Positions 1 to 64,000 of a stretch of DNA of 64,000 bases are shown piece by piece. The stretch covers positions 61,411 through 125,410 of the forward strand of contig CBDFKD010000001.1 in NCBI GenBank assembly GCA_965248695.1. The letters run 5' to 3'. Each line of letters begins with the position of its first letter. The stretch's first letter is position 1. The notes beneath the pieces are model-generated. The model ran no database searches and had not been told where the DNA came from. It saw only the letters and a program-made list of their open reading frames with translations. This stretch comes from Acidobacteriota bacterium (GTDB taxonomy: Bacteria; Acidobacteriota; UBA890; WLXD01). The position numbers were made by a program, and so were the translations under genes.

Positions 1-2221
1 CGGCCTCGTGGCGCTCGGCGCCGCGGTGCCGATCGATCGTGAGCTCGCGGCGGTGGCGACCTCCGGAGTCGTGCTGGAACCGAAGGCACTGCAGCAGGTG
101 GCCGCCACGGCGCGCGTCTGCAACGAGTTGCGTCGGCGCTACCTCGTCGATCCCGACCGCTGGCCGGCGCTGGCGGCGCTCGTGCGGGAGGCACCGTCGC
201 TCCGTCCGCTGTGCGACCAGATTGACCAGGTGGTCGATCAGGAAGGACAGATCCGCGACGATGCCTCACCGGAGCTGCAACGCATCCGGCGGCGAGCGCA
301 GCGACTGCGCGCCGGATTGCGTACGCGGCTCGAGAAGATTGCCCGCGATCCGGACCTTGGCGAAGTTCTTCAGGACGCGCTGGTCACCGAGCGCGGCGGC
401 CGCATGGTGGTACCGGTGCGCTCTGGCCAGCGCGACCGGATGCCCGGTGTCGTACACGACGCCTCGTCGTCGGGCCAGACGATCTTCGTGGAGCCCCTGG
501 AGCTTGTCGACGACCAGAACCGGGTGGCGGAGCTGGTAGCCGCCGAGCGCGACGAGATCCGGCGGCTGCTGGCCGAGGCCAGCGCTCACGTCGGGGCGGC
601 ACGCGACGCGCTGGCGCTGGCGCAGTCAACCGTGGCCGATGCCGATGCTCTGCAGGCAACCGCCCGGTATGCCGAGGCCGAGGAGGCAGTGCGACCTCAG
701 TGGGTCGCCGACGGTCTGAGGCTGCGTGGGGCGCGACACCCGTTGCTCGCATCGGAGAGCGTTGTTCCACTGGATCTGGAGGTGCCGTCAGGAGTGGGCG
801 CGCTGATCATCACGGGGCCCAATACCGGCGGCAAGACCGTCGCTCTGAAGACCGTCGGCCTGCTGGCAGCGATGGCGCAGAGCGGCATCCCGGTGCCCGC
901 CGCCGAGGCGCGGTTGCCGCTCTTCCCGCGCATCCATGCCGACATCGGTGACGAGCAAAGCGTTACCGCCAACCTCTCGACGTTCTCCGGCCATCTGCGC
1001 CACATCGTCGATTTCCTGAGCGATTGTCCGGCCGGAGCCCTTGTGCTCCTGGACGAGCTCGGCACCGGCACCGATCCGGCAGAGGGCGCCGCGCTCGGCA
1101 TCGCGCTGGTCGAGCGCTTTCTCCAGGGTGGCGCCGTCGTCGTCGTGTCGACGCACCACGACGCGCTCAAGTCGTTCGCTCATCGGCGTGCCGACGTGCT
1201 GAACGCCGCGATGGAGTTCAACGTCGAGACCCTGGCGCCGACCTATCGCGTCCGGCTCGGTAGGCCCGGACGCAGCAACGCGCTGCAGATCGCAGCGCGC
1301 CATGGGGTCGACGAGACCCTCATCGGGCGGGCCAGGGAGCTGCTCGCGTCCGACACGGTCCAGCTGGATGCTGTTATCCGTGATCTCGAGGCGGACACGC
1401 GCGCTATTGAGCTCGAGCGCGCCGAGCTCGCCGGCCAGCAAGCTCAGCTGGATGCGGAGCGCGAGCAGCTCGAACGCCTCGATCGCGAGCGCGTCGAGGC
1501 GCAGCAGGCTCACGAGCGCCACGCCGACGATGCGGTGAAGCGCGTAGTCGAGGATCTCCGCCGCCGTGGTGAAGAGAAGTTGGCGGAGCTCGAGTCCCAG
1601 ACCGACTCCGGCTCGGAGCTCGCCCGTGCCGACCGCAAGGCGCGCTGGTCGGCCAGCGCCGGGCAGCTGCGCTCCGAAGCGCAGCGCGAGGTGCGCGAGA
1701 CGGTGCGCGGGCGGAAGTCAGCTGGCCAGCCCCCATCGACCGCCTCGGAGTCGGATCTCGGGGAGCTCGGACGCGGCGAGTCGGTGCTGGTTGCGCCGTT
1801 TGGCCTCAGTGGCTCGGTTCTTCGGGATTGGGCGCCGGAGTCCGACGACGCGGCGGCGGTCGAAGTGGGCGTGGACGGTAAGCGGCTGGTGGTGCGCCGG
1901 GACCAGGTCGCGCGGGATACCACGGGTCGGAGCAAGCGCCGGTCACAGTCGGCGGCGTACCATCGCCGTCCGGATGTCGGCTGGGAGATCGATTTGCACG
2001 GAAAGCGAGTGGAGGAGGCGATCGCCGATGTCGAGCGCTACCTCGACGACGCGGTGCTGGCGGGGTTGCCCGAGGTGCGTTTGATCCACGGGTTCGGCAC
2101 GCTGCGGCTGCGGGATGCCATCCATCGCTATCTCGGCAAGCGTCCCGACGTCGTGCGCTTTGCCACCGCCGATCCGATGAGCGGCGGGGGTGGGGCGACG
2201 ATCGTACGGTTGGAAGACTGA
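1..2221 (+). CDS. mutS2: Endonuclease MutS2 (MutS-family ATPase with C-terminal Smr domain); 5' end probably upstream of the window
   Basis: ORF 8..2221 is open to the window edge. Walker A GPNTGGKT, MutS motif LLDELGTGTDP, long coiled coil, and C-terminal Smr EIDLHGKRVEEA...LIHGFGTLRLRD. Confidence 0.9.
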   Translation, partial: GLVALGAAVPIDRELAAVATSGVVLEPKALQQVAATARVCNELRRRYLVDPDRWPALAALVREAPSLRPLCDQIDQVVDQEGQIRDDASPELQRIRRRAQRLRAGLRTRLEKIARDPDLGEVLQDALVTERGGRMVVPVRSGQRDRMPGVVHDASSSGQTIFVEPLELVDDQNRVAELVAAERDEIRRLLAEASAHVGAARDALALAQSTVADADALQATARYAEAEEAVRPQWVADGLRLRGARHPLLASESVVPLDLEVPSGVGALIITGPNTGGKTVALKTVGLLAAMAQSGIPVPAAEARLPLFPRIHADIGDEQSVTANLSTFSGHLRHIVDFLSDCPAGALVLLDELGTGTDPAEGAALGIALVERFLQGGAVVVVSTHHDALKSFAHRRADVLNAAMEFNVETLAPTYRVRLGRPGRSNALQIAARHGVDETLIGRARELLASDTVQLDAVIRDLEADTRAIELERAELAGQQAQLDAEREQLERLDRERVEAQQAHERHADDAVKRVVEDLRRRGEEKLAELESQTDSGSELARADRKARWSASAGQLRSEAQREVRETVRGRKSAGQPPSTASESDLGELGRGESVLVAPFGLSGSVLRDWAPESDDAAAVEVGVDGKRLVVRRDQVARDTTGRSKRRSQSAAYHRRPDVGWEIDLHGKRVEEAIADVERYLDDAVLAGLPEVRLIHGFGTLRLRDAIHRYLGKRPDVVRFATADPMSGGGGATIVRLED

Positions 2222-2223
2222 AG

Positions 2224-4023
2224 ATGGCCTGGCCGCGTTCCTTCATCGACGAGGTGAAGCGTTCCGCCGACCCAGTGCAGCTCATCGGCGAAGTGGTGGC
2301 GCTGAAGAAGCGCGGTACCCGCTGGGTCGGGCTGTGCCCCTTCCACCAGGAAAAGACGCCGTCGTTCACGGTCAACGACGAGGGGTTGTGGCACTGCTTC
2401 GGCTGCAGCGAGGGCGGCGATCTGTTCAAGTTCGTCCAGCAGCACGAGGGCATCGACTTCGCCGAAGCGGTGCGCAGCCTGGCGGAGCTGGGTGGTGTGG
2501 CGATCCCGGAGTCGAGTCGCGGGCCCCGTCAGCAGGGGCCGCAGATCGATCGGGAGCGGATCCTGCAGGCACTTCGCGCGGCGGCCGAGTTCTACGTCGC
2601 CGAGCTTCAGGGTCAGCGCGGAACGGGGGCCCGCACCTACCTCAGCGAGCGGGGCTTCGACGAGGCCGTTACTGCCGGGTTCGGGCTCGGCTACGCCCCC
2701 GGCGGGTGGGGCACGCTCCAAGGTGTGCTGGAGAAGCGTGGCTTCACGATCGCCGAGCTGGAGTCCGCCGGTCTGGTACGCAAGCGCGCCGACGGCAGCG
2801 GCGTATACGACCTGTTGCGCGATCGCGTCGTGTTTCCGATTCGCGATAGCCGCGGCCGGCCAATCGCCTTCAGTGGCCGTGTGCTGGGGGAGGGTGAGCC
2901 CAAATATCTCAACTCGCCGGAGACCCCTGTATTCAACAAGAGCCGCACGCTCTACGGCCTGCGCGAGGCCCGAGAGGGGATCCGCAACACGGGGTTCGTC
3001 ATGCTCGTCGAGGGACAGCTCGACTTGCTGGCGTGTGTGCAACACGGGTTCGCCAACGTCGTCGCTCCACTCGGCACCGCGTTTACTCACGAGCATGCGC
3101 GCGCGCTTTCGTCGCATACCGGAAAAGCGGTCATCGCCTTTGACGGCGACAACGCCGGTCGAGCGGCGGCCGAGCGCACCGTGGCGATCTTCCTGCCGGC
3201 CGGTTTTCAGGTCACCGTCGTGCAGCTGCCGAGTGGGCAGGATCCGGACTCGTTCCTCGGTGAAACGGGGGCCGACGGTTTGTCGGAGGCATTGCGGCGA
3301 TCGCTGCCGGCGCTCAGCTTCCTGGTGGCGCGGGCGGGCGAGCGCGGTGATCTGCGCAGCCCGCAGGGCAAGGCGCAGGCGCTGGCGTCGTTGCTCGGGT
3401 TCGTTCTCGAGGTGGAGGATCGCGTCGAGCGCGCCGAGTGGATCGGACGCATTGGTGACTCGCTGGAGATCTCGCGCCATCTCGTCGAACGCAGCTTTGC
3501 AGAGCTCCGCCAGCGTTCGCGGCGGCGGGCCGGCGGGCCACCGGCGGGCTCGCCGCCAGAGCCGTCCGCCGCGGCGCGACTTGGCGAGGTGCCGGTGGCT
3601 GAGCGCGATCTGGCTCGCGCCCTGCTGCGTCATCCGGAATGGTTGCCGCAGCTGCAGAAGATCTATGCAGGAGGAATTACCGACCCGCGCGTGGAGGCCT
3701 TGCTGGAAGCGCTGTCGGGGTCTGAAACCTTGCCCGAGCGTGTCGAGGAGCTGCTCGATGGCTGCGACGTCGAGGGAGCCGCTCAGCTGCTGACCCGGCT
3801 GGTGCTCGAGGAGGCAGAGGATCCGGTGCGGGAGTATGCGCTGAGCTGTGCAGAGGCGCTTCGACGGGGAGCGCTGGAACGAGAAAAGCGCAGCTTGCAG
3901 AAACAGATCGAGGGGCTACCTCAATCCTCGGTCGGCGAGATCGATGCGCTCCACAGCCGCAAGATGCTGGTCGCTCGAGAGCTCGAATCGTTGCGACCGA
4001 CCAAGACGGATCTGCATGACTGA
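2224..4023 (+). CDS. dnaG: DNA primase DnaG
   Basis: CHC2 zinc finger CPFHQEKTPSFTVN...WHCFGC and TOPRIM EGQLDLL...AFDGDNAG. The ATG lies 2 nt after the mutS2 stop. Confidence 0.95.
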   Translation: MAWPRSFIDEVKRSADPVQLIGEVVALKKRGTRWVGLCPFHQEKTPSFTVNDEGLWHCFGCSEGGDLFKFVQQHEGIDFAEAVRSLAELGGVAIPESSRGPRQQGPQIDRERILQALRAAAEFYVAELQGQRGTGARTYLSERGFDEAVTAGFGLGYAPGGWGTLQGVLEKRGFTIAELESAGLVRKRADGSGVYDLLRDRVVFPIRDSRGRPIAFSGRVLGEGEPKYLNSPETPVFNKSRTLYGLREAREGIRNTGFVMLVEGQLDLLACVQHGFANVVAPLGTAFTHEHARALSSHTGKAVIAFDGDNAGRAAAERTVAIFLPAGFQVTVVQLPSGQDPDSFLGETGADGLSEALRRSLPALSFLVARAGERGDLRSPQGKAQALASLLGFVLEVEDRVERAEWIGRIGDSLEISRHLVERSFAELRQRSRRRAGGPPAGSPPEPSAAARLGEVPVAERDLARALLRHPEWLPQLQKIYAGGITDPRVEALLEALSGSETLPERVEELLDGCDVEGAAQLLTRLVLEEAEDPVREYALSCAEALRRGALEREKRSLQKQIEGLPQSSVGEIDALHSRKMLVARELESLRPTKTDLHD

Positions 4024-4065
4024 GCGCAGCCGGCGCGGCCTCCTGGCGCGCCCCGGCGCATGCGG

Positions 4066-5469
4066 CTAGGCGGCTGTCCCGGAGCGCCCGCTCAACGCTC
4101 GGCCAACTCCATACACCAGGATGCCGGCGAGCATGCCTGGCAGGATCTCGTAGACCGAGTCGGGATCGCCGAACGATCGCCACAGCAGCATGACAGCGAG
4201 AGACACGGACATCATGGTGATTCCGAGCTTGCTGCTGACGGGTTTGCCGAGCGCACGCAGAGCGAGCAGTGGGCCGAGCGTGCCGCCAAGGGCCGACCAC
4301 GACAGCACGACGAGATCGAAGACGCTCTGGCCGCCGGAGAACACGAACAATACCACTGCCGCGGTGACGGCCAGCGTACCGAGCTTTGCCCGCGCATAAG
4401 AGCTTTCCCCGGGTACGAGATCTTGCGTCAACGCCGCCGAGCAGGCGAGGATGAGCGAGTCCGCCGTCGAGATCGTCGCCGCGAACACGCCGGCAAGGAT
4501 GAACCCCACCAGGACGTCGGGAAGCAACAGCTGGGAGAGTGCCGGTAGGCCGAGCTCCGGATCGAACTCCGCCACGACCGGCAGCAGCACGCGGGCTGCC
4601 AGGCCGACGGTGATCGCGGCGCCGGCGAACAGACTGTAGTAGGTGATGTAGATGCGTCGTGACAGGGCGATGTGATCGGTGTTGTCGATCGTCATCGGCC
4701 GGATCATGACGTGTGGCTGGCCTAGAACGCCAATGCCGGCCGCTACCCAGCTGCCGAGATACAACGCGAAGCCGTATCGCAGATTGGCCGGCCTCCAGTC
4801 GATCAGCGAGGGATCGATGGCCTCGAGTTGGCTCCACATGATGCGGAAGCCGCCGATCTCCCCAACGGCCACCGCCATCAGCAAGAACATCGCCAGGAAC
4901 ATCACCGAGGCCTGCGCGGTGTCCGTCCAGATGGACGCTCGGATGCCACCGGCGAAGCAGTACGCCACGACGATGCCGGCGCCCAGCAAGACCCCGACGC
5001 TGTAGTCCCAACCGAAGAGCACCGACAGCGCCTTGCTCCCGGCGGTCAACTGCGCTCCGGCATAGGTGCCGAGGAAAATCATGCTGGCAGCAGCGGCGAC
5101 ACGGATAATGCCCTGTTGCTCCTCGCCGTCCGCCGACGTGCCCAGGAACCGGGTGACGCTGTTGGCCCCAACGCGCTCGCTGCGCTCCCTCAGCGGCTCA
5201 TGGATCCAGTGCCAAGCCAGATAGTCGCCGAACACCCAGCCCACCATGATCCACATCGACGACAAGCCGATGGCATAGGTTGATCCGATCAGGCCGATGA
5301 ACATGAAGCCGCTGTTGGCGGTGGAGACGGCGGACAGGGCCACCGGCCACGGACCGACCTGTCGACCAGCCAGCAAGTAATCGTCGGTCGTCTTCTGTCG
5401 ACGCGTCGACGAATAGATGCCGATCCCCAGAAACACCAGCAGGAAGAACAGAAAGCTCGTGGCGATCAC
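4066..5469 (-). CDS. Sodium:solute symporter (SSF family, PutP/PanF-like)
   Basis: 467-aa multi-pass membrane protein with an SSF-like N-terminus (FFLLVFLGIGIYSS..TDDYLLAGR). Substrate not assignable. Confidence 0.85.
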   Translation of the reverse strand: MIATSFLFFLLVFLGIGIYSSTRRQKTTDDYLLAGRQVGPWPVALSAVSTANSGFMFIGLIGSTYAIGLSSMWIMVGWVFGDYLAWHWIHEPLRERSERVGANSVTRFLGTSADGEEQQGIIRVAAAASMIFLGTYAGAQLTAGSKALSVLFGWDYSVGVLLGAGIVVAYCFAGGIRASIWTDTAQASVMFLAMFLLMAVAVGEIGGFRIMWSQLEAIDPSLIDWRPANLRYGFALYLGSWVAAGIGVLGQPHVMIRPMTIDNTDHIALSRRIYITYYSLFAGAAITVGLAARVLLPVVAEFDPELGLPALSQLLLPDVLVGFILAGVFAATISTADSLILACSAALTQDLVPGESSYARAKLGTLAVTAAVVLFVFSGGQSVFDLVVLSWSALGGTLGPLLALRALGKPVSSKLGITMMSVSLAVMLLWRSFGDPDSVYEILPGMLAGILVYGVGRALSGRSGTAA

Positions 5470-5610
5470 AGGGCGTGTCTCTCCTCGGTCAGGGCTCGGC
5501 CGCCGGAAGATACCTGGGCGCGATCTGGTTTTCCAGTGTGTGGCCCGAAACCGGGTCCCGGATAGAATGCACCGGAGACGCTGGGGCCCTCAGGCCAGCG
5601 CGTCTTGGCA

Positions 5611-5684
5611 GGGCCCTTAGCTCAGTTGGTCAGAGCCGCCGGCTCATAACCGGTAGGTCCCAGGTTCGAGTCCTGGAGGGCCCA
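5611..5684 (+). tRNA. tRNA with anticodon CAT (elongator Met, or Ile2 read via lysidine); CCA not encoded
   Basis: Hand-folded 74-nt cloverleaf. Acceptor GGGCCCT/AGGGCCC, D stem GCTC/GAGC, anticodon stem GCCGG/CCGGT with loop CTCATAA, T stem CCAGG/CCTGG with loop TTCGAGT, discriminator A. G1:C72 pairs, so it is not an initiator. Confidence 0.9.
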
Positions 5685-5749
5685 CTACTAAACAGCACAA
5701 TCAAAGTCACTTACGGCGAGCCGAGCGCTGGCCGTTCGTGCGTCTAGAC

Positions 5750-6427
5750 CTAGACGAGTCGCTCGCGCAGTGCCTTTGCTACCGCGCCGCTGCGCGAGTG
5801 TACGTGTAGCTTGTCGTAGATTCGGCGTATATGCGCGTCGACGGTGTGGTAGCTGACGTCCAAGAGGTCGGCGATTCCCTGCATTGTCGGGCCGTCTACG
5901 AGGAGATCGAGAATCTCACGCTCACGCGGTGTCAGACCGTACTCGTCGGAGGCGCGGCGCAACCGCGCGAAGGTATCCAGAAGCTTGCGCGCGATGAACG
6001 TATTGATCGGTGCGCCACCGGCGGCCACCTCGTGCAGTGCACCTACAATCTGCTCGGGTGACGAGCCTTTGAGCAGATACCCGGATGCGCCGGCGAGGAT
6101 CGCCTCGTAGACGACGTCGCGCTCGTCGTGAACCGTCAGCATGAGAATGCGCGAGGCCGGAGACTCGGCCGCCATGCGACCGCACCCCTCGATGCCGCTC
6201 ATTCCGGGAAGGCCGATGTCCATGAGCACGATGTTCGGTGTGTTGCCCGTGCGTAGCTCCGCCAGGGCTGCCTCGCAATTGGAGACAGCCAATCCGCAGT
6301 TGAACTCGGGCTCACCGCGCAACAGCTCGACGATCGTCGTCCGGAACAGATCATTGTCTTCGATCAGCCAGACGACCAGTGGTGATTCGGCGTGCGGACG
6401 GGTGTGCTTGTCGGCGAGCGGCTGCAT
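5750..6427 (-). CDS. NarL/LuxR-family two-component response regulator
   Basis: Receiver domain (VVWLIEDNDLF...VLMDIGLPGMSG) plus LuxR HTH (LTPREREILDLLVDG...SYHTVDAHIRRIYDKL). Start trimmed to the internal ATG at 6427 (MQPLADKH), because the 46 upstream codons of ORF 5750..6565 have no receiver homology. Confidence 0.85.
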   Translation of the reverse strand: MQPLADKHTRPHAESPLVVWLIEDNDLFRTTIVELLRGEPEFNCGLAVSNCEAALAELRTGNTPNIVLMDIGLPGMSGIEGCGRMAAESPASRILMLTVHDERDVVYEAILAGASGYLLKGSSPEQIVGALHEVAAGGAPINTFIARKLLDTFARLRRASDEYGLTPREREILDLLVDGPTMQGIADLLDVSYHTVDAHIRRIYDKLHVHSRSGAVAKALRERLV

Positions 6428-6599
6428 GTGAGTTTTCTCTGCGGATAGCTGCATGAGATAGAGCGTATCGCAGCACAGAGGTCGGGCCGTCACGAGGATT
6501 CGGGAGGTGACGATATTGACGACGGTGCCCCCGACGACGTAATCCATCGGGTATGCGAGGTCCAAAGCAAACCTGTCGCGTCACTCGGCGGACGTATCG

Positions 6600-9575
6600 A
6601 TGCCGGTAGCGCAGCGGCGCAAGCTCGGCCGGGTACTGTGCGCAACGATGGCGTCTTCGGTCTGGTTGACGCTGCAAGCGGGCACGGCGCTGGCACATCA
6701 GGTCCGGCTTCCGATCGTTGCCCAACCCGGCGAGCGCGTCGGATCGAGCGTGGCCCTGGACGATGGCAGGATCGTCGTAGCGGCGCCCGGGCGCGCCGGC
6801 GCGGGGCAGGAAGGCCGGGGTCGCGTGTTGATCCTGCGTCAGCGCGTGGATCGGTGGGTTGTCGCCAACACCCTGCGCGCAGCCGATGCCGGCTCGGTCA
6901 CGCTGGGCGCGAAAGTGGCCATCGACGGCACCACGGTCGCGGTGGGCGACTTCGACTACTCGCGGCCCGTGCCGCAGGCCGGGATTGTCCGCCTTTTCGA
7001 TACCGCCTCAGCCGGCGTGCCCCAGCAGACGCTGGCGGTCGAGGAGTCAGCGATCGCCACCCTGTTCGGCGGTTCGGTCGACGTGTCGGGAGACCTCCTG
7101 GTCGTCGGCGCGCCCGGAGCGCACGTCGACGGCCTTCGTAGCGGCGCCGCGTATGTATACCGCCGACGCGGCGCCGACTGGGAGCTCGTACAACGCCTCA
7201 CCTCCCCGCGCCCGGTCTTCAACGCCTTCTTCGGTGTGGTCCGGATCGTCGACGACCGGATTCTCGTTGGCTCGCGCAACGAGCCAGCCAGTGCAGCCGG
7301 GAGTGGTGCGGTGCTGGTTTTCGTCCGTCGGCCGGGCACGAGCCGCTGGGAGCTGAAACAGACACTCGTTGCGCCGGGCGCGCCGGCGGATGCCACGTTC
7401 GGCGTGGTGCTCGCCGCTCGCGGCGATGCTCTGGCGGTAGGAGCGCGCGGGGCGAACGGAGCCTTCGTGAATCTTTTCGGATGGGATGGCGCCGCGTACC
7501 GGCATCAGCAGCGCGTCCGCATCGCGGGGCTGGCGCCGGAAGCAGGCTTCGGCACATCGCTTGCGCTGACCGATGAGTTTCTGCTCGTCGGGGCGCCCAA
7601 CGACACGCGCACCGCGATCGCGAGTGGGGGGGTCTATGTCTTCCGGAGAGGATCTGCCCCCGACGAGCGCTATCGGCTAGCCGCTTTCCTCGGCTCGCCG
7701 TCGGGAGGCGCGGGCGACCAGTTCGGGGCCTCGCTCGCCGCTCGCGGCGAGCGCATGGTGGTCGGAGCGCCGGGCGCCGATGGGTCGGGGGCGGCATTCC
7801 TCTACGATCTGAAAGCCGTTGCCGACCCGCCTGCGTTGTTCGACCCGCTCGCTCCCAACGTGCTGCCGCGCGCAAGTGTGCGCGCCATGCTCCAGGACGA
7901 ACTGGGGTTCCTCTGGCTGGGTGCCGACGATTCGCTGATCATCTACGACGGTTACGGGGCGCGTCGGTACACCTATGACGCAGCGGACCCCACGTCGCTT
8001 CCGGCGGGCCTGGTGTTGAGCATGCTCCGGGATCGATCGAATCGATACTGGATCGGAACCGAGCACGGTCTGGCGCGATTCGATCCGGTTGCGGAGATCT
8101 TCCAACGCTACCCGGTCCCCGCGGACGATCATCCGCGCACCTCGTTCGTGGCGCTCTTCCAGGATCGGTCGGGAGTTGTTTGGACAGGGACCAACGGGCG
8201 GCTCTACCGGTATTTTCCGGAGGATGATCGCTTTGCCGCCGTGCTCCTCGGCGCGGACGAGCCACGAACGATCGACGAGGCGTACATCAGCGGCATCCAG
8301 GAAGACGCCGGGGGCCGGCTGTGGGTGCTCGCCAAAAGCCTGTGGGAGAACCGCGCCTCCCTTTATCGTCTCGGCCGCGACAGAACCGATACCGTGCGCT
8401 ACCCGCTCGATCCCCGGTGGGGTCAGGTAGGCCCGTTCGCGATCGACTCGGCCGATCGCTTTTGGATCAAGGCACCCGGCCCCGCGGTCGTTCCCGACGT
8501 GCCCGGTGAGGCCATCGAACCGGCTGTCCGTCCCTCGGCGGAGGTTCACTGGACGTTTCACGAGGACCGACGTCAGGAACTGTGGATCGGCGTCGACCGC
8601 GGGTACTTTCATCGTTCCGTCGAAGCCGAGCTCACCGGGCCCTTGCGCCAAGCCGGCGCCGGAATCGCCGAGCTCAAAGTGCTGAGCTTCCTGACCACAG
8701 GTGATGGCAGCCTGCTCGCCGGTACGTCGGTAGGCGTGTACCGTCGGCTCCCCCTCGCCGGGACCCAGGGCCGCCAGCGCCAGGCTGGACAGCACGCCGA
8801 GCCTGTCCCGGGCGCCGGCGCCGGGGTGCTCGGCGCGGCGCAGCCGGTCAGCGTCGTGCTTCGCGACGTCGAGATCTTCGGTCGTGATGGCCCCCGGAAG
8901 ACACAGACCGAAGGGCTCGGGCGAGTGACGCTTCTTCCGGCTGACTTCCGCTTGACAGTCGAGTACTCGGCGCCTGCGTTCACCGACCCGGACAGAACCC
9001 GCTATCGGTACCGCTTGCGGGACTACGACCGCACCTGGGTCGACGCAGGCGATCGGCCGTTTGCCCTCTATGCGAACGTTCCTCCCGGGGAATACGCATT
9101 CGAAGCGCGGGCGACGGTCGTGGACGGGCGCGGCGAGGTGGTCGAAGCGCTTCCCCTCTTGCTCGATGTGCAGGTTGTTGCACCCTTTTGGCAGCGCGGC
9201 TGGTTTCGGGCGCTCCTGGGGCTGGCGGTAGCGGGAGTGTTGGCGGTGGGGCTGCAGCTGCGGCGCCGCCAGCGACGCTACGTCGCCGGGATACGCCGCC
9301 AGATCGCGGCCGATCTACACGATGATCTGAGCACCAACCTCAGCGGCATCGCGCTCGCCAGCCGTATGTTGGCGCGTAACCAGGCTCTCGAAGAACCCGA
9401 ACGCGATGCGTTGGGACGCATCGTCAACGCCGCCGACGAGATGGCGGGAGATCTGCGGGACATCGTCTGGCTCGTCGATCCTGGACGCGACACCGCCGAC
9501 GACGTAGCCGACAAGATGCGGGATGTCGCCGCGGCTCTCCTCGGCACTATTCCTTTCGAGCTCGATCGACGGTGA
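6600..9575 (+). CDS. Sensor histidine kinase, sensor plus HisKA_3 part (FG-GAP-like repeats, Reg_prop/Y_Y_Y-like propeller, TM helix, dimerisation/His domain); truncated by a frameshift
   Basis: Signal-like N-terminus. FG-GAP-like units (DLLVVGAPG...SGAAYVYRR) and Reg_prop-like units (YWIGTEHGLARFD, VWTGTNGRLYRYF). Y_Y_Y-like RYRYRLRDYDRTWVDAG, TM WFRALLGLAVAGVLAVGL, and H-box IAADLHDDLSTNLSGI. Ends at TGA 9573-9575 with no ATPase domain. Confidence 0.8.
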   Translation: MPVAQRRKLGRVLCATMASSVWLTLQAGTALAHQVRLPIVAQPGERVGSSVALDDGRIVVAAPGRAGAGQEGRGRVLILRQRVDRWVVANTLRAADAGSVTLGAKVAIDGTTVAVGDFDYSRPVPQAGIVRLFDTASAGVPQQTLAVEESAIATLFGGSVDVSGDLLVVGAPGAHVDGLRSGAAYVYRRRGADWELVQRLTSPRPVFNAFFGVVRIVDDRILVGSRNEPASAAGSGAVLVFVRRPGTSRWELKQTLVAPGAPADATFGVVLAARGDALAVGARGANGAFVNLFGWDGAAYRHQQRVRIAGLAPEAGFGTSLALTDEFLLVGAPNDTRTAIASGGVYVFRRGSAPDERYRLAAFLGSPSGGAGDQFGASLAARGERMVVGAPGADGSGAAFLYDLKAVADPPALFDPLAPNVLPRASVRAMLQDELGFLWLGADDSLIIYDGYGARRYTYDAADPTSLPAGLVLSMLRDRSNRYWIGTEHGLARFDPVAEIFQRYPVPADDHPRTSFVALFQDRSGVVWTGTNGRLYRYFPEDDRFAAVLLGADEPRTIDEAYISGIQEDAGGRLWVLAKSLWENRASLYRLGRDRTDTVRYPLDPRWGQVGPFAIDSADRFWIKAPGPAVVPDVPGEAIEPAVRPSAEVHWTFHEDRRQELWIGVDRGYFHRSVEAELTGPLRQAGAGIAELKVLSFLTTGDGSLLAGTSVGVYRRLPLAGTQGRQRQAGQHAEPVPGAGAGVLGAAQPVSVVLRDVEIFGRDGPRKTQTEGLGRVTLLPADFRLTVEYSAPAFTDPDRTRYRYRLRDYDRTWVDAGDRPFALYANVPPGEYAFEARATVVDGRGEVVEALPLLLDVQVVAPFWQRGWFRALLGLAVAGVLAVGLQLRRRQRRYVAGIRRQIAADLHDDLSTNLSGIALASRMLARNQALEEPERDALGRIVNAADEMAGDLRDIVWLVDPGRDTADDVADKMRDVAAALLGTIPFELDRR

Positions 9576-9888
9576 TGCCTTGGCGCGGGTGGACATGACG
9601 CGCCGCCGCCAGGTGCTGCTGATGTTCAAGGAGATGCTGCACAACATCGTGCGGCATGCCCACGCCAAGAGGGTCGAGATTCGACTGCGGGACGAAGGCG
9701 GCAAGCTGCGGCTCACCGTCGAGGATGACGGAGTGGGGTTCCGGCCGGCCGAGGTCGCTGCGGGACATGGGCTGGGCAACATGAAAGCTCGGGCGCGGGG
9801 GCTCGGCGCAACGCTTCAGCTCGCCTCCGAGCCAGGGCGCGGAACGCGGGTCGATGTCGTGTTCGATGCGAGGCCGCCGCTCGTCTGA
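9523..9888 (+). CDS. HATPase_c fragment of the same histidine kinase, in the +1 frame (the two ORFs together look like one frameshifted gene)
   Basis: N-box-like LLMFKEMLHNIVRHAHA, G1 EDDGVGF and G2 GHGLGNMKARA. Overlaps the upstream ORF, and homology continues directly from ...PFELD to DGDALARVDM. Confidence 0.7.
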   Translation: MSPRLSSALFLSSSIDGDALARVDMTRRRQVLLMFKEMLHNIVRHAHAKRVEIRLRDEGGKLRLTVEDDGVGFRPAEVAAGHGLGNMKARARGLGATLQLASEPGRGTRVDVVFDARPPLV

Positions 9889-9956
9889 CCTCGCCCGTCG
9901 TCCTCCACCGACGCGGCAAGGCGTTGCTGCGCAGGCAACCTCGCCCGGCGAGTGCC

Positions 9957-9976
9957 CGTCCCGAGATCTCGGGACG
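9957..9976. other. 20-bp perfect palindrome cgtcccgagatctcgggacg, about 70 nt downstream of the kinase
   Basis: Read directly from the sequence. Could be a terminator stem (no T tail) or a dimeric protein binding site. Confidence 0.3.
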
Positions 9977-10093
9977 CGATGATCCGTCCGCGGCACCTAG
10001 CGTCGTCTTCAGCGATTCGTCTCACTCGCTGAATCGTGAAGTCGTTGTGCGCTCGTAGGCTTCGCGTGCCATTCGCCGACACGGACCACGGAG

Positions 10094-10762
10094 ATGACGA
10101 TGCACTGCTGGTGGAAGATCCGGATCATCGCGTACGCAAACCACCAATTCCATACCGGCGCGACCGCCCGTTGCACCGCGATCGTGCTAGCGCTAGTGAT
10201 AGCAGGCACGGGCATGGCGTTGCTCGGGCGCGTCGAGGCCTCGGCGCGCCCCGCACCCGAGCCCCGTGCTAGCGCCGGTAGCGTGAAGAGCACCGGGTTC
10301 AGTGCCATGCAGATCTATGCAATCAACGGCACTGTCGCCGCAAACAAGCTTCCGGTGGTTTCAGCGTTGCTGTACCCGCCGGCGGCCAAGGCGAACGCGC
10401 GGTTCGATGTCCGGGTCTCGGCGATTGTCTCGGACGACAACCAGGATCCCCCAAAGAAAGGGTTCGGGAAGCTGGAGGTGACCCTCTACGCGGTTGATCG
10501 CAACGGTGGGGAAAAGAAAGTGGCCACCAAGCGGGCCAAACGGAAGGCGAGCACGGGCAGCGCCGCGGTTGCTTTCACCAAGATGAAAGCGCCTGGCAGC
10601 CACTATCGAGCCGAGGCCAAACCGGTAGGAGGCACCGTCGAGGGCGGGGGATTCACGATCATCGGGAGCGTCGGCGTTTCGGGTGGTGTCCGGGCGGCAC
10701 GACGTGTCGCGGCTGGAGAAGCTGCGCCCGGCGCGCGCCAATCGCGCGCGGTAGGCCAGTGA
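10094..10762 (+). CDS. Hypothetical secreted or membrane-anchored protein, paralogue 1 of a local family
   Basis: N-terminal hydrophobic segment TAIVLALVIAGTGMALLG. Its C-terminal ~110 aa align with the next ORF (VTLYAVDRNGGEKKVATK...AFTKMKAPGSHYRAEAK vs ATVYSVDRKGKKKKLASK...PFSRLKTPASHYLVEVQ). I recognise no known domain. Confidence 0.6.
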   Translation: MTMHCWWKIRIIAYANHQFHTGATARCTAIVLALVIAGTGMALLGRVEASARPAPEPRASAGSVKSTGFSAMQIYAINGTVAANKLPVVSALLYPPAAKANARFDVRVSAIVSDDNQDPPKKGFGKLEVTLYAVDRNGGEKKVATKRAKRKASTGSAAVAFTKMKAPGSHYRAEAKPVGGTVEGGGFTIIGSVGVSGGVRAARRVAAGEAAPGARQSRAVGQ

Positions 10763-11556
10763 GCGGCGTGGGTTCGGTCGTTCGCGCGGTTGCCCCCGCC
10801 GGACGCTCCGGTGGGGACGCGGCGTCCCGCCGCCCGTGCAAACGAATCGCCGCGGCTGTCGGCATCGTCCTCGTGGTTCAGCCGCTAGTGGCCTGTACCC
10901 TAATTTTCTCGGTGGAGAAGTCTCCATTTCTCCATACGATTTGTGTCGCGATGCGGATCGCGACCGGAGAACCTCAGTCACACGCTGATCGCGCATGCTC
11001 ACAAGGCGATTTCCGTGTTCGTCAGAGATGGATCGAGCTGCCACTAGCGAATCTCGGGGTGGGCGCAACCAGCTTCGGCACCATCACGATGGAAGGATTC
11101 CAGGTGAAGGGCACGGTGCCGGGCAGCAAGCTGCCCGAGTGGTCCCGGGCCGCGTACCCCGACCTCGCGACTCGCCGCGCTTCTCGGAGTGCGGCGAACC
11201 ACGACATCGTGGTGGCTGTGCTTGTCCTCGACGACGACCTGAACCCCGCAGCGGATGCCTTTGCTACCGCGAAGGCAACGGTGTACTCGGTCGACCGCAA
11301 AGGGAAGAAAAAGAAGCTCGCTAGCAAGACGGGAGCGGCTACACAGGATGAGGGCGGTGCGGTGATCCCGTTCTCCCGACTCAAGACGCCTGCAAGCCAC
11401 TACCTGGTCGAGGTTCAAACGGCCAAAGGCAAGGTGGTCAACGCGAGCGTGCTCTTCATGGCGTTGGTTACCCAAGCGGGGGCGACGGACGGGTTGCGTG
11501 GAGTCGTCGGCGGCCTACGACGCGCTCGAGCGCTGGCTTCGCAGTTCGTCGACTAG
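10759..11556 (+). CDS. Hypothetical protein, paralogue 2 of the same family; the N-terminal region contains a possible in-frame palindromic-element insertion
   Basis: The GTG overlaps the upstream stop (GTGA). Hydrophobic segment IAAAVGIVLVVQP, then a 53-codon lower-GC insert, then the conserved domain. The true start could instead lie downstream (GTG 11059 or ATG 11089). Confidence 0.5.
   Translation: MSGVGSVVRAVAPAGRSGGDAASRRPCKRIAAAVGIVLVVQPLVACTLIFSVEKSPFLHTICVAMRIATGEPQSHADRACSQGDFRVRQRWIELPLANLGVGATSFGTITMEGFQVKGTVPGSKLPEWSRAAYPDLATRRASRSAANHDIVVAVLVLDDDLNPAADAFATAKATVYSVDRKGKKKKLASKTGAATQDEGGAVIPFSRLKTPASHYLVEVQTAKGKVVNASVLFMALVTQAGATDGLRGVVGGLRRARALASQFVD
10885..11047. repeat. Possible short member of the CTAG-bounded element family (159-bp period, in frame with the host ORF)
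   Basis: The left end CTAGTGGCCTGTA is identical over 13 nt to the left end of the element at 28439. The right end GCCACTAG is identical over 8 nt to that element's right end. Local GC drops, and there are internal short hairpins (cgcgat-gcgg-atcgcg). Confidence 0.35.
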
Positions 11557-11869
11557 ATGCGTAGATCGAGACCCACGCGCCGGCGCCACCAGGGCGGCGG
11601 AGGCGGGCAAGGGACCGACCGGTGCCAAGGTGACTCTCTACGACGTCAACGCCAAAGGGGCACGTAGGAAGATCGCCACCAAGCAGGCCAAAGTCGACAG
11701 CGGTGGCGCGTCGGTCGAGTTCGCTCAACTGTCGGCTCCGTCGCATCACCACCAGGTACAGATATCGCCCAACGGACCGAACGCCTCGACAGGCTACCTA
11801 ATCTACCTTGCAGGCGAGGGCACCGACGACGCGTTGACTCGACTCGCCAGCAGGCCGAGTAGACGGTAG
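11498..11869 (+). pseudogene. Truncated paralogue 3 (only the C-terminal ~80 codons of the family domain; homology starts near 11621)
   Basis: KVTLYDVNAKGARRKIATKQAKVDSGGASVEFAQLSAPSHHHQVQIS aligns with the C-terminal halves of paralogues 1 and 2. There is no N-terminal half and no convincing start or SD. Confidence 0.4.
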
Positions 11870-11937
11870 CCGTCCGCCGTAGCGTTTGCCCGTTGGCAGC
11901 GACCGGCGGGCGCGAGGGCTGCCGTCGCTGCCCCCCC

Positions 11938-12145
11938 GACGCCGGCGGCGCCGTTATCATCTTCTCGCGCCTCAAAGTGCCGTCGAGCCATTACCTGGTA
12001 GAGGTCGAAACGGCGAACGGCCAAGTGGCCAACGCCAACATCCTCTACGGCGATGGTGGCCCAAGCGGGCGCGGCGGACGGGCTGCGCGTCGCCATCGTT
12101 GCCTTACGGCATCGCCGGGTGCTGGCCGAGCAACTCGTGGAGTAG
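11938..12145 (+). pseudogene. Frameshifted fragment of paralogue 4 (last ~65 codons, closest to paralogue 2)
   Basis: GGAVIIFSRLKVPSSHYLVEVETANGQVANANILY matches GGAVIPFSRLKTPASHYLVEVQTAKGKVVNASVLF. The tail MVAQAGAADGLRVAIVALRHRRVLAEQLVE* (vs MALVTQAGATDGLRGVVGGLRRARALASQFVD*) is readable only after a 2-nt gap near 12050. Confidence 0.45.
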
Positions 12146-12425
12146 AGCTGCATCTGAACTCCGGCAGCCTCTCCGGGTCACAAGGCCCACTACCCACTAC
12201 CCGATATCGGGGTCTTGTACTTGATGCACGTGCCCGCCGCCGGCAGGCCACCCGTCTTGCGCGACAGCGGAGCTCCAGTTCAAGGGCGCGGGTATCGCGT
12301 TCTTCTCGACGCTGTCGTTCGAGATCGAGTGCCCAAAGGGCGGCTAATTGTGCGACCGGGAATAGCGTGCCGTCGACCCAGGAGGGTTGCCGCTGCCGCT
12401 GCGAAGCGCGTAGCCTCTTGCCACG

Positions 12426-14210
12426 ATGGCCTCTGCGACGACGAACCGGTATCTGATAGTTGCCGCGCTGGTCATGACCTTGGCCTCCAGTGCCGCTTCC
12501 AGCGGCGCCCCAGAGGCGCGGCTGCGGTATGTCACCACGGCAAGGCAGCTCGGCCCCGTCGCGTACCGTGACCCGCTGGGGGTGCCATCGCCCGATGGGC
12601 GGTGGTTGGCGACACATGTCGGGTTGCGGCTGCGCGTCGAGCCTCTGGCTGGTGGGCCGGTGCGCGAGCTCGGTGACGGTCGGCGCCGCCGACTTCATCT
12701 GGCCTGGCGGCCCGACTCGCAAACACTGGTGGCGCGTGAGGCGGACCGCGAGCGCACCTGGTTCGATTGGAGCGAATACGACGTCGAGAGCGGCATGCGA
12801 AACCGGCTCTGGCCGGCGCTCGGCTCGTTGCGCCCGCCGGACGGGGAGGCGGCTGAGCGCCGGGATCTGTTGGAGGTCGCGTTCGCTGCCGATGGCTCCG
12901 TCGCCGGTCTGGTCGCGCGCGACACGGGGCGGCAGCTGTGGATCTTCGATGCGACTGGGTCGGTCCTGGAGACAGTCGGCGATCCCGGAATGCTGAGCAA
13001 CATTGCATGGAAGCCTGATGGCGGCGTGGCCTGCCTCGACGCGGATGGCGCCCGACCTCTGCTGAGCCTGGATTGCGGTCGTTCTCCGGGGTTGCTGGAT
13101 CTCGGCGAGGTCCGCGGTCCGGTGGCCTTTGACGGTGACGACGGCGTGTTCGTCGGACGACCGAACGACCGGGGTACGCTCGACCTGTGGCGCCTCGATT
13201 TGGCGTCCGGCGCAGCCGAGCAGATCAGTCAGTTTACGCGCGACACCTACGCACCCTACGCGCTGCCGAATGGACGCCTGCTGTTCAAGCTGCAGGAGTA
13301 CGCCGTCACCATCGCCCGCGTGGCGGCGGCCGGTGGTACCCCTCTTCCGGTCACGACCTTCCAATCGGAGACGCCGTCGTGGGACTGGACCGGCGAACAC
13401 ATCGCCTTCACGTACGGCAGCTGGCGCCGTGTCGTCGACGATGTGCACTACCCCGATATCGCGCAGCACGTCGGCACGGTGCGGGTCGCCGACGGCGTTG
13501 CCGATGAGCCACAGGAGGTGGTGCGTAGCTCCTACTCCGAGGACCAGGGCATGCACTGGTCACCGAACGGCCGCTGGATCGCGCTGCATTCGCACGCCGA
13601 CGGCACCGACGACATCTGGTTGCAGCCGGCCGACGGCTCAGCCGCGGCGGTGCCGATCACCGGCGGCGGCAACGAGACCGGTTGGCCGCGCTTCTCGCCG
13701 GACGGCAGATGGATCGTCTACTCCACCGACCGACGCGGGGCCGGTGAGCATCACGGCGTACTGCAGCTGGTCGGTTTCGACCAGGAGACCGGCGAAATTA
13801 CGTATCCGCAGCGCGACATCGAGCTCACCGATTTCGATGGCTTGGCGGGGTTCGCAGAGTTCGGCGCCGACTCACGCACGATTTTCTTCGAGGGCATGCA
13901 CGGGGTCGGAGAGCGCGCCGTGTGGAAGGTCGACCGGGACGGCGGCCGGCCGGAGCTGGTGCACCGCTATGGCAGCGAGCAGTGGGCCACGGGAATCTCG
14001 GTGTCGCCGGATAGCGACTGGGTCGCCTATATCGCCCCCGCCGCCGACGGCCGCATGCAGCTGTTCAGAGTGCCCTCCACCGGAGGCGATCCGGTGCAGA
14101 TCACCTTCGATCCGAGTGACAAGACCCATCCGTCGTGGTCGCCGCGCGGCGACCAGATTGCCTTCACGGTCTTCCGCTACCTGGCGCACTTTTGGCTCCT
14201 GGAGCCCTAG
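12426..14210 (+). CDS. Secreted PD40/WD40-like beta-propeller repeat protein (TolB-like)
   Basis: Signal peptide MASATTNRYLIVAALVMTLASSAASS. Repeated PD40 units WSPNGRWIALHS, FSPDGRWIVYSTD, VSPDSDWVAYIA and WSPRGDQIAFTV. Confidence 0.8.
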   Translation: MASATTNRYLIVAALVMTLASSAASSGAPEARLRYVTTARQLGPVAYRDPLGVPSPDGRWLATHVGLRLRVEPLAGGPVRELGDGRRRRLHLAWRPDSQTLVAREADRERTWFDWSEYDVESGMRNRLWPALGSLRPPDGEAAERRDLLEVAFAADGSVAGLVARDTGRQLWIFDATGSVLETVGDPGMLSNIAWKPDGGVACLDADGARPLLSLDCGRSPGLLDLGEVRGPVAFDGDDGVFVGRPNDRGTLDLWRLDLASGAAEQISQFTRDTYAPYALPNGRLLFKLQEYAVTIARVAAAGGTPLPVTTFQSETPSWDWTGEHIAFTYGSWRRVVDDVHYPDIAQHVGTVRVADGVADEPQEVVRSSYSEDQGMHWSPNGRWIALHSHADGTDDIWLQPADGSAAAVPITGGGNETGWPRFSPDGRWIVYSTDRRGAGEHHGVLQLVGFDQETGEITYPQRDIELTDFDGLAGFAEFGADSRTIFFEGMHGVGERAVWKVDRDGGRPELVHRYGSEQWATGISVSPDSDWVAYIAPAADGRMQLFRVPSTGGDPVQITFDPSDKTHPSWSPRGDQIAFTVFRYLAHFWLLEP

Positions 14211-14485
14211 CAGGCCGTGGTGAAAGTGTGGTGGGTCTGGCGACAGGGTCTTGCGAGGCGCAGGCCAGGAGAGAGGAGGAGGCGATGGTTACCCCATCGT
14301 TGACGACGAACGACGCAGCATACACGCGCAATCCCCAGTCGCCCAAAGGGTTACGGCGATTTGGGGCCATCTGCGGCGTTGGCCTTCCTCGACGATGGCT
14401 AGGGCATCGGGTGCGTCAGGCCGCCTTGCATCTGGCCCCAACTCGCCGTAACCAGACCCACCACACTTTCACCACGGCGTGCTAG
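14207..14485. mobile_element. CTAG-bounded 271-nt palindromic (MITE-like) element, subfamily A, copy 1
   Basis: CTAG at 14207-10 and 14482-85. The 30-nt terminal inverted repeats caggccgtggtgaaagtgtggtgggtctgg / ccagacccaccacactttcaccacggcgtg match 29/30. The element is 258/271 identical, with no indels, to 25065-25335 although the flanking genes are unrelated. Confidence 0.6.
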
Positions 14486-14506
14486 CGGCCTGTTACAGGC
14501 GACTAG
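14482..14506. repeat. Mini-palindrome CTAG-cggcctgt|tacaggcga-CTAG resembling joined termini of the subfamily B element
   Basis: The left 8 nt match the subfamily B left terminus tggcctgt 7/8. The right 9 nt match the right terminus tacaggcca 8/9. It shares its left CTAG with element copy 1. Confidence 0.35.
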
Positions 14507-14601
14507 AATACGCCCGCCCGTCGCGGCGTCGCCCCTTGGATCGCCTCGCTCGCCCCGGCGGGAGGGGGTAGCATCCAGCGGAACTTCGACCGGGAGGCAG
14601 G

Positions 14602-15258
14602 ATGTCGGATAAGCGGGTTTTCAGGTTCGATGGCGAGCAGGCGGACGTGCTGTGGGACGGCCGCCTGTGCATTCACGTGGGCGAGTGCACCCGGTCACGC
14701 GACGAGCTGTTCGTCAGCGGGCGCAAGCCGTGGTGCGAGCCCGATCTTGCGGACGCCGACGATGTGGTAGGGGTGGTTCAACGCTGCCCGACCGGGGCGC
14801 TCGCGTACGAGCGCAAGGACGGCGGGGCGGAGGAGAGTGCGCCGACGACGAACGAGATCACCGTGGCGAACAACGGACCCCTGTACGCGACCGGCGATCT
14901 GGAGGTGGACGGGGCGGCCGACGACATGCCGGGCGTGCGCTTCCGGGTGGCGCTCTGTCGATGTGGCGCCTCGGCCAACAAGCCATTCTGTGACAATTCT
15001 CACGAGGCAGTGGAGTTCCGTGATCGCGGTGCGGTGGGGCAGAGCGGCGAGGCGGCGCTGGAGTCCAGCGGCGGCCCGCTGACGGTAAAGCGGATCGAGA
15101 ACGGCCCGCTGATCGTCACCGGCAACTTCTCGATCCGCGCCGCGTCGGGACGGGAAAGCTGGCGCGGAACGCGGGCGGCCATGTGCCGTTGCGGTGAATC
15201 CAACAACAAGCCCTTCTGCGACGGCACCCACAAGCAAACGGGGTTCGAGGCGGACTAG
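14602..15258 (+). CDS. Iron-sulfur protein: divergent 4Fe-4S mono-cluster-like N-domain plus two CDGSH-type domains
   Basis: CIHVGECTRS...WCEP...RCPTGAL at the N-terminus. Two CDGSH motifs, CRCGASANKPFCDNSH and CRCGESNNKPFCDGTH. SD GGGAGG lies upstream. Confidence 0.85.
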   Translation: MSDKRVFRFDGEQADVLWDGRLCIHVGECTRSRDELFVSGRKPWCEPDLADADDVVGVVQRCPTGALAYERKDGGAEESAPTTNEITVANNGPLYATGDLEVDGAADDMPGVRFRVALCRCGASANKPFCDNSHEAVEFRDRGAVGQSGEAALESSGGPLTVKRIENGPLIVTGNFSIRAASGRESWRGTRAAMCRCGESNNKPFCDGTHKQTGFEAD

Positions 15259-15285
15259 TGCTCCGTACTCATGATCAGGAGCACT
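15257..15285 (+). terminator. Hairpin immediately after the CDGSH gene stop (agtgctcc-13 nt-ggagcact), no T tail
   Basis: 8-bp perfect stem read from the sequence. It begins inside the CTAG that contains the stop codon. Its function (terminator, stabiliser or small repeat) is not determinable. Confidence 0.25.
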
Positions 15286-15292
15286 GGCGACA

Positions 15293-17623
15293 GTGACTCT
15301 GCAGATCGGCGGTCTGTTCGTACTGCTCGCGGTGATGGTCTACCTGTTTCTCACCGAGAGGTTGCCGGTCGATCTGACCGCGTTTCTGGGTCTCGTGGTG
15401 CTGATCTTCGCCGGCTACGTGACCGCCGACGAGGCGTTCCAAGGATTCTCGTCGCCGGCCGTGATCACCATGCTGTCGGTGTTCATCGTCGGCGCCGCCC
15501 TGCTGGAGACCGGGGTTGCCGACCTCATCGGGGATCGTCTCTATCGGCTCGTGGGCGACAGTGAGACTCGGCTGCTGGTGACCTTGATGCTGGTCGCCGG
15601 CGTGCTGTCCGCCTTCATGAACAACATCGCAGCGACGGCCGTGCTCATGCCCGCGGTCGCCGCCGTGGCGCCGCGCGCTGGGCTGGCTCCTTCCCGCTTG
15701 TTCATGCCGCTTGCCTTCGGTGCAATCCTGGGCGGGACGACCACGCTGGTGGGTACGCCCCCGAACATCGTCGCCGCGCAGATGATGGCGGATCGCGGGC
15801 TGGAGCCCTTCCAGCTGTTCGATTTCACTCCGGTGGGCCTGGCGATCATGGCGCTCGGCGTGGTGTTCATGCTGACCGTGGGCAAGCGCCTGCTCCCCGC
15901 CGACACCGGCCGCGGGCCGGCGGCACCGGAAGGCGAGGATCTGAGTCAGATCTACCAGCTCGAGGATCGCCTCTTCTCGCTCCAGCTCCCTGCCAGCACC
16001 GCCCTCGATGGTCGAACGCTGGCAGAGACGCGGCTCGGCAACACCCTGGGCTTCAAGGTGGTGTCAATCCAGCGCGGCGATGAGCAGCTGGTGCCTGACG
16101 GCGCCACGCGCTTGCGGGGCGGCGACGTATTGATCGTCGACGGAGAGGTCTCCAACGTGCGCGAGTTTCTGGAGATGGAGCAACTCGACGTGCACCCGAT
16201 GAAAATGGACGGGCTGCCACGCGTGTCGCCGGACGTCAACGGCATCCGTGTCGCCGTCGAGACCGGGGGCTCGCTGGCCGGCAGCACATTGCGCCAGCTC
16301 GCCTTCCGCGGACGGTTCGGCGTCGTGGTGCTGGCGATCCGCCATCGAGGGCAGCTGTATACCGATCATCTGGCGGAGCAGACCTTGCGTCTGGGCGATG
16401 AGGTGCTGGCGATCGGGAGGGACGAGGACCTTGAGCGGTTCGCCTCGGAGCCTGGGTGGTCGGTGGTCGAGACCGGGGTCTCGGCGGTGGCCGACTTGCA
16501 GGAACGGCTCTGTGTCATCGAGGTCCCGCCGGGCTCGGGCCTGGTGGATTCGACTATCTCCGCCAGCCGGTTGAGCGAGATTGTTGGGCTCACGGTTGCC
16601 GGCGTCATCCGAGATGAGGAAACCCGGCTGATGATCTCGCCGAGCGACACTATCCGCGCCGGCGATCGCCTGCTACTGGCCGCGGATCCGCAAGCTGTGG
16701 TGGCGCTGGCAGATGCCGGCGAGGTCGAGATCGGCCCGCTGGTCGGTCGTGAGCTGCTGGAATCGGATCAGGCCGCCATGGTCGAGGCGGCGGTTGCGCC
16801 GCGGTCGGCGGCCGACGGCCGCACCCTCGAGGAGCTCGAGTTCCAGCATCGCCACGGGCTGCTGGCGCTGGCGCTGTGGCGCGAGGGGCATCCGATCCAC
16901 GCGGATCTGGCCCGCGTACCGCTGCGTTTCGGCGACGCGCTGCTGTTGCACGGGCCGCCGGACAAGATCACCCGGCTCGCCTCTGAGCCCGATTTCGTCG
17001 TGCTGTCGGCGACCGAACGCGCCATCCGACGCACCGCCAAGGCGCCGCTGGCGTTGGGTGGGCTGCTGCTGATGATCGTACTCGTAGCGACCGGACTGCA
17101 GCCGATCCATGTGGCCGCCTTCACGGCTGCTTCGCTGGTGCTTCTCGCCGGAGCGTTGACCATGCGCGAGGCGTACCGCGCTATCGAGTGGCGGGCTATC
17201 TTCCTGGTAGCCGCCGTGCTGCCGGTGGGCTTTGCCATGGAACGGTCTGGTGCTGCCGGCTTTCTCGCCGACTCGGTGGTGTCGACGGCGGGATCGCTCG
17301 GGCCTCACGCGGTGCTGGCGGCCCTCATCGTTCTGGCCAGCCTGCTCAGTCAGGGTCTCGACGGCGCCCCAGCGGTCGTATTGATGGCCCCGGTCGTGTT
17401 CGAGATGGCGGGCCGACTGCAGCTCAGCCCCTACCCGCTGATGATGGGAGTCAGCCTGGCTGCTTCGGCGGCGTTCATGACGCCGTTCAGCCACAAGGCG
17501 AACTTGCTGGTAATGGGTGCGGGTGGTTATCGCTCGAGGGACTACCTGCGGGTCGGCACGCCGCTGACGCTGATACTGCTGGTCCTGTTGGTCCTGCTCG
17601 TGCCGGTCTTCTTTCCCTTCTGA
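15293..17623 (+). CDS. SLC13/DASS-family permease with four central TrkA-C (RCK_C) domains
   Basis: Multi-pass N- and C-terminal transporter halves. Four repeats of the G.TL..L......G..V..I.R......P.....L..GD.L pattern between them. GTG start. Confidence 0.85.
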   Translation: MTLQIGGLFVLLAVMVYLFLTERLPVDLTAFLGLVVLIFAGYVTADEAFQGFSSPAVITMLSVFIVGAALLETGVADLIGDRLYRLVGDSETRLLVTLMLVAGVLSAFMNNIAATAVLMPAVAAVAPRAGLAPSRLFMPLAFGAILGGTTTLVGTPPNIVAAQMMADRGLEPFQLFDFTPVGLAIMALGVVFMLTVGKRLLPADTGRGPAAPEGEDLSQIYQLEDRLFSLQLPASTALDGRTLAETRLGNTLGFKVVSIQRGDEQLVPDGATRLRGGDVLIVDGEVSNVREFLEMEQLDVHPMKMDGLPRVSPDVNGIRVAVETGGSLAGSTLRQLAFRGRFGVVVLAIRHRGQLYTDHLAEQTLRLGDEVLAIGRDEDLERFASEPGWSVVETGVSAVADLQERLCVIEVPPGSGLVDSTISASRLSEIVGLTVAGVIRDEETRLMISPSDTIRAGDRLLLAADPQAVVALADAGEVEIGPLVGRELLESDQAAMVEAAVAPRSAADGRTLEELEFQHRHGLLALALWREGHPIHADLARVPLRFGDALLLHGPPDKITRLASEPDFVVLSATERAIRRTAKAPLALGGLLLMIVLVATGLQPIHVAAFTAASLVLLAGALTMREAYRAIEWRAIFLVAAVLPVGFAMERSGAAGFLADSVVSTAGSLGPHAVLAALIVLASLLSQGLDGAPAVVLMAPVVFEMAGRLQLSPYPLMMGVSLAASAAFMTPFSHKANLLVMGAGGYRSRDYLRVGTPLTLILLVLLVLLVPVFFPF

Positions 17624-17635
17624 GCGCGTTGTCGC

Positions 17636-18205
17636 CTACTGACGGATGATCCCGCAGGCGATTCGTCCACCGCCGGCGCAGCCGGCTTCCTCGCCGTCCG
17701 GACAGTAGCTGTCCGGATCGGTGTGCACGATGAAGGCGCTCGACGCTTTGCCGTTGGGTTTGAAGATGCTCAGCGGCCCGGCGCTCAGCGTGACGCGGGT
17801 CGTCTGAGTATTGAGCAGACCGAGGCCGCCGTCGTTGGCGTCGATGTTCTCCAGGTCGCCCATGTGGAAGGGATGGTTGCCGTCCGGGCTGGAGTTGGAC
17901 TCCGGGCCGGGATCGAAGTGTCCCTCGGCAGCCGTACACGGCTTGCAGGCGTTGGTCTCGTGGATATGGACCGCGTGCTTGCCCGCGGGGAGGCCGCCCA
18001 TCTTCAGGCGGACGGTGACCAGCTTCACGCCCTCCTTGCTCTTCTTCTCGCGCAAGACGGCCTCTCCCCAGATGTCGGGGTCGTCACAACCTGAAAGGGT
18101 GGCGGTGGCGCGACGTTGCTGGGCGCTGGCTGATTCCGCCGAGAGACCCACGACGGCCAGGGCTGCGATCGAGACGATTAACGTCGAGCTGGTTGCGCTG
18201 CGCAT
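17636..18205 (-). CDS. sodC: Periplasmic Cu/Zn superoxide dismutase
   Basis: Signal peptide MRSATSSTLIVSIAALAVVGLSA. Cu/Zn ligand motifs HAVHIHE, GHFDP, HMGDL and FIVHTDPD, plus C-terminal GGRIACGII. Start trimmed to ATG 18205, with GGAGGA upstream. Confidence 0.85.
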   Translation of the reverse strand: MRSATSSTLIVSIAALAVVGLSAESASAQQRRATATLSGCDDPDIWGEAVLREKKSKEGVKLVTVRLKMGGLPAGKHAVHIHETNACKPCTAAEGHFDPGPESNSSPDGNHPFHMGDLENIDANDGGLGLLNTQTTRVTLSAGPLSIFKPNGKASSAFIVHTDPDSYCPDGEEAGCAGGGRIACGIIRQ

Positions 18206-18420
18206 TGCACGCGTCCTCCGGCTGGGATATTGAGTTGAGCCGCGAAGAGTACGGGACGGGCGCGCCGATTGTCGATAGCGACGGCGCCGCTCCCCCGGTG
18301 CCTGCCATCGGCCGGTTGCTTGTCCCGGACGCTGCGGTGAGAATCGATCCCAGCGCTCGCTCGATGCGTCCGGCGAGCGTGGTTCTTTTCGCGCCTGACG
18401 ACGCTGCCGGGAGCTCGACG

Positions 18421-20421
18421 ATGAAGCACGGGTGCATCGCCCTTGTCCAGCTTTGCCTATTGACGCTGACGAGCGTCGCATACGGCGAGGTGATCGACTT
18501 GCAGGTGCTCGAGATCGAGTCGCCCACCTTCGACGGGCGGACGTTCGGTGACGTTGGTGCGTACGAAAAGATCACCCTGCGTGTGACGATGGCGGTCGAC
18601 CCGGAGGACTCACACAACGTCGAGATTGTCGATCTGGCGATAGCGCCGCGCGCTGCCGATGGGCGGGTGCTGTACGTGACTACGGTGGTCATGTTCAAGC
18701 CGATCGAGCTCGAGCTCGGCAACGGCCGCATCTTCTACGACGTGCTCAATCGCGGCCGCAAGATCGGGCTCGGCTTGCTCAACGACGCGCCACGAGTCAA
18801 CGATCCCTCCTCGTGGGCGCACGCCGGCAACGGATTTCTGATGCGCGAGGGCTACACGGTCGTCTGGTCGGGATGGCAGCCGGATGCTCCGCCCGGCGAC
18901 GGACGCATGTTTCTCGAGGCGCCGGTCCTGTCGGGTGTCGAGGGTCTCAGCCGTGAGGAGTTCATCTTCGATCACGATCGGAATCCAGCCGTCGCCACGT
19001 TGAACTACTCCGCCGCCCGTCTGGAGCCCGGTGACGCGCAGCTCACGGTGCGGCAGCACGCGCATGACGCCCGGCAGACGCCGCCGGGTCTGTCGTTCCG
19101 CTACATGCCTGTGACGCGCGGCGGGACCTTCTTCACCAGCGCCGAACAGATTCTGGTACAACGGCCGGACGGCTTTGACGCCGGAGCTATCTATGAGCTC
19201 ATCTACACAGCGCGCGATTCTATCGTTGCCGGCCTGGCATTCGCGTCGGTTCGCGACGTCGTTTCGTTCTTGCGCTATGAAGTTGCCGATGATGCCGGCA
19301 ACGCCAACCCGCTAGCGCCGGAAGGGACTCCCGGCATCGCGCGTGCCTACGCCCTGGGCATCTCGCAGAGCGGCCGTTTCTTGCGCGACATGCTGTACCA
19401 GGGGTTCAACGAGGACGAGGTCGGCCGCCCGGTCTTCGAGGGTGTTGTTCCCGATGTCGCCGGAGCGCGCCGTACCTTCATCAACCGTCGCTTCGCGCAG
19501 CCGGGTAGGTTCTCGCGCGAGCACGAGTCGCACCTGCAGCCAGGCGATCAATTCCCGTTCGCCTACGGGACCCTGAGCGACCCGGTGACCGGCAAGCGGG
19601 ACGGCGTCCTGGCGCGCTGCGAGGCGGCCGGCAATTGCCCCAAGGTGATGCACGTCGACTCATCGACGGAGTTCTTCCAGGGCCGTTCCTCGCTGATCGT
19701 CACCGATACCACCGGCAAACACGTTGAGCTCCCGGACAACGTGCGGGCCTATCTGATCTCCAGCACGCCGCACTCCAACTCGTTCGGTGTCGCGCCCGGA
19801 CCGGTGACGCATTGTCAACTGCCGAGTAACCCGCTGCATCGCGGCGGTCCGGCGCGCGCCTTGCTCGCGGCGCTCGACGACTGGGTGACCGACGGGACGC
19901 CGCCGCCGGACAGCCGGTTTCCGTCCGTTTCGGATGCGACGCTGGTGCCGCCGAGCGAGGCAGCGGTCGGCTATCCCCGGATACCGGGCACTGGTTATGA
20001 CGGCCAGGTCAACCAGGTGCGAGTGGTCGATTACGAGCAGCTGCCGCCGACCGAGGGGGCTCCGTATCCGGTACTCGTGCCGGCGGTCGACGAAGATGGC
20101 CACGACGTCGCCGGCATTCGGATTCCGGCCGTTGAGGTGCCCACGGCGACCTATTTGGGCTGGAACCTTCGTAGTGCCGGGTTCGCAGAGGGTGCCCTGT
20201 GCGGCGTGACGGGATCGACTATTGCTTTGCCGCACACGAAAGCTGAGCGCCTCACCGACGGCGATCCGCGTCGGTCACTCGAGGAGCGCTACGCGAGCGC
20301 CGACGACTACATCGATCAGGTTTCTGGGGCGGCGTTGCGGTTGGTTCAAGAGCGGCTGTTGCTCGCGGAAGACGCCGAGCGCTACGTCGAACAAGCGCGG
20401 GCGATGATTACCGAGCACTGA
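18421..20421 (+). CDS. Secreted protein with an alpha/beta-hydrolase-like domain (family of uncharacterised hydrolases)
   Basis: Signal peptide MKHGCIALVQLCLLTLTSVAYG. N-terminal region (...GAYEKI...VDLAIAPRAADGRV...GNGRIFYDVLNRGRK) resembles, from memory, the Abhydrolase_10-type family. Start trimmed from ORF 18193. Confidence 0.65.
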   Translation: MKHGCIALVQLCLLTLTSVAYGEVIDLQVLEIESPTFDGRTFGDVGAYEKITLRVTMAVDPEDSHNVEIVDLAIAPRAADGRVLYVTTVVMFKPIELELGNGRIFYDVLNRGRKIGLGLLNDAPRVNDPSSWAHAGNGFLMREGYTVVWSGWQPDAPPGDGRMFLEAPVLSGVEGLSREEFIFDHDRNPAVATLNYSAARLEPGDAQLTVRQHAHDARQTPPGLSFRYMPVTRGGTFFTSAEQILVQRPDGFDAGAIYELIYTARDSIVAGLAFASVRDVVSFLRYEVADDAGNANPLAPEGTPGIARAYALGISQSGRFLRDMLYQGFNEDEVGRPVFEGVVPDVAGARRTFINRRFAQPGRFSREHESHLQPGDQFPFAYGTLSDPVTGKRDGVLARCEAAGNCPKVMHVDSSTEFFQGRSSLIVTDTTGKHVELPDNVRAYLISSTPHSNSFGVAPGPVTHCQLPSNPLHRGGPARALLAALDDWVTDGTPPPDSRFPSVSDATLVPPSEAAVGYPRIPGTGYDGQVNQVRVVDYEQLPPTEGAPYPVLVPAVDEDGHDVAGIRIPAVEVPTATYLGWNLRSAGFAEGALCGVTGSTIALPHTKAERLTDGDPRRSLEERYASADDYIDQVSGAALRLVQERLLLAEDAERYVEQARAMITEH

Positions 20422-20424
20422 CGG

Positions 20425-21774
20425 ATGTGGAAGCGCCTCCTGCCAACAGTCACCTTCGCTGCGGTCGGCGGCGTCCTCTGGCTCGGCTGCGGCCGTGCTG
20501 GCGGCGGCGAGGTCGACTTCAATCGCGACATCCGGCCCATCCTGAATCAGCGCTGCGTTACCTGTCATGGCGGAGTCCGGCAGCAAGCTGATCTCAGCCT
20601 GCTGTTTCGCGCCGACGCGACGCGGCCGGCGGAGTCGGGCAAGCGCGCCGTGGTACCGGGTGATCCCGGGGCCAGCGAGCTGTTGCGCCGCGTCTCTCAC
20701 CGCGACCCTGACCAGCGTATGCCCAAGGAGGGTGCTGCGCTGTCGGATGAGGAGATCGATCGGCTGCGGCGGTGGATCGAACACGGAGCCGAGTGGACGC
20801 CACACTGGGCGTACGTAGCTCCGGTCGATCCCGGGCTGCCGGACGTGTCAGCGGATGCCTGGGCGCGCAACGGCATCGATCGCTTCGTGCTGGCTCGCCT
20901 GGACCAGGAGGGAATCGGAGCGTCCCCACGGGCCGATTGCTAGGCCCTTCTACGCCGCGTCAGCCTGGACCTGGTCGGCCTCCCGGCTACCCCTGACGAA
21001 GTATCGAGCGTATGCGCCGGCGCGTCGGCAGAGTCATATGAGGACTCGTCGATGACAGGCTGGCTTTGCCGCGCTTCGGCGAGCGCTGGGCGGCGATGTG
21101 GCTCGACCTGGCGCGTTACGCCGACTCGACCGGATACGAGAAGGACAGCGTGCGCACCATCTGGCGTTATCGCGATTGGGTGATCGAGGCATTCAACCGC
21201 GACCTGCCTTTCGATCGCTTCACCGTCGAGCAGCTTGCCGGCGACCTACTTCCGAACCCGAGCGAGAGCCAGCGCGTAGCGACGGCGTTCCATCGCAACA
21301 CGACCACCAACCTGGAGGGCGGCACCGACGACGAGGAACACCGTCTGGCTGCGGCTATCGACCGCGTGAACACGACCTGGGAAGTGTGGCAGGGCACCAC
21401 CATCGGCTGTACGCAGTGCCATGGGCATCCCTACGACCCGTTCCGCCAGACTGCCGTACCTGGATTATCTCAACCTCTACGCCACCTCGATTACCGACGA
21501 GGGTCTGCAGCATCTGACCGGCCTGCCGCGGCTGCGGGCGCTGTATCTGTGGCAGACGGAGGTTACACCGGCGGGCGCCGAGCGGCTGCGGGCCGCGCTA
21601 CCGGACCTCGATGTCAACCTCGGTGTGGCGATGCCCGCCGAGGCGGCCGACGCAGCCGAGCGACCCCGAGGGACCGCGGGCCTGGGGTCGGCCCGCTCCG
21701 GCCCCGGAGAAGTCATGGCTCGGCAGGAGCCATTGTCGGCGGCTCTCGTGGACACGCGGTGTGCGGAGCGCTAG
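20425..21774 (+). pseudogene. Decayed PSCyt1-DUF1549-DUF1553 family gene fused to a leucine-rich-repeat tail
   Basis: PSCyt1 motif RPILNQRCVTCHG. In-frame TAG at 20941-43, after which homology continues ([20 protein letters not shown]). Frameshift near 21043 before [35 protein letters not shown]1553 start [12 protein letters not shown] breaks near 21452 into a different frame encoding LRRs ([33 protein letters not shown]). Confidence 0.6.
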
Positions 21775-21870
21775 CCTTCGGTGCCGGCGCCGACACCGCG
21801 GCGTCGTTGCCGCGAAGACCGTGGCCCGGGTCGGGCTCCGGCCTGGGCGCGCGGCGGGAGAAACAATGCC

Positions 21871-23418
21871 ATGAAGCGATGTGCATCGACCGTAGTCGTA
21901 CTGCTACTAGCGATAGCTGCTTGTTCCGGCACCGGCAACCCGTACGCGGAGAAGTTCACCTCCCTCGACACCAGCTGGGCGGTGACCGCCGACGAGGGCT
22001 ACGCGTGGGCGAAGGTGCGGGGTGACAACCTGCCGGCGCTGAACGGCAGCCCGGAGTTTCTCAGCTACCTCACCTTTCTCGAAGAGAAGCTCGTCGAGTA
22101 CGGCGCCGTGGACATGCACCGCAACACCTGGATGTTCGATCGCTGGGAGACGAGCTTCGACGACAGCGGGTGGTCGCTGGTGTCGGACGGCACACCGGTA
22201 CGCGTGGCGCACTACCAGGCGAACTCCGGCAACACGGGTCCCGAAGGCATCACGGCGGAGATGGTCTACTACGACCACGACAACCCGCCCGACGACATCG
22301 CCGGCAAGATCGTGGTGATCCCCACACGGCCCCACCCGGAGCCGCCGTACGACGAGCGCTACATCCAGGGCTTCACGTTCAACGACTACGAGTGGCGGGC
22401 CAACGACGATACGTACTGGGAACTGTTCGAGTTCGTGCCGCCGGAGTTCTCGATAACCTTCGATATTTGGTGGCAGCTGGGTCAGGGGCTGTGGCGGATC
22501 GCCGTCGACGGGGGCGCCGCCGGGCACGTGATCGTTTACGACATGGGGTTCGAGCGTACGGAGGGCCTCTTCACCTTCGGAGTGCCGCCGCTGCACGAGT
22601 CGCCAGGGGTGATCCTCAGCCGCGAGGATGGCGCTGAGGTTATCGAGGACGCCAAGGCGGGCAAGACAGCGACGCTGCGGCTGGAGGCGACCGTCCAGGA
22701 ATCGGAGGCCTTCCAGACGATCGTGTACCTTCCCGGCCGCGACTACGGGACGCCGGACGACGAGCAGATCCTGATGATCAACCATACGGACGGCTCGTCG
22801 ATTACGCAGGACAACGGCGCGCTCGGGTTGCTGGCGATCGTCAAGTACTTCTCCAACATCCCGCAGGAGCACCGGCCGCGAACGCTCACCGTCTTCCTCG
22901 ACGGCCGGCACTACTACCCGGGAGCGGAGCGGGCATCGGCCGACGTCAGCTGGCCGGTCCGGAATCCGGAGGCGCTGGAACCGCTGGTGGCCCTCATGCA
23001 CATCGAGCACATGGGCGAGATGGACTTCCGTGAGGTCGACGGCAGGTTGGAGGAGGTCGGGCTGGCCGAGCAGTCGTACCTGTGGACGCGCAACAACCAG
23101 GTGCTGATCGACGCGGCGGTCGCGGCAGCCCAGGAATACGGGTGGGAGCGCGTGCAGGTATCGGCGCCCGAGCGTCCGGGAATCAACGGGGGCCTGCAGC
23201 AGCGCTGGTGGGGCATTGCCGGGCGATTCCATCGCCGCTGCGACGACTGCCTCAACCTTCCGGGCTTCGGCCTAGGTGGCTTCCTGGGTCTGTACTGGAC
23301 GACCGCAAGCGGGATCGAGCGCTTCAACCAGGAGTTGTTTAAGAACCAGGCGCACACGATGACGGAGCTCACCGGCTTGCTGATGACCGCGGACCTTGAC
23401 GAGATTCGTCCCCAATAG
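21871..23418 (+). CDS. Lipoprotein with PA (protease-associated) domain and M28-like peptidase fold, tandem paralogue 1
   Basis: Lipobox LLAIAAC. PA-like [24 protein letters not shown] and M28-like [25 protein letters not shown]. Start trimmed to ATG 21871, with GGGAG upstream. Confidence 0.75.
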
Positions 23419-23429
23419 GAGGCAGCAAT

Positions 23430-25064
23430 ATGTGGGCCCACTCGCAACGACGCCTGGGACCGGGCGCCTCCACGCAGCCGCATCCGCGGGCGACCGTGGC
23501 ACGCTGGCAGTCGCTCGTCATCGCCCTGTCAGTCGTTGCACTGGGGTGCGCTGGTAGCAGCGACAACCCGTACGCCGACAAGTTCACCAACATTGACCCG
23601 GCCTGGGCGGTGACCGCCGACGAGGGCTACGAGTGGGCGCTGGTGAAGAGCGCCAACCTGCCGGCGATGAACGGCAGCCCGGAGTGGGTGAACTACGTCA
23701 CCTTCCTGGAGGACAAGCTGAAGGAGTTCGGCGTCGTCGACATGCATCGCAACAGCTGGATGTACGACCGCTGGCACACCTCCAAGGACAACACCGACTG
23801 GTCCCTGGTCTCTGATGGGGATCCGGTGCGCGTGGCTCACTACGCGGCCAACTCGGGCAACACCGGGCCCGAGGGCCTTACCGCCGAGATGGTCTACTAC
23901 GACCACGACAACCCGCCCGACTCGGTCGAAGGCAAGATCGTGGTGATCCCGACGCGGCCGCATCCGCAGCCGCCGTACGACGACGAGTACATCATCAACT
24001 TCACCTTCAACGACTACGAGTGGCGCGCCAACGACGACACGTACTGGGAACTGTTCGAGTTCGTGCCGCCGGAGTTTTCGATCACCTTCGATATCTGGTG
24101 GCAGCTGCGCCAGAGCCTGTGGCGGATTGCCGTCGACGGTAACGCCGCCGGTCACGTGATCGTCTACGACATGGCGTTCGAGCGCACCGAAGGGCTGTAT
24201 ACGTTCGGGGTGCCGCCGCTGCACGAGTCGCCCGGCGTGATCCTGAGTCGCGAGGACGGCGCCAAGGTGCTCGAGGACGCCAAGGCGGGCAAGACCGCTA
24301 CGTTGCGGCTCGAGGCCACCATCGAGGAGACCGAGGCGTACCAGACCATCTCCTATCTTCCCGGCCGCGACTATGGAACGCCGGACGACGAGCAGGTTCT
24401 GCTGATCAATCACACCGACGGCCCGTCGGTTACCCAGGACAACGGCGCGCTCGGGCTGCTGGCTATCGTCAAGTACTTCTCGCACATCCCCCAAGAGCAC
24501 CGGCCGCGGACGCTCACCGTTTTCCTCGACAGCCGCCACTACTTTCCCGGGGCGGAGGGTGCCTCACATGACACGAGCTGGCTGACGCGGAATCCAGAGG
24601 CCAAAGAGCCGCTCGTGGCGCTGCTGCAGGCCGAGCACTTGGGCGAGAACGACTATCGCGAGGTCGACGGCGTGGTCGAGCCGGTGGGCCTGGCTGAGCA
24701 GTCCTATCTGTGGTCGCGCAACAACCCGGTGCTGATCGATGCCGCGGTGATCGCTGCCAAAGAGCACGGGTGGGAGCGCGTACAGGTGGCGGTGCCCGAG
24801 CGCCCGGGGATCAACGGTGGCCTCCAGCAGGTTTGGTGGGGTGTGGGGTCCCGGGCGCTGCCCGGAGGTCGCGAATCCCTCGACCTGCCCGGCTATGGCC
24901 TCGGTGGATTCCTCGGGCTGTACTGGACGACTGCGTCGGGCATCGAACGGTGGAACAAAGAGCTGTTCGAGAACCAGGCGCACACGATGACGCAGCTGGC
25001 GGGTGTGCTGATGACCGCGGATCTGGACGAGATCCAGCCCGAGGAAACCGAATCTCAGCCCTAG
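23430..25064 (+). CDS. Lipoprotein with PA domain and M28-like fold, tandem paralogue 2
   Basis: SD AGGAGG 8 nt upstream and lipobox VVALGC. Collinear with paralogue 1 along the whole mature protein, roughly four-fifths identical by eye. Confidence 0.8.
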   Translation: MWAHSQRRLGPGASTQPHPRATVARWQSLVIALSVVALGCAGSSDNPYADKFTNIDPAWAVTADEGYEWALVKSANLPAMNGSPEWVNYVTFLEDKLKEFGVVDMHRNSWMYDRWHTSKDNTDWSLVSDGDPVRVAHYAANSGNTGPEGLTAEMVYYDHDNPPDSVEGKIVVIPTRPHPQPPYDDEYIINFTFNDYEWRANDDTYWELFEFVPPEFSITFDIWWQLRQSLWRIAVDGNAAGHVIVYDMAFERTEGLYTFGVPPLHESPGVILSREDGAKVLEDAKAGKTATLRLEATIEETEAYQTISYLPGRDYGTPDDEQVLLINHTDGPSVTQDNGALGLLAIVKYFSHIPQEHRPRTLTVFLDSRHYFPGAEGASHDTSWLTRNPEAKEPLVALLQAEHLGENDYREVDGVVEPVGLAEQSYLWSRNNPVLIDAAVIAAKEHGWERVQVAVPERPGINGGLQQVWWGVGSRALPGGRESLDLPGYGLGGFLGLYWTTASGIERWNKELFENQAHTMTQLAGVLMTADLDEIQPEETESQP

Positions 25065-25339
25065 CAGGCCATGGTGAAAGTGTGGTGGGTCTGGCGACAG
25101 GGTTTTGCGAGGCGCAGGCCAGGAGAGAGGAGGAGGCGATGGTAACCCCATCGTTGACGACAAACGACGCAGCATCCGCGCGCAACCCCCAGTCGCCCGA
25201 AGGGTTACGGCGATTTGGGGCCATCTGCGGCGTTGGCCCTCCTCGACGATGGCTAGTGCATCGTCTGCGTCAGGCCGCCTTGCATCTGGCCCCAACTCGC
25301 CGTAACCAGACCCACCACACTTTCACCACGGCCTGCTAG
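25061..25339. mobile_element. CTAG-bounded 271-nt palindromic (MITE-like) element, subfamily A, copy 2
   Basis: CTAG at 25061-64 and 25336-39. 30-nt TIRs match 29/30. There are 13 substitutions and no indels versus copy 1. The left CTAG contains the host gene's TAG stop. Confidence 0.6.
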
Positions 25340-25401
25340 CGGCTGCTGGAATTGAAGCGGGCGAACTGCGGGGAATCGCAAGGAGCAATGTTGGAGGTTC
25401 G

Positions 25402-27135
25402 ATGGGTCGTCGATCGTTAGCACTTGGCGTCATGACGCTGGCCCTCGTGTCCGGGCTGGCGCTCGCTCCGGATGGTCGCGGCGGCGAAGCGCGGCGCCAG
25501 GTGGCGGAAGCGGCCGACCTCGTCTTTCGCAATGGCGACATCTACACGGTCGACGCAGCCCGTACCTGGGCGAGCGCCGTTGCGGTGGCCGGCAATCGCA
25601 TCGTCTACGTTGGCTCCGACGCAGGCATCGGTCCGTTCGTCGGCGCCGAGACACGGGTCATCGATCTGGATGGCCGCATGCTCATTCCTGGTTTCCAGGA
25701 CTCGCACCTGCACCCCAGCGGTCAGAGCCTCGACCTGGCACAACTGGACAATCTGGTCGATAGCAGAGAGGTGCTGCGTACGGTGCAGGAGTACGCCGAG
25801 GCGAATCCAGATCGACCGTGGGTTCTCGGTCGGGGCTGGCTCGAAGCAGCGTTCAAGCCCGCCGGTGTCCCGACGCGCCAGATGCTGGACGAGGTGGTGA
25901 GAGACCGTCCGGCGCTGATGACCAACGCCTCCGGGCATCAGGGATGGGCGAACTCGAAGGCGCTCGAGATCGCCGGGATCACCGCCGAGACCCCGGATCC
26001 ACCGAATGGTCGCATCGACCACGATGAGCATGGCGAGCCCAGCGGGATTCTCCAGGAGGCGGCGCAGGGCTTGGTACGGCAACACATTCCGGCACTGACA
26101 CACGAATTCCGCATCGAGGCACGCCGAGCGGCGTTGCGCGAGATGGCGAGGCTGGGAATCACTGCCATCGTTGATGCGTCTTCCTCCGCAGCGGGCGAAG
26201 CCGAGTTCGCCGAGCTCGAGGACGCTGACGAGCTCACCGTTCGCGCCGTGCTCTGTCAGCGGTATCGTCCACAGCGCGACGACGAGGAACAGATTCGCGA
26301 CTTCATTGCCCGCCGTGCGGCGCTCGGCGCCGGGCAGCTGCGCGCCACCTGCGTGAAGATCGGCCTCGACGGCATTATCGAGCACCACACAGCCTCGGTG
26401 CTCGAGCCCTACGTTGACCGGGACGACGAGTACCGCGGTCCGATCTTCGTGGAGCCGGCGCGACTGAAGAGGGTAGTGGCGCGCCTCGACGCCGAGGGCT
26501 TCCAGGTTCATATTCACTCGATCGCCGACCGCTCCGCACGCGAGGCACTGGATGCCATCGAAGCGGCGCAGCAGGTCAACGGCACCGGCGGCGGACGCCA
26601 CCACCTGGCGCATCTTCAGCTTCTCGATCCGGCCGACATGCCGCGCCTACGTACGTTGGGGGTGACTGCCAACATGACTCCACTCTGGGGCAGGGGAGAC
26701 GACTGGGAGACCGTGTTCGCGGTGCGGGTGTTGGGGCCCGAACGCAGCCAGCGGCTGCTGCAGCACAGCTCGATCCTGGGGGTGGGGGCCAACCTCGCAT
26801 GGGGCACCGACTGGCCGGTGACCAGCCTGGTGCCGGTGGAGGGCCTCGAAACGGCGACGACCCGCCGCTATCTGGGCGGCATGGACCCTTACGGTGCGCC
26901 CGACGAATCGTGGCTGCCGCACGAGCGCCTGACGCTCGGCGAGGCAATCGCCGCCTACACAATCTCCGGGGCCTACCTGTCGTTCGATGAAGCGGAACGG
27001 GGCTCGATCGAGGTAGGAAAGCTCGCCGACCTGGTGGTGATGGAGCAGAATCTATTCGAGGTATCGCCGCTACAGATCCACGAGGTCGCCGTCGATATGA
27101 CTGTGTTCGACGGCCGCGTCGTGTTCGAGCGCTAG
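25402..27135 (+). CDS. Amidohydrolase-3 family metal-dependent hydrolase (YtcJ-like), secreted
   Basis: Signal peptide. ADLVFRNGDIYTVD...AVAGNRIVYVG...IDLDGRMLIPGFQDSHLHP and C-terminal GSIEVGKLADLVV. Confidence 0.85.
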   Translation: MGRRSLALGVMTLALVSGLALAPDGRGGEARRQVAEAADLVFRNGDIYTVDAARTWASAVAVAGNRIVYVGSDAGIGPFVGAETRVIDLDGRMLIPGFQDSHLHPSGQSLDLAQLDNLVDSREVLRTVQEYAEANPDRPWVLGRGWLEAAFKPAGVPTRQMLDEVVRDRPALMTNASGHQGWANSKALEIAGITAETPDPPNGRIDHDEHGEPSGILQEAAQGLVRQHIPALTHEFRIEARRAALREMARLGITAIVDASSSAAGEAEFAELEDADELTVRAVLCQRYRPQRDDEEQIRDFIARRAALGAGQLRATCVKIGLDGIIEHHTASVLEPYVDRDDEYRGPIFVEPARLKRVVARLDAEGFQVHIHSIADRSAREALDAIEAAQQVNGTGGGRHHLAHLQLLDPADMPRLRTLGVTANMTPLWGRGDDWETVFAVRVLGPERSQRLLQHSSILGVGANLAWGTDWPVTSLVPVEGLETATTRRYLGGMDPYGAPDESWLPHERLTLGEAIAAYTISGAYLSFDEAERGSIEVGKLADLVVMEQNLFEVSPLQIHEVAVDMTVFDGRVVFER

Positions 27136-27270
27136 CCGTTGTCGATGGGCGAATAGGCTCACTGTACTGAGTGCTAAGATACGCGCCGCTGGCCGGCCTG
27201 CGTGTTTCGGCCTTCCGGTGCGCTGTCACCAGTGGTGCCTCGATTTTGGACTTCTCGGTCGGACTGACGA

Positions 27271-28023
27271 TTGAACATTCGAGATCAGCTGACGCGAATC
27301 GCGAGCTTGCAAGACGCCGAGCTGCGCTTGGGACGGATCGAAGCCGAGCTCGCGACGCTGCCTGGCGAACGCACCGCTCGCCAGGAGCGCATCGCCACCG
27401 CCAAAGCGAACATCGAGACCGTCGAGGCCGAGCGTGACGAGTGTCTCAAGCGGCATCGTGCGTACGAGGGCGAGCTGCAGGACGCCGAGGGCAAGATCGA
27501 AAAGTTTCGTGAGACCGAGATGCTCGTGAGGACCAATACACAGCTCTGGGCGGTCCAGGCGGAGATCGAGCAGGCACAGAAGGCAGCCGGCAGCATCGAA
27601 ACCAAGATCCTCGAGGAGATGGAGCGGGCGGATCAGCTCGAGTCGGAGATCAGCCAGCGTGTGACGGATCTCGGCGAAGTGGAGCAAGCGACTCGATCGG
27701 AGATCCAGGAGATCGACAGGCGCCAGGCCGAGCTAGAGGTCGATCGTGACTCGCGGCTGGGCGAAATCGAAGAGCTTCGAGGGACCGTCGACGCGGCGCT
27801 GCGCGCCCGCTACGAGCGCGTCAAGACCCGCCGCCACGGGGTTGCGATCGGTGAAGCGGCGGAAGGTACCTGCCTGGCCTGCAACGTCCGCCTCCGCCCA
27901 CAGCTGTGGCTCGAGGTGCTGAACATGGAAGCGCCAGTGCAGTGTGACAACTGCCAGCGGATCCTCTTTGTGCGCGATGCACTCCAGCTACCCTCGTCGA
28001 TCAAGGTAACGGTCGACGACTGA
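27271..28023 (+). CDS. COG1579-type coiled-coil protein with C-terminal C4 zinc ribbon
   Basis: Long coiled coil followed by GTCLACNVRL...VQCDNCQRILF. TTG start as in the ORF track, so the start is uncertain. Confidence 0.8.
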   Translation: MNIRDQLTRIASLQDAELRLGRIEAELATLPGERTARQERIATAKANIETVEAERDECLKRHRAYEGELQDAEGKIEKFRETEMLVRTNTQLWAVQAEIEQAQKAAGSIETKILEEMERADQLESEISQRVTDLGEVEQATRSEIQEIDRRQAELEVDRDSRLGEIEELRGTVDAALRARYERVKTRRHGVAIGEAAEGTCLACNVRLRPQLWLEVLNMEAPVQCDNCQRILFVRDALQLPSSIKVTVDD

Positions 28024-28037
28024 GAGCCGCCGGTCCG

Positions 28038-28442
28038 ATGTTCGTTGCTCATATCGACGGCGCCTCGCGCGGCAATCCCGGACATGCAGCTTATGGCGTG
28101 CGGGTGTGCGATTCCGGCGGCGTCGAAGTGGCACGATTCGGCGAGTATCTCGGCCATCAAACCAATAACTACGCCGAGTACCAGGGCCTGATTGCGGCGC
28201 TCCGCTGGGCCCGAGACAACGACGTCGAGGCTTTCATGGTGCGCTCCGACTCACAGCTGCTCGTGCGGCAAATGCAGGGTCGCTACAAGGTCAAGAGCGC
28301 CACTTTGCGCCCGCTCTGGCAACAGGCGTCGGAGCTCGCGGAGTCGCTACGCGAGCTCCGCCTGGAACACGTCCGCCGTGAAAACAACGTCGAAGCGGAT
28401 TCGCTTGCCAACGAAGTGCTGGACGCCCGCCCGCGCCACTAG
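28038..28442 (+). CDS. rnhA: Ribonuclease HI (type 1 RNase H)
   Basis: DEDD residues in context: HIDGASRGNPG, TNNYAEYQGL, VRSDSQLLV and NNVEADSLAN. Confidence 0.85.
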   Translation: MFVAHIDGASRGNPGHAAYGVRVCDSGGVEVARFGEYLGHQTNNYAEYQGLIAALRWARDNDVEAFMVRSDSQLLVRQMQGRYKVKSATLRPLWQQASELAESLRELRLEHVRRENNVEADSLANEVLDARPRH

Positions 28443-28716
28443 TGGCCTGTAACAGATGAACGTTACCTATCGCAGATGGGATTTGCGGGTGAGATCAAGG
28501 CGCGGCGAGGAAGGCGATGCAATGGGCATCGTCGAGGAGGCGCAACGCCGATATTGCCTGCAACTGCCCATCTGTCCGGAGGATGATGGCGAAATCCGCC
28601 CGTCTGCGGCGTTGCCCCTCCTCGAAGATGGGCAAACATCGTCTCGTCGGTGCGCCTGGCATTCGGACCCATTTCGCCACCACGATAGGCAACGTTCATC
28701 TGTTACAGGCCACTAG
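28439..28716. mobile_element. CTAG-bounded 270-nt palindromic (MITE-like) element, subfamily B
   Basis: CTAG at 28439-42 (contains the rnhA TAG) and 28713-16 (contains the pgeF TAG on the other strand). The 30-nt TIRs tggcctgtaacagatgaacgttacctatcg match 29/30. Internal blocks are shared with subfamily A, for example a 32-nt block at 28/32. Confidence 0.6.
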
Positions 28717-29450
28717 CCACGATCGCCGACGCGGGAGGCCAACGAGATTCCCGCGAGCATGCGTCCGGCAGCGTCGCCGTCACGACGGTAGGAGTGGAAG
28801 GTGTCCGGTTCCGAGTACGTGCAGCGTCCGGTGGTCTGCACGCGAGATGGCTCCACACCGCACGCCTCGAGCTGATATCGGGCCGCGCCCGCCAGATCAC
28901 AGAGCCAGGTTTGGCGGGGGTCGCGCTCCGGGTCGAGCTCTTGGCGCGGCTCACTGAAGACGTCCGTCGGTAATCCAGCGGCACGGAAACTGGTCACGAC
29001 ATCGTCCGCCACACGGTACGCGCCGGGGCCGATGCACGGGCCCAGCGCTGCGTCGCAGTCCTGAGGATGGGTGCCGAATTCCCGCGCCAGCGATCCCATC
29101 ATCGCCGGTAGCACCCCGAGAGCGATGCCACGCCAGCCAGCGTGCGCGGCTCCGATCGAGCCGCTTCGGGCATCGAACACCAGCACCGGGAGGCAGTCGG
29201 CAGTGGCGATACCCAGCGTCAAGCCGAGCCGCCGGGTGATCAGCGCATCGCCGGCAGGACGATCGTCGATCGATGCGCTCTGGAACGGGGACAGGTCCGT
29301 GGTGGCGTCGATGAGCAACACGTCGCTGCCGTGCACCTGACGCGCTCGCACGAGGGGAGACGGTAGGAGATCACCGAGTTGTCCCTGCCGGGTCTCGAAT
29401 CCGTGCGCAGCAGCCAGCCCGGGGACGCGCAACACGCTCTCCGGTGCCAC
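28713..29450 (-). CDS. pgeF: Peptidoglycan editing factor PgeF (YfiH/DUF152, laccase-domain protein)
   Basis: RQVHGSDV...IATADCLPVLVFD...GAAHAGWRG...C.GP..Y motifs. Confidence 0.85.
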   Translation of the reverse strand: MAPESVLRVPGLAAAHGFETRQGQLGDLLPSPLVRARQVHGSDVLLIDATTDLSPFQSASIDDRPAGDALITRRLGLTLGIATADCLPVLVFDARSGSIGAAHAGWRGIALGVLPAMMGSLAREFGTHPQDCDAALGPCIGPGAYRVADDVVTSFRAAGLPTDVFSEPRQELDPERDPRQTWLCDLAGAARYQLEACGVEPSRVQTTGRCTYSEPDTFHSYRRDGDAAGRMLAGISLASRVGDRG

Positions 29451-29453
29451 AGC

Positions 29454-31187
29454 TCAGCCCGTAGCGGCCATCGACGACGGTGCCTCAGCAGCCACCTGCA
29501 GCGCTTTGTCCCACTGATTGGTGAGCGCCGGAAGCCCGGGGCCGACGTGCAGGTGTCCCCACGGTGTCGGCTCGGCGGGATCGCGCTGCCGCAGAAACTC
29601 CTGCATGGGTACACCGTGGGTCTCGGACCAGGTGCGGAATGCCTGGCGCCAATCGCCGCACTGATGCCATTCTTCGAGAAGATCGGCGACGCGACGATCG
29701 CCGCGCGACATGACCGCCTGGATCTCCGCCGCTCGTGGCGGCATGGCATCGATCACCAGGTTGGGGACCCTGGCTGCTCGTCGGCGCAGCCACTTGAGCT
29801 TGGCGCGGTAGCTGCGCGTGTCGAGCTGCGGCGCCCACTGGAGCGGCGTTCCGGGCTTCGGGATCAGGCAGTTGATCGACATGGTGATTGTGCCGATGCG
29901 GCCGCGGGCGCGGCCCTCGTCGATCATGATGTCGCGCATCTTTTGTCCGAGCTCGACGATGGCCTCGAGATCTTCGTCGGTCTCGCCCGGAAGCCCGATG
30001 ATGATGTAGTTCTTCAGGTTCAGCGCGCCGGCGCGGAATATCATGCGCGTCTTGTCGAGGATCTCCTCGTTGGTGATCTTCTTCATGATCAGCCGGCGCA
30101 TGCGGTCGCTGCCGGCCTCGGGGGCGATGGTGATCGTCCGTTGACCCGAGTCCACCACCGTTTGCAGCAATGGCTCACTGAGGGTCGAGATGATGAGGCT
30201 GGGGCTGAAGACGCGAAATCCACGCTCGCGGAGGCCCATGGCAATGGCCTCGATGTCCGGATGGTCGAGCAACGCTGTGGCTACCAGCCCGACGCGATCG
30301 GTATATCGCCGCCAGGGTTCCACTGCTCGCAGAACGTCTTCGACGCTATGAACACGGAAAGGCAGGATGCTGTATCCGACCCAGCAATAACGGCACCCCT
30401 TCGTACAGCCCCGCGCCACCTCGACCAGCACGCGGTCCCCCATCTCACTGTCGGGGGCGAGAATCGCGGTCGCGGCGACGCGGTCGGCGCCGTCGAAGCG
30501 CGCCCGTACCTTGGTGATCGTGGCGGGGGCCGGGGGTAGCGCTTCGAGAGCGGCGAAACGGGCGGCGGCACCTGGCTCGGGAGATTCGTAGCGCGGCTCG
30601 TAGAACGCCGGTACGTAGAAGCCTTGGCGTGTAGCGAGGCCCTCGAGGAGCTCCTGTCGAGACGAGGCCCCGAGCGCAGCATCCAGGAGCGGTGCCAGTA
30701 GCTCCTCGCCTTCGCCGAGACAGCAAACGTCGAGAAAGGGCGCCACGGGCTCCGGGTTGATCGACACCGCGGCACCACCCATGACCACGAGCGGGTGGCG
30801 CTCGTCGCGTTCGGTGGCGCGCAGCGGAATTCCTGCTAACTCGAGGATTCGCAACAGGTTGGGGTAGTCGTTCTCGAAGGAAGCCGAGAACGCCAGGACG
30901 TCGAAATCAGCGACCGGCGTCGTTGACTCGAGGCTGAATAGCCTCGTGCCGGTACGGACGTATTCGGCCAGATGCTCGTCGTCCGGAAGGAATACCCGTT
31001 CGCAGCTGACGTCCGGATGCGCGTTCGCCTGGCGGTACACGCTGTGGAGGCCGAGATTCGCCATGCCGACGGCGTAGGTGTTCGGATACGCGAGCAGCAT
31101 CCGGAGCCTGGCGCTGCTCGGCGTGGCGAGCGCGATTTCGCCGGCCAGTCGTGTGCGCGCGGTCTGGTGTAGGTCCAATCCGTACAC
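29454..31187 (-). CDS. B12-binding-domain radical SAM protein (TIGR03960-like)
   Basis: N-terminal LLAYPNTYAVGMANLGLHSVY and radical SAM cluster motif RGCTKGCRYCWVG. Start set at GTG 31187, because the ORF-track start (31295) would overlap ftsZ. Start uncertain. Confidence 0.8.
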   Translation of the reverse strand: MYGLDLHQTARTRLAGEIALATPSSARLRMLLAYPNTYAVGMANLGLHSVYRQANAHPDVSCERVFLPDDEHLAEYVRTGTRLFSLESTTPVADFDVLAFSASFENDYPNLLRILELAGIPLRATERDERHPLVVMGGAAVSINPEPVAPFLDVCCLGEGEELLAPLLDAALGASSRQELLEGLATRQGFYVPAFYEPRYESPEPGAAARFAALEALPPAPATITKVRARFDGADRVAATAILAPDSEMGDRVLVEVARGCTKGCRYCWVGYSILPFRVHSVEDVLRAVEPWRRYTDRVGLVATALLDHPDIEAIAMGLRERGFRVFSPSLIISTLSEPLLQTVVDSGQRTITIAPEAGSDRMRRLIMKKITNEEILDKTRMIFRAGALNLKNYIIIGLPGETDEDLEAIVELGQKMRDIMIDEGRARGRIGTITMSINCLIPKPGTPLQWAPQLDTRSYRAKLKWLRRRAARVPNLVIDAMPPRAAEIQAVMSRGDRRVADLLEEWHQCGDWRQAFRTWSETHGVPMQEFLRQRDPAEPTPWGHLHVGPGLPALTNQWDKALQVAAEAPSSMAATG

Positions 31188-31227
31188 TCGTCGATGATCG
31201 CGCGTCAGCGTTCGCCGCTGCGGCCTG

Positions 31228-32505
31228 CTAGTTGCGCGGGGTCTCCTGGTGGCGCAGGAAGGCCGGCACCTCGAGGTCGTCTTCCTCCAGATCAAACGCC
31301 TTGTACGCCGCCGCCGGTGTGTCCGCCGCCGGGTCCGGTTGGTTCCCCGCTGCTGCCGTGTCGGCTGCGAAGTAGGGTGCGTCCGCTGGTCGGGCAGGCG
31401 GCGTCACCGCCCCGCGGTGGGCCAGCACCGAGTCGTGCATGCTCGGGCATGCCTCGAAGCCGGTGGCGATTACCGTGACCTTGATGGTGCCCTCGAGTGC
31501 CTCGTCGATGACTGCGCCGAACAGGATGTTGGCGTCTTCGTCGGCGGCGGCGTGAATGATCGTCGACGCTTCGTTTACCTCGTGCAACGTCATGCCCGGG
31601 CCGCCGGAGACGTTGATCAGCACCCCGCGGGCGCCGTCGATCGTGGTGTCCTCCAGCAACGGCGAATGGATTGCGGCGTGTGCCGCCTCGGCCGCGCGCT
31701 TGTCGCCGTCGCGCATGGCGGTGCCCATGATCGCCATGCCCATGCCGGACATCACGGTGCGAACATCGGCGAAGTCCAGGTTGATGAGACCCGGGACGAG
31801 GATGAGATCAGCGATACCCTGGACTCCCTGATGCAATACCTGGTCGGCGTGACGGAACGCATCGATCAGCGGCGTATCGGGTGCCACCGTGGCCAGTAGA
31901 CGATCGTTCGGGACCGCGATCAGCGTGTCGACTGCCTCCTGCAGCTCCTTGAGGCCGAGGTCCGCCTGCATCATCCGCCGGCGCCCCTCGAACGAGAACG
32001 GCTTCGTCACCACCGCAACGGTGAGTGCGCCGAGCTCGTTAGCGAGGCGAGCGATCACCGGCGCTGCCCCAGTAGCCGTGCCACCCCCCAACCCGCCGGT
32101 GACGAATACCATGTCGGCACCCTCGAGCGCCGCGACGATCCGATCGGTGTCCTCGAGCGCTGCCTGTCGACCGATCTCTGGGTTGGCGCCGGCTCCCAAA
32201 CCGCGCGTCAGATTGGTGCCGAGCTGGAGCTTCGATGGCGCCGTGTTGGATTCGAGCGCCTGCACGTCGGTATTGGCGGCGATGAACTCCACGCCCTTGA
32301 GTCCAGCCATCATCATCCGGGTGATGGCGTTGCCGCCCCCACCGCCTACTCCGACCACCTTGATGTACGCGTTGTGACGCATCGAATCTCCCGGCAATAG
32401 CGTCATGGGGTGGTCCGAGAGAAGCGGGTCGGCACTCGCCGGTGCGGCGTCTGGAGCGCTCGATTGCTCGAGCTCCGGCTGCTGGGCCCACTTGTCGTCC
32501 GTCAT
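31228..32505 (-). CDS. ftsZ: Cell division GTPase FtsZ
   Basis: [14 protein letters not shown], tubulin signature [13 protein letters not shown], and a C-terminal conserved peptide [10 protein letters not shown]. Confidence 0.95.
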
Positions 32506-32554
32506 CCCCGTTCCTCCCAGACTCTACGATTCAACTTCGCTGGCGGTGCGTTGC

Positions 32555-33793
32555 TCAGAACAAGTCGGCAAGCCAGCGTGCGAATCGACCGCGTACCCGG
32601 CGAATGAACGTCGGGTCGCGGACTTCGAATCGCGACGCTACCCCGCTATTCCGATGGCCGTACAAGGCCAGTCCTACGGCGGTCGAGTAGCCGGGCCCCG
32701 ACACCAAGTCGACGAGCCCGGTCACCTCGTTAGGGACGCCGACGCGCACCGGCAGCCCGAATCGCTGCTCAGCCGTTTCCGCCAATCCCTCGAGCAAAGC
32801 GCCGCCCCCTGTAAGCACGATGCCGGCGTGGAGTACATCCGCGAAACCGGAACGCCGAATATCGTCACGCACCAAGTCAAGAATCTCCACTGCCCTCGGC
32901 CTAAGGATCTCACAAAGTTGCCTTCGAGGCACCAGCGATGAAGCACGTCCACCGATTCCCGGGACCTCGACCGATTGATCGTCAGGCACCAGGTCGGGCA
33001 GCACAACGCCGTGGCGGACCTTGATCTTCTCGGCCTCAGGGAGCGGTGTCTTGAGTACGACCGAAACGTCGTTGGTGAAGCTCTCGCCCCCGACGGGGAA
33101 CACCGACGTGTGACATACGGCACCGCCCTGGAAGCACACCAGATCGGTGGTGCCGCCTCCGATATCGATCAGCGCGACCCCGAGCTCGCGCTCGTCACGC
33201 GACAAGACAGCCTCGTTGGCGGCAAGCGCCTCCAGCACCACGGCTTGCACCTCGATGCCGCCGTGGTTGGCGCAATTCACCAGGTTCTGAATCGCCGAGA
33301 CCGACGCCACCACCAGGTGGAGGTTGACCTCGAGTCGCTTCGCCGACATGCCGAGTGGATCGATAATGTTGTCCTGGCCGTCGATGAGGAACTGCTGCGG
33401 CAGCAGGTGGACGATCTCGCGGTCGCCGGGCAGGTCGAGGTCGCTGGCGGCGTCGATCACGCGTCGGATGTCGTCTTCGGTGACCTCCCGGGCGCGGCTG
33501 TCGAGGCCGACGGCGCCACGGCTGTTGAAGCCGCGCACATGGTTGCCGGTGGCGCTGACCCAGGCCCGGTCGACGCTCACGCCTGCCATCAGCTCGGCCT
33601 CTTCCACGGCGGCCTTGATGGATTCGACCGTACTTTCTATGTCGACCACTACGCCCTTCTTCTGGCCGCGCGACGACGCCAGACCGACGCCGATCACCTC
33701 GAGCTCATCGTCTGGATGGCCCTCCGCGATGACGGCGCACACTTTGGTCGTCCCGATATCGAGGCCGACCACATAGCGTTCGAGACGCGCCAC
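32555..33793 (-). CDS. ftsA: Cell division protein FtsA
   Basis: Actin-fold motifs VGLDIGTTKVCAVIAE and IDIGGGTTD. Position between ftsQ and ftsZ. Confidence 0.95.
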   Translation of the reverse strand: MARLERYVVGLDIGTTKVCAVIAEGHPDDELEVIGVGLASSRGQKKGVVVDIESTVESIKAAVEEAELMAGVSVDRAWVSATGNHVRGFNSRGAVGLDSRAREVTEDDIRRVIDAASDLDLPGDREIVHLLPQQFLIDGQDNIIDPLGMSAKRLEVNLHLVVASVSAIQNLVNCANHGGIEVQAVVLEALAANEAVLSRDERELGVALIDIGGGTTDLVCFQGGAVCHTSVFPVGGESFTNDVSVVLKTPLPEAEKIKVRHGVVLPDLVPDDQSVEVPGIGGRASSLVPRRQLCEILRPRAVEILDLVRDDIRRSGFADVLHAGIVLTGGGALLEGLAETAEQRFGLPVRVGVPNEVTGLVDLVSGPGYSTAVGLALYGHRNSGVASRFEVRDPTFIRRVRGRFARWLADLF

Positions 33794-33799
33794 AGTCGG

Positions 33800-34651
33800 C
33801 TAGTCCTCCAATCCGGTGTCCGATTCGGGCTGGCGTACGACCACCATTTCGCGGTAACGGAGGTCGACGATCGCGCTGTCGGGCAAGGTGCGCCGGGCCA
33901 TCAACGAGCGCAGGTTGTCGAGCTTGATCTCCAGGCGCGACGCGTCGCCGAGTTGCACCGTGCGCAACGGACGGGCCAGCACCAGTGCCACGCCGCTTGG
34001 CTCGAGCCGCAGATAGGCGACCTGGCCGAAGAGGTCACGGCGTGTCTGGCGCAGCGAGTCAACGATCGCCACTGCATCATCGAAGGATGCGCCGCCCGGT
34101 ACGTGACGGGGCACCCGTCGCGTCGCGTCGAGCGCTGGCCGCAAAGCGTTCGTCATACGCAAGCGCGGGAGGCTCGGATCGGTCTGCGGGTCGCGACCGA
34201 GCAGGACGCCGTCCTGTGACACCAACCAGGCACCGTCTGGAGCATGCAGACGGCCCCAGGGTCCGCGCAGCGATACCTCGACCCCGAGCGTCCGCGGCAG
34301 CATCCGGCGCACGCGTGCGGTACGCACCTGTGGGATTTGCTCGACGAGCGTTCGTAGCGGGTCGAGGTCAAGCATCAGAAGGTTGCGCCCGAGAACCGGT
34401 TCGAGACGGTCGCGCACCACCTCGCGCAAGCGCTCGGGAACCGCTTCCAAGGCGAGCTCGCGCAAGACAAAGCTGTCATCGTCGGCAGCGTAGCCGTATC
34501 CCGCGTATGCCAGACCGCCACCGAAGGCGACGCCCGACGCGACCATCATGAGCTGCCCGAAGATCGCCAGGCTGCTACGCCGCCGCAGCGCCGGGCGATT
34601 CTGTATCGAGCGCAGGAACTGCGGTGCGCGTTTCTCGCTCGTTCCTACCAT
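33800..34651 (-). CDS. ftsQ: Cell division protein FtsQ (POTRA domain)
   Basis: Single N-terminal TM (LMMVASGVAFGGGLAYAGYGY) followed by a POTRA-like region. Position in the dcw cluster. Confidence 0.8.
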   Translation of the reverse strand: MVGTSEKRAPQFLRSIQNRPALRRRSSLAIFGQLMMVASGVAFGGGLAYAGYGYAADDDSFVLRELALEAVPERLREVVRDRLEPVLGRNLLMLDLDPLRTLVEQIPQVRTARVRRMLPRTLGVEVSLRGPWGRLHAPDGAWLVSQDGVLLGRDPQTDPSLPRLRMTNALRPALDATRRVPRHVPGGASFDDAVAIVDSLRQTRRDLFGQVAYLRLEPSGVALVLARPLRTVQLGDASRLEIKLDNLRSLMARRTLPDSAIVDLRYREMVVVRQPESDTGLED

Positions 34652-35598
34652 CTGCGGATCTCCGGTTGGAGCTCGACACCGGCGTGGCTCTTGACGCGCG
34701 CCACGATCAGATCAATGAGCTCTTCGATGTCGAGCGCCCGAGCCTCGCCGAGATTGACGATGAAGTTGGCGTGCCGATCGGAGACGATCGCGGCTCCGAC
34801 CCGCAGCGCCTTGCATCCGGCAGCGTCGATCAGCTTTCCGGCGCCCTCGCCGGTCGGTGGGTTACGGAAGATGCAGCCCGAATTGCGGGCGCCGACCGGC
34901 TGCCGGTCGCGCTTGAGCTCTTGCAGCTCCTCGTAACGTTGCGTGAGCCGGGCGGGGTCAGCCGGCTCGACGCGGAGGCCCACGGCAAGAATCGTCCAGG
35001 GAGCTGAAACGCTCTGCAGCACCAGGCTCCGGTAGTCCCATCTCAGGTCGTCCGGCCCGACGCGATGCACCGCGCCGCACGAGTCCATCACATCGATGTC
35101 GACCGTCGCTTGTTGCATGTCGCCGCCCCAGCAGCCGGCGTTTCCGGCCGCCGCACCGCCGATGGTGCCGGGTAGCCCCGTCGACCACACCAGCCCGTCG
35201 AGACCCAGAGAGATGCTGTGGCGTACGGCGCGAGCCGTGGGCACGCTTGCCGAAATCCGCAGGACGCCGCCGTCAAGACACACAGCGTCCTCGAGGCTGG
35301 TCATGTTGAGCACCGGAGTGTCGATACCGTTGTCGGCGACCAAGAGGTTGGTGCCACCACCGAGCACTCGCCAGGGGAGGCCGCGCGAGCCCATCCAGCC
35401 GGCGATCGCGCCAACCTCGTCGGAGCGCTGCGGCCAAAGCATGACCGGGCACGGGCCACCGACCCCCATGGATGTGTGTCGCGAAAGCGGCTCGTCGAGC
35501 CCACACTGCCAACCGCCGACTCGCGCCGCGCTCTCGATAGCGCGAATCGCCGAGTTCGTCCAGGGGGCGTGCTCGGCAGTGCGGTGGGTCGCCAACAT
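34645..35598 (-). CDS. murB: UDP-N-acetylenolpyruvoylglucosamine reductase MurB
   Basis: FAD-binding region LSRHTSMGVGGP...LGGGTNLLV and C-terminal GCIFRNP...AGKLID. Overlaps ftsQ by 7 nt. Confidence 0.9.
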   Translation of the reverse strand: MLATHRTAEHAPWTNSAIRAIESAARVGGWQCGLDEPLSRHTSMGVGGPCPVMLWPQRSDEVGAIAGWMGSRGLPWRVLGGGTNLLVADNGIDTPVLNMTSLEDAVCLDGGVLRISASVPTARAVRHSISLGLDGLVWSTGLPGTIGGAAAGNAGCWGGDMQQATVDIDVMDSCGAVHRVGPDDLRWDYRSLVLQSVSAPWTILAVGLRVEPADPARLTQRYEELQELKRDRQPVGARNSGCIFRNPPTGEGAGKLIDAAGCKALRVGAAIVSDRHANFIVNLGEARALDIEELIDLIVARVKSHAGVELQPEIRRW

Positions 35599-35600
35599 CT

Positions 35601-37030
<1,430 letters not shown>

Positions 37031-37037
<7 letters not shown>

Positions 37038-38263
37038 GGCTGGGAACCTCGGTTTCGGCGGGTCTCGATCGAGAATTGCAAGGAACCGCCGGGCGGCTCG
37101 TCCGGTTCGGCGATCGGTATCGGTCCCGCAGGACTCGGCGGTAACGAGGCGTCGACGAGCGACAGGGCGAGGTCGGCAACCACGGCAGCGGCCGCGTCGC
37201 GCCCGCAGGCCGCCGCCGCTGCCGCCATCTCGGCGCGCCGCTGCACATCACCCGCCAGTTCCAGGATCACCTCGGCGAGCGGATACCCATTGGCTGATTC
37301 CTCGACAATGATGGTCGCGCCGGCCCGCTGAAGGGCATTGGCGTTGGAGTGCTGATGGCGCCCGGCGGCGCTCGGGAAGGGGATCAGGATCGACGGCAGG
37401 CCGCAGTACGTCAGCTCGGCAATGGTGGTCGCGCCGGCGCGTCCACAAACGAGATCGGCCTGGGCGTAGGCTTCACCGATGTTCTGTATGAAGGGTGTCA
37501 CGGTGGCTGGAATGCCGTGTGCCGCATACGCATCGCGCAAGGAATCGAGGTCTGTCTTACCAGCCTGGTGCGTGATCCGCAGCCCCACGTGAGCCGCAGC
37601 GAGGAACGGGATCGCGAGCTCGGCCATGGTGTTCAGCCCGCGCGCACCTTGACTGCCACCGAGCATGAGCAGGTGAATGCCGTTCCTAGGGGCGGCCGTT
37701 GCCTGGCCGTCGCGGCGCGGCGCCGAGGGGAGCGTGGCGCGCACCGGGTTGCCGGTGATCACGGCCTTGCCGCCCAGACGTGTCGCGGTTTCTTCAAACG
37801 AGACCGCGATCGCACGCGCAAAGGGACGCAACCATCGGGTTGTAAGTCCGGGGTCGGCGTTCTGTTCGAGCACCAGCAACGGGATGCCCGCCAGCCACGC
37901 TGCCAGGCCCGTGGGGCCACAGACGTACCCGCCGGTGGCGATTACCAGATGCGGTCGGAATCCGGCCAAGTGTCGCCGGGCGTCGCCGATCGCGGCCGGC
38001 AGCGCGGCCAGGGCACGTAGCCGGCCGATGATACCGGTGCCCACCATGCCGAGAGCCCGCACTTCGACAGCGGGGTACGGGACCAGGCCGCGGAGCTCAC
38101 GTTCGCTGGTCCGCTGGGAGCCGATCACCAGAAACTCGCATTGGGCGCGTTTCGCGAGTGCTTCGGCGGTCGCCAGTGCGGGCATCAGATGCCCCCCGGT
38201 GCCGCCGGCGGCAAGCGCCACCCTGAGGGGCTCGCGAGGCGAATCCGTCGTCGATGAGCTCAT
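37031..38263 (-). CDS. murG: Lipid II glycosyltransferase MurG
   Basis: AAGGTGGHLMPALA motif. Start trimmed to ATG 38263, which overlaps the ftsW stop (ATGA). Confidence 0.9.
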
Positions 38264-39357
38264 GTGTGCGCGTGCTGGGACAGGTTCAGAAGGACGCCGA
38301 TCGCAGCACAGCAGATCACCATCGAGGAACCGCCGTAGCTGATCAGGGGCAGTGGTATGCCCGTTGTCGGCAATAGGTTTACCACGATGCTCATGTTCAC
38401 CAAGGCCTGCAGCACGAGGTAGCACGTCAGGCCGGTGCCGAGGTAGAACCCGAACTTATCCGGTGCACGAAGCGCGGCGCGCAGACCACGCCAGAGCACG
38501 ACCATGAAGGCGAGCACGACGGCGGATGCCCCCAGTAGGCCGAACTCCTCGGCGACGACCGCATAGATGAAATCGGTATACGGATCCGGGAGAAAGCCGG
38601 ACTTCTGGTGGCCGGCCGCGAACCCGACTCCGCTCAATCCTCCCGATCCCACCGCCATGAGGGACTGGAGCGTCTGGTAGCCGGCGTCCTGGGCGTCGGC
38701 CCAGGGGTCGAGCCAGGCCACGATGCGGCGCGACTGATAGCCGGACCGCAGGATCTGGACCGAGGCCGCGAGGGCCACGACCACCCCGACGTTGGCAACG
38801 TACTTCCAGGACAGCCCTGCCACCCAGAACATCGTCGCCGCGATGCCGACCACCATACACGCGGTACCGAGATCCGGCTCGATGGCGATCAAGAATGCGA
38901 TCGCCACCACCACCGTGAGCGGCGGAGTCAGCCCGCGCCAGGGTTCGTTGATCGTCTCGTCCTTACGCGACAGATAGGAGGCGAGGAACAAGATCACCGC
39001 CAGTTTGGCTACCTCTGACGGCTGAGCGTTCAAGGGCCCCAGCGGGATCCATCGGTGCGAGCCGCGAGACTCAGGCATCAGCAGGACAACGACCAGCGCG
39101 ACCAGAGTGGCAGCAACAAAGCCGCCGACCACCAGCCGGTTGCGGTAGAGCCGATAGTCGGTGAGCAAACCGACGACCAGCAGAGCGAGTCCGACGACGA
39201 CGCCGATCGCCTGTCGGGCCACGAAGTACAGGTCGTGCCCGAAGGCGCGCTGGGAGATCGGGAAGGAGGCCGAGTACACCATCACCAGGCCCAGCCCGAT
39301 CATCGCGATCACGGCGCAGAACAACGTCTTGTCGACCGCCAGCCAGCGGCTCGCCAT
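38260..39357 (-). CDS. ftsW: Peptidoglycan glycosyltransferase FtsW (SEDS family)
   Basis: 10-TM SEDS protein with motifs QPSEVAKL and PDPYTDFIYAVVAEEFG. Confidence 0.9.
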   Translation of the reverse strand: MASRWLAVDKTLFCAVIAMIGLGLVMVYSASFPISQRAFGHDLYFVARQAIGVVVGLALLVVGLLTDYRLYRNRLVVGGFVAATLVALVVVLLMPESRGSHRWIPLGPLNAQPSEVAKLAVILFLASYLSRKDETINEPWRGLTPPLTVVVAIAFLIAIEPDLGTACMVVGIAATMFWVAGLSWKYVANVGVVVALAASVQILRSGYQSRRIVAWLDPWADAQDAGYQTLQSLMAVGSGGLSGVGFAAGHQKSGFLPDPYTDFIYAVVAEEFGLLGASAVVLAFMVVLWRGLRAALRAPDKFGFYLGTGLTCYLVLQALVNMSIVVNLLPTTGIPLPLISYGGSSMVICCAAIGVLLNLSQHAHT

Positions 39358-39387
39358 CGGTGTCTCTCCCAGATTACTCCTGACCGC

Positions 39388-40749
39388 TCAGCGTGCAGCG
39401 ATCAGGGTTTTGAAGTGACGTCCTCGGTGTTCGAAACTGTCGTACTGATCGAAGCTCGTGCAGGCCGGCGCCAGCAACAGCACGTCTCCCGCGGTGGCGC
39501 GATCGAGACCGATGTCCACGGCACGCTCGATGTCGGTGCACTCGATCATCGGCGCCGCGTGGCTCAACGCCTGCGCGATACGCTCGGTGGCCTCGCCCAC
39601 CAGCAGGACGCTGCGGACGCCGCCCAGCGCCGAGCGCAGGCGCTCGAAGTCGGAGTCCTTGTCGCGGCCGCCGAGAATGAGCCACACGGGTGCCTCGAGA
39701 CCGCGGAGGGCTGCCAGCGTTGCGTCGACATTGGTCGCCTTGGAGTCGTTGATGCAGTCAACCCCGTTCACAGTGCCGCATGGCTCCATACGATGTTCGA
39801 GACCCTCGAATCGGCGCAGAGCTTCTGCGGCGCGCTCAGGAGTCGCGCCCGCGAGGCAGGACAGTGCCACGGCCGCGGCGGCATTCAGATAATTGTGGCT
39901 GCCGACGACCGTGAGCTCGTCGGTGTCGACGACCGTGTGAACCACGGCGGCTGGATCGCGCCAGCAGATTCGTCCGTCCACCATCCACGACGCGGTTTCG
40001 GTGGCGACCGGCGTTTCGCTGAAGGGTACGGCACGCGGCCCGGCTGGCAGATGCCGTCCGAGCCAGGGATCGGCGGCACCGTAGACGAGCCAGTCGTCGC
40101 CGGTGCAATTCGTCACCAGTCGCAGCTTCGCCCGGGCATAGGACTCGAAGTCGCCATGACGGTCCAGGTGATCGGCGCTGACGTTGAGGAGAGCCGCCCA
40201 GCGCGGCCGGAAATCGACGATCGTCTCGGTTTGGAACGACGACAGCTCCAGCACATAGCGCTCGACGTGCCGCTCACCCTGTAGGACCCGGCGGACGACG
40301 CGTGAGAACGGAACGCCGATATTTCCACACACTGCGGTAGACAGCCCGCTCTCGGCCAAGATGGCCCCCACCATGCTGGTGACCGTGCTCTTGCCGTTGG
40401 AGCCACTGATGGCGACTGCCGGAGCGTCGGCGTAGGCGGATGCGAGCTCGATCTCACTGAGCGGCGTGAGGCCGGCCTCACGGGCAGCGCGCAGCGGCGG
40501 CGCATCGGGATGGATCCCAGGAGAGGCCACCACCGCGTCAACGCCGTGCCACAGCGTCTCGGGATGGCTGCCGAATGCCAGCTCGACGCCGCGCTCCCGG
40601 AGTGTGCTGGCATCGGCGAGCTGGGACATCGGGCGCAGATCGGTGAGCGCGACTTTGGCGCCTAGGAAGACGAGCAGCTCGGTCGCCGCCACACCGCTGC
40701 GTCCGGCGCCGACGACGGTCACGCGCTTGCCCGCCCACGAGCCGTTCAT
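39388..40749 (-). CDS. murD: UDP-N-acetylmuramoylalanine--D-glutamate ligase MurD
   Basis: MNGSWAGKRVTVVGAGRSGVA and P-loop ISGSNGKSTVTSM. Start trimmed to ATG 40749, overlapping the mraY stop (ATGA). The 725-aa ORF-track entry reads through mraY out of frame. Confidence 0.9.
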   Translation of the reverse strand: MNGSWAGKRVTVVGAGRSGVAATELLVFLGAKVALTDLRPMSQLADASTLRERGVELAFGSHPETLWHGVDAVVASPGIHPDAPPLRAAREAGLTPLSEIELASAYADAPAVAISGSNGKSTVTSMVGAILAESGLSTAVCGNIGVPFSRVVRRVLQGERHVERYVLELSSFQTETIVDFRPRWAALLNVSADHLDRHGDFESYARAKLRLVTNCTGDDWLVYGAADPWLGRHLPAGPRAVPFSETPVATETASWMVDGRICWRDPAAVVHTVVDTDELTVVGSHNYLNAAAAVALSCLAGATPERAAEALRRFEGLEHRMEPCGTVNGVDCINDSKATNVDATLAALRGLEAPVWLILGGRDKDSDFERLRSALGGVRSVLLVGEATERIAQALSHAAPMIECTDIERAVDIGLDRATAGDVLLLAPACTSFDQYDSFEHRGRHFKTLIAAR

Positions 40750-41831
40750 CGTAACTTCAACGTCGCCAATGACATGAGCGCGAAGAGCACGGCAAGGATC
40801 CAGAAGCGGACAACAACCTGCGGCTCTGACCATCCGGCGAGCTCGAAGTGATGATGGAGCGGCGCCATGCGGAAAACGCGCCGGCCGGTCAAACGGAAGG
40901 ACGTGACCTGGATCATCACCGACAGTGTCTCGAGGACGAACACGCCACCGACCAGCACGAGTACCAGCTCCTGCTTGATCAGCAGGGCGATCAGACCGAC
41001 GGCGCCGCCGAGGGCGAGTGAGCCCGTGTCGCCCATGAAGACCTGCGCCGGGTGGCAGTTGTACCAGAGGAAGCCGAGGCAGGCTCCAACGATCGCGGCT
41101 GCGAAGATCGTGACTTCGGCGATATCGCGCACGAAGATAATGTCGAGGTACTCGGCGATGATTGCGTGTCCGGCAACGTACGCGATCGCGGTGTACGCAA
41201 CCGCCGCCACCATCACACAGCCGGTGGCCAGACCGTCGAGCCCGTCCGTGAGATTCACGGCGTTGCTGGAAGCCAGCAGCACCAACACTGTGAACGGTAC
41301 GTAGAGCGCTCCCAGGTGCGGGCTTACCTCTTTGAAGAACGGCACCGATAGCTGAGTGGTGAACAGCCCCTGTTGCGCCAACGCCCATAGGGCCAGGCCC
41401 AGCGCCCCGGAGAGCGCCACCATCATCGCTACCTTGGATCGCGCCGATAGGCCACGCCGACGCGCGTGCACCGAGCCGAGATAGTCGTCCACGAAACCGA
41501 TGGCGGCGAATCCGATGGTTCCCACCAGGGCGATCCAGACGAAGGCGTGGCGCAGGTCCGCCCACAGCAGGGTGGAGACGGTGATGGCGCTGACGATGAG
41601 CGTCCCACCCATCGTCGGGGTGCCCTGCTTGGTGGCGTGCGTAGCGGGTCCTTCCGTTCGGATCTGTTGCCCGACCTGGGCGGCGAGTAGACGTCGGATC
41701 ATCCAGGGTCCGAGCGCCAGCGTTGCCAGCAGGGCCGACGCGGCCGTGAGCGCTGCCCGGAACGTCAGGTAGCGGAAAACGTTGAAGGGGCCCCAGTAGT
41801 CGGCTAGCGGAACCAGCAGCTCATACAGCAT
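40746..41831 (-). CDS. mraY: Phospho-N-acetylmuramoyl-pentapeptide transferase MraY
   Basis: MLYELLVPLADYW...FNVFRYLTFRA, KQGTPTMGG, NLTDGLDGLA and PLHHHFE motifs. Start trimmed to ATG 41831. Confidence 0.95.
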   Translation of the reverse strand: MLYELLVPLADYWGPFNVFRYLTFRAALTAASALLATLALGPWMIRRLLAAQVGQQIRTEGPATHATKQGTPTMGGTLIVSAITVSTLLWADLRHAFVWIALVGTIGFAAIGFVDDYLGSVHARRRGLSARSKVAMMVALSGALGLALWALAQQGLFTTQLSVPFFKEVSPHLGALYVPFTVLVLLASSNAVNLTDGLDGLATGCVMVAAVAYTAIAYVAGHAIIAEYLDIIFVRDIAEVTIFAAAIVGACLGFLWYNCHPAQVFMGDTGSLALGGAVGLIALLIKQELVLVLVGGVFVLETLSVMIQVTSFRLTGRRVFRMAPLHHHFELAGWSEPQVVVRFWILAVLFALMSLATLKLR

Positions 41832-41886
41832 CAGTTTCTTGCCTTGCAGTCGTGGACGCGCGGGCGACGACAGGTCATGGGTCGCA

Positions 41887-43314
41887 TCATTCGGGCGCTC
41901 CGGCCGCGTTATCCGAGGATCCCAGCAGGGTATGAACGATGCGCTCCATACGAATGCCACGCGATCCCTTGACCAGAACGGTGTCTCCGGGACGAACGAT
42001 GGAACCCATAGCATCGGCGGCTTCGTCGGAGGCGCTGAACGCGGTGATCGACTCCGCTGCCATACCGCCGGCGCGCGCACCGTGCCCGATGTCGCGGGCC
42101 AACGGACCGACGGTGACGAGCCGGTCAACTTCTAGATGGGCGGCGTGCAGACCAACCTCGCGGTGGGCATCCTCCGCCCAGCTACCGAGCTCGAGCATGT
42201 CGCCCAGCGCCACGATCTTGCGACCGGAACCAGCGGTCTCCGCCAGCGTCCCCAATGCGGTCAGCACCGCGGCCGGAGAGGCGTTGTAGGTGTCGTCGAT
42301 GACCACGACGCCAAGGTCGGTTCGGTGCACCTGGCCGCGCATTGCCGGTAGCGCCAGATCGCTGGCTCGAGCCGCGATCGTGGCCGCTTCGATGCCCAGA
42401 ACGGTTGCCACCGCTGCGGCGGCCAGGAAGTTGGATATCGAATGCGCCCCCGGCAGCGGCAGGTCCACCTCGGCGGTGTTGGATGGACCGCAACGAAGCT
42501 TGAATTTCCAGCCGCCGGCAGCTGCTACCACCGCGCGTACGGATACCTCGGCGTCGCCCATCCCGTAGCAGATTGTCGGCGCGCCGCGTTGCCGTCGGCG
42601 CGAGCCCATGGCAGCGGTGTGCACGTCGTCTGCGTTGACGATCAGCGTGCTGTCAGCGGCCAGTTCGTCAGCGAGCTCCTGCTTCGCCGCCGCCACGCCG
42701 GCGAGGTCGTCGAAGTTCTCCATGTGAACCGGCGCGACGTTGGTGATCACGCCGATGCCGGGCCGTGCAAGGCGGGTCAGGGCGGCGATCTCACCCACGG
42801 TGCTCATTCCCAGCTCGGCCACCATCCAGCGGTGCCCGGGGCGCAGACCGAGCAGCGAAAGCGGCAGGCCCCACTGGTTGTTGAAATTGCCCGGCGTCGC
42901 GTGGGTGGACTCGGTAGCCTGCAGCAAGGCGTGCGTCAATGCCTTGGTCGTCGTCTTGCCGACGCTGCCGGTGATTGCCACTACGGTGGGTGCGACGACG
43001 TCACGGACGTGCCCGGCGAGGCACTGCAATGCCTCGGTAGTGTCGTCGACGAGAACAATGCCGGCGTCGAGAGGGTTGACCAGATGATCCAGTACGTCGC
43101 GTCGGGAAATGATCACCGCCGCTGCACCGGACGCCAGCGCTTGCGGCAGATAGCGGTGTCCGTCATCCCGTGGGCCGATGATGGCGACGAACACGTCGTT
43201 CGGTCGTACTTCGCGCGAGTCAATAACGACTCGGGCCAGCTGACCGCCCGCGTTACCCGACTCGATGGGGCGGCCGAGAACCTCGGCGAGCTGGGCGACG
43301 CTCATGGGGATCAT
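41887..43314 (-). CDS. murF: UDP-N-acetylmuramoyl-tripeptide--D-alanyl-D-alanine ligase MurF
   Basis: P-loop TGSVGKTTTK. Start set at ATG 43314, overlapping the murE stop (ATGA). ATG 43305 is an alternative. Confidence 0.9.
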   Translation of the reverse strand: MIPMSVAQLAEVLGRPIESGNAGGQLARVVIDSREVRPNDVFVAIIGPRDDGHRYLPQALASGAAAVIISRRDVLDHLVNPLDAGIVLVDDTTEALQCLAGHVRDVVAPTVVAITGSVGKTTTKALTHALLQATESTHATPGNFNNQWGLPLSLLGLRPGHRWMVAELGMSTVGEIAALTRLARPGIGVITNVAPVHMENFDDLAGVAAAKQELADELAADSTLIVNADDVHTAAMGSRRRQRGAPTICYGMGDAEVSVRAVVAAAGGWKFKLRCGPSNTAEVDLPLPGAHSISNFLAAAAVATVLGIEAATIAARASDLALPAMRGQVHRTDLGVVVIDDTYNASPAAVLTALGTLAETAGSGRKIVALGDMLELGSWAEDAHREVGLHAAHLEVDRLVTVGPLARDIGHGARAGGMAAESITAFSASDEAADAMGSIVRPGDTVLVKGSRGIRMERIVHTLLGSSDNAAGAPE

Positions 43315-44900
43315 ATGGAGACCTGCCCACAGTGCTGGGTGAGCCACGCGGCCGCGATCGCGGCGTCGTCGAAAGCAGCGGCGCCGTCACGAGAGATCTG
43401 CAGCGTTTCGTGGCCCTTGCCGGCAAGCAGAACACAATCGCCGGGCGCGGCCATCTCGAGGGCCAGCCCGATGGCGGCGGCGCGGTCGGCTTCGACGTGG
43501 ACCTCGGCGTGAGGATCCGCGCCGATGCCATCGACGATCTGGCTGATGATGGCGTCGGGATCTTCGCTTCGCGGGTTGTCCGAAGTCACCACGGCGATGC
43601 TCGAGCCCGAAGCCGCGATCGCGCCCATCACCGGGCGCTTCGAGCGGTCGCGATCACCGCCGCAGCCGAAGACGAGGATGACCCGTCCCGCCGCGGTCAC
43701 GCCGCGCACCGCTTCGAGCGCTGCTTCGAGTGCTGCCGGAGTGTGCGCGAAATCGACCAGGACGCGAAACGGTTGGCCCTCCTCGACAGGTTGTAGGCGT
43801 CCGGGCTCACCGCGGAACTTCGAGACCCCCCGGCACACCTCGTCGAGCGACACACCGAGCTCCATCGCGGTTGCTGCGGCCGCGGCGATGTTCTCGGCGT
43901 TCGCGCGGCCAAACAGCGAGGTCTCGATGGATCTTTCGCCAACCGGCGTCCTCAGCTGGAGCGTGGAGTGCCCCGGAGTCGAGTCGAACCGGATGATAGC
44001 GTAGTCCGGGGACGTACCGGCGTCCGAGTCCCACCCGTAGGTCACCGATCGTCCGCTGGTTCGCTTGGTAAGGCGCAGTGCCGCCGGATCGCCGATGTTG
44101 AGAACCGCCGGTGCGCTCGACGGCAACGACTCGAAGAGCGTGGCCTTGGCGTCGAGGTAGTCGTCCATATCACGGTGAAAGTCCAGATGATCGGGCGACA
44201 GGTTGGTGAATGCGGCGGCAGCAAAGCGGGTTCCGGTGACTCGATCCAGCCGCAGGGCATGCGAGGAGACCTCGATAACAGCGGTTGAGCATCCGGCCTC
44301 GATCATGCTCGCCATCGCCGCCTGGAGCTCGGGCGCTTCCGGCGTCGTGCGTGGTGTCGGAGTCGAGTTGCCGGCGATGCGGACCTGAGTCGTGCTCCAA
44401 CGACCGGCGGGACCGCGGCAAGCGAAGATAGCCTCGAGTAGGGCGGTGACCGTGGTCTTGCCGTTGGTTCCGGTGACAGCCACCACCGTCAAGCTGTGGC
44501 TCGGGTCGTGGTGCCAGCGGCACGCCATAGTGGCGAGCGCGCCTCGCGCGGATGCGACTCGGGCCCAGGTAGCGGCGTCGGCGCTTCCCCCGACGTCAGG
44601 AGGTCGACATTCCGACACCACCGCAGCGGCTCCGCGTTGCAGCGCCTCGGGAACGAAGTCGGCGCCGTCGTGGACGAAGCCCGGGATGGCGACGAACACG
44701 TGGCCGGGAGCTACCTGCCGCGAGTCGTAGGCGATACCGGTTACCTCGATCGCCGGATCACCGGCGAAGGTTGCCTCGCAGCCTTCGAGAAGCTCATCGA
44801 GCCGCAGCTTGTGTCCCATTCCCTCGGTCGCGCTATCGGTGTGAGGGCGATCCGCCCCCAATTGCAATCGTCGCCTCGGCAACGACAAAAAGGCCGTCAC
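43311..44900 (-). CDS. murE: UDP-N-acetylmuramoyl-L-alanyl-D-glutamate--2,6-diaminopimelate ligase MurE
   Basis: P-loop TGTNGKTT and C-terminal DNPR motif (TSDNPRSEDP). Start is either GTG 44900 or ATG 44819. Confidence 0.9.
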   Translation of the reverse strand: MTAFLSLPRRRLQLGADRPHTDSATEGMGHKLRLDELLEGCEATFAGDPAIEVTGIAYDSRQVAPGHVFVAIPGFVHDGADFVPEALQRGAAAVVSECRPPDVGGSADAATWARVASARGALATMACRWHHDPSHSLTVVAVTGTNGKTTVTALLEAIFACRGPAGRWSTTQVRIAGNSTPTPRTTPEAPELQAAMASMIEAGCSTAVIEVSSHALRLDRVTGTRFAAAAFTNLSPDHLDFHRDMDDYLDAKATLFESLPSSAPAVLNIGDPAALRLTKRTSGRSVTYGWDSDAGTSPDYAIIRFDSTPGHSTLQLRTPVGERSIETSLFGRANAENIAAAAATAMELGVSLDEVCRGVSKFRGEPGRLQPVEEGQPFRVLVDFAHTPAALEAALEAVRGVTAAGRVILVFGCGGDRDRSKRPVMGAIAASGSSIAVVTSDNPRSEDPDAIISQIVDGIGADPHAEVHVEADRAAAIGLALEMAAPGDCVLLAGKGHETLQISRDGAAAFDDAAIAAAWLTQHCGQVSI

Positions 44901-44933
44901 GAAGGCGACCCGGCTTCAACCTCGAGACTGTCG

Positions 44934-46778
44934 TCAGGGGACCGGTGAGATCGGTACCGGTCTTCCGTTCGAGGCCTGGTCCGGGTCGTCGGTTACCCAC
45001 TCCTCTGGTACTGAAAGCAGTGCATCGGGCGCAATTCGAAGGATGCGTGTCGCCGCATCGGCTACTGCGCGGAAGACCGGCGCAGCTGCCTGCGAGCCAC
45101 CGTGCCCGTAGCCGCGCTGAGGCTCGTCGACAACGACCAGAATGACTAGTTGCGGGTCGGCGACGGGAAGAAATCCGACAAACCCGGCGATGCGCTTCGA
45201 GTAGCGCAGTACCGCGGGGTCGAATTTCTGCGCTGTCGAGGTCTTGCCTGCGATGCGATAGCCGGGAATCCCTGCAGGCTTTCCGGTACCGCCCGAAACC
45301 ACCCCTTCCATGATCAGTCCCACGCGTCGTGCGATCGATTGCTTTAGCACCCTGCGTCGCACCAGCGTTTGACCCGGTTTCATTGTACCGCGTGCGTGCT
45401 CGATCTCCGTCAGTGTGTTGCCGTCGCGGTCGCGAACTTGCTCGACGAGATAGGGCCTCAGGAGCAGCCCGCCGTTGGCGACGGCGGCAATCGCGGTAGT
45501 TAGCTGGATGGGGGTTGTCGCGAGCTCCTGTCCAAAGGCCATCGACGACTGCGACAGCTTCGACCAGGACGCCGGAGCGGCGACACGGCCGGGCTCCTCG
45601 CCAGGCAGATCAACGCCCGTCCGGGTACCGAAGCCGAAGTCGCGAATCCAGGAATAGAAGGTCTGCGGCGCCAGTCGCTGGCACACCTTGATAGTGCCGA
45701 CGTTGCTCGAATTTGCCAGCACGTCGCGGAACGGCATCACACCGAAGCCGAGTCTCCAGTCCTGGTAGGTGTGATTGGCGACACGATAGGTGCCGCCCTC
45801 GCAGTCGATCGGCTCGTTCTCATCGACAACGCCCTCGTGCAGCGCCGCTGCCGCGGTGATCACCTTGAAGATCGAACCCGGCTCGAAGGTGAATGCGACC
45901 CCGTTGTTGCGGGCATGGGCAAGGAACCCGGGATCGTTGTTGTCGTTGAGGTTCAGGGTGGGGAAGCTGGCCATGGCGCGAACGGCGCCGGTGCGGGGGT
46001 CCATCGCCACGATGCTGCCCCCGACGGCGTGCTTGTCGTGGATCGCGCGGCGCAGTGCTTCCTCCGCGGCGTATTGCAAGCCCCAGTCGACCGTGAGCAC
46101 CAGATCGTATCCGCGCGTCGGGTCCTCCATGAGCGCCCCGCGCGTGCCGATGACGTTGCGCCAGCCGTCACGGAGACTGTTGAACGCGCCGGGCCGACCA
46201 GCGATCAGGTCGTCGTAGTGGCGCTCGATCCCGAAGCGACCCGAGTTGTCGATATCGACCGCTCCGACGACGTGGGCGGCGAGTGAGCGATGTGGGTAAT
46301 AGCGCTTCGATTCGGGAAGCACACCGATCCCTGTCAGCCGCTTGCGGCGCACGAGGCGCAGGATCTCGGCCGTAGTTTCCGGACGTGCCTTGCGTCGCAG
46401 ATAGACGAACGGACGCTCGCGGGAGATCGTTTCCGCGACCGTCTCAATCGGTAGCCCGAGGGCAGGGGCCAAGAGCTGTGCCGTCGCCCGGACATCGGTG
46501 ATCTTTGGCGGCTGCGCGTAGACCGATCCCAGCTGGATGCTCGTGGCCAGGGTCTCGCCGCCGCGGGCGAAGATATCGCCACGCCGGCCGGCTAGCTCGA
46601 TGACCCTTGTTTGTTGACTCGCGGCACGCTCGACCAACGAGTCGTGCAGGTAGAGCTGCAGGTACGTCAGGCGGGCGAGCAGCACGACACCCCAGATTGA
46701 CGCGGTGGTCAGCAACAGAAGCGCGCGGCCGCGATGGATGTTGTGGGTGTGATTGCGTCCGAGGCTACGGATGACCAT
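44934..46778 (-). CDS. ftsI: Penicillin-binding protein 3 / FtsI (class B transpeptidase)
   Basis: N-terminal TM. SxxK (GSIFKV), SxN (SSN) and KTG-like (GKTS) motifs. Confidence 0.9.
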   Translation of the reverse strand: MVIRSLGRNHTHNIHRGRALLLLTTASIWGVVLLARLTYLQLYLHDSLVERAASQQTRVIELAGRRGDIFARGGETLATSIQLGSVYAQPPKITDVRATAQLLAPALGLPIETVAETISRERPFVYLRRKARPETTAEILRLVRRKRLTGIGVLPESKRYYPHRSLAAHVVGAVDIDNSGRFGIERHYDDLIAGRPGAFNSLRDGWRNVIGTRGALMEDPTRGYDLVLTVDWGLQYAAEEALRRAIHDKHAVGGSIVAMDPRTGAVRAMASFPTLNLNDNNDPGFLAHARNNGVAFTFEPGSIFKVITAAAALHEGVVDENEPIDCEGGTYRVANHTYQDWRLGFGVMPFRDVLANSSNVGTIKVCQRLAPQTFYSWIRDFGFGTRTGVDLPGEEPGRVAAPASWSKLSQSSMAFGQELATTPIQLTTAIAAVANGGLLLRPYLVEQVRDRDGNTLTEIEHARGTMKPGQTLVRRRVLKQSIARRVGLIMEGVVSGGTGKPAGIPGYRIAGKTSTAQKFDPAVLRYSKRIAGFVGFLPVADPQLVILVVVDEPQRGYGHGGSQAAAPVFRAVADAATRILRIAPDALLSVPEEWVTDDPDQASNGRPVPISPVP

Positions 46779-47151
46779 CGGTAGCCACCGTCGCGACGTG
46801 CCCGCCGCTCGCCATGCCGCCGGCGCTGCGCCGCATGTGATGTACCTGACCGTCCTCAGGGTGGCGAAGACCGGCGATCGTGCGTGCCTTGTGCTCCAGC
46901 GCGCGTGGATCCAGCTCGGTTTGAAGCTCCAGCTCGAGCAGCTTCCGCTCTTGTTGAAGCTGAAGCAAGGTTGTCTCGAGGTCGCCGGTCTGTCGCCGGG
47001 ACTCGCGCATGTCGGCGCGCTGGGAAGCGTATAAGAATGCCGGTATGATCAGCAAAAGGATGCCGGCGAAGGCCTGCCCGAGATCGCTGAACCGGTTGGG
47101 CTCACGCGCCTTGACCAGAGGGCGGTTCGCGATTCGGGACACGTCGCTCAC
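46765..47151 (-). CDS. ftsL: Cell division protein FtsL
   Basis: Small bitopic protein with TM ILLLIIPAFLYA followed by a coiled coil LQLQQERKLLELELQ. Lies between rsmH and ftsI. GTG 47142, with GGAG 8 nt upstream, may be the true start. Confidence 0.6.
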   Translation of the reverse strand: MSDVSRIANRPLVKAREPNRFSDLGQAFAGILLLIIPAFLYASQRADMRESRRQTGDLETTLLQLQQERKLLELELQTELDPRALEHKARTIAGLRHPEDGQVHHMRRSAGGMASGGHVATVATDGHP

Positions 47152-47171
47152 TCCGTTGCCGGAGGGCTGCC

Positions 47172-47297
47172 GGGAGAGTCGGGGGTCTGTGGCTCCAATG
47201 GCCTGGGGCGAAAGCTAGCCAGGGTTGTAAAGGGAGGCATTTTTTACAACACATGGGTTACTAGCTGGCCATGGAGCCACAGATCCCCGACTCTCCG
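47172..47297. repeat. Nested palindromic element in the rsmH-ftsL spacer: ~31-bp outer stem enclosing a CTAG...CTAG-flanked AT-rich inner palindrome
   Basis: The outer arms 47171-47203 and 47267-47297 are complementary apart from two 1-nt bulges and one G:T. The inner 42 nt between CTAG 47215-18 and CTAG 47261-64 contain gttgtaaa...tttacaac. Confidence 0.6.
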
Positions 47298-47310
47298 CGA
47301 TCCTTCCTCC

Positions 47311-48330
47311 TCAGATCCGTTCCAGCACGCGCATCTTGGCGCTGCGCGCACGTCGGTTCGTTGCAACCTCGTCGCCACCCGGTGTCAGTGGCCGCGAGGT
47401 CAGAATCTTCGCTTCGGCGCGCTTGTCGCAGAGGCACTGCGGCAGCTCCGGTGGGCATTCACAGTCGCTGGCGAGGTACTTGAACGCGCGCTTGATGGCG
47501 CGATCCTCGAGCGAATGGAAGGCCAGGACGATCAGTCGGCCGCCGGAGGCGAGAAGCCTGCTCGCCTCGACGATGAATTCCTGTAGCCCGCCGAGCTCGT
47601 CGTTTATCGCGATCCGTAGGGCCTGGAAGGTGCGCGTGGCCGGGTGGATCCGTCGAGGTCCGCGTTGCGGTACGGCGCTGTCAATGACCTCGGCCAGGCG
47701 CGTTGTAGTCGTGATCGGCTCGAAATCACGTGCCTTGACGATGGCGCGGGCGATGCGTGCGGCGTGGGGTTCTTCGCCGTAGTCGCGGATCAGCGAACGA
47801 AGCTCGTCGCCAGAGAGCCGGTTCACCGCTTCGGCCGCTGTACGCGGCTGACGGCGGTCCATGCGCATGTCGAGCGGCCCTTCGAGCCGGAACGAGAAGC
47901 CCCGATCGGCCGCGTCGAGCTGCAACGATGAGGCGCCCAGGTCGATCAAGATCGCGGAAATCGGCGCCCAGCGCCGAGCTGCGGCCATTTCCGGAAGCGT
48001 GCGATGGTCGGCGCGACACAACTCGTAGCGGCCGGACCAGCGTGCGAGTCGAAGGTCGGCGAGCTCCAGCGCGTCGGCGTCGCGATCGATACCGATCAGA
48101 TGAATGTCGTCTCGAGAGGCGAGGAGGGCCTCGGCGTGACCGCCGAGCCCCAACGTGCCGTCGATCATGGTCCCGGCAGGCGCGGCCCGCAGGTGGTCGA
48201 TGACCTCGTCGCGCATGACCGGCGTGTGTATGTCGGGTGCCTTGCCCGGCTGGTGTCCGCGTGGCCGCGCACCGTGGTCTGGGGGTGCCAGCGTCGCCAG
48301 ACTGAGCGGAATACTCCGTCCCATGACCAT
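47311..48330 (-). CDS. rsmH: 16S rRNA (cytosine1402-N4)-methyltransferase RsmH
   Basis: HTPVMRDEV...DGTLGLGGHAE...DLGASS...FHSLEDR motifs. Confidence 0.95.
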   Translation of the reverse strand: MVMGRSIPLSLATLAPPDHGARPRGHQPGKAPDIHTPVMRDEVIDHLRAAPAGTMIDGTLGLGGHAEALLASRDDIHLIGIDRDADALELADLRLARWSGRYELCRADHRTLPEMAAARRWAPISAILIDLGASSLQLDAADRGFSFRLEGPLDMRMDRRQPRTAAEAVNRLSGDELRSLIRDYGEEPHAARIARAIVKARDFEPITTTTRLAEVIDSAVPQRGPRRIHPATRTFQALRIAINDELGGLQEFIVEASRLLASGGRLIVLAFHSLEDRAIKRAFKYLASDCECPPELPQCLCDKRAEAKILTSRPLTPGGDEVATNRRARSAKMRVLERI

Positions 48331-48332
48331 CG

Positions 48333-48773
48333 CTATACCCCCATGTCCGCGAGGATCTGGAAGTCATCGTTGGTGAGCGGGCGCTCGTCCATACGTTGCC
48401 GGAAGGTGTCGTGGTTCCAGATCTCCAGATGGCTGATCTGGCCCATTACCACTACCTCGCCATCAACCGTGGCAGCAGCGCGCAGTAGCTGCGGCACCAG
48501 CACACGCCCCTGGCGATCCATCGAAGTGAGGGCTCCGTAGTAGTTCACCCGCGCCAGGAGCTTCTGTCGGGCGGGATTCATGCTCGGAATTGCCTGCAAG
48601 CGTTCTTCCACGCGGCCCCATTCCTGCAGTGGGTAGGCGAGGACGTTTTCCCCGGTGAAGCTGGTGAGGAAGAAGTCGTCACCGTACGTTTCCCGGATCA
48701 CGTTGCGAAAAGCGGTCGGTACCTTGATGCGGTGCTTCGCATCGACCGTTGCTGGATGATTCCCCCTTAACAT
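48333..48773 (-). CDS. mraZ: Transcriptional regulator MraZ
   Basis: Two SpoVT/AbrB-like halves (VDAKHRIKVPTAFR and MDRQGRVLVPQLLR). First gene of the dcw cluster. Confidence 0.95.
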   Translation of the reverse strand: MLRGNHPATVDAKHRIKVPTAFRNVIRETYGDDFFLTSFTGENVLAYPLQEWGRVEERLQAIPSMNPARQKLLARVNYYGALTSMDRQGRVLVPQLLRAAATVDGEVVVMGQISHLEIWNHDTFRQRMDERPLTNDDFQILADMGV

Positions 48774-48824
48774 CCGACGCTAAGCTCCGAATCAAGGCAT
48801 TCCGACCGTTTTGAGGGTGTGAGT

Positions 48825-48849
48825 ACCACCTCAGCCCACTTTGATCCAC
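48825..48849 (-). promoter_or_regulatory. Putative MraZ operator: three direct GTGGN boxes with 10-nt periodicity
   Basis: The minus strand reads GTGGA-tcaaa-GTGGG-ctgag-GTGGT. The boxes begin about 7 nt downstream of the -10 element and about 50 nt upstream of the mraZ ATG. Matches the published repeat architecture (TGGGN repeats with 5-nt spacers). Confidence 0.5.
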
Positions 48850-48855
48850 TGCCGG

Positions 48856-48884
48856 ACTATAGGGAGCACTGGAGCGCATGTCAA
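48856..48884 (-). promoter_or_regulatory. Putative sigma70-type dcw promoter (Pmra)
   Basis: The minus strand reads TTGACA - 17 nt - TATAGT, with an A/T-rich tract (cttttttc) about 20 nt upstream of the -35 element. Confidence 0.55.
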
Positions 48885-48996
48885 GGTTCCAACGCCTTCC
48901 TCCGAAAAAAGTCGCATCGCGCTCTGATGCACGGCACGGCACAGAATTGATCAGATCCCGTCGGCCAGGCGCCACTGTGGATTGGTGTGGCGTGAA

Positions 48997-49023
48997 GGGC
49001 CCGGGGTCTTGTCGGCCGGGCCC
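48997..49023 (-). terminator. GC-rich hairpin downstream of htpX (GGGCCCGG-11 nt-CCGGGCCC), weak T tail
   Basis: 8-bp perfect stem read from the sequence, about 105 nt after the htpX stop. No clear U tract. Confidence 0.3.
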
Positions 49024-49129
49024 CACTATCGTCTAGGTCGGCGACCTCGGTCGGGAACGGGATCCACGCCGCTCCAGCACGCCACACCGACCCCGGACCG
49101 ATGCGATCGCGTTGTCCAGGCGCCCCGAC

Positions 49130-49963
49130 TCAGCCCAGGCTACGCAGCCGCTGAATGCGCTCCTGCATCGGCGGGTGGGTCGAGAACAGGCCCTTGAGGC
49201 CACCCGAGAACGGTTGCACGATAAACATGTGCGCCGTTGTAGGTGAGGCCTGTGTAGGCACGCGTTGGCTGGCGTGCTCGAGCTTTTGCAGGGCGCTCAT
49301 CAGACCGTGCGGGTGGCCCACGATGCGGGCGCCGGTGGCATCGGCCTTGTATTCGCGAGTACGAGACACCGCCATCTGAACGACCATCGCTGCCAGCGGG
49401 GCGACGATCATCATGGCCAGCGCCCCGAGCGCGCCGCCGCCGTCGCGGTCGCGGCTGCCACCGAACATCGCCGAGTAGCCGATCATGCGGGCCATCATGG
49501 TGATGGCGCCTGCCATGGTGGCGGCGATCGTCGAAACGAGAATGTCGCGGTTCTTGATATGCGCCAGCTCGTGAGCCAGAACGCCTTCGAGCTCCTGTTC
49601 ATCGAGCATCTGGAGCAATCCGGCTGTCACCGCTACCGCCGAGTGCTGCGGGTTGCGCCCGGTGGCGAAGGCGTTCGCTCCGGGCGAGGGCAGCACGTAT
49701 ACGGCAGGCTTTGGCAGCCCGGCACGGGCTACCAATCGCTCGACCGTGGCATGCAGACTCGCGAACTGCGCTGGGTCGGCCGGCTGTGCGCGGTACATCT
49801 TCAGCACGATCTTGTCCGAGAACCAGTAGCTGCCGACGTTGAAGACCACCGCCAGCCCCATGGCGATGATCAGACCCTGGTTTCCGAAAGCGGACCCGAT
49901 CGCCAGGAGGAGCCCGGTCATGGCGCCGAGCAGCAGGGTTGTTTTCAAAGCGTTCATGTTCAC
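49130..49963 (-). CDS. htpX: Zinc metalloprotease HtpX (M48 family)
   Basis: HELAHIKNRD zinc motif, four TM segments, and SD AAGGAG upstream. Confidence 0.9.
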   Translation of the reverse strand: MNMNALKTTLLLGAMTGLLLAIGSAFGNQGLIIAMGLAVVFNVGSYWFSDKIVLKMYRAQPADPAQFASLHATVERLVARAGLPKPAVYVLPSPGANAFATGRNPQHSAVAVTAGLLQMLDEQELEGVLAHELAHIKNRDILVSTIAATMAGAITMMARMIGYSAMFGGSRDRDGGGALGALAMMIVAPLAAMVVQMAVSRTREYKADATGARIVGHPHGLMSALQKLEHASQRVPTQASPTTAHMFIVQPFSGGLKGLFSTHPPMQERIQRLRSLG

Positions 49964-50023
49964 GATCTCCTTGGGGATGCTGACTTGATTGTAGCGTGGC
50001 GTAGGCGCCCCTGCTCGGAGATC

Positions 50024-50641
50024 TCAGGGCAGCATAGCGACGAGGAGCGCGCTGCAGGCGCCGCCGACAAGGGCTGCAACGGCTAGGCGCTGCGGGCGTG
50101 TTCGGCGGATCTGTCGAGCCAACACCACGCCTGAAATTGCGCCCACGGCGACCAGTGCCGGCTCGCCTACTCCCAGGAGCTGCAGCCACATTGCGGCGAT
50201 CGCCAGGCCGCCAGCCACGAAAATTGGTGCCACCAGGCCGGGTCGGCCCACGGTCTCCGCCGTCCAGGTGGCCGCCGCCCCGGCGGCCGCCCCGCATGCC
50301 GCGGCGAGCCAGTAGGCGGGGGCCACACCGGTCAGCGACCCGATTGCGCAGAGGACGGTCAATCCGGCCAGGCCGAGTATGTCGAATACCCTCGGCCGGG
50401 CGACGGTGCGGCCCCAGCGGGCAACGACACCGGCAAGCGTGAGCTGGATGCCGGTGAGAGTAGCCAGGCCCCAGTCGCCAGCAACGAAGCTCGCGGTCAG
50501 CAAGACCGCCGCCGCCAGCGCAGCCCGCCGGCCGGTGAGGCCCAGCAGCAAGAGCAGGGCGCCGATTCCGATCCCGAAGGCAATCCCGGTGATAGCTCGC
50601 GCGCTGGCCAGCGTGAGCAGGTCGGTGGAGATCTCAGGCAT
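50024..50641 (-). CDS. Hypothetical integral membrane protein
   Basis: 205-aa Ala/Gly/Leu-rich ORF with about six hydrophobic segments. Overlaps the upstream epimerase gene by 8 nt, which suggests co-translation. No recognisable domain. Confidence 0.5.
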   Translation of the reverse strand: MPEISTDLLTLASARAITGIAFGIGIGALLLLLGLTGRRAALAAAVLLTASFVAGDWGLATLTGIQLTLAGVVARWGRTVARPRVFDILGLAGLTVLCAIGSLTGVAPAYWLAAACGAAAGAAATWTAETVGRPGLVAPIFVAGGLAIAAMWLQLLGVGEPALVAVGAISGVVLARQIRRTRPQRLAVAALVGGACSALLVAMLP

Positions 50642-51605
50642 CGTCGCTGACCTCTCGGCGCCAATAGGCCAGCGTTTCCTGCAGCGTCTGATTCAACGCG
50701 ATCTCGGGTCCCCATCCGAGCTCGGTACGAGCCAACGCCCCATCGCCGATGAACAGCGGGACGTCGACCGGACGGAAGCGCTCGGCGTCGACCTCGACGC
50801 GGATATCGGCCGAGGAGAGCCGCAACAGGCCGTCGAGCACTTCCTGAACCGCGATGCCGCGCCCGCTGCAGAGGTTGTACGCGCTGCCCGAGAGGCCGTG
50901 CTCGGCGGCAGCGACGAACCCCCGGACTGTGTCGCGCACATCAGTGAAGTCGCGGCGCGCTGCCAGGTTCCCGACCCGCAGCTCGGCGTGGCCGCTGATC
51001 TCGGCAACGGCTATCTGGCGGGCGAAGTCGGAGCACACGAAGTTGGGGTCCTGCCCAGGGCCAGCGAAGTTGAACGGTCGCACGATGACAACCTGCGCCA
51101 TACCGGCGTCCGCCGCCTGGCGGCCGAGGACCTCGGCGCAGAGCTTGCTGGCGGCGTACGGGCTCCGCGGGCGGAGCGCCGCTGCCTCGCCCAACGGCAT
51201 CAGGCTCTCGTCAGGGGCGCCGTATACCTGGCCGGACGAAACCAGGACCACCTTGATCGATGTGTCGGTGCGGGCGATTGCGTCCAGTACGGCATCGGTG
51301 CCGAGAAGGTTGACCTCGAAGGTGGCGCGTCGATGCTCCCAGGAGTTCCCCACGTGGGAAAGGGCCGCCAGGTGGTAGACGGTGTTGGGGCGCACGGTGG
51401 ACAGGAGCTCCGCAAGGTGGTCGGCGTTGCGCACATCCCCGTGGTGGAGCTCAGCGCCTTCGAGGTGCGCTGACTCGAGCTGGTTGTCTGCCGCCGGCTG
51501 GGCGAATCCGTAGACGCGTTCGCCGCGTTGCCGCAGCATGTCTGACAGGTGTCGGCCGGCGAACCCGGTGATACCGGTGATCAACGAGGTGGCGATTGAG
51601 CTCAC
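50634..51605 (-). CDS. NAD-dependent epimerase/dehydratase, probable GDP-4-keto-6-deoxy-D-mannose reductase (Rmd-like)
   Basis: Rossmann motif ITGITGFAGRHL and SDR catalytic Y..xK (SPYAASK). Adjacent to gmd. GTG start. Confidence 0.7.
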   Translation of the reverse strand: MSSIATSLITGITGFAGRHLSDMLRQRGERVYGFAQPAADNQLESAHLEGAELHHGDVRNADHLAELLSTVRPNTVYHLAALSHVGNSWEHRRATFEVNLLGTDAVLDAIARTDTSIKVVLVSSGQVYGAPDESLMPLGEAAALRPRSPYAASKLCAEVLGRQAADAGMAQVVIVRPFNFAGPGQDPNFVCSDFARQIAVAEISGHAELRVGNLAARRDFTDVRDTVRGFVAAAEHGLSGSAYNLCSGRGIAVQEVLDGLLRLSSADIRVEVDAERFRPVDVPLFIGDGALARTELGWGPEIALNQTLQETLAYWRREVSDDA

Positions 51606-51642
51606 TCCGTTTGCCGGCAGGTGGCGCGTCCCGGGATCCGGG

Positions 51643-52596
51643 TCAGACGCGCGCCCGCCAGTAGTCGAGAGTTTCCCTTGCCGTCTGTTCGAACGGGATT
51701 ACGGGCTCCCACCCGGTGGTCGTGTGCAGCTTCGACGCATCGCCTAGCAGCAACTCGACGTCTGAGGGTCGGAGTCGTTCCGGATCGACCTCCACTCGGA
51801 TGTCGACATCGGACAACGAGAGCAGGAGGTCGAGGACGTCCCGGATCTTCCAGGCCCTCCCGCTGGCGATGTTGTAGACATCGCCGGGTTCGCCGTGCTC
51901 CAGGACCAGCCAGTAGGCGCGCACGACGTCCCGCACATCCGTAAAGTCGCGCTCGGCTTCGAGGTTGCCGACCCGAATCACCGGATCTCGGCTACCGGCT
52001 TCGATTAGCGCGATCTGCCTGGCGAAATTGCTCACCACGAACACCTCGCCGCGGCGCGGTCCCGTGTGATTGAAGCCCCGCGTGCGGATCGCGTGAGTTC
52101 CGTATGAGCGAAAATACTGATAGGCGAGCAGGTCTTGGGCGACCTTCGAGACGGCGTACGGCGACAGCGGGCGCAACGAGTTTGCCTCGGTGATGGGCAC
52201 TTCATCGCGGTGCACCAGCCCGTATTCCTCCGACGAGCCAGCGATTTGGATCCGCGCGTCACAGCCGGTCTGACGCAGAGCCTCGAAGAGGTTCAGCTGC
52301 CCGATGATATTGGTCTCGAGGCTTTCCGCCGGTGCGTGCCATGAGGTCGGCACGTAGGACTGAGCGGCGAGATGGAAGATCCGCTCCGGGCGAACGGCGT
52401 CGATCATCGAGGTGACGGATGCTGCGTCACGGAGATCGCACTCGACCATGTTCAATCGGTCGAGGAGATGATCGATGTTCTCGGTCGGGGATCGCCATCG
52501 TCGAGTTCCGTGAACCTCGACGCCTTCCTGGTCGAGGGCGTATTCGGCCAGGTGCGAACCGGCGAATCCCGTGATGCCGGTGATCAGCACGCGCAT
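51643..52596 (-). CDS. gmd: GDP-mannose 4,6-dehydratase (short bacterial form)
   Basis: ITGITGFAGSHLAEY...HGTRRWRS, SPYAVSK and FNHTGPRRGEVFV motifs. SD AAGGAG upstream. Confidence 0.8.
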   Translation of the reverse strand: MRVLITGITGFAGSHLAEYALDQEGVEVHGTRRWRSPTENIDHLLDRLNMVECDLRDAASVTSMIDAVRPERIFHLAAQSYVPTSWHAPAESLETNIIGQLNLFEALRQTGCDARIQIAGSSEEYGLVHRDEVPITEANSLRPLSPYAVSKVAQDLLAYQYFRSYGTHAIRTRGFNHTGPRRGEVFVVSNFARQIALIEAGSRDPVIRVGNLEAERDFTDVRDVVRAYWLVLEHGEPGDVYNIASGRAWKIRDVLDLLLSLSDVDIRVEVDPERLRPSDVELLLGDASKLHTTTGWEPVIPFEQTARETLDYWRARV

Positions 52597-52686
52597 GCGG
52601 TGCTCCTTTTGACAAGATCGCGCTCAGGGAGCTTATACACGGTGTCGCGAGGTCGCGTGCCTCAGCCAGAGGAGATCTGTGACGAC

Positions 52687-55029
52687 CTACTGCCGATGGG
52701 TGTCGAACCCGAAGGTGCCGACCTGCGCCAGGTTCAGCAGCAAGGCGAACTGCGTCTCCTGGCGATCGGAGAAATTGAGCCGCCGCACGTCGAGTCCCAG
52801 CGAGCAGCACTGCAGATTCCATTGCATGCTGGCGCTGAAGTTCTGGAGCTGGTTCCGAAACAGGTCCATGCCGACGCGCGACCCCAGCGTCAGACGTTGG
52901 GCGAATATGCTGACGTTGCCAAAGGCCTGCAGCGTGTTGCTGGTGGTCTGCACCAGAACCTCGCTGAAGTCCTGCGGATTGAGGAAGTCACGCACGCCGC
53001 GGAACCAGCTCAGCCCGACCCCCGAAGTGGCGCCGCGAGCCTCGGCCGACACCGTGTAGTTGGCGGGCGTGAACGACGGCGTAAAGCTCATGTCGCCCTG
53101 GATGAAGAAGCGGGCGCTCGGGGTCAGGCGAGTGCGAAGGAACCAGGGCAACCGAACGCGCGGCACACCCGCCTCCTCTTGCGTCAGCGTCAATGGCTCG
53201 AGATTGTAGGTGTGACCGACGGTGATCTCGGCCGCCTGCCAGACCATGCGCTCCTCGGCATTCGGGGAGGGGTAGCGTTTGGCGAAGAGTCGGGTGGTGA
53301 TCTCGGCAATCAGGCTCTGGGCGTCGCCGACACTGAAATCGATCTCGTCGAACAGGATGATGCGAGCCAGTTCCTTGGGTTTGGCGTTGATCGGACGCAC
53401 GCGCCGGTAAACCACGCGTGGCTGAATAACGTGCTTGAGTCGCGGCGAGTAGTCGCTTCCGGGCGTATCGAAGATCTTGAACAGCTGCGGCCCTACCATC
53501 TCGACGCCGGTCTCGTAGTAATTCCGGGTGATGGGATTGGCGCCGAACTTGAACTCGTTCTGTCGTGTCCGATGCGACCAGTAGGTCGATCGATAGCGGA
53601 AGAACGGGTTGAACGTCAGCCACGGAATCTGGGTCAGCTGAACCGAGACCTCCGGAAAAGCGTCGAAGCGGTTGTAAATGCCCCCATCGCTGCGATCGAT
53701 ACCGTTTCTCCTCTCCTCGACGCGGAGTTTCTGCAGTCTTGCTACCGAGGCCTGTGCGGCGACGTAAATCGGACCAAAGAGCTGTGTGCTACGCAAGCCG
53801 TATCGCATCATCGGTAGGCGACGCCCGATGGTCGACAACGTATCGCTGTCGAAGCGCTGGTTGCTGCTTCCCACCAGTGATAGCGTGCTGGCGCCCCAGC
53901 TCTTGGTGAGCTCGCCGCTGAAGACGGATTGGCGCTGTAGGAACCGGTTGACATCGTCCTGGAACTGGCGTGCGAACTGGGTGCTGCTGATCGAGTCGGC
54001 GCCGAGACGGAAAGTGATGCCGCCGGGCACGGGTTGGATATGCGCCGCGCTGATGGCGAAACCGCGATCAAACGTGAACTTGCCGGCCGCCAGTTCCTCG
54101 GGTGTGGCCTCCTTACCAGGCAGGTAGTAGGCGCGGATCGAGCCGTTGGCGCTATCGCCGAGGGCATGTCGGAACTCGGCCGAATAGCCGTTACCGGCGT
54201 TGGCGAAGTGCTCATACGAGACCGTCAGGTCGGCGCTGCGGTTGATGGCCCAGAACAAGGTCTCCGATACCGAGAAGCCCTTGCGAGTAGATGTGGCGAG
54301 TGCCGGGACAAGCAGGCCGGTTTGTCGCGGCGAGTCTTGCAGCGGCCAAACGATGAACGGCAACCCGAACAACGGCAGGCCCTTGACGCGAATGTGTGGC
54401 CACGCCATGCGCACGTACTTGCCTGGCTTGAAGGTCATGCTGGTACCGCGAAACTCCCAGATCGCCGTGGCCTGGTTGCACGGTGTGAGCACGAAATCGT
54501 CGCCGCGGAACTTGCCAGGCTCGATCTGTTCGAGGTGCGACGCTCGCACGTAGAAGGGGCCCGGGGCCACACCGATCACGTCTTCCATCTCGAGCGTGGC
54601 GTCGTCCAGATCGCCGCGCATGGCGCTGCCGTTGAGCAGGAGCGCGTCTTGCTCGAAGGACACGTTGCCGGTCGCCTCGAAGCTCAGCTCTTGGGTGTCG
54701 AAGCTGATCTCGTCCGCCAGCAGTCGAATGCCGCGCTGCAGATCCACGACATCGACGTCGCCGGTGAGGTGGAAAACGCTACCTTCGATGCGAACGTTGC
54801 GGTATTGAACCTCGCAGCATTCGGCCAGTCCGAGCGGGATCCCGGCTTGCTGGGCCACGGCACGGCTCGGTGCGACGACGGTAATTGCGGCAGCCGCCAG
54901 CACGCCGATTGTCCACGCGCCAACAGGCCCCTGCGGCTGAGTCTCGAGGTTTCGGAGTCGGATCACGTCGCGTCGGGCGGTGACGTATCGATGGCCTGGC
55001 CCACCCCCGGTTACCAGTGCCGAGGCCAT
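52687..55029 (-). CDS. lptD: LPS-assembly outer membrane protein LptD (OstA family)
   Basis: Signal-like AWTIGVLAAAAITVVAPSRAVA. OstA_N-like region (LLADEISFDTQ...ATGNVSFEQ...LNGSAMRGDL). Large beta-barrel-type C-terminus rich in aromatic-x-aromatic strands. Exact start uncertain. Confidence 0.8.
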   Translation of the reverse strand: MASALVTGGGPGHRYVTARRDVIRLRNLETQPQGPVGAWTIGVLAAAAITVVAPSRAVAQQAGIPLGLAECCEVQYRNVRIEGSVFHLTGDVDVVDLQRGIRLLADEISFDTQELSFEATGNVSFEQDALLLNGSAMRGDLDDATLEMEDVIGVAPGPFYVRASHLEQIEPGKFRGDDFVLTPCNQATAIWEFRGTSMTFKPGKYVRMAWPHIRVKGLPLFGLPFIVWPLQDSPRQTGLLVPALATSTRKGFSVSETLFWAINRSADLTVSYEHFANAGNGYSAEFRHALGDSANGSIRAYYLPGKEATPEELAAGKFTFDRGFAISAAHIQPVPGGITFRLGADSISSTQFARQFQDDVNRFLQRQSVFSGELTKSWGASTLSLVGSSNQRFDSDTLSTIGRRLPMMRYGLRSTQLFGPIYVAAQASVARLQKLRVEERRNGIDRSDGGIYNRFDAFPEVSVQLTQIPWLTFNPFFRYRSTYWSHRTRQNEFKFGANPITRNYYETGVEMVGPQLFKIFDTPGSDYSPRLKHVIQPRVVYRRVRPINAKPKELARIILFDEIDFSVGDAQSLIAEITTRLFAKRYPSPNAEERMVWQAAEITVGHTYNLEPLTLTQEEAGVPRVRLPWFLRTRLTPSARFFIQGDMSFTPSFTPANYTVSAEARGATSGVGLSWFRGVRDFLNPQDFSEVLVQTTSNTLQAFGNVSIFAQRLTLGSRVGMDLFRNQLQNFSASMQWNLQCCSLGLDVRRLNFSDRQETQFALLLNLAQVGTFGFDTHRQ

Positions 55030-55052
55030 TGTAGCTTCTGGGCGCGGGTGGG

Positions 55053-56378
55053 TCAGTGCGCGGATGCGGCGTCGTTTGGCGGATCCAACAAGGGTCGCAG
55101 TTGCCCGAGCAGGAAGATCGACCCGGTTACGCAGATGAGGTCATTCGCCTCGGCGAGCTCCCGGGCGCGCGCCAGCGCTGCTGCCGGATCGTCGATCGCC
55201 ACGGCAATTTCCGGGGGCGCCGCCGCCGACAGCAGCGTTTCGGGGCTCGAGCTACGCGATGACGGTGGCCGTGTTGCGATCAACGTGTCGGCGCGCGGGT
55301 ACAGCAGTTCGGCCATTCCGGTGATGTCCTTGTCGTCCAGGGCGCCGAACACCAGATGCAATCGGCGGAACTGGTCCGTGTCGCGAAGTCGATCCAAGTA
55401 GCCCGTCAACGCGACGGTTGCGGCGGGGTTGTGAGCTCCGTCCAGAAGCACCGGCGGCGAGCCGGCGAACCACTCGCAGCGTCCGGCGAGCTCGGTACGG
55501 CGCAGACCTGCCCAGATCGCGTCGGAGTTGATGCGCATGCGGCGCCGGTCCAGTGACTCCGCGGCGAGTACGGCACAGCGCGCGTTCTCGACCTGATGCG
55601 ACCCTGGGAGCGTGAGCTGGAGCCCGGAGTACGAGCGCATGCGCGCCTCCAGGTCGAAGGTATGTCGCAAGCGGGAGTCCACCGCCCGCACCTCGAGCGG
55701 GAAATCGACCGCCCGCAACAGCGTGATCTCCCGTTCCTCCGCGCGCTGCTCGATCAGGTCAGCGACGACGGGCGACTGAGGCGCTACGACCGCGACGCCG
55801 CCGCGCGGTGTGACGGCGAATTTCTCGTCGGCGATCTGGGCGAGATCATCCCCGAGCCAATCGATATGATCGACGGAGATCGGCGTGATCACGGCGACTC
55901 TCGGTGTGGTCACGTTGGTGGCGTCGAGGCGCCCGCCCAACCCTACCTCGAGCACCGCAAGGTCGACGCGCGCCTCGGAGAAATAGCGGAAAGCGAGCGC
56001 CGTCAGGATCTCGAAATAGCTCGGCGACGGCAACGTCTCGTCGCCGCCAGCAAGGTCGTCGATCGCAGCGAATACCGCGGCCAAGTGGATCTCCAGACCG
56101 CTGCTCGAAATCGGATAGCCGTCGATGTGGAAGCGCTCTTCGAGCCCGTGTAGATGCGGCGAGGAGTACGTGCCAACCCGCAGTCCCGCAGCCAGACCGA
56201 TCGCTCCGAGCATCGCTGTGGTCGAACCCTTGCCGTTGGTGCCCGCGACGATCGCGGTCGGACAGGCTTGATGCGGATTCCCGAGCGCCTCCAGTAGTCG
56301 TCGGATGCGCTCGAGCCCGGGCGTCATCGCGTCAGGACCCAACTGTTCGAGTCGTTGGCGCGAGTCGAAAGCGGTCAT
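55053..56378 (-). CDS. folC: Bifunctional folylpolyglutamate synthase / dihydrofolate synthase FolC
   Basis: Mur-ligase-type P-loop AGTNGKGST. Conserved accD-folC gene order. Confidence 0.9.
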   Translation of the reverse strand: MTAFDSRQRLEQLGPDAMTPGLERIRRLLEALGNPHQACPTAIVAGTNGKGSTTAMLGAIGLAAGLRVGTYSSPHLHGLEERFHIDGYPISSSGLEIHLAAVFAAIDDLAGGDETLPSPSYFEILTALAFRYFSEARVDLAVLEVGLGGRLDATNVTTPRVAVITPISVDHIDWLGDDLAQIADEKFAVTPRGGVAVVAPQSPVVADLIEQRAEEREITLLRAVDFPLEVRAVDSRLRHTFDLEARMRSYSGLQLTLPGSHQVENARCAVLAAESLDRRRMRINSDAIWAGLRRTELAGRCEWFAGSPPVLLDGAHNPAATVALTGYLDRLRDTDQFRRLHLVFGALDDKDITGMAELLYPRADTLIATRPPSSRSSSPETLLSAAAPPEIAVAIDDPAAALARARELAEANDLICVTGSIFLLGQLRPLLDPPNDAASAH

Positions 56379-56400
56379 CGCCGGGTTCGGCGGTCGGCCC

Positions 56401-57312
56401 TCAGGGGGAGGCCTCGTTGGCGGCCAGGCTCGAGGTCTTCACCGCCTTCGTCACCGCCTGCCCATCGGTAGCTCCGAGGTGTCGGAGAACGGTGGCAAGC
56501 GTTCCCTTCAGCTCGTTGCGCGGTACCACCAGATCGAGCATGCCATGGGCTAGAAGGAACTCGCTGCGCTGAAACCCTTCGGGCAATCTCTCTCGAATCG
56601 TCTGTTCGATCACCCGAGGCCCGGCGAATCCGATCAGCGCTTGCGGTTCGGCGATATTCAGATCCCCGAGCATGGCGAAGGAAGCGGTCACGCCGCCCGT
56701 CGTCGGGTCGGTCAACACGGACACGAACGGTAGCGAGGCATCCGACAATCGAGACAGCGCCGCCGAGATCTTCGCCATTTGCATCAGCGATTGAGCACCT
56801 TCCTGCATGCGCGCCCCGCCGGAGCAGGAAACCACGATCAGCGGTACGCGATGCTCGAGCGCACGCTCTGCCGCTCGGGTGATCTTCTCGCCGACGACCG
56901 ACCCCATGCTCCCGCCCATGAAGCCATACTCCATCGCCGCCATCACGACAGACATGCCTTCGAGACGAGCGTCGGCGGTGATCACGGCGTCCTGCAGGCC
57001 GGTACGCTGCTGATAGTCGCCGAGGCGATCCCGGTAGCGCTTCGTATCGCGAAAGCGGAGGGAGTCCTTCGGCGCCAGGTCGTCGCCGAACTCGCTCCAC
57101 TGCCCGTCATCCGCTAGCAGCGTCAACCGATCGCTGGCCGATATGCGAAAGTGATAGCTGCATTTCGGGCAGACGCTTGCGTTCCGCAGGATCTCCTTGC
57201 GGTAGACGATTTCGCGGCAGTTGTTGCACTTCGTCCAGAGGCCCGAGGGCATGTCTGGACGGCGGTCGCCGACGGCGCGCTTCGACGTACGTTTCTTGCG
57301 AAACCAGGCCAT
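56401..57312 (-). CDS. accD: Acetyl-CoA carboxylase carboxyltransferase subunit beta AccD
   Basis: N-terminal zinc ribbon WTKCNNC...VCPKCSYH and a carboxyltransferase domain with GGSMG and SGGARMQEG. Confidence 0.95.
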   Translation of the reverse strand: MAWFRKKRTSKRAVGDRRPDMPSGLWTKCNNCREIVYRKEILRNASVCPKCSYHFRISASDRLTLLADDGQWSEFGDDLAPKDSLRFRDTKRYRDRLGDYQQRTGLQDAVITADARLEGMSVVMAAMEYGFMGGSMGSVVGEKITRAAERALEHRVPLIVVSCSGGARMQEGAQSLMQMAKISAALSRLSDASLPFVSVLTDPTTGGVTASFAMLGDLNIAEPQALIGFAGPRVIEQTIRERLPEGFQRSEFLLAHGMLDLVVPRNELKGTLATVLRHLGATDGQAVTKAVKTSSLAANEASP

Positions 57313-57425
57313 GGCACAGGCTCTAGAGGGTGCGGATAGGCGTCGCGACAGCGCTCGCCAGAGGAGTGTTGCCGCAACAGATCGTAACGATCCACCGTGA
57401 ACAGCGTCAACCGATTGGAGCGCAG

Positions 57426-58472
57426 ATGATCGAGCCTATCGCCTGGAAGAAGGGCGCTGTCGTCCTGCTGGACCAACGCGCGCTCCCCGGTGAGGAGACC
57501 TACCTGGAACTGCAGACTGCCGACGAGGTGATCGACGCGATCCGCCGTCTTGTGGTTCGCGGTGCGCCGGCCATCGGGGTCACGGCCGCGCTGGGGCTGG
57601 CGATGGAAGCGCGGGCCCTGAGCAGTGTCCCGGAGCTCTTCCGAGAGGAATTCACGGTGCTTTGCGAGCGCATGGAGGCAGCTCGACCGACAGCGGTGAA
57701 TCTGGCCTGGGCGGTTCGACGAATGCTCCGCACGGTCGAGGCATCACTCGACGACGGAGTCGAAGTAGCGCGCGCGCGGCTGGTACAGGAGGCGCTGTTA
57801 TTGCTCGAGCAGGACGTCGAGATCAATCGGCGCATGGGCAAGTATGGCGCTGATCTGCTGCCCGACGAGTCCCGGTTGATGACCCACTGCAACGCCGGTG
57901 CCTTGGCTACGGCTGGCTACGGGACCGCCCTGGGCGTGGTGCGTGCCGCCGTGGAGTCCGGCCGTCGTGTCCACGTGCTCGCCAACGAGACCCGGCCGTT
58001 CTTGCAGGGCGCCCGACTCACCGCATGGGAGATGCAGCACGACGGCATCCCGTGCACGGTGCTCACCGACAACATGGCGGGCCACATGATGCAGCGCGGA
58101 TCGGTCGACGTAGTGGTCGTCGGCGCTGATCGCATTGCCGCCAACGGTGACGTGGCTAACAAGATCGGCACCTACACCGTCGCGGTGCTGGCTCGAGAGC
58201 ACGGCATTCCGTTCTACGTCGCTGCCCCCACCAGTACCGTCGACCTCGACGCCGCCTCGGGCGACGACATCCCCATCGAGGAGCGTGACGGCGAGGAGGT
58301 CGTCGTCTTGAACGCGATGCGCATCGCGCCCGTCGGGGTGCCGGCAGCCTATCCCGCCTTCGACGTAACGCCAGCGGCGTTGGTGACGGCCATCATCACC
58401 GAAGCCGGTGTGGCGCGAGCGCCGTATCTGGATTCGCTGTCGGATTGCTGCCGACGGGCCGAAGTTCTCTGA
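57426..58472 (+). CDS. mtnA: S-methyl-5-thioribose-1-phosphate isomerase MtnA (eIF-2B family)
   Basis: LLDQRALPGEE...VVRGAPAIGVTAALGLA...GADRIAANGDVANKIGTY. Start trimmed to ATG 57426. Confidence 0.85.
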   Translation: MIEPIAWKKGAVVLLDQRALPGEETYLELQTADEVIDAIRRLVVRGAPAIGVTAALGLAMEARALSSVPELFREEFTVLCERMEAARPTAVNLAWAVRRMLRTVEASLDDGVEVARARLVQEALLLLEQDVEINRRMGKYGADLLPDESRLMTHCNAGALATAGYGTALGVVRAAVESGRRVHVLANETRPFLQGARLTAWEMQHDGIPCTVLTDNMAGHMMQRGSVDVVVVGADRIAANGDVANKIGTYTVAVLAREHGIPFYVAAPTSTVDLDAASGDDIPIEERDGEEVVVLNAMRIAPVGVPAAYPAFDVTPAALVTAIITEAGVARAPYLDSLSDCCRRAEVL

Positions 58473-58474
58473 AC

Positions 58475-59548
58475 ATGCGAGTGCTCGGCATCGAAACTTC
58501 TTGCGATGACACCGGTATAGCGATCGTCGAAGATGGCTGCCGAGTGCTGGCGAACCGCGTATCGTCGCAGCCGGAGCATGAGCGGTTCGGAGGGGTGGTG
58601 CCGGAGATCGCTGCCCGGAAACACGTCGAGGCGCTCCCCGCAATGCTCGACGCGATCCTCGATGAAGTTGCCCTGGATCTCGACGACCTCGACGCTATTG
58701 CGGTGACGCGCGGCCCCGGACTGATCGGTGCGTTGCTCGCGGGTTGGTGCTTCGGCCGCGGGCTGGCGCGATCATGCCGACTGCCTTATGTCGGGGTGCA
58801 CCATCTCGGCGCGCACGTGCACGGTGCGTTGATGCCGGCCCTAGAGGCCGGGGCCGAAATTCGCTACCCGCTGCTGGCGCTAGTCGTCTCGGGCGGGCAC
58901 ACGGCGCTTTACCAGGTGCACGACGGCCCCCGGTACGCGCGCCTGGGCGCGACGCGTGATGATGCCGCCGGCGAGGCCTTCGACAAGCTCGCCAAGCTCC
59001 TCGAACTCGGCTTTCCAGGTGGACCGATCATCGATGAACTTGCCGCCGACGGTGATCCGCAGCAGTTCGCGTTGCCGCGCTCCGAGCTCGGGCTGGATTT
59101 CTCCTTCTCAGGGTTGAAGACGGCCGCCCGCCGCCTGGCGTTGACGAACGCGCTCCCGCCTGCGGCGCCCGCCGACCAACGTGTGCGCGATCTTGCGGCT
59201 AGCTTCCAGGCCGCAGCAGTCGACATGCTGATTGACACGACACGTCGCGCGTCGGGTGCCCACCCGGCTCGTGGACTCGTGTTGGCGGGCGGAGTCGCGG
59301 CGAACCGGGATCTTCGCAGGAGGTTCGCCGAGCTGGCCGAATCGGAGGGGCAGCCGCTCTACGTATCCACGCCCGAGCTGTCGACCGACAATGCCGCAAT
59401 GGTCGCCGGGGCCGGGTACAGTCGGCTGCGCCGGGGAGACGCGGATCCCTTCAATCTGGCGGCGAGCGCCAGCTGGCCTCTGGGAGATTCGGCTCCTGTT
59501 GCGCCGCCCGACCCTGGTACAATTCCCCACGATCATGCTGCCCCGTAG
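58475..59548 (+). CDS. tsaD: tRNA N6-adenosine threonylcarbamoyltransferase TsaD
   Basis: MRVLGIETSCDDTGIAIV and HHLGAHV...VSGGHT. The ATG lies 2 nt after the mtnA stop. Confidence 0.95.
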   Translation: MRVLGIETSCDDTGIAIVEDGCRVLANRVSSQPEHERFGGVVPEIAARKHVEALPAMLDAILDEVALDLDDLDAIAVTRGPGLIGALLAGWCFGRGLARSCRLPYVGVHHLGAHVHGALMPALEAGAEIRYPLLALVVSGGHTALYQVHDGPRYARLGATRDDAAGEAFDKLAKLLELGFPGGPIIDELAADGDPQQFALPRSELGLDFSFSGLKTAARRLALTNALPPAAPADQRVRDLAASFQAAAVDMLIDTTRRASGAHPARGLVLAGGVAANRDLRRRFAELAESEGQPLYVSTPELSTDNAAMVAGAGYSRLRRGDADPFNLAASASWPLGDSAPVAPPDPGTIPHDHAAP

Positions 59549-59581
59549 AGGCGACGATCTGCGCCGAGCACCGAGCCGCCG

Positions 59582-60232
59582 ATGCAAAAATCGACGTTCC
59601 GCGAGTACCTGGAATCGATCCTGATCGCCGCGATCCTGGCGCTATTCATTCGCACGTTCGTTTTCCAGGCTTTCAAGATTCCGACTGGCTCCATGGAGCC
59701 GAACCTTCTCGTCGGCGACCACATTGTCGTCAACAAGTTCGTCTACGGTCCGGGCAGTGCGGCGTCCTTCATCTTGCCCACCACCGAGATCGAGCGTGGC
59801 GACGTCATCGTTTTTCGCGCTCCGCAGGAGCCCGACAAGGACTTCATAAAACGCGTTGTCGGCATCGGTGGTGACAAGATCGAGATCCGTGACAACGTGG
59901 TGCTGGTAAACGACGAGATCGTCGACGAGCCGTTCGCACACCATATGTCGAGCTTCGGCAGCCATCGAGACTACGGCCCGATCCAGATCCCGGAGGGCGA
60001 GTACTTCTGCATGGGCGACAATCGCGACAACAGCCGCGACTCGCGCTATTGGGGTACCGTGCCGCGCAGTCTGGTCAAGGGACGCGCCGTGATGGTGTAC
60101 TGGTCGTTTGACGCCCCGTCGCGATCCTATTTCGCCACCGGGTTCGGCGACCGATTGCTTCAGCTCGGCAAGTTGTTTCCGAGCTTCTTTACCAGAACGC
60201 GGTGGGAGCGGACGTTCCAGATGATCCGCTAG
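59582..60232 (+). CDS. lepB: Signal peptidase I
   Basis: Catalytic Ser box IPTGSMEPNL, Lys box VIVFRAP...DFIKRVVG, and GDNRDNSRDSRYWG. Confidence 0.9.
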   Translation: MQKSTFREYLESILIAAILALFIRTFVFQAFKIPTGSMEPNLLVGDHIVVNKFVYGPGSAASFILPTTEIERGDVIVFRAPQEPDKDFIKRVVGIGGDKIEIRDNVVLVNDEIVDEPFAHHMSSFGSHRDYGPIQIPEGEYFCMGDNRDNSRDSRYWGTVPRSLVKGRAVMVYWSFDAPSRSYFATGFGDRLLQLGKLFPSFFTRTRWERTFQMIR

Positions 60233-60288
60233 CGAAGCGCCGTGATGGGCGAGTGCCTGCTATATGGCGCGCCACGGTGGGGGTGCAC

Positions 60289-60705
60289 ATGCGAGCCAGT
60301 CGCGAGTTGACGCGTCGGCACCTGGGCGGTCCTCGCTGGATCAGCGAGGCTGGCCGCGGTGGCCTGGGGGCGCTGCTGGCGTTGGTCGTCGTGGTTGTGG
60401 CGATCTACGCCGGCATGAAGTTCGTTCCGGTGCGCGCGTCCGGATTCCAGCTCGACGATACGGTGCGCGAGCAGATCGTCTACGGGGGCGCGCGGCGGCG
60501 CCAGGTCGGCGATGACGAGATCCGGCGCAACATCATCGAGCACGCTGAAGACCTCGGACTTCCCGTAACCCGGCGCAACGTCTCCATCGTCCGACGTCGC
60601 GGTTCGATCCGGATCCGCGTCGTATACGTCGTGCCGATCGACTTACCGTTCGACTATACGTACCCGTGGCGGTTCGAGATCGACCACGAGGGCCCGTCGC
60701 TGTAG
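60289..60705 (+). CDS. Hypothetical membrane-anchored protein
   Basis: ATG 60289 lies after GGTGGGGG, and there is a single TM LGALLALVVVVVAIYAG. No recognisable domain. The ORF-track start 60202 overlaps lepB. Confidence 0.5.
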   Translation: MRASRELTRRHLGGPRWISEAGRGGLGALLALVVVVVAIYAGMKFVPVRASGFQLDDTVREQIVYGGARRRQVGDDEIRRNIIEHAEDLGLPVTRRNVSIVRRRGSIRIRVVYVVPIDLPFDYTYPWRFEIDHEGPSL

Positions 60706-60724
60706 CCCAGGTCGTTGCTCTGGC

Positions 60725-61018
60725 TCAGAGACTGCGCGCCAGATCGAGTATCGAGGTCACCACGAAGCCTCGCAGGAAGACGATCACGAGCAGCAGAATC
60801 ATCGGCGAGAAGTCGACACCGCCGTAGAGCCCCAGCCGCAGTCGGAGCGGCCGGAGCACCGGTTCAGTGGCCTGGTACAGAAACTGCACGATGGGGTTGT
60901 ATGGGTCGGCGCTGACCCACGAGATGATGACTCGACCAAAGACCAGCAACATGTAGAAGCCGAGCAGCATGTCGAGGATGGTGGCGAACGTGCTAAGCAG
61001 ATTACGGATGAGGAACAT
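60725..61018 (-). CDS. yggT: YggT-family membrane protein
   Basis: 97 aa with the typical FGRVIISWV...NPIVQFLYQATEPVLRPLR. Confidence 0.85.
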   Translation of the reverse strand: MFLIRNLLSTFATILDMLLGFYMLLVFGRVIISWVSADPYNPIVQFLYQATEPVLRPLRLRLGLYGGVDFSPMILLLVIVFLRGFVVTSILDLARSL

Positions 61019-61030
61019 CTCTCTCCCGAT

Positions 61031-61714
61031 TCAAGTACGAGGGCCGAAGATGGCGGTGCCGACACGCACAATGGTAGCGCCTTCGTCGATCGCCACTTCG
61101 AAGTCATTCGTCATGCCCATCGACAGCCCCAGCGGCGGCATCCCTGTGCCGGCAACGATCTGATCTCGCAGTTCGCGTAGGCGCTGGAAATACGGTCGCG
61201 CAGACTCCGGTGTGGGCCCGAACGGTGGCAGAGTCATCAGGCCGACGAGGCGAAGCGCGGTCGTAGCGTGCACCCGGCGACATAGATCTGCCGCCAGTTG
61301 GTCGATCGCTGCATCCGATCGTTCGGTGCGGACGAAGTCGACCTGTACGTAGACGTCGATGCTTCGCTCGAGGCCGCAGGCAGCGGCTTCGAGGCGTTCG
61401 ACGAGATCGGCGCGGTCAACCGAGTGGACAACGTCGAACAGCGCCGCCGCCAGCCTCGCTTTGTTGGTTTGCAGCTTGCCGATCAGGTGCCAGCGCACCG
61501 GACCGGCCATCCGATGAATCTTGTCCTCGGCCTCCTGCACGCGGCTCTCGCCGAGGCTGGTCAAACCGGCGTCGGTGGCTTCCAGCAACTGGGACAGGGG
61601 CCGTGTCTTGCTCACCCCCAGTAACTCGATATCGGCCGCGACGCGGCCAGCGCCCAGCGCCGCGGCGTGGATCCGTTCTCGAACCGCGTGAACGTTGCGC
61701 TCGATGTTCTGCAT
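61031..61714 (-). CDS. yggS: YggS-family pyridoxal-phosphate homeostasis protein
   Basis: LLGVSKTRP (PLP lysine), HLIGKLQTNK and LSMGMTNDFEVAI. Start trimmed to ATG 61714 (61732 also possible). Confidence 0.85.
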   Translation of the reverse strand: MQNIERNVHAVRERIHAAALGAGRVAADIELLGVSKTRPLSQLLEATDAGLTSLGESRVQEAEDKIHRMAGPVRWHLIGKLQTNKARLAAALFDVVHSVDRADLVERLEAAACGLERSIDVYVQVDFVRTERSDAAIDQLAADLCRRVHATTALRLVGLMTLPPFGPTPESARPYFQRLRELRDQIVAGTGMPPLGLSMGMTNDFEVAIDEGATIVRVGTAIFGPRT

Positions 61715-61808
61715 GGGGGCGGATGGTAGCATCGCATCGCCCGCCGCGCGGTGGGTGTCCAGGTATCCATGGGGCGTCCTGATACACGGTTTCCGCGACA
61801 GCGGAAGC

Positions 61809-61835
61809 GAAACTTTTCCGCTCGTCTGATCGTAA
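61809..61835 (+). promoter_or_regulatory. Possible ECF-type autoregulated promoter (GAAAC - 17 nt - CGTAA)
   Basis: The AAC...CGT spacing is typical of ECF promoters. It lies 23 nt upstream of the sigma-factor ATG, in a locally AT-richer stretch. Confidence 0.3.
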
Positions 61836-61857
61836 CTTATGACGAATTCGGAATCGT

Positions 61858-62448
61858 ATGAGCGCAACCGACCAAGAGATTGTCGAGGCGGTTCTGGCAG
61901 GCGCGCAGCATCGCTTCGCCGAGCTGGTCGGTCGCTATCAGGGGCCGATCGTGAACTACGTATATCGGATGCTCGGAAACTACGACGACGCCGTCGACTT
62001 GTCGCAGGACGTCTTCCTGAAGTCGTACTCGGCGCTGCATAGCTATCGACCGCAGTATCCGTTCACCGCTTGGCTTTTCCGTATCGCCCGCAATGCTGCC
62101 ATTGACGAGATTCGGCGCCGGCGGTTGACGTTGGTGCCGCTCGACGAGCCAGTCGAGACGGAAGAGGGTTCGATGGGGCGTGAGGTGGCGGCGGACGAGG
62201 CCGGACCGGAGCAATTGTTTCTCGAGGACGAGTTTCGTGATCAACTTGAGGGGGCCATTGCCCAGCTGCCGGAGAAGTACCGCGAGCCCCTGGTGCTGAG
62301 GCACGCTGCAGAAATGTCGTATGACGAGATTGCCGAGGCCTTAGAATTGCCGCTGGGCACGGTCAAGACGCGGATCTTCCGCGCCCGCGAGGCGCTCCGT
62401 ACCGGCCTCCGCAACGTACTCGAGTCGCCGCCGGCGGCAGAGGCATGA
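61858..62448 (+). CDS. ECF (group IV) RNA polymerase sigma factor
   Basis: Region 2 (VNYVYRMLGNYDDAVDLSQDVFLKSY...FTAWLFRIARNAAID) and region 4 (LRHAAEMSYDEIAEALELPLGTVKTRIFRAREAL). Confidence 0.9.
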   Translation: MSATDQEIVEAVLAGAQHRFAELVGRYQGPIVNYVYRMLGNYDDAVDLSQDVFLKSYSALHSYRPQYPFTAWLFRIARNAAIDEIRRRRLTLVPLDEPVETEEGSMGREVAADEAGPEQLFLEDEFRDQLEGAIAQLPEKYREPLVLRHAAEMSYDEIAEALELPLGTVKTRIFRAREALRTGLRNVLESPPAAEA

Positions 62449-62449
62449 G

Positions 62450-63055
62450 ATGAGCACACACGAGCCCAACCTGGACATGCTCTCAGCGTATGTCGACGGG
62501 GTGCTGTCTCCGGATGCTCATCGGTCCATGGAGCAGCATCTGAAGCGCTGCCAGGTCTGCGCTGACGCGGAGCGACGCGAGCAGGGCTTCGTTGCCCGCC
62601 TCGATCGCCTCTCCGAGGTGGCACCGCCGCCAGATTTCGTCAACGCGGTAATGGGTCGGGTTGCGCAGTATCCGGCCCATCGCCCTGGAGCGGCGATTCC
62701 GTGGCGCGAGGCGATGCGCTGGAGCGTAGCTGCCAGCGTTACGCTGCTGGCACTCTTTACAGGCGCCGTCGCCTGGTTGATCGGCAGCGGTGCACTCGAC
62801 AGCGTCCAGACCGGCACAGTGGTCGCCGCGGGCGTGGGCGGAATCGCTGACGTCGCCGCATCCAGCGTCTCTACTACGCGAGCCGTGCTGGCGCAGGGCC
62901 GCGTGCTTCTCGAAGAGGCCGGGCAGATCGTGTGGCGGATCTCCAGTCTCGCGATGGGGAGCAGCTGGTTGGTACAGGCGACGCTGCTGCTGCTGACCGT
63001 TTCGCTTAACTATGCTTTTACCCGCCTGGTTCTGAACTACCAACGGCGGCATTGA
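62450..63055 (+). CDS. Anti-sigma factor (zf-HC2 type) with membrane-spanning C-terminus
   Basis: The start lies 1 nt after the sigma gene stop. LSAYVDGVLSPD...MEQHLKRCQVCAD, followed by TM segments. Confidence 0.75.
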   Translation: MSTHEPNLDMLSAYVDGVLSPDAHRSMEQHLKRCQVCADAERREQGFVARLDRLSEVAPPPDFVNAVMGRVAQYPAHRPGAAIPWREAMRWSVAASVTLLALFTGAVAWLIGSGALDSVQTGTVVAAGVGGIADVAASSVSTTRAVLAQGRVLLEEAGQIVWRISSLAMGSSWLVQATLLLLTVSLNYAFTRLVLNYQRRH

Positions 63056-63075
63056 AACGAGGGTAGGGGGACGTC

Positions 63076-64000
63076 ATGAGGGTCACCTCAAAAGGCCGCG
63101 AGACAGATAGGGTGCGCCGATTGTCGGCGCTCGGCGTGGCGGTGATTCTTGGCGGATCGCTGGCCGGATGCGTTACCGTGCGCTCTGACGATGGCGGGTT
63201 CCTCGTCGGCGGCCGTATCGACATCGAAGAGGGCGAGGTGGCGCGCGACGAGATCGTCATGATGGGTGGCGCTGTTACCATCGACGGCGAGGCCCGACGT
63301 GACGTCGTTGTCCTGGGCGGTGAGCTGACGATCAACGGTACGGCGCGCGATGTGGTGTGTGTGGCCGGTTCGATGCGGCTCGGGCCCGACGCCCACGTCC
63401 GTGGTGACGTGGTGAGCGTCGGCGGCTCGTTGAGCCGATCTCCCGGCGCTCAGATCGACGGCGAAGTCGTCAACGTCGGCATCAGCGGTTTCGACTCCGC
63501 CCCCTGGCTCTCCGGATGGGGTGGATGGTCGATGGGGCGCTGGTGGGGTTTGACCCCTTTCCATGTTGCGGCGCGCACGACGCAATTCATGTACTGGCTG
63601 TTGCTGGCCGTACTGACCGTCGCGTTGGTGGGCGATCGGGTCTCGTCGGCGTCGCGATCGATCGAGCATGAGCCGATCCGACTGGGCGCCATCGGGTTGG
63701 TCGGCGTCTTTGCGCTGACGTTGTTGACCGGGCTGTTCTTCGTGCTGTCGTTCCTGCTCATCGGAATCCCGTTCCTGATCGCCGCGTTGCTGGGATGGTG
63801 GCTGGCCTACATTTTCGGGATGGTGGCCGTATTCCAGGTGTTGGGACAGAAGCTGCTCGTAGCACTGGGCAAGCCCGACGCGGCGCAGCTGGGTCTGGTC
63901 CTGGCGGGCGGTGCCACGTTGGGGGTGCTGCATTACTTCCCGTTTGTGGGCTCGCTCATCTGGACGATCGCGGCGTTCCTTGGTCTCGGGGCGGTGTTCG
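63076..64000 (+). CDS. Lipoprotein with bactofilin-like beta-helix repeats and a C-terminal multi-pass membrane domain (3' partial, runs off the window)
   Basis: Absent from the ORF track because no stop occurs in the window; hand-translated from ATG 63076. Lipobox SLAGC. Repeats GGAVTIDGEARRDVVVLGGELTINGTARDVVCVAGSMRLG...VRGDVVSVGGSL, then several hydrophobic helices. Confidence 0.6.
   Translation, partial: MRVTSKGRETDRVRRLSALGVAVILGGSLAGCVTVRSDDGGFLVGGRIDIEEGEVARDEIVMMGGAVTIDGEARRDVVVLGGELTINGTARDVVCVAGSMRLGPDAHVRGDVVSVGGSLSRSPGAQIDGEVVNVGISGFDSAPWLSGWGGWSMGRWWGLTPFHVAARTTQFMYWLLLAVLTVALVGDRVSSASRSIEHEPIRLGAIGLVGVFALTLLTGLFFVLSFLLIGIPFLIAALLGWWLAYIFGMVAVFQVLGQKLLVALGKPDAAQLGLVLAGGATLGVLHYFPFVGSLIWTIAAFLGLGAVF

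Follow-up and report, generated by a model that had tools for sequence, protein, structure and literature searches.

Organization of e1 and related elements in the window

The window, the whole 64-kb stretch of DNA that was analyzed, contains the element e1 at positions 14207–14485 of the forward strand, between the genes encoding a PD40 beta-propeller protein and a CDGSH Fe-S protein. Element e1 belongs to the e1-type subfamily, has a length of 279 nucleotides including both bounding CTAG tetramers, and matches the profile of its family with an nhmmer E-value of 5e-93. The left CTAG (14207–14210, forward strand) is the insertion target and contains the TAG that terminates the PD40 gene (12426–14210), whereas the right CTAG is located at 14482–14485. 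The left terminal arm (14211–14244) pairs with the right terminal arm (14448–14481), both given on the forward strand. Recomputation of the complementarity reproduced the predicted bracketing by CTAG and the 29 complementary positions of the 30-nt arms 14211–14240 and 14452–14481; the complementarity reaches 47 nt at 85%. Members of the e1 family are approximately 279 nt long and form imperfect palindromes over almost their full length, with terminal inverted repeats of 34–47 nt. The arm sequence adjoining the CTAG is CAGGCCGTGG... or TGGCCTGTAACAG..., and the termini of the elements are CAGGCC... and TGGCC.... The loop of the right sub-hairpin of e1 (CGATGG-CTAG-GGCATCG) contains an internal CTAG at 14399–14402, which is not assigned to a strand.

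The second e1-type copy in the window, e2 (25061–25339, forward strand), differs from e1 at 13 positions without any insertions or deletions, which agrees with the predicted 258 identities over the inner stretch of 271 nt. The two copies are surrounded by unrelated genes, because e2 lies between the gene of a 544-residue-long protein without known function and that of an amidohydrolase. The elements thus constitute a dispersed repeat, as had been proposed. The left CTAG of e2 provides the stop codon of the open reading frame 23430–25064, so that the claim that the left tetramer terminates the upstream gene in both copies was confirmed. The original prediction also recorded a common AGCC-CTAG and CTAG-CGGC context; this context is present at both copies, but it is a coincidence, as the flanks are random across 191 ends of the family, and the right-hand CGGCC beside e1 belongs to an adjoining mini element.

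This mini element (14482–14506, no strand assigned) is a 25-nt e3-type unit, CTAG-CGGCCTGTTACAGGCGA-CTAG, that resembles fused e3-type ends and has its left CTAG in common with e1; the original prediction had overlooked it, as well as e3 and the sequence at 10885–10897 described below. A similar mini unit was found in the locus L080. The full-length element e3 (28439–28716, forward strand) has a length of 278 nt and an nhmmer E-value of 6e-53 and belongs to a sister subfamily, the arms of which differ from those of e1 (CTAGTGGCCTGTAACAG...), whereas a conserved core is common to the e1 and e3 subfamilies. It is positioned between convergent genes encoding an RNase H and a laccase-domain protein, and its two CTAGs provide the stop codons of both. 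The sequence CTAGTGGCCTGTA at 10885–10897 (forward strand) is tentatively regarded as a probable solo or decayed e3-type terminus, based on a match of 8–9 nt at each end; another CTAG is located 163 nt downstream.

Insertion at CTAG and association with stop codons

The search for empty CTAG sites suggested in the original prediction yielded a precise one for e1 itself. The syntenic ortholog L206 has a single GTAG tetramer at the stop codon where the window contains CTAG-e1-CTAG. The sequence of the ortholog is ...GAGCC-GTAG-(mini unit)-CTAG-AATGCGCCC..., and that of the window is ...GAGCC-CTAG-(271 nt)-CTAG-(mini unit)-CTAG-AATACGCCC.... The genes flanking the site are 88% and 94% identical between the two sequences, and the first base of the junction tetramer is the synonymous third position of a proline codon, which reads CCC in the window and CCG in L206. 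The mini unit occupies the same place in the ortholog, which lacks e1, and evidently predates e1. A second empty site was identified in L106, which has a single stop-codon CTAG at the site where L010 carries an element. In L067, another element is inserted exactly at the internal CTAG of a host copy, corresponding to position 14399–14402 of e1, and the one CTAG has been turned into CTAG-element-CTAA. Nesting at further levels occurs in L098 and L173. CTAG bounds 158 of 191 e1-type ends and 111 of 136 e3-type ends (82–83%), and the sequences beyond the bounding CTAG are random at the ends of both types. The element is mobile; it uses the palindromic tetranucleotide CTAG as its insertion site and leaves CTAG on both sides.

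The tetramer is rare in the window, where it occurs 50 times, whereas a Markov model predicts 76 occurrences and the base composition 201. Most of the CTAGs that survive in this genome with a GC content of 66% are a C followed by a TAG stop codon, and therefore the copies of the element seem to start at stop codons. Since 66% of the CTAGs present in the window terminate long open frames, and the proximity of the elements to stop codons (67%) is at the CTAG background (66%), the association reflects the availability of targets rather than targeting of stop codons. The stop codon of the host gene stays intact upon insertion, as CTAG is restored at either end of the element. The family thus shows how a rare palindromic tetramer can channel a mobile element to the ends of genes while leaving the genes unharmed.

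Conservation of the hairpin and absence of a conserved reading frame

The RNA folding z-scores of the elements are −11.6 and −10.6, well outside the range of chance. Across the family, 36 of 86 arm pairs are changed on both sides. Helix 1 consists of 32 pairs, 20 of which are changed on both sides family-wide, with 97.3% of the cells paired. Within the e1-type subfamily, compensated switches occur at three positions, and the e3-type arms, although wholly unlike the e1-type arms, are still complementary to each other. The substitution pattern indicates that the complementarity of the arms is actively maintained. The arms co-vary more than binding by a transposase alone would require, which hints that the formation of the hairpin itself may matter.

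An ATG at 14285 with a strong Shine–Dalgarno sequence opens a frame of 66 codons in e1, which could be taken to indicate a gene encoding a small protein. However, the hairpin loop past the ATG contains frame-shifting insertions and deletions in some of the copies, and direct reading of the conserved core of e1 and e3 shows that it is in different frames in the two subfamilies. A search of protein databases with the frame returned only gene calls of 66–116 residues that overlap copies of the element. As the frame opened by the internal ATG shows no conservation, the element is best described as non-coding. The repeats abut or overlap stop codons and trigger spurious calls of small open reading frames, which is of relevance for annotation. 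The probability that e1 is a small-protein gene, a segmental duplication, or an assembly artefact is negligible, as these explanations are refuted by the lack of conservation of the frame, by the unrelated flanks of e1 and e2, and by the occurrence of hundreds of copies in independent assemblies.

It is very improbable that the element is primarily a functional structured RNA or 3′-UTR hairpin, such as a terminator, a stabilizer, or a small RNA gene, with an incidental copy number. The very stable folds, the frequent position directly after stop codons, and the conservation of the core across the e1 and e3 subfamilies could be explained in this way. However, the stop-codon proximity does not exceed the CTAG background, and the orientation of the elements relative to the upstream genes is unbiased, with 26 copies supplying the stop codon from their left junction and 20 from their right one. 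Neither a promoter nor a terminator signature, including a T-tract, was found in the elements, and none of the Rfam covariance models matched, whether the gathering score or E ≤ 1 was applied as the threshold. Furthermore, the insertion polymorphism and nesting indicate mobility. Secondary effects of the element on mRNA ends are possible.

Abundance of the family in Acidobacteriota

Scans of reference genomes with the arms identified more than 106 and more than 91 stretches, nearly all of which belong, among the matches listed, to metagenome-assembled genomes (MAGs) of Acidobacteriota. A scan of metagenomes added 56 stretches. The e1-type arm occurs in at least 15 assemblies, and copies within one genome are up to 98.6% identical. 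Internally deleted derivatives of 45–180 nt retain both ends, and some pairs of elements occasionally bracket passenger genes. Neither arm matched viral contigs, the search of plasmid records with the arms gave no match, and scanning of metagenomes revealed no arm that continues into a sequence other than that of the MITE. The copy count in relatives that the original prediction had called for thus revealed that the element has multiplied to hundreds of copies within an Acidobacteriota clade. The family is an abundant non-coding mobile repeat of soil Acidobacteriota, and its copies fragment short-read assemblies of these bacteria.

The properties of e1 are those of a MITE. Its 279 nt are well within 1 kb and do not include a transposase gene, the terminal inverted repeats are conserved family-wide, and multiple dispersed copies exist. 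Duplication of the target site and presence/absence polymorphism are documented by the empty site in L206, the nested insertion in L067, and the second empty site. The proposal of a non-autonomous, MITE-like dispersed element that forms a hairpin and targets CTAG is borne out by the copies, the empty site, and the nesting. By anatomy and behavior, the elements represent a new family of MITEs of an ordinary kind that is already known.

Search for the mobilizing enzyme

The full-length parent insertion sequence with the same termini, for which the original prediction proposed a search, did not emerge: neither a parent transposase nor an autonomous element with these termini was found, among the matches listed, in approximately 2.1 Mb of arm-containing loci, which include long-read MAG contigs. 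All-against-all clustering of the open reading frames of the sampled loci identified IS1111-type and IS3 enzymes as the only multi-copy transposases, and the ends of both insertion sequences are unrelated to those of the elements. When inverted-repeat units of 600–3500 bp bounded by CTAG were searched for systematically, only the known arms were retrieved. The signature HUH...Y(x)3NP was present in none of the 8,997 open reading frames subjected to a crude regular-expression screen. The claim that the window contains no transposase held for the IS110 family, a transposase of which had no tblastn match in the window, and for the six genes adjoining the elements of the window, all of which are ordinary.

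Several candidates were rejected. Pairs of arms spaced 0.6–8 kb apart enclose passenger or ordinary genes and no transposase; the pair in L082 holds three RidA/L-PSP domains, that in L043 a peroxiredoxin and others, and those in L095 and L253 passenger or ordinary genes. The open reading frames immediately inside "orphan" arms are ordinary genes, and three candidates from metagenomes, L239, L241, and L261, turned out to be a single lipB–lipA locus of related strains.

Proposed mechanism of mobilization

Element e1 probably represents one copy of a transposable element that is non-autonomous, qualifies as a MITE by its anatomy and behavior, and is presumed to be mobilized in trans by a DDE transposase. 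The transposase would recognize the arms. The favored type of enzyme is IS630/Tc1-mariner, which would target the TA within CTAG and duplicate it, so that the element would have the ends G...C. IS630 targets the TA in 5′-CTAG-3′ (Tenzen & Ohtsubo 1991, as cited in PMC2170065). Similar to IS630/Tc1-mariner MITEs, the members of the e-family are small, non-coding, and present in high copy number, have terminal inverted repeats and a target centered on TA inside CTAG, are located mostly between genes or at gene ends, and regenerate the flanking sequence. They differ in having long arms of 34–47 nt and in that a hairpin is maintained over the entire element. Furthermore, no IS630-family parent or transposase was found for them in the sampled loci, nor was one seen among the multi-copy open reading frames. 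The element yields internally deleted mini derivatives and nests in its own internal CTAGs.

Alternatively, the enzyme may be IS5-like and duplicate the 4-bp CTAG. IS5-family elements and their MITEs duplicate a 4-bp target of the YTAR type, and the junctions of the e-family would be consistent with a direct repeat of the 4-bp CTAG; however, the sampled loci revealed no IS5-like parent. The link to IS5 raised in the original prediction would be compatible with the CTAG...CTAG repeat, and IS630-type targeting of TA within CTAG would fit equally well, because the junctions C-TA-(G...C)-TA-G and those produced by a 4-bp CTAG duplication are identical in sequence.

There is a small chance that the elements are not derivatives of DDE elements but a superfamily of CTAG-tagged hairpins, REPIN-like units of 280 nt that would be moved through a folded single strand by an enzyme not yet linked to them. 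Such a superfamily would account for the absence of a parent insertion sequence from long-read genomes with near-identical copies, for the complementarity of the arms kept through the complete turnover of sequence between the subfamilies, and for the strict palindromic tag at both ends. It is rather unlikely that e1 itself is a REP/REPIN-like element whose single-stranded hairpin is moved by an HUH enzyme of the RAYT or IS200 type, or by another enzyme, with CTAG serving as the cleavage "tag". Like REPs and REPINs associated with RAYTs, the elements are palindromic and have a conserved 4-nt tag, which here is an invariant palindrome at both ends. The compensatory changes that preserve complementarity over the whole length, the parent missing from the sampled loci, and the use of the terminus as a target by an IS1111-type element, as in the case of REPs, which are favored IS110/IS1111-type targets, and of Coxiella QMITE2, point in the same direction. 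By contrast, REP units are defined in PMC3733652 as palindromes of 20–40 nt with a GTAG or CGTC tag, whereas the e-family units of 279 nt are approximately 3 to 10 times longer and have the tag CTAG. Insertion duplicates the target tetramer, so that it borders the element on either side. The crude screen revealed no HUH gene in the sampled loci, and no RAYT-sized gene lies between any pair of arms there. If the mobilizing enzyme were not a DDE transposase, the family would be considerably more important.

When regarded as MITEs, the elements can be compared to QMITE1 and QMITE2 of Coxiella, which are whole-length palindromic repeats, with QMITE2 being an insertion hot-spot of IS1111 (PMC5896051). 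Like the members of the e-family, they form long and stable hairpins that do not exceed a few hundred nucleotides, frequently overlap the ends of open reading frames, and have deletion variants; the e3-type terminus resembles QMITE2 in attracting an IS1111-type element. However, the direct repeats of QMITEs vary in sequence, whereas the target of the e-family is a fixed CTAG. ERIC and Correia elements are comparable whole-length palindromic repeats. They and the QMITEs differ from the e-family in occurring in other host phyla and in having no sequence similarity to it.

IS1111-type element at e3-type termini

The IS1111 family is characterized by a DEDD transposase, 11–13-bp subterminal inverted repeats with extensions of 7 bp on the left and 3 bp on the right, a non-coding region downstream of tnp, and a specific target (PMC11187229). 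The insertion sequence that neighbors elements in related loci, but not e1, has these features. Its protein contains the Pfam domains DEDD_Tnp_IS110 and Transposase_20, its ends are AGATGAG-ATGAGAAGGCC...GGCCTTCTCAT-AGA, and its 3′ non-coding region is 262 nt long. The element specifically targets the e3-type terminus, and all of its at least 12 copies are inserted at CT|AGTGGCC. All the copies belong to the MAG CBDBHB, and each abuts an e3-type arm at CTAG. The non-coding ends had no match in Rfam at the gathering or permissive thresholds. The non-coding region and the target have no stretch of 7 nt or more in common, but this result carries no decisive weight, since guide segments are short and split.

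The multiple copies of this insertion sequence in the sample and their invariable position next to e3-type arms could suggest that the e-type elements are its non-autonomous partners, moved by the DEDD recombinase and a guide RNA. This is highly improbable, as the ends of the insertion sequence are unrelated to the e-type termini, and its restriction to one MAG contrasts with the broader distribution of the e1-type arm. Moreover, RNA-guided insertion needs a target of approximately 10 nt, whereas the e-type flanks are random beyond CTAG. The family also illustrates layered parasitism: an insertion sequence of the IS1111 type, presumably guided by RNA, finds its insertion site in the terminus of a different mobile element. 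The natural target CT|AGTGGCCTG... could aid the study of the specificity of seekRNAs and bridge RNAs.

Organization and distribution of the repeats

The repeat constitutes a new family of MITEs (miniature transposable elements with inverted repeats), of a well-known kind, with two subfamilies in the window. Its mildly unusual traits are the strict CTAG target, a hairpin maintained over the whole length of the element, and its role as a landing site for an element of the IS1111 type; it would gain greater significance only if the missing enzyme proves unconventional.

The first copy, e1, lies between CTAG tetramers at 14207–14210 and 14482–14485. The CTAG brackets and the 30-nt arms with 29/30 complementarity that the original prediction described for 14211–14481 were found on re-reading as stated, and the complementarity is 85% when the arms are extended to 47 nt. 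The second copy, e2 (25061–25339), 11 kb away, had been called near-identical, and indeed differs from e1 at 13 of 279 positions, without indels. The repeat is dispersed, as proposed: the neighbors of e1 (a PD40 propeller and a CDGSH protein) are unrelated to those of e2 (an unknown protein and an amidohydrolase). Also as described, the left CTAG contains the TAG stop of the upstream open reading frame in both copies (12426–14210 and 23430–25064). The gene whose stop codon is abutted by e2 is the second of two adjacent paralogs (21781–25064) of about 545 residues each, which form direct repeats with a spacing of 1628 nt and 77–78% identity; no Pfam domain was found in this second paralog.

Three further features had been overlooked. 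The 278-nt CTAG-bounded element e3 (28439–28716) has arms (CTAGTGGCCTGTAACAG...) quite unlike those of e1 but a related core; the convergent genes on either side both take their stop codons from its two CTAGs. A 25-nt mini unit of the e3 type (14482–14506) has its left CTAG in common with e1, and a probable solo terminus is located at 10885. The 163-nt CTAG-bounded stretch from this position (10885–11047) has a lower GC content and resembles e3-type elements only in its outermost 8–9 nt; perhaps it is a derivative that has decayed or had its interior replaced.

A search with the conserved core motif identified 14 loci in three Acidobacteriota metagenome-assembled genomes (MAGs). Scans of reference genomes with the arms yielded, among the matches listed, more than 106 e1-type and more than 91 e3-type stretches, which answers the suggestion that copies be counted in relatives; the matches are almost all from Acidobacteriota MAGs, with the e1-type arm in at least 15 assemblies. 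JGI metagenomes contain a further 56 stretches with arms, and no match was found in the viral contigs and plasmid records scanned. The spacing between paired arms is mostly 273 nt, corresponding to 279 nt including the CTAGs. The 52 distinct full-length e1-type copies have a mean pairwise identity of 86% (maximum 98.6%). Many derivatives of 45–180 nt retain both termini and have lost the center, and some copies adjoin each other through a common CTAG.

Inverted e1-type arm pairs also enclose a 1.37-kb unit with a passenger gene for one protein with three RidA/L-PSP domains (L082:1281–2653), and a 2.2-kb unit with peroxiredoxin, YbaK-like, and SnoaL-like reading frames (L043:5497–7697). These units may represent mobile insertion cassettes; alternatively, solo arms are paired in them by chance. 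Within an aldehyde-dehydrogenase-like frame that also bears an in-frame stop lies the right half of one e1-type copy (L052:5853–5980), which would reflect either disruption of the gene or an error in the long-read assembly.

Insertion at CTAG

The empty CTAG sites sought by the original prediction exist, including one for e1 itself. In a related locus, L206, the genes stand in the same order as in the window, with 88% identity for the PD40 ortholog and 94% for the downstream gene. The L206 sequence, which lacks e1, reads ...GAGCC-GTAG-CTGCCTGCTACAGGCCT-CTAG-AATGCGCCC..., and that of the window ...GAGCC-CTAG-[271 nt]-CTAG-CGGCCTGTTACAGGCGA-CTAG-AATACGCCC... Therefore, e1 plus four bases was inserted precisely at the stop tetramer. 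The C/G mismatch at the junction falls on the third base of the proline codon just before it, where the change is synonymous. From the same comparison, the mini unit at 14482–14506 predates e1. The second empty site is a single stop-codon CTAG in L106, which is occupied by an element in L010. In a nested insertion in L067, the internal ...GCC-CTAG-CCATCG... of the host copy has become ...GCC-CTAG-[element]-CTAA-CCATCG..., and L098 and L173 contain further levels of nesting. These comparisons demonstrate that the element is mobile and inserts at CTAG, which is then present on both sides; the earlier reading of a MITE-like element targeting CTAG was essentially right.

CTAG is the boundary at 158 of the 191 ends of the e1 type and at 111 of the 136 ends of the e3 type. 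The AGCC and CGGC beyond the CTAGs, previously pointed out, are a coincidence, because the sequence outside the junction CTAG is random at ends of both types. Among the decayed tetramers at junctions, CCAG and CTGG are the most frequent once TTAG is set aside, the direction expected if very-short-patch-type repair or AT-to-GC mutation bias erodes CTAG.

Two models of target duplication yield identical sequence. All four bases of CTAG would be duplicated in one of them, as is the behavior of IS5-like elements. In the other, TA would be duplicated within a preferred CTAG and the element would have the ends G...C; IS630 behaves in this manner, according to a statement in PMC2170065 citing Tenzen & Ohtsubo 1991. 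We favor a DDE transposase acting in trans, for which an IS630-like enzyme would be the first choice. The main rival, a REPIN/RAYT-type mechanism, is disfavored, since neither the size of the element nor its tag fits, the target is duplicated, and a screen for HUH enzymes, though crude, was negative. No parent element or transposase with these termini was found in the approximately 2.1 Mb of sampled loci from the genome matches listed. An IS3-family element with rve and HTH_21 domains (L154:880–2140) has distinct termini (TGACCTGACCCC...GGGGTCAGGTCA) that bear no relation to the repeats.

Hairpin structure

The fold of e1 (−168 kcal/mol) is far more stable than those of shuffled sequences (z = −11.6). 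In the correctly oriented family alignment, 97.7% of cells are paired, compared with 33–47% when the partners are slid, and both sides have changed in 36 of 86 pairs, compared with 6–13 in the slid controls; none of 500 shuffles reached the observed values. Three e1-type arm pairs switch both partners together between a major and a minor form: 17/268 is A-U (36 copies) or G-C (11 copies), 26/259 is U-A (41) or C-G (10), and 30/255 is U-A (40) or C-G (11). In e3-type arms, nearly all bases are replaced relative to the e1 type and pairing is kept. Together, the co-switching and arm turnover indicate that arm complementarity is maintained, through selection or correction within the hairpin.

A Shine–Dalgarno sequence and ATG at 14285 are conserved, but the reading frame is not: the hairpin loop directly after the ATG carries indels, and the frame of the conserved TCTGCGGCGTTG block differs between e1 and e3. 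Protein database matches are limited to 66–116-residue calls overlying element copies. The elements matched no Rfam family, and the promoter or terminator signatures looked for were not found. Judged from its sequence, the element is evidently structural, not coding.

An IS1111-type element at e3-type termini

A 1402–1406-bp element encoding a 348-residue protein with DEDD_Tnp_IS110 and Transposase_20 domains occurs in at least 12 copies, all in MAG CBDBHB (L052:6291–7696; also L010, L119, L126, L152, L163, L173, L178, and L197; partial copies in L036, L124, L171, and L174). Its subterminal repeats of 11 bp, the extensions beyond them (7 bp at the left terminus, 3 bp at the right), and the 262-nt non-coding region downstream of tnp match the definition of the IS1111 family (PMC11187229). 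The left flank is always variable sequence with CTAG at its end; the right flank is always TGGCCTG... onward, the start of an e3-type element or relative. Under the rule of PMC11187229, the IS1111-type element always lies between the CT and AG of CTAGTGGCC, the e3-type terminus, without duplication. There is precedent for insertion sequences aimed at the terminus of another element: the terminal repeats of transposons in the Tn21 family are the target of IS4321 and IS5075 (PMC11187229), and QMITE2 of Coxiella receives IS1111 insertions (PMC5896051). As a mobilizer of the repeats the IS1111-type element was rejected, its ends being unrelated to e-type termini and most repeat-carrying genomes lacking it; it is a secondary occupant.

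Stop codons and CTAG availability

CTAG is scarce in the window (66% GC), with 50 sites compared with 76 expected from a Markov model or 201 from composition. In 67% of elements, a junction CTAG closes a frame 80 or more codons long, and 33 of the 50 window CTAGs (66%) likewise end such frames. The stop codon is at the left junction in 26 copies and at the right in 20, and orientation is thus unbiased. In a GC-rich genome, CTAG persists chiefly as C followed by TAG, and with CTAG restored at each end, the element can occupy a stop site without damage to the gene. Two internal CTAGs are also present in an unrelated 124-nt hairpin (47173–47296) whose 25-nt arms (GGAGAGTCGGGGGTCTGTGGCTCCA...) show 96% complementarity; this hairpin may belong to a different small repeat family.

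Follow-up and report, generated by a model that had tools for sequence, protein, structure and literature searches.

Positions 28443-28712 hold what is very probably a non-coding MITE that is mobilised in trans by an IS630-type transposase, has TA/CTAG as its target at stop codons and shares its core with a second subfamily of elements, A. All positions are those of the window, the 64,000-nt stretch of contig CBDFKD010000001.1 (Acidobacteriota bacterium, assembly GCA_965248695.1) that was analysed, and the element, which lies between the convergent genes rnhA and pgeF, is assigned to subfamily B. It has the attributes of a MITE: it is small, has no conserved coding capacity, carries terminal inverted repeats (TIRs) and a duplicated target, and occurs as dispersed copies for which single-target empty sites are found. 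In addition, the TIRs are common to transposase-encoding elements, of the IS630 family for B and IS5/IS1182-like for A. The MITE family itself is new and of a known kind; what is unusual is a shared core with swapped TIRs.

Anatomy of the element and its neighbouring genes

In brief, the element and the two genes are laid out as follows.

28038 to 28442, plus strand: RNase H-type gene, rnhA-like, 134 aa, with its stop inside the left CTAG
28439 to 28442, no strand: left flanking CTAG, the target/duplicated site, holding the rnhA TAG stop at 28440-28442 (plus strand)
28443 to 28472, plus strand: left TIR of the B element, TGGCCTGTAACAGATGAACGTTACCTATCG; its first 13-19 nt are the TIR of IS630-family insertion sequences
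28472 to 28575, no strand: internal hairpin P2 of the conserved core (columns 30-138 of alignment A2), with the cap CGATGC-loop-GCATCG at 28515-28531
28585 to 28681, no strand: internal hairpin P3 of the conserved core (columns 160-263 of alignment A2), including the block CTGCGGCGTTGCCCCTCCTCGAAGATGG common to subfamily A
28683 to 28712, minus strand: right TIR of the B element, 29/30 to the left TIR
28713 to 28716, no strand: right flanking CTAG, of which 28713-28715 is the pgeF TAG stop on the minus strand
28713 to 29450, minus strand: pgeF (peptidoglycan editing factor / YfiH family), with its stop inside the right CTAG

The earlier note on this DNA had placed a 270-nt element with 30-nt TIRs (29/30) between two CTAGs, the left one containing the TAG of rnhA and the right one, on the other strand, the TAG of pgeF, and the sequence bears this out. 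Matches to TGGCCTGTAACAGATGAACGTTACCTATCG in the window are confined to 28443-28472 on the plus strand and 28683-28712 on the minus strand (1 mismatch), and shuffles of the window gave 0 matches. The 30-nt TIRs are kept in all B copies.

In many copies stops break the ORFs that span the interior, and no ORF is conserved, which rules out a coding sequence. A promoter and an intrinsic terminator were ruled out as well, neither motif being present. Rfam 15 gave no match on any element copy at gathering thresholds, and in E-value mode matches at chance level only (21.9 bits versus 106; 19.7 versus 137). The plasmid collection held no relative of the MITE family. We found no description of the family in the literature, in Rfam or in the plasmid collection, in line with the earlier impression that it is undescribed.

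The rnhA-like protein reaches a best NCBIfam E-value of 1e-37, yet stays under every curated cut-off, and its relatives are on record with Pfam RNase_H and RVT_3. PgeF scores 141.9 bits with TIGR00726 (cut-off 141.15). Exact-protein look-ups of the RnhA and PgeF of the window returned no identical entry.

Insertion site and target duplication

The element is inserted at a CTAG. The closest relative, L095, is collinear with window positions 25483-32463 at 83.5% nucleotide identity, short indels aside; what is missing from its rnhA-pgeF junction is exactly the 266 nt of the element region, and a single CTAG stands at the stop of rnhA. Comparison of L014 with L192 gave two filled/empty pairs, with a single CTAG in each empty site.

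Excising the element and one CTAG leaves both frames and both stops intact, as the earlier note had worked out, provided that the CTAGs are a target duplication. We infer that the CTAG present before insertion served as the rnhA stop and, on the opposite strand, as the pgeF stop; the predicted junction would then be CGCCACTAGCCACGATCG. The junction of L095 is empty with one CTAG, but its pgeF stop lies 14 nt beyond the rnhA stop without overlap, and relatives at ~78% nucleotide identity have rnhA-pgeF spacers of 29 and 65 nt. A degenerate-pattern search of metagenomes for the predicted empty site with a shared CTAG (...CCACTAGCCAC... / ...CGCCACTAGCCACG...) gave no match. Relatives at 83.5% and ~78% are, however, too distant to reveal the state immediately before insertion.

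The duplication at insertion would return to rnhA and to pgeF a TAG of their own. The insertion leaves the RnhA and PgeF proteins unchanged, and the element could thus persist there. An odd 270-nt palindrome is explained as a harmless transposon insertion, with both gene annotations intact.

CTAG is depleted about four-fold in the window (50 observed versus 201 expected), and the genome has 66% G+C. A TAG stop of a probable gene directly adjoins 30 of the 63 element copies. A good share of the remaining CTAGs lie at stop codons, which channels such elements to the ends of genes. The elements pile up at stops, we suggest, because CTAG is scarce in such a G+C-rich genome and a C followed by a TAG stop provides this target. 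The copies face the adjoining gene in either orientation about equally often (16 versus 14), and a bias was rejected.

The two CTAGs had earlier been read as a 4-bp duplication. More probably, insertion duplicates only the TA of a preferred C-TA-G target, since the B TIR is of IS630 type and the mismatches between flanks fall mostly on the outer base. CTAG is found on both sides of 36 of the 58 A copies (among the matches listed) and of most B copies. The flanks are mismatched in about 16 independent cases (TTAG/CTAG, CTAG/CTAA, GTAG/CTAG, CTAG/CTAC and CTAG/CTAT were seen), with ~14 differing at the outer base only versus 2 at the inner base only. TA duplication is established for IS630-family elements (PMC2170065), and a passage of the same paper, citing Tenzen & Ohtsubo 1991, gives TA inside CTAG as the preference of IS630 itself.

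A true 4-bp CTAG (YTAR-type) duplication would imply that B was moved by an IS5-like enzyme and not by one of IS630 type, which we consider improbable. In three independent insertions the two flanks match but are not CTAG (CTAA/CTAA in L105, TTAG/TTAG in L240 and CTAA/CTAA in L244, which equals L259); such pairs are predicted by a 4-bp duplication, not by a pure TA model, and keep the longer unit alive. The IS5 group makes 4-bp YTAR repeats, and the TIR of the sister subfamily, A, recurs in IS5/IS1182-superfamily insertion sequences. The tip of the B TIR, on the other hand, is that of IS630-family elements and matches no IS5-like element found here, and random decay should affect inner and outer bases equally, unlike the ratio of ~14 to 2 given above. 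The window copy does not bear on the choice, because both models yield the same sequence at a CTAG target.

With TA as the duplicated unit, we picture the movement of B as follows. An IS630 (Tc1/mariner-like) DDE transposase, provided in trans, would bind the TIRs, excise the element and join it into a TA, preferably within 5'-CTAG-3'. Gap repair would duplicate the TA, and CTAG would be restored on both sides. Under the TA convention the element proper would read G-TGGCC...GGCCA-C. Its interior is the conserved ~210-nt two-hairpin core common to subfamily A, which bears IS5/IS1182-like TIRs.

Partner insertion sequences and the shared core

The 13-19-nt tip of the B TIR is the TIR of 1.12-kb IS630-family insertion sequences. 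One of these (L242, 849-1968) scores 210 bits with NCBIfam transpos_IS630 (cut-off 100) and contains Pfam DDE_3 and HTH_32, and IS630-family copies with intact transposase genes of 334 or 354 aa were found in L264-L277. Their TIRs read TGGCCTGTAACAGATGAAC.. (IRR) and TGG(A/C)CTGTAACA.. (IRL), and nearly all are flanked by CTAG. Beyond the tip, 11-17 nt of the 30-nt MITE TIR differ from these partners. Judging from the likeness of the TIRs, B is probably mobilised in trans by an IS630-family transposase.

The TIRs of subfamily A and of the copies termed 'C' (CAGGCCGTGGTGAAAGTGT..) are those of 1.5-kb elements of the IS5/IS1182 superfamily (L120, L230-L241), likewise flanked by CTAG. Their transposases of 461-464 aa combine DUF772 with DDE_Tnp_1 and score ~175 bits with the IS1182 model (cut-off 270) and ~90 with IS5_4 (cut-off 140), a placement at superfamily level only. 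B, in contrast, is without TIRs of that type. A third MITE TIR type matches the IS5-family element L184 (275 bits with the IS5_4 model) at 17 of 18 positions.

Both partner types come from contigs and genomes other than that of the window. Neither the window nor ~1.1 Mb sampled around copies in MITE-rich MAGs contained an autonomous copy of IS630-family or IS1182-like type, and 203 A-type TIR ends, searched for an autonomous element, had nothing in common beyond ~360 nt inward. Two TIR pairs were false leads to a partner: that of 2.2 kb in L160 merely encloses ordinary genes, and the B-type pair of 1.07 kb in L221 has an ordinary gene inside. A 1.4-kb repeat beside B-type ends is not a partner either: it belongs to the IS110 family and has the end of the MITE as its target. 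The idea that A arose from its insertion sequence by deletion was rejected, the similarity past the TIR not being significant (z at most 2.3).

The IS630 family and its MITEs (IS630 of Shigella, ISY100 of Synechocystis) have the same TIR tip as B and insert at TA, with CTAG strongly preferred, as we propose for B. Like the IS630-family MITEs, B is small, non-coding and multi-copy and presumably relies on a transposase supplied in trans. Nezha and RUP are also IS630-derived MITEs. B differs in its host, an uncultured Acidobacteriota, and in its interior, nothing of which resembles the insertion sequence beyond the 13-19-nt tip. B is therefore not a simple deletion derivative. In place of such an interior it has the conserved two-hairpin core, which is also found with the TIRs of another superfamily.

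A and B have a homologous core of ~210 nt. Their near-equal lengths (270 versus 271) and shared internal blocks had been noted before, and a stretch of 65 nt that is 75% identical between them (family D4) supports this; B and the 'C' copies, which carry A-type TIRs, are 75% identical over 184 nt. The same core, at the same length (268-274 nt), lies behind three TIR types. The proposal of two diverged lineages of one family holds for the cores but not for the TIRs, which belong to two unrelated transposase superfamilies (IS630 in B, IS5/IS1182-like in A). Simple divergence thus does not account for A and B.

On both strands the fold is much stronger than in shuffled sequences (z -10.6 to -14.3). 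The long imperfect palindrome of the earlier note is present, and the minimum-energy fold of B is one long hairpin, but covariation backs a Y-shaped fold made up of a TIR stem and two internal hairpins. In the Y-shaped fold 94.6% of cells are paired, both sides have changed in 28 of the 52 internal pairs, and the covariation score is 0.353, compared with at most 0.078 for slid partners. On four of five measures no shuffle out of 500 attained the observed value, and on the remaining one a single shuffle did. The single long hairpin scores 0.115 and was rejected as the conserved fold, though it is lower in energy for B. The compensatory hairpin change reported between A and B is real, alignment pair 79/86 being C-G in 17 sequences and G-C in 16. 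Structure shared by A and B thus has statistical support from covariation.

The two-hairpin core could be the selected part of the element. It would act either through its DNA structure or, in RNA at the 3' ends of genes, as a fold between convergent genes that stabilises transcripts or blocks read-through. The TIRs would be mere vehicles, and copies at gene ends would persist as useful and not just as harmless. We regard this as rather unlikely. It would fit the pairing kept across subfamilies by compensatory changes, the constancy of core and length behind the three TIR types, the position of half of the copies directly behind stop codons, and a MITE identity of 97-98% against the 83.5% of the backbone at a syntenic locus. 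It fits poorly with the balanced orientation of the copies, with a fold that has no clear strand preference and with the lack of terminator and promoter motifs. Moreover, hairpin-templated repair, or the needs of transposition itself, can also produce covariation between palindrome arms, the double changes derive from about three deep lineages only, and a CTAG target combined with purifying selection should enrich copies at stop codons anyway.

We tentatively put forward, as a real possibility that we would not bet on, that the ~210-nt core is a selected module, RNA or single-stranded DNA, that has repeatedly been refitted with the TIRs of CTAG-targeting transposases. The CTAG regenerated at both borders would invite other element types beside a resident copy, and the shared cores of adjacent copies could then recombine. 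The intermediates would be chimeras such as L178, whose left end is of B type and whose right end is of A type. If so, one structured passenger rides IS630-family, IS1182-like and IS5-family systems, from two unrelated superfamilies. Confirmation would make this a clear case in nature of transposon superfamilies exchanging TIRs, and a test case for whether the secondary structure of MITEs is selected or a by-product.

Copies in the window and in other genomes

We found 21 paired B copies, mostly in one Acidobacteriota MAG; MAG CBDAMQ contains at least 20 B-type TIR loci. Among the matches listed, subfamily A has at least 58 paired distinct copies in at least 12 MAGs, and A-type TIR loci number more than 112. 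A and B copies occupy different sites in Acidobacteriota MAGs, and chimeric, nested and remnant copies occur. B-type TIRs are also found on families of 157-160 nt. Between genomes, MITE copies share 97-98% identity, against 83.5% for the backbone at a syntenic locus; such identity over divergent backbones points to recent spread or exchange. Dispersed copies, empty sites and a covarying fold together confirm the mobile, structured, multi-copy family that had been proposed. It is abundant in uncultured soil Acidobacteriota and has likely partner insertion sequences.

A non-mobile, vertically inherited element, be it a gene for a structured intergenic RNA or a host repeat of REP/BIME type, would have the strong secondary structure on both strands and the intergenic position seen here. 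This is highly improbable, being contradicted by the empty sites, which amount to presence/absence polymorphism with target duplication at orthologous sites. Dozens of copies at unrelated loci, TIRs in common with transposase-encoding insertion sequences, the chimeric, nested and remnant copies and the lack of an Rfam match also speak against it. REP/BIME (RAYT) and the PATEs of IS200/IS605 are likewise short, structured, intergenic, multi-copy and palindromic, but they have no long TIRs or target duplications and use single-strand Y1 transposases. B is excluded from both groups by its 30-nt TIRs, its duplicated target and its DDE-type partners.

The Correia elements (CREE/NEMIS) of Neisseria and the eukaryotic Stowaway MITEs have TIRs, TA duplication and hundreds of copies. 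Many of them are found at the ends of genes and between convergent ones, and their transcripts form stable hairpins. B has no sequence relationship with them and is longer (270 nt versus roughly 100-160 nt).

The window also contains two copies of subfamily A and a remnant of B type.

14207 to 14485, plus strand: subfamily A copy 1 with both CTAGs; 271 nt at 14211-14481; the left CTAG is the stop of the ORF at 12426-14210
14486 to 14506, no strand: 17-nt B-type remnant CGGCCTGTTACAGGCGA with its right CTAG, compared by eye with the B TIR
25061 to 25339, plus strand: subfamily A copy 2 with both CTAGs; 271 nt at 25065-25335; the left CTAG is the stop of the ORF at 23430-25064

In the remnant the tips of the B TIR are joined at a CTGT microhomology, and the CTAG at 14482-14485 borders both it and A copy 1.

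The B element at the rnhA-pgeF junction

The B element is an IS630-type MITE whose insertion site is a CTAG that provides two convergent genes with their stop codons. The junction in the window reads ...CGC CAC TAG, then TGGCCTGTAACAGATGAACGTTACCTATCG ... CGATAGGCAACGTTCATCTGTTACAGGCCA, then CTAG CCACGATCG..., and is made up as follows:

28439-28442: left CTAG, holding the TAG stop of ORF 28038-28442
28443-28712: B element, 270 nt
28713-28716: right CTAG, holding the TAG stop of ORF 28713-29450, minus strand

The terminal inverted repeats (TIRs) are 30 nt long and match at 29/30 positions; they are absent elsewhere in the window and gave 0 matches in shuffles. ORF 28038-28442 (rnhA) encodes an RNase H-type protein whose best NCBIfam match (E 1e-37) lies under the curated cut-offs, and relatives of this protein belong to the Pfam families RNase_H and RVT_3. 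ORF 28713-29450 encodes PgeF (TIGR00726, 141.9 bits, cut-off 141.15). What the earlier note listed on the element, its TIRs, the CTAGs and the stops was accurate in each point when checked in the window sequence.

The same note expected relatives with an empty junction, in which the two genes share one CTAG as overlapping stops. A locus in another genome, L095, is 83.5% identical to window 25483-32463 and collinear with it except for short indels, with the gene order kept (ftsZ, radical SAM, pgeF, then convergent rnhA, Zn-ribbon and amidohydrolase). L095 is without exactly the B-element region and has a single CTAG, which contains the rnhA stop. In L095 the CTAG is followed by a 14-nt spacer before the pgeF stop, TAA, and a metagenome search did not find the exact site predicted. 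The rnhA-pgeF spacers are 29 and 65 nt in more distant relatives (approximately 78% nucleotide identity). A protein look-up gave no record elsewhere of the window's own RnhA and PgeF. When the element and one CTAG are taken out of the window, the pgeF frame still ends in GGC TAG and the rnhA frame in CAC TAG, and from this we infer the overlapping-stop state before insertion. Reciprocal empty sites were found for subfamily A, the second MITE subfamily: the orthologous loci L014 and L192 come from different MAGs, with an identity of approximately 91-93%, and an A copy in either one stands opposite an empty site, a single CTAG, in the other.

Partner insertion sequences and the target duplication

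A metagenome scan with the tip of the B TIR gave a 1,120-bp element (L242, 849-1968) with CTAG on both flanks and the ends TGGCCTGTAACAG... and ...GTTCATCTGTTACAGGCCA. When joined, the frameshifted reading frames of this element match NCBIfam transpos_IS630 (210 bits, cut-off 100) as well as Pfam DDE_3 and HTH_32. Intact transposase genes of 334 or 354 aa (P0154, P0163 and P0177) are found in 1.12-1.13-kb elements with L242-type TIRs. The flanks of these IS630-family elements, at 14 loci, are nearly all CTAG/CTAG, with one CTAG/CTAC, and the B MITE has 19 nt in common with their right end and 13 nt with their left end. Elements of the IS630 family duplicate TA and move by cut-and-paste (PMC2170065); IS630 itself prefers TA within CTAG, going by the title of Tenzen & Ohtsubo 1991 as cited there. 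Many copies of the P0163 element (L265-L274) lie within the palindrome CCCCTC-CTAG-GAGGGG, an indication that in this lineage the target is palindromic over more than the CTAG.

The partners of subfamily A are 1.5-kb elements with CTAG flanks and TIRs CAG(G/C)CCGTGGTG(A/G)AAGTGT. Their transposases (461-464 aa) carry DUF772 and DDE_Tnp_1 (plus DDE_Tnp_1_6), and are placed in the IS5/IS1182 superfamily because of these domains, with NCBIfam scores under the curated cut-offs (IS1182 approximately 175 of 270 bits, IS5_4 approximately 90 of 140). No significant similarity was found between MITE A and these insertion sequences past the TIR of approximately 20 nt. In one A-type insertion sequence, from a Terriglobia MAG (L120, position ~4360), the transposase frame is interrupted near its start by a TAG that is part of a CTAG, and this copy is thus probably inactive. 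No autonomous copy of either partner type was found in the window or in the approximately 1.1 Mb sampled around MITEs.

The earlier note took the duplication to be the 4-bp CTAG. CTAG does stand on both sides, but when the target is CTAG the product of a 2-bp duplication, C-TA-[G...C]-TA-G, is the same as that of a 4-bp one, so only non-CTAG flanks discriminate. Counted over independent loci, with MITEs pooled with the insertion sequences, and both types included, approximately 14 flanks are mismatched in an outer base only (TTAG/CTAG, GTAG/CTAG, CTAG/CTAA, CTAG/CTAC, CTAG/CTAT) and 2 in an inner base only (L012 and L236). If a 4-bp repeat were duplicated and its flanks then diverged by random decay, inner and outer mismatches should be equally frequent, which the observed counts are not; three matched non-CTAG pairs (L105 CTAA/CTAA; L240 TTAG/TTAG; L244 (= L259) CTAA/CTAA) speak for the 4-bp repeat, as they are not expected from TA duplication alone. 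The outer-base excess fits a TA duplication in which G...C is part of the element, with N-TA-N as the target and C and G preferred. Because of this excess we lean towards TA rather than CTAG as the duplication, and assignment to the IS630 family implies the same.

A shared core under unrelated ends

Besides the B element, the window holds two copies of subfamily A:

14211-14481: A copy 1, 271 nt, CTAG on both sides, the left one being the upstream ORF's stop
25065-25335: A copy 2, 271 nt, CTAG on both sides, the left one being the upstream ORF's stop

A copy 1 is immediately followed by a remnant of 17 nt, CGGCCTGTTACAGGCGA, with a CTAG on each side (14486-14506). It consists of both B-type TIR tips fused at a CTGT microhomology and looks like a B element with an internal deletion, or an excision scar. 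Comparable A-type minis of 39-59 nt occur at L115, L154, L173 and L184.

An alignment of 37 MITE copies (A2) has a common architecture of 268-274 nt, or 282 nt in a B variant with a 12-nt insert. The interiors are homologous: B is 75% identical over 184 nt (E 8e-26), and 72% globally, to the 'C' copies, which have A-type TIRs, and the interiors of A and B are 67% identical. A and B have unrelated 30-nt ends, and the partners that these match belong to different transposase superfamilies; the earlier description of A and B as diverged lineages of a single family is therefore right for the core and wrong for the ends. A third TIR type, CAGGGTGCTGAAAAACTC, is found on the same core (L122 3673-3943; L198 ~170-319) and matches the TIR of a 1.3-kb IS5-family element (L184 2596-3900; transpos_IS5_4, 275 bits) at 17/18 positions. 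A 272-nt chimera (L178 88-359), with a B-like left TIR, an A-type right TIR and CTAG on each side, points to recombination between shared cores. Exchange of TIRs has occurred, plausibly by recombination between the cores of adjoining elements. All these element types seek CTAG, and two new ones arise with each insertion. Abutting copies with one common CTAG are frequent (L008, L112, L137, and A copy 1 with the B remnant in the window), and a B-type copy in L172 contains a nested A-TIR fragment. As a family the B element is new, its kind is well known and its mechanism is ordinary; the noteworthy addition is a conserved, covarying core common to MITEs with TIRs of unrelated insertion-sequence families.

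On both strands, the folds of A and of B are far more stable than those of shuffled sequences (z -10.6 to -14.3). RNAalifold on A2 gave a Y shape, with a P1 stem formed by the TIRs and internal hairpins P2 (28472-28575) and P3 (28585-28681). Covariation was scored on the 52 internal pairs only; transposase binding is expected to make the TIRs change together, which is uninformative on folding. The internal pairs have 94.6% of cells paired, and 28/52 have changes on both sides, derived from approximately three deep lineages. The covariation score, on the strand on which the Y had been predicted, is 0.353, against at most 0.078 with partners slid by 1-3 columns, which supports the proposed structure common to A and B. 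Among 500 shuffles the observed values were never reached, except by 1/500 on one of five measures. The G-C to C-G hairpin switch noticed earlier is pair 79/86 of the alignment. A single long hairpin is the minimum-energy fold of B, beating the Y shape by 17 kcal/mol in the window copy, but it has far less evolutionary support (81% of cells paired, covariation 0.115). The fold may be selected or a by-product of palindromic repair; we found no strand preference of the fold and no terminator or promoter motif in the element.

An IS110-family element, which has an RNA-guided transposase (NCBIfam transpos_IS110, 207 bits) and the subterminal inverted repeat ATGAGAAGGCC, sits exactly between CTAG and base 1 of a B-type TIR (L172 ~6291-7697; L010 from 6640; L146 3499-4316), and the genomic flanks are of at least two kinds. 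It appears to target the end of the IS630-type MITE, as certain relatives of IS110 do with other transposons.

Copy number, stop codons and further candidates

In a scan of species-representative genomes, the block common to A and B was found at 14 loci in three Acidobacteriota MAGs. With the A TIR, over 112 loci were hit, spread across at least 12 MAGs of Acidobacteriota; with the B TIR there were 21 loci, 20 of them in MAG CBDAMQ. There are at least 58 distinct paired A-TIR copies; among the matches listed the modal length is 271 nt, with further classes of 164-174, 107-122 and 39-59 nt. The 21 B copies extracted are mostly of 270 nt (12) or 282 nt (6), with a few others. MITE copies are 97-98% identical between genomes whose backbone is 83.5% identical at the syntenic locus, which points to recent amplification from nearly identical sources or to exchange between lineages. 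Further families of MITEs, 157-160 nt long (L243-L263, metagenome contigs), have the same B-type TIR tips, unrelated interiors, and CTAG, CTAA or TTAG flanks.

CTAG is approximately four-fold under-represented in the window (50 observed, 201 predicted from base composition); TA is likewise depleted (1030 against 1854). According to the window's CTAG table, roughly one quarter of the CTAGs not made by MITEs lie at the stop of a plausible gene. Nearly half of the full-length MITE copies (30/63) adjoin the TAG stop of a probable gene, with no orientation preference among these 30 (16 against 14). A TAG stop preceded by C is a ready target, with the stop restored by the duplication; insertion there is neutral, whereas insertion at an intragenic CTAG is purged by selection. 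The rnhA/pgeF junction is the neatest version, with a single CTAG serving both genes.

A copy 2 lies at the stop of the second of two tandem paralogous genes (21781-23418 and 23430-25064; DNA approximately 77% identical, repeat families D2/D3); NCBIfam gave no family for this second gene. At 47173-47296 a 25-nt inverted repeat (96% complementary) surrounds a 74-nt segment, inside which a 42-nt A+T-richer stretch has a CTAG at either end (47215 and 47261), perhaps as a further small insertion, bounded by CTAGs, within a palindrome. At 10885-11047, CTAG is followed by TGGCCTGTAC (9/10 to the B TIR tip), 155 nt of A+T-richer sequence and a CTAG at 11044, perhaps an IS630-type MITE that is either degenerate or of a different sort. 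As this candidate lies inside the mechanically called ORF 10759-11556, the 5' part of that ORF may be spurious.
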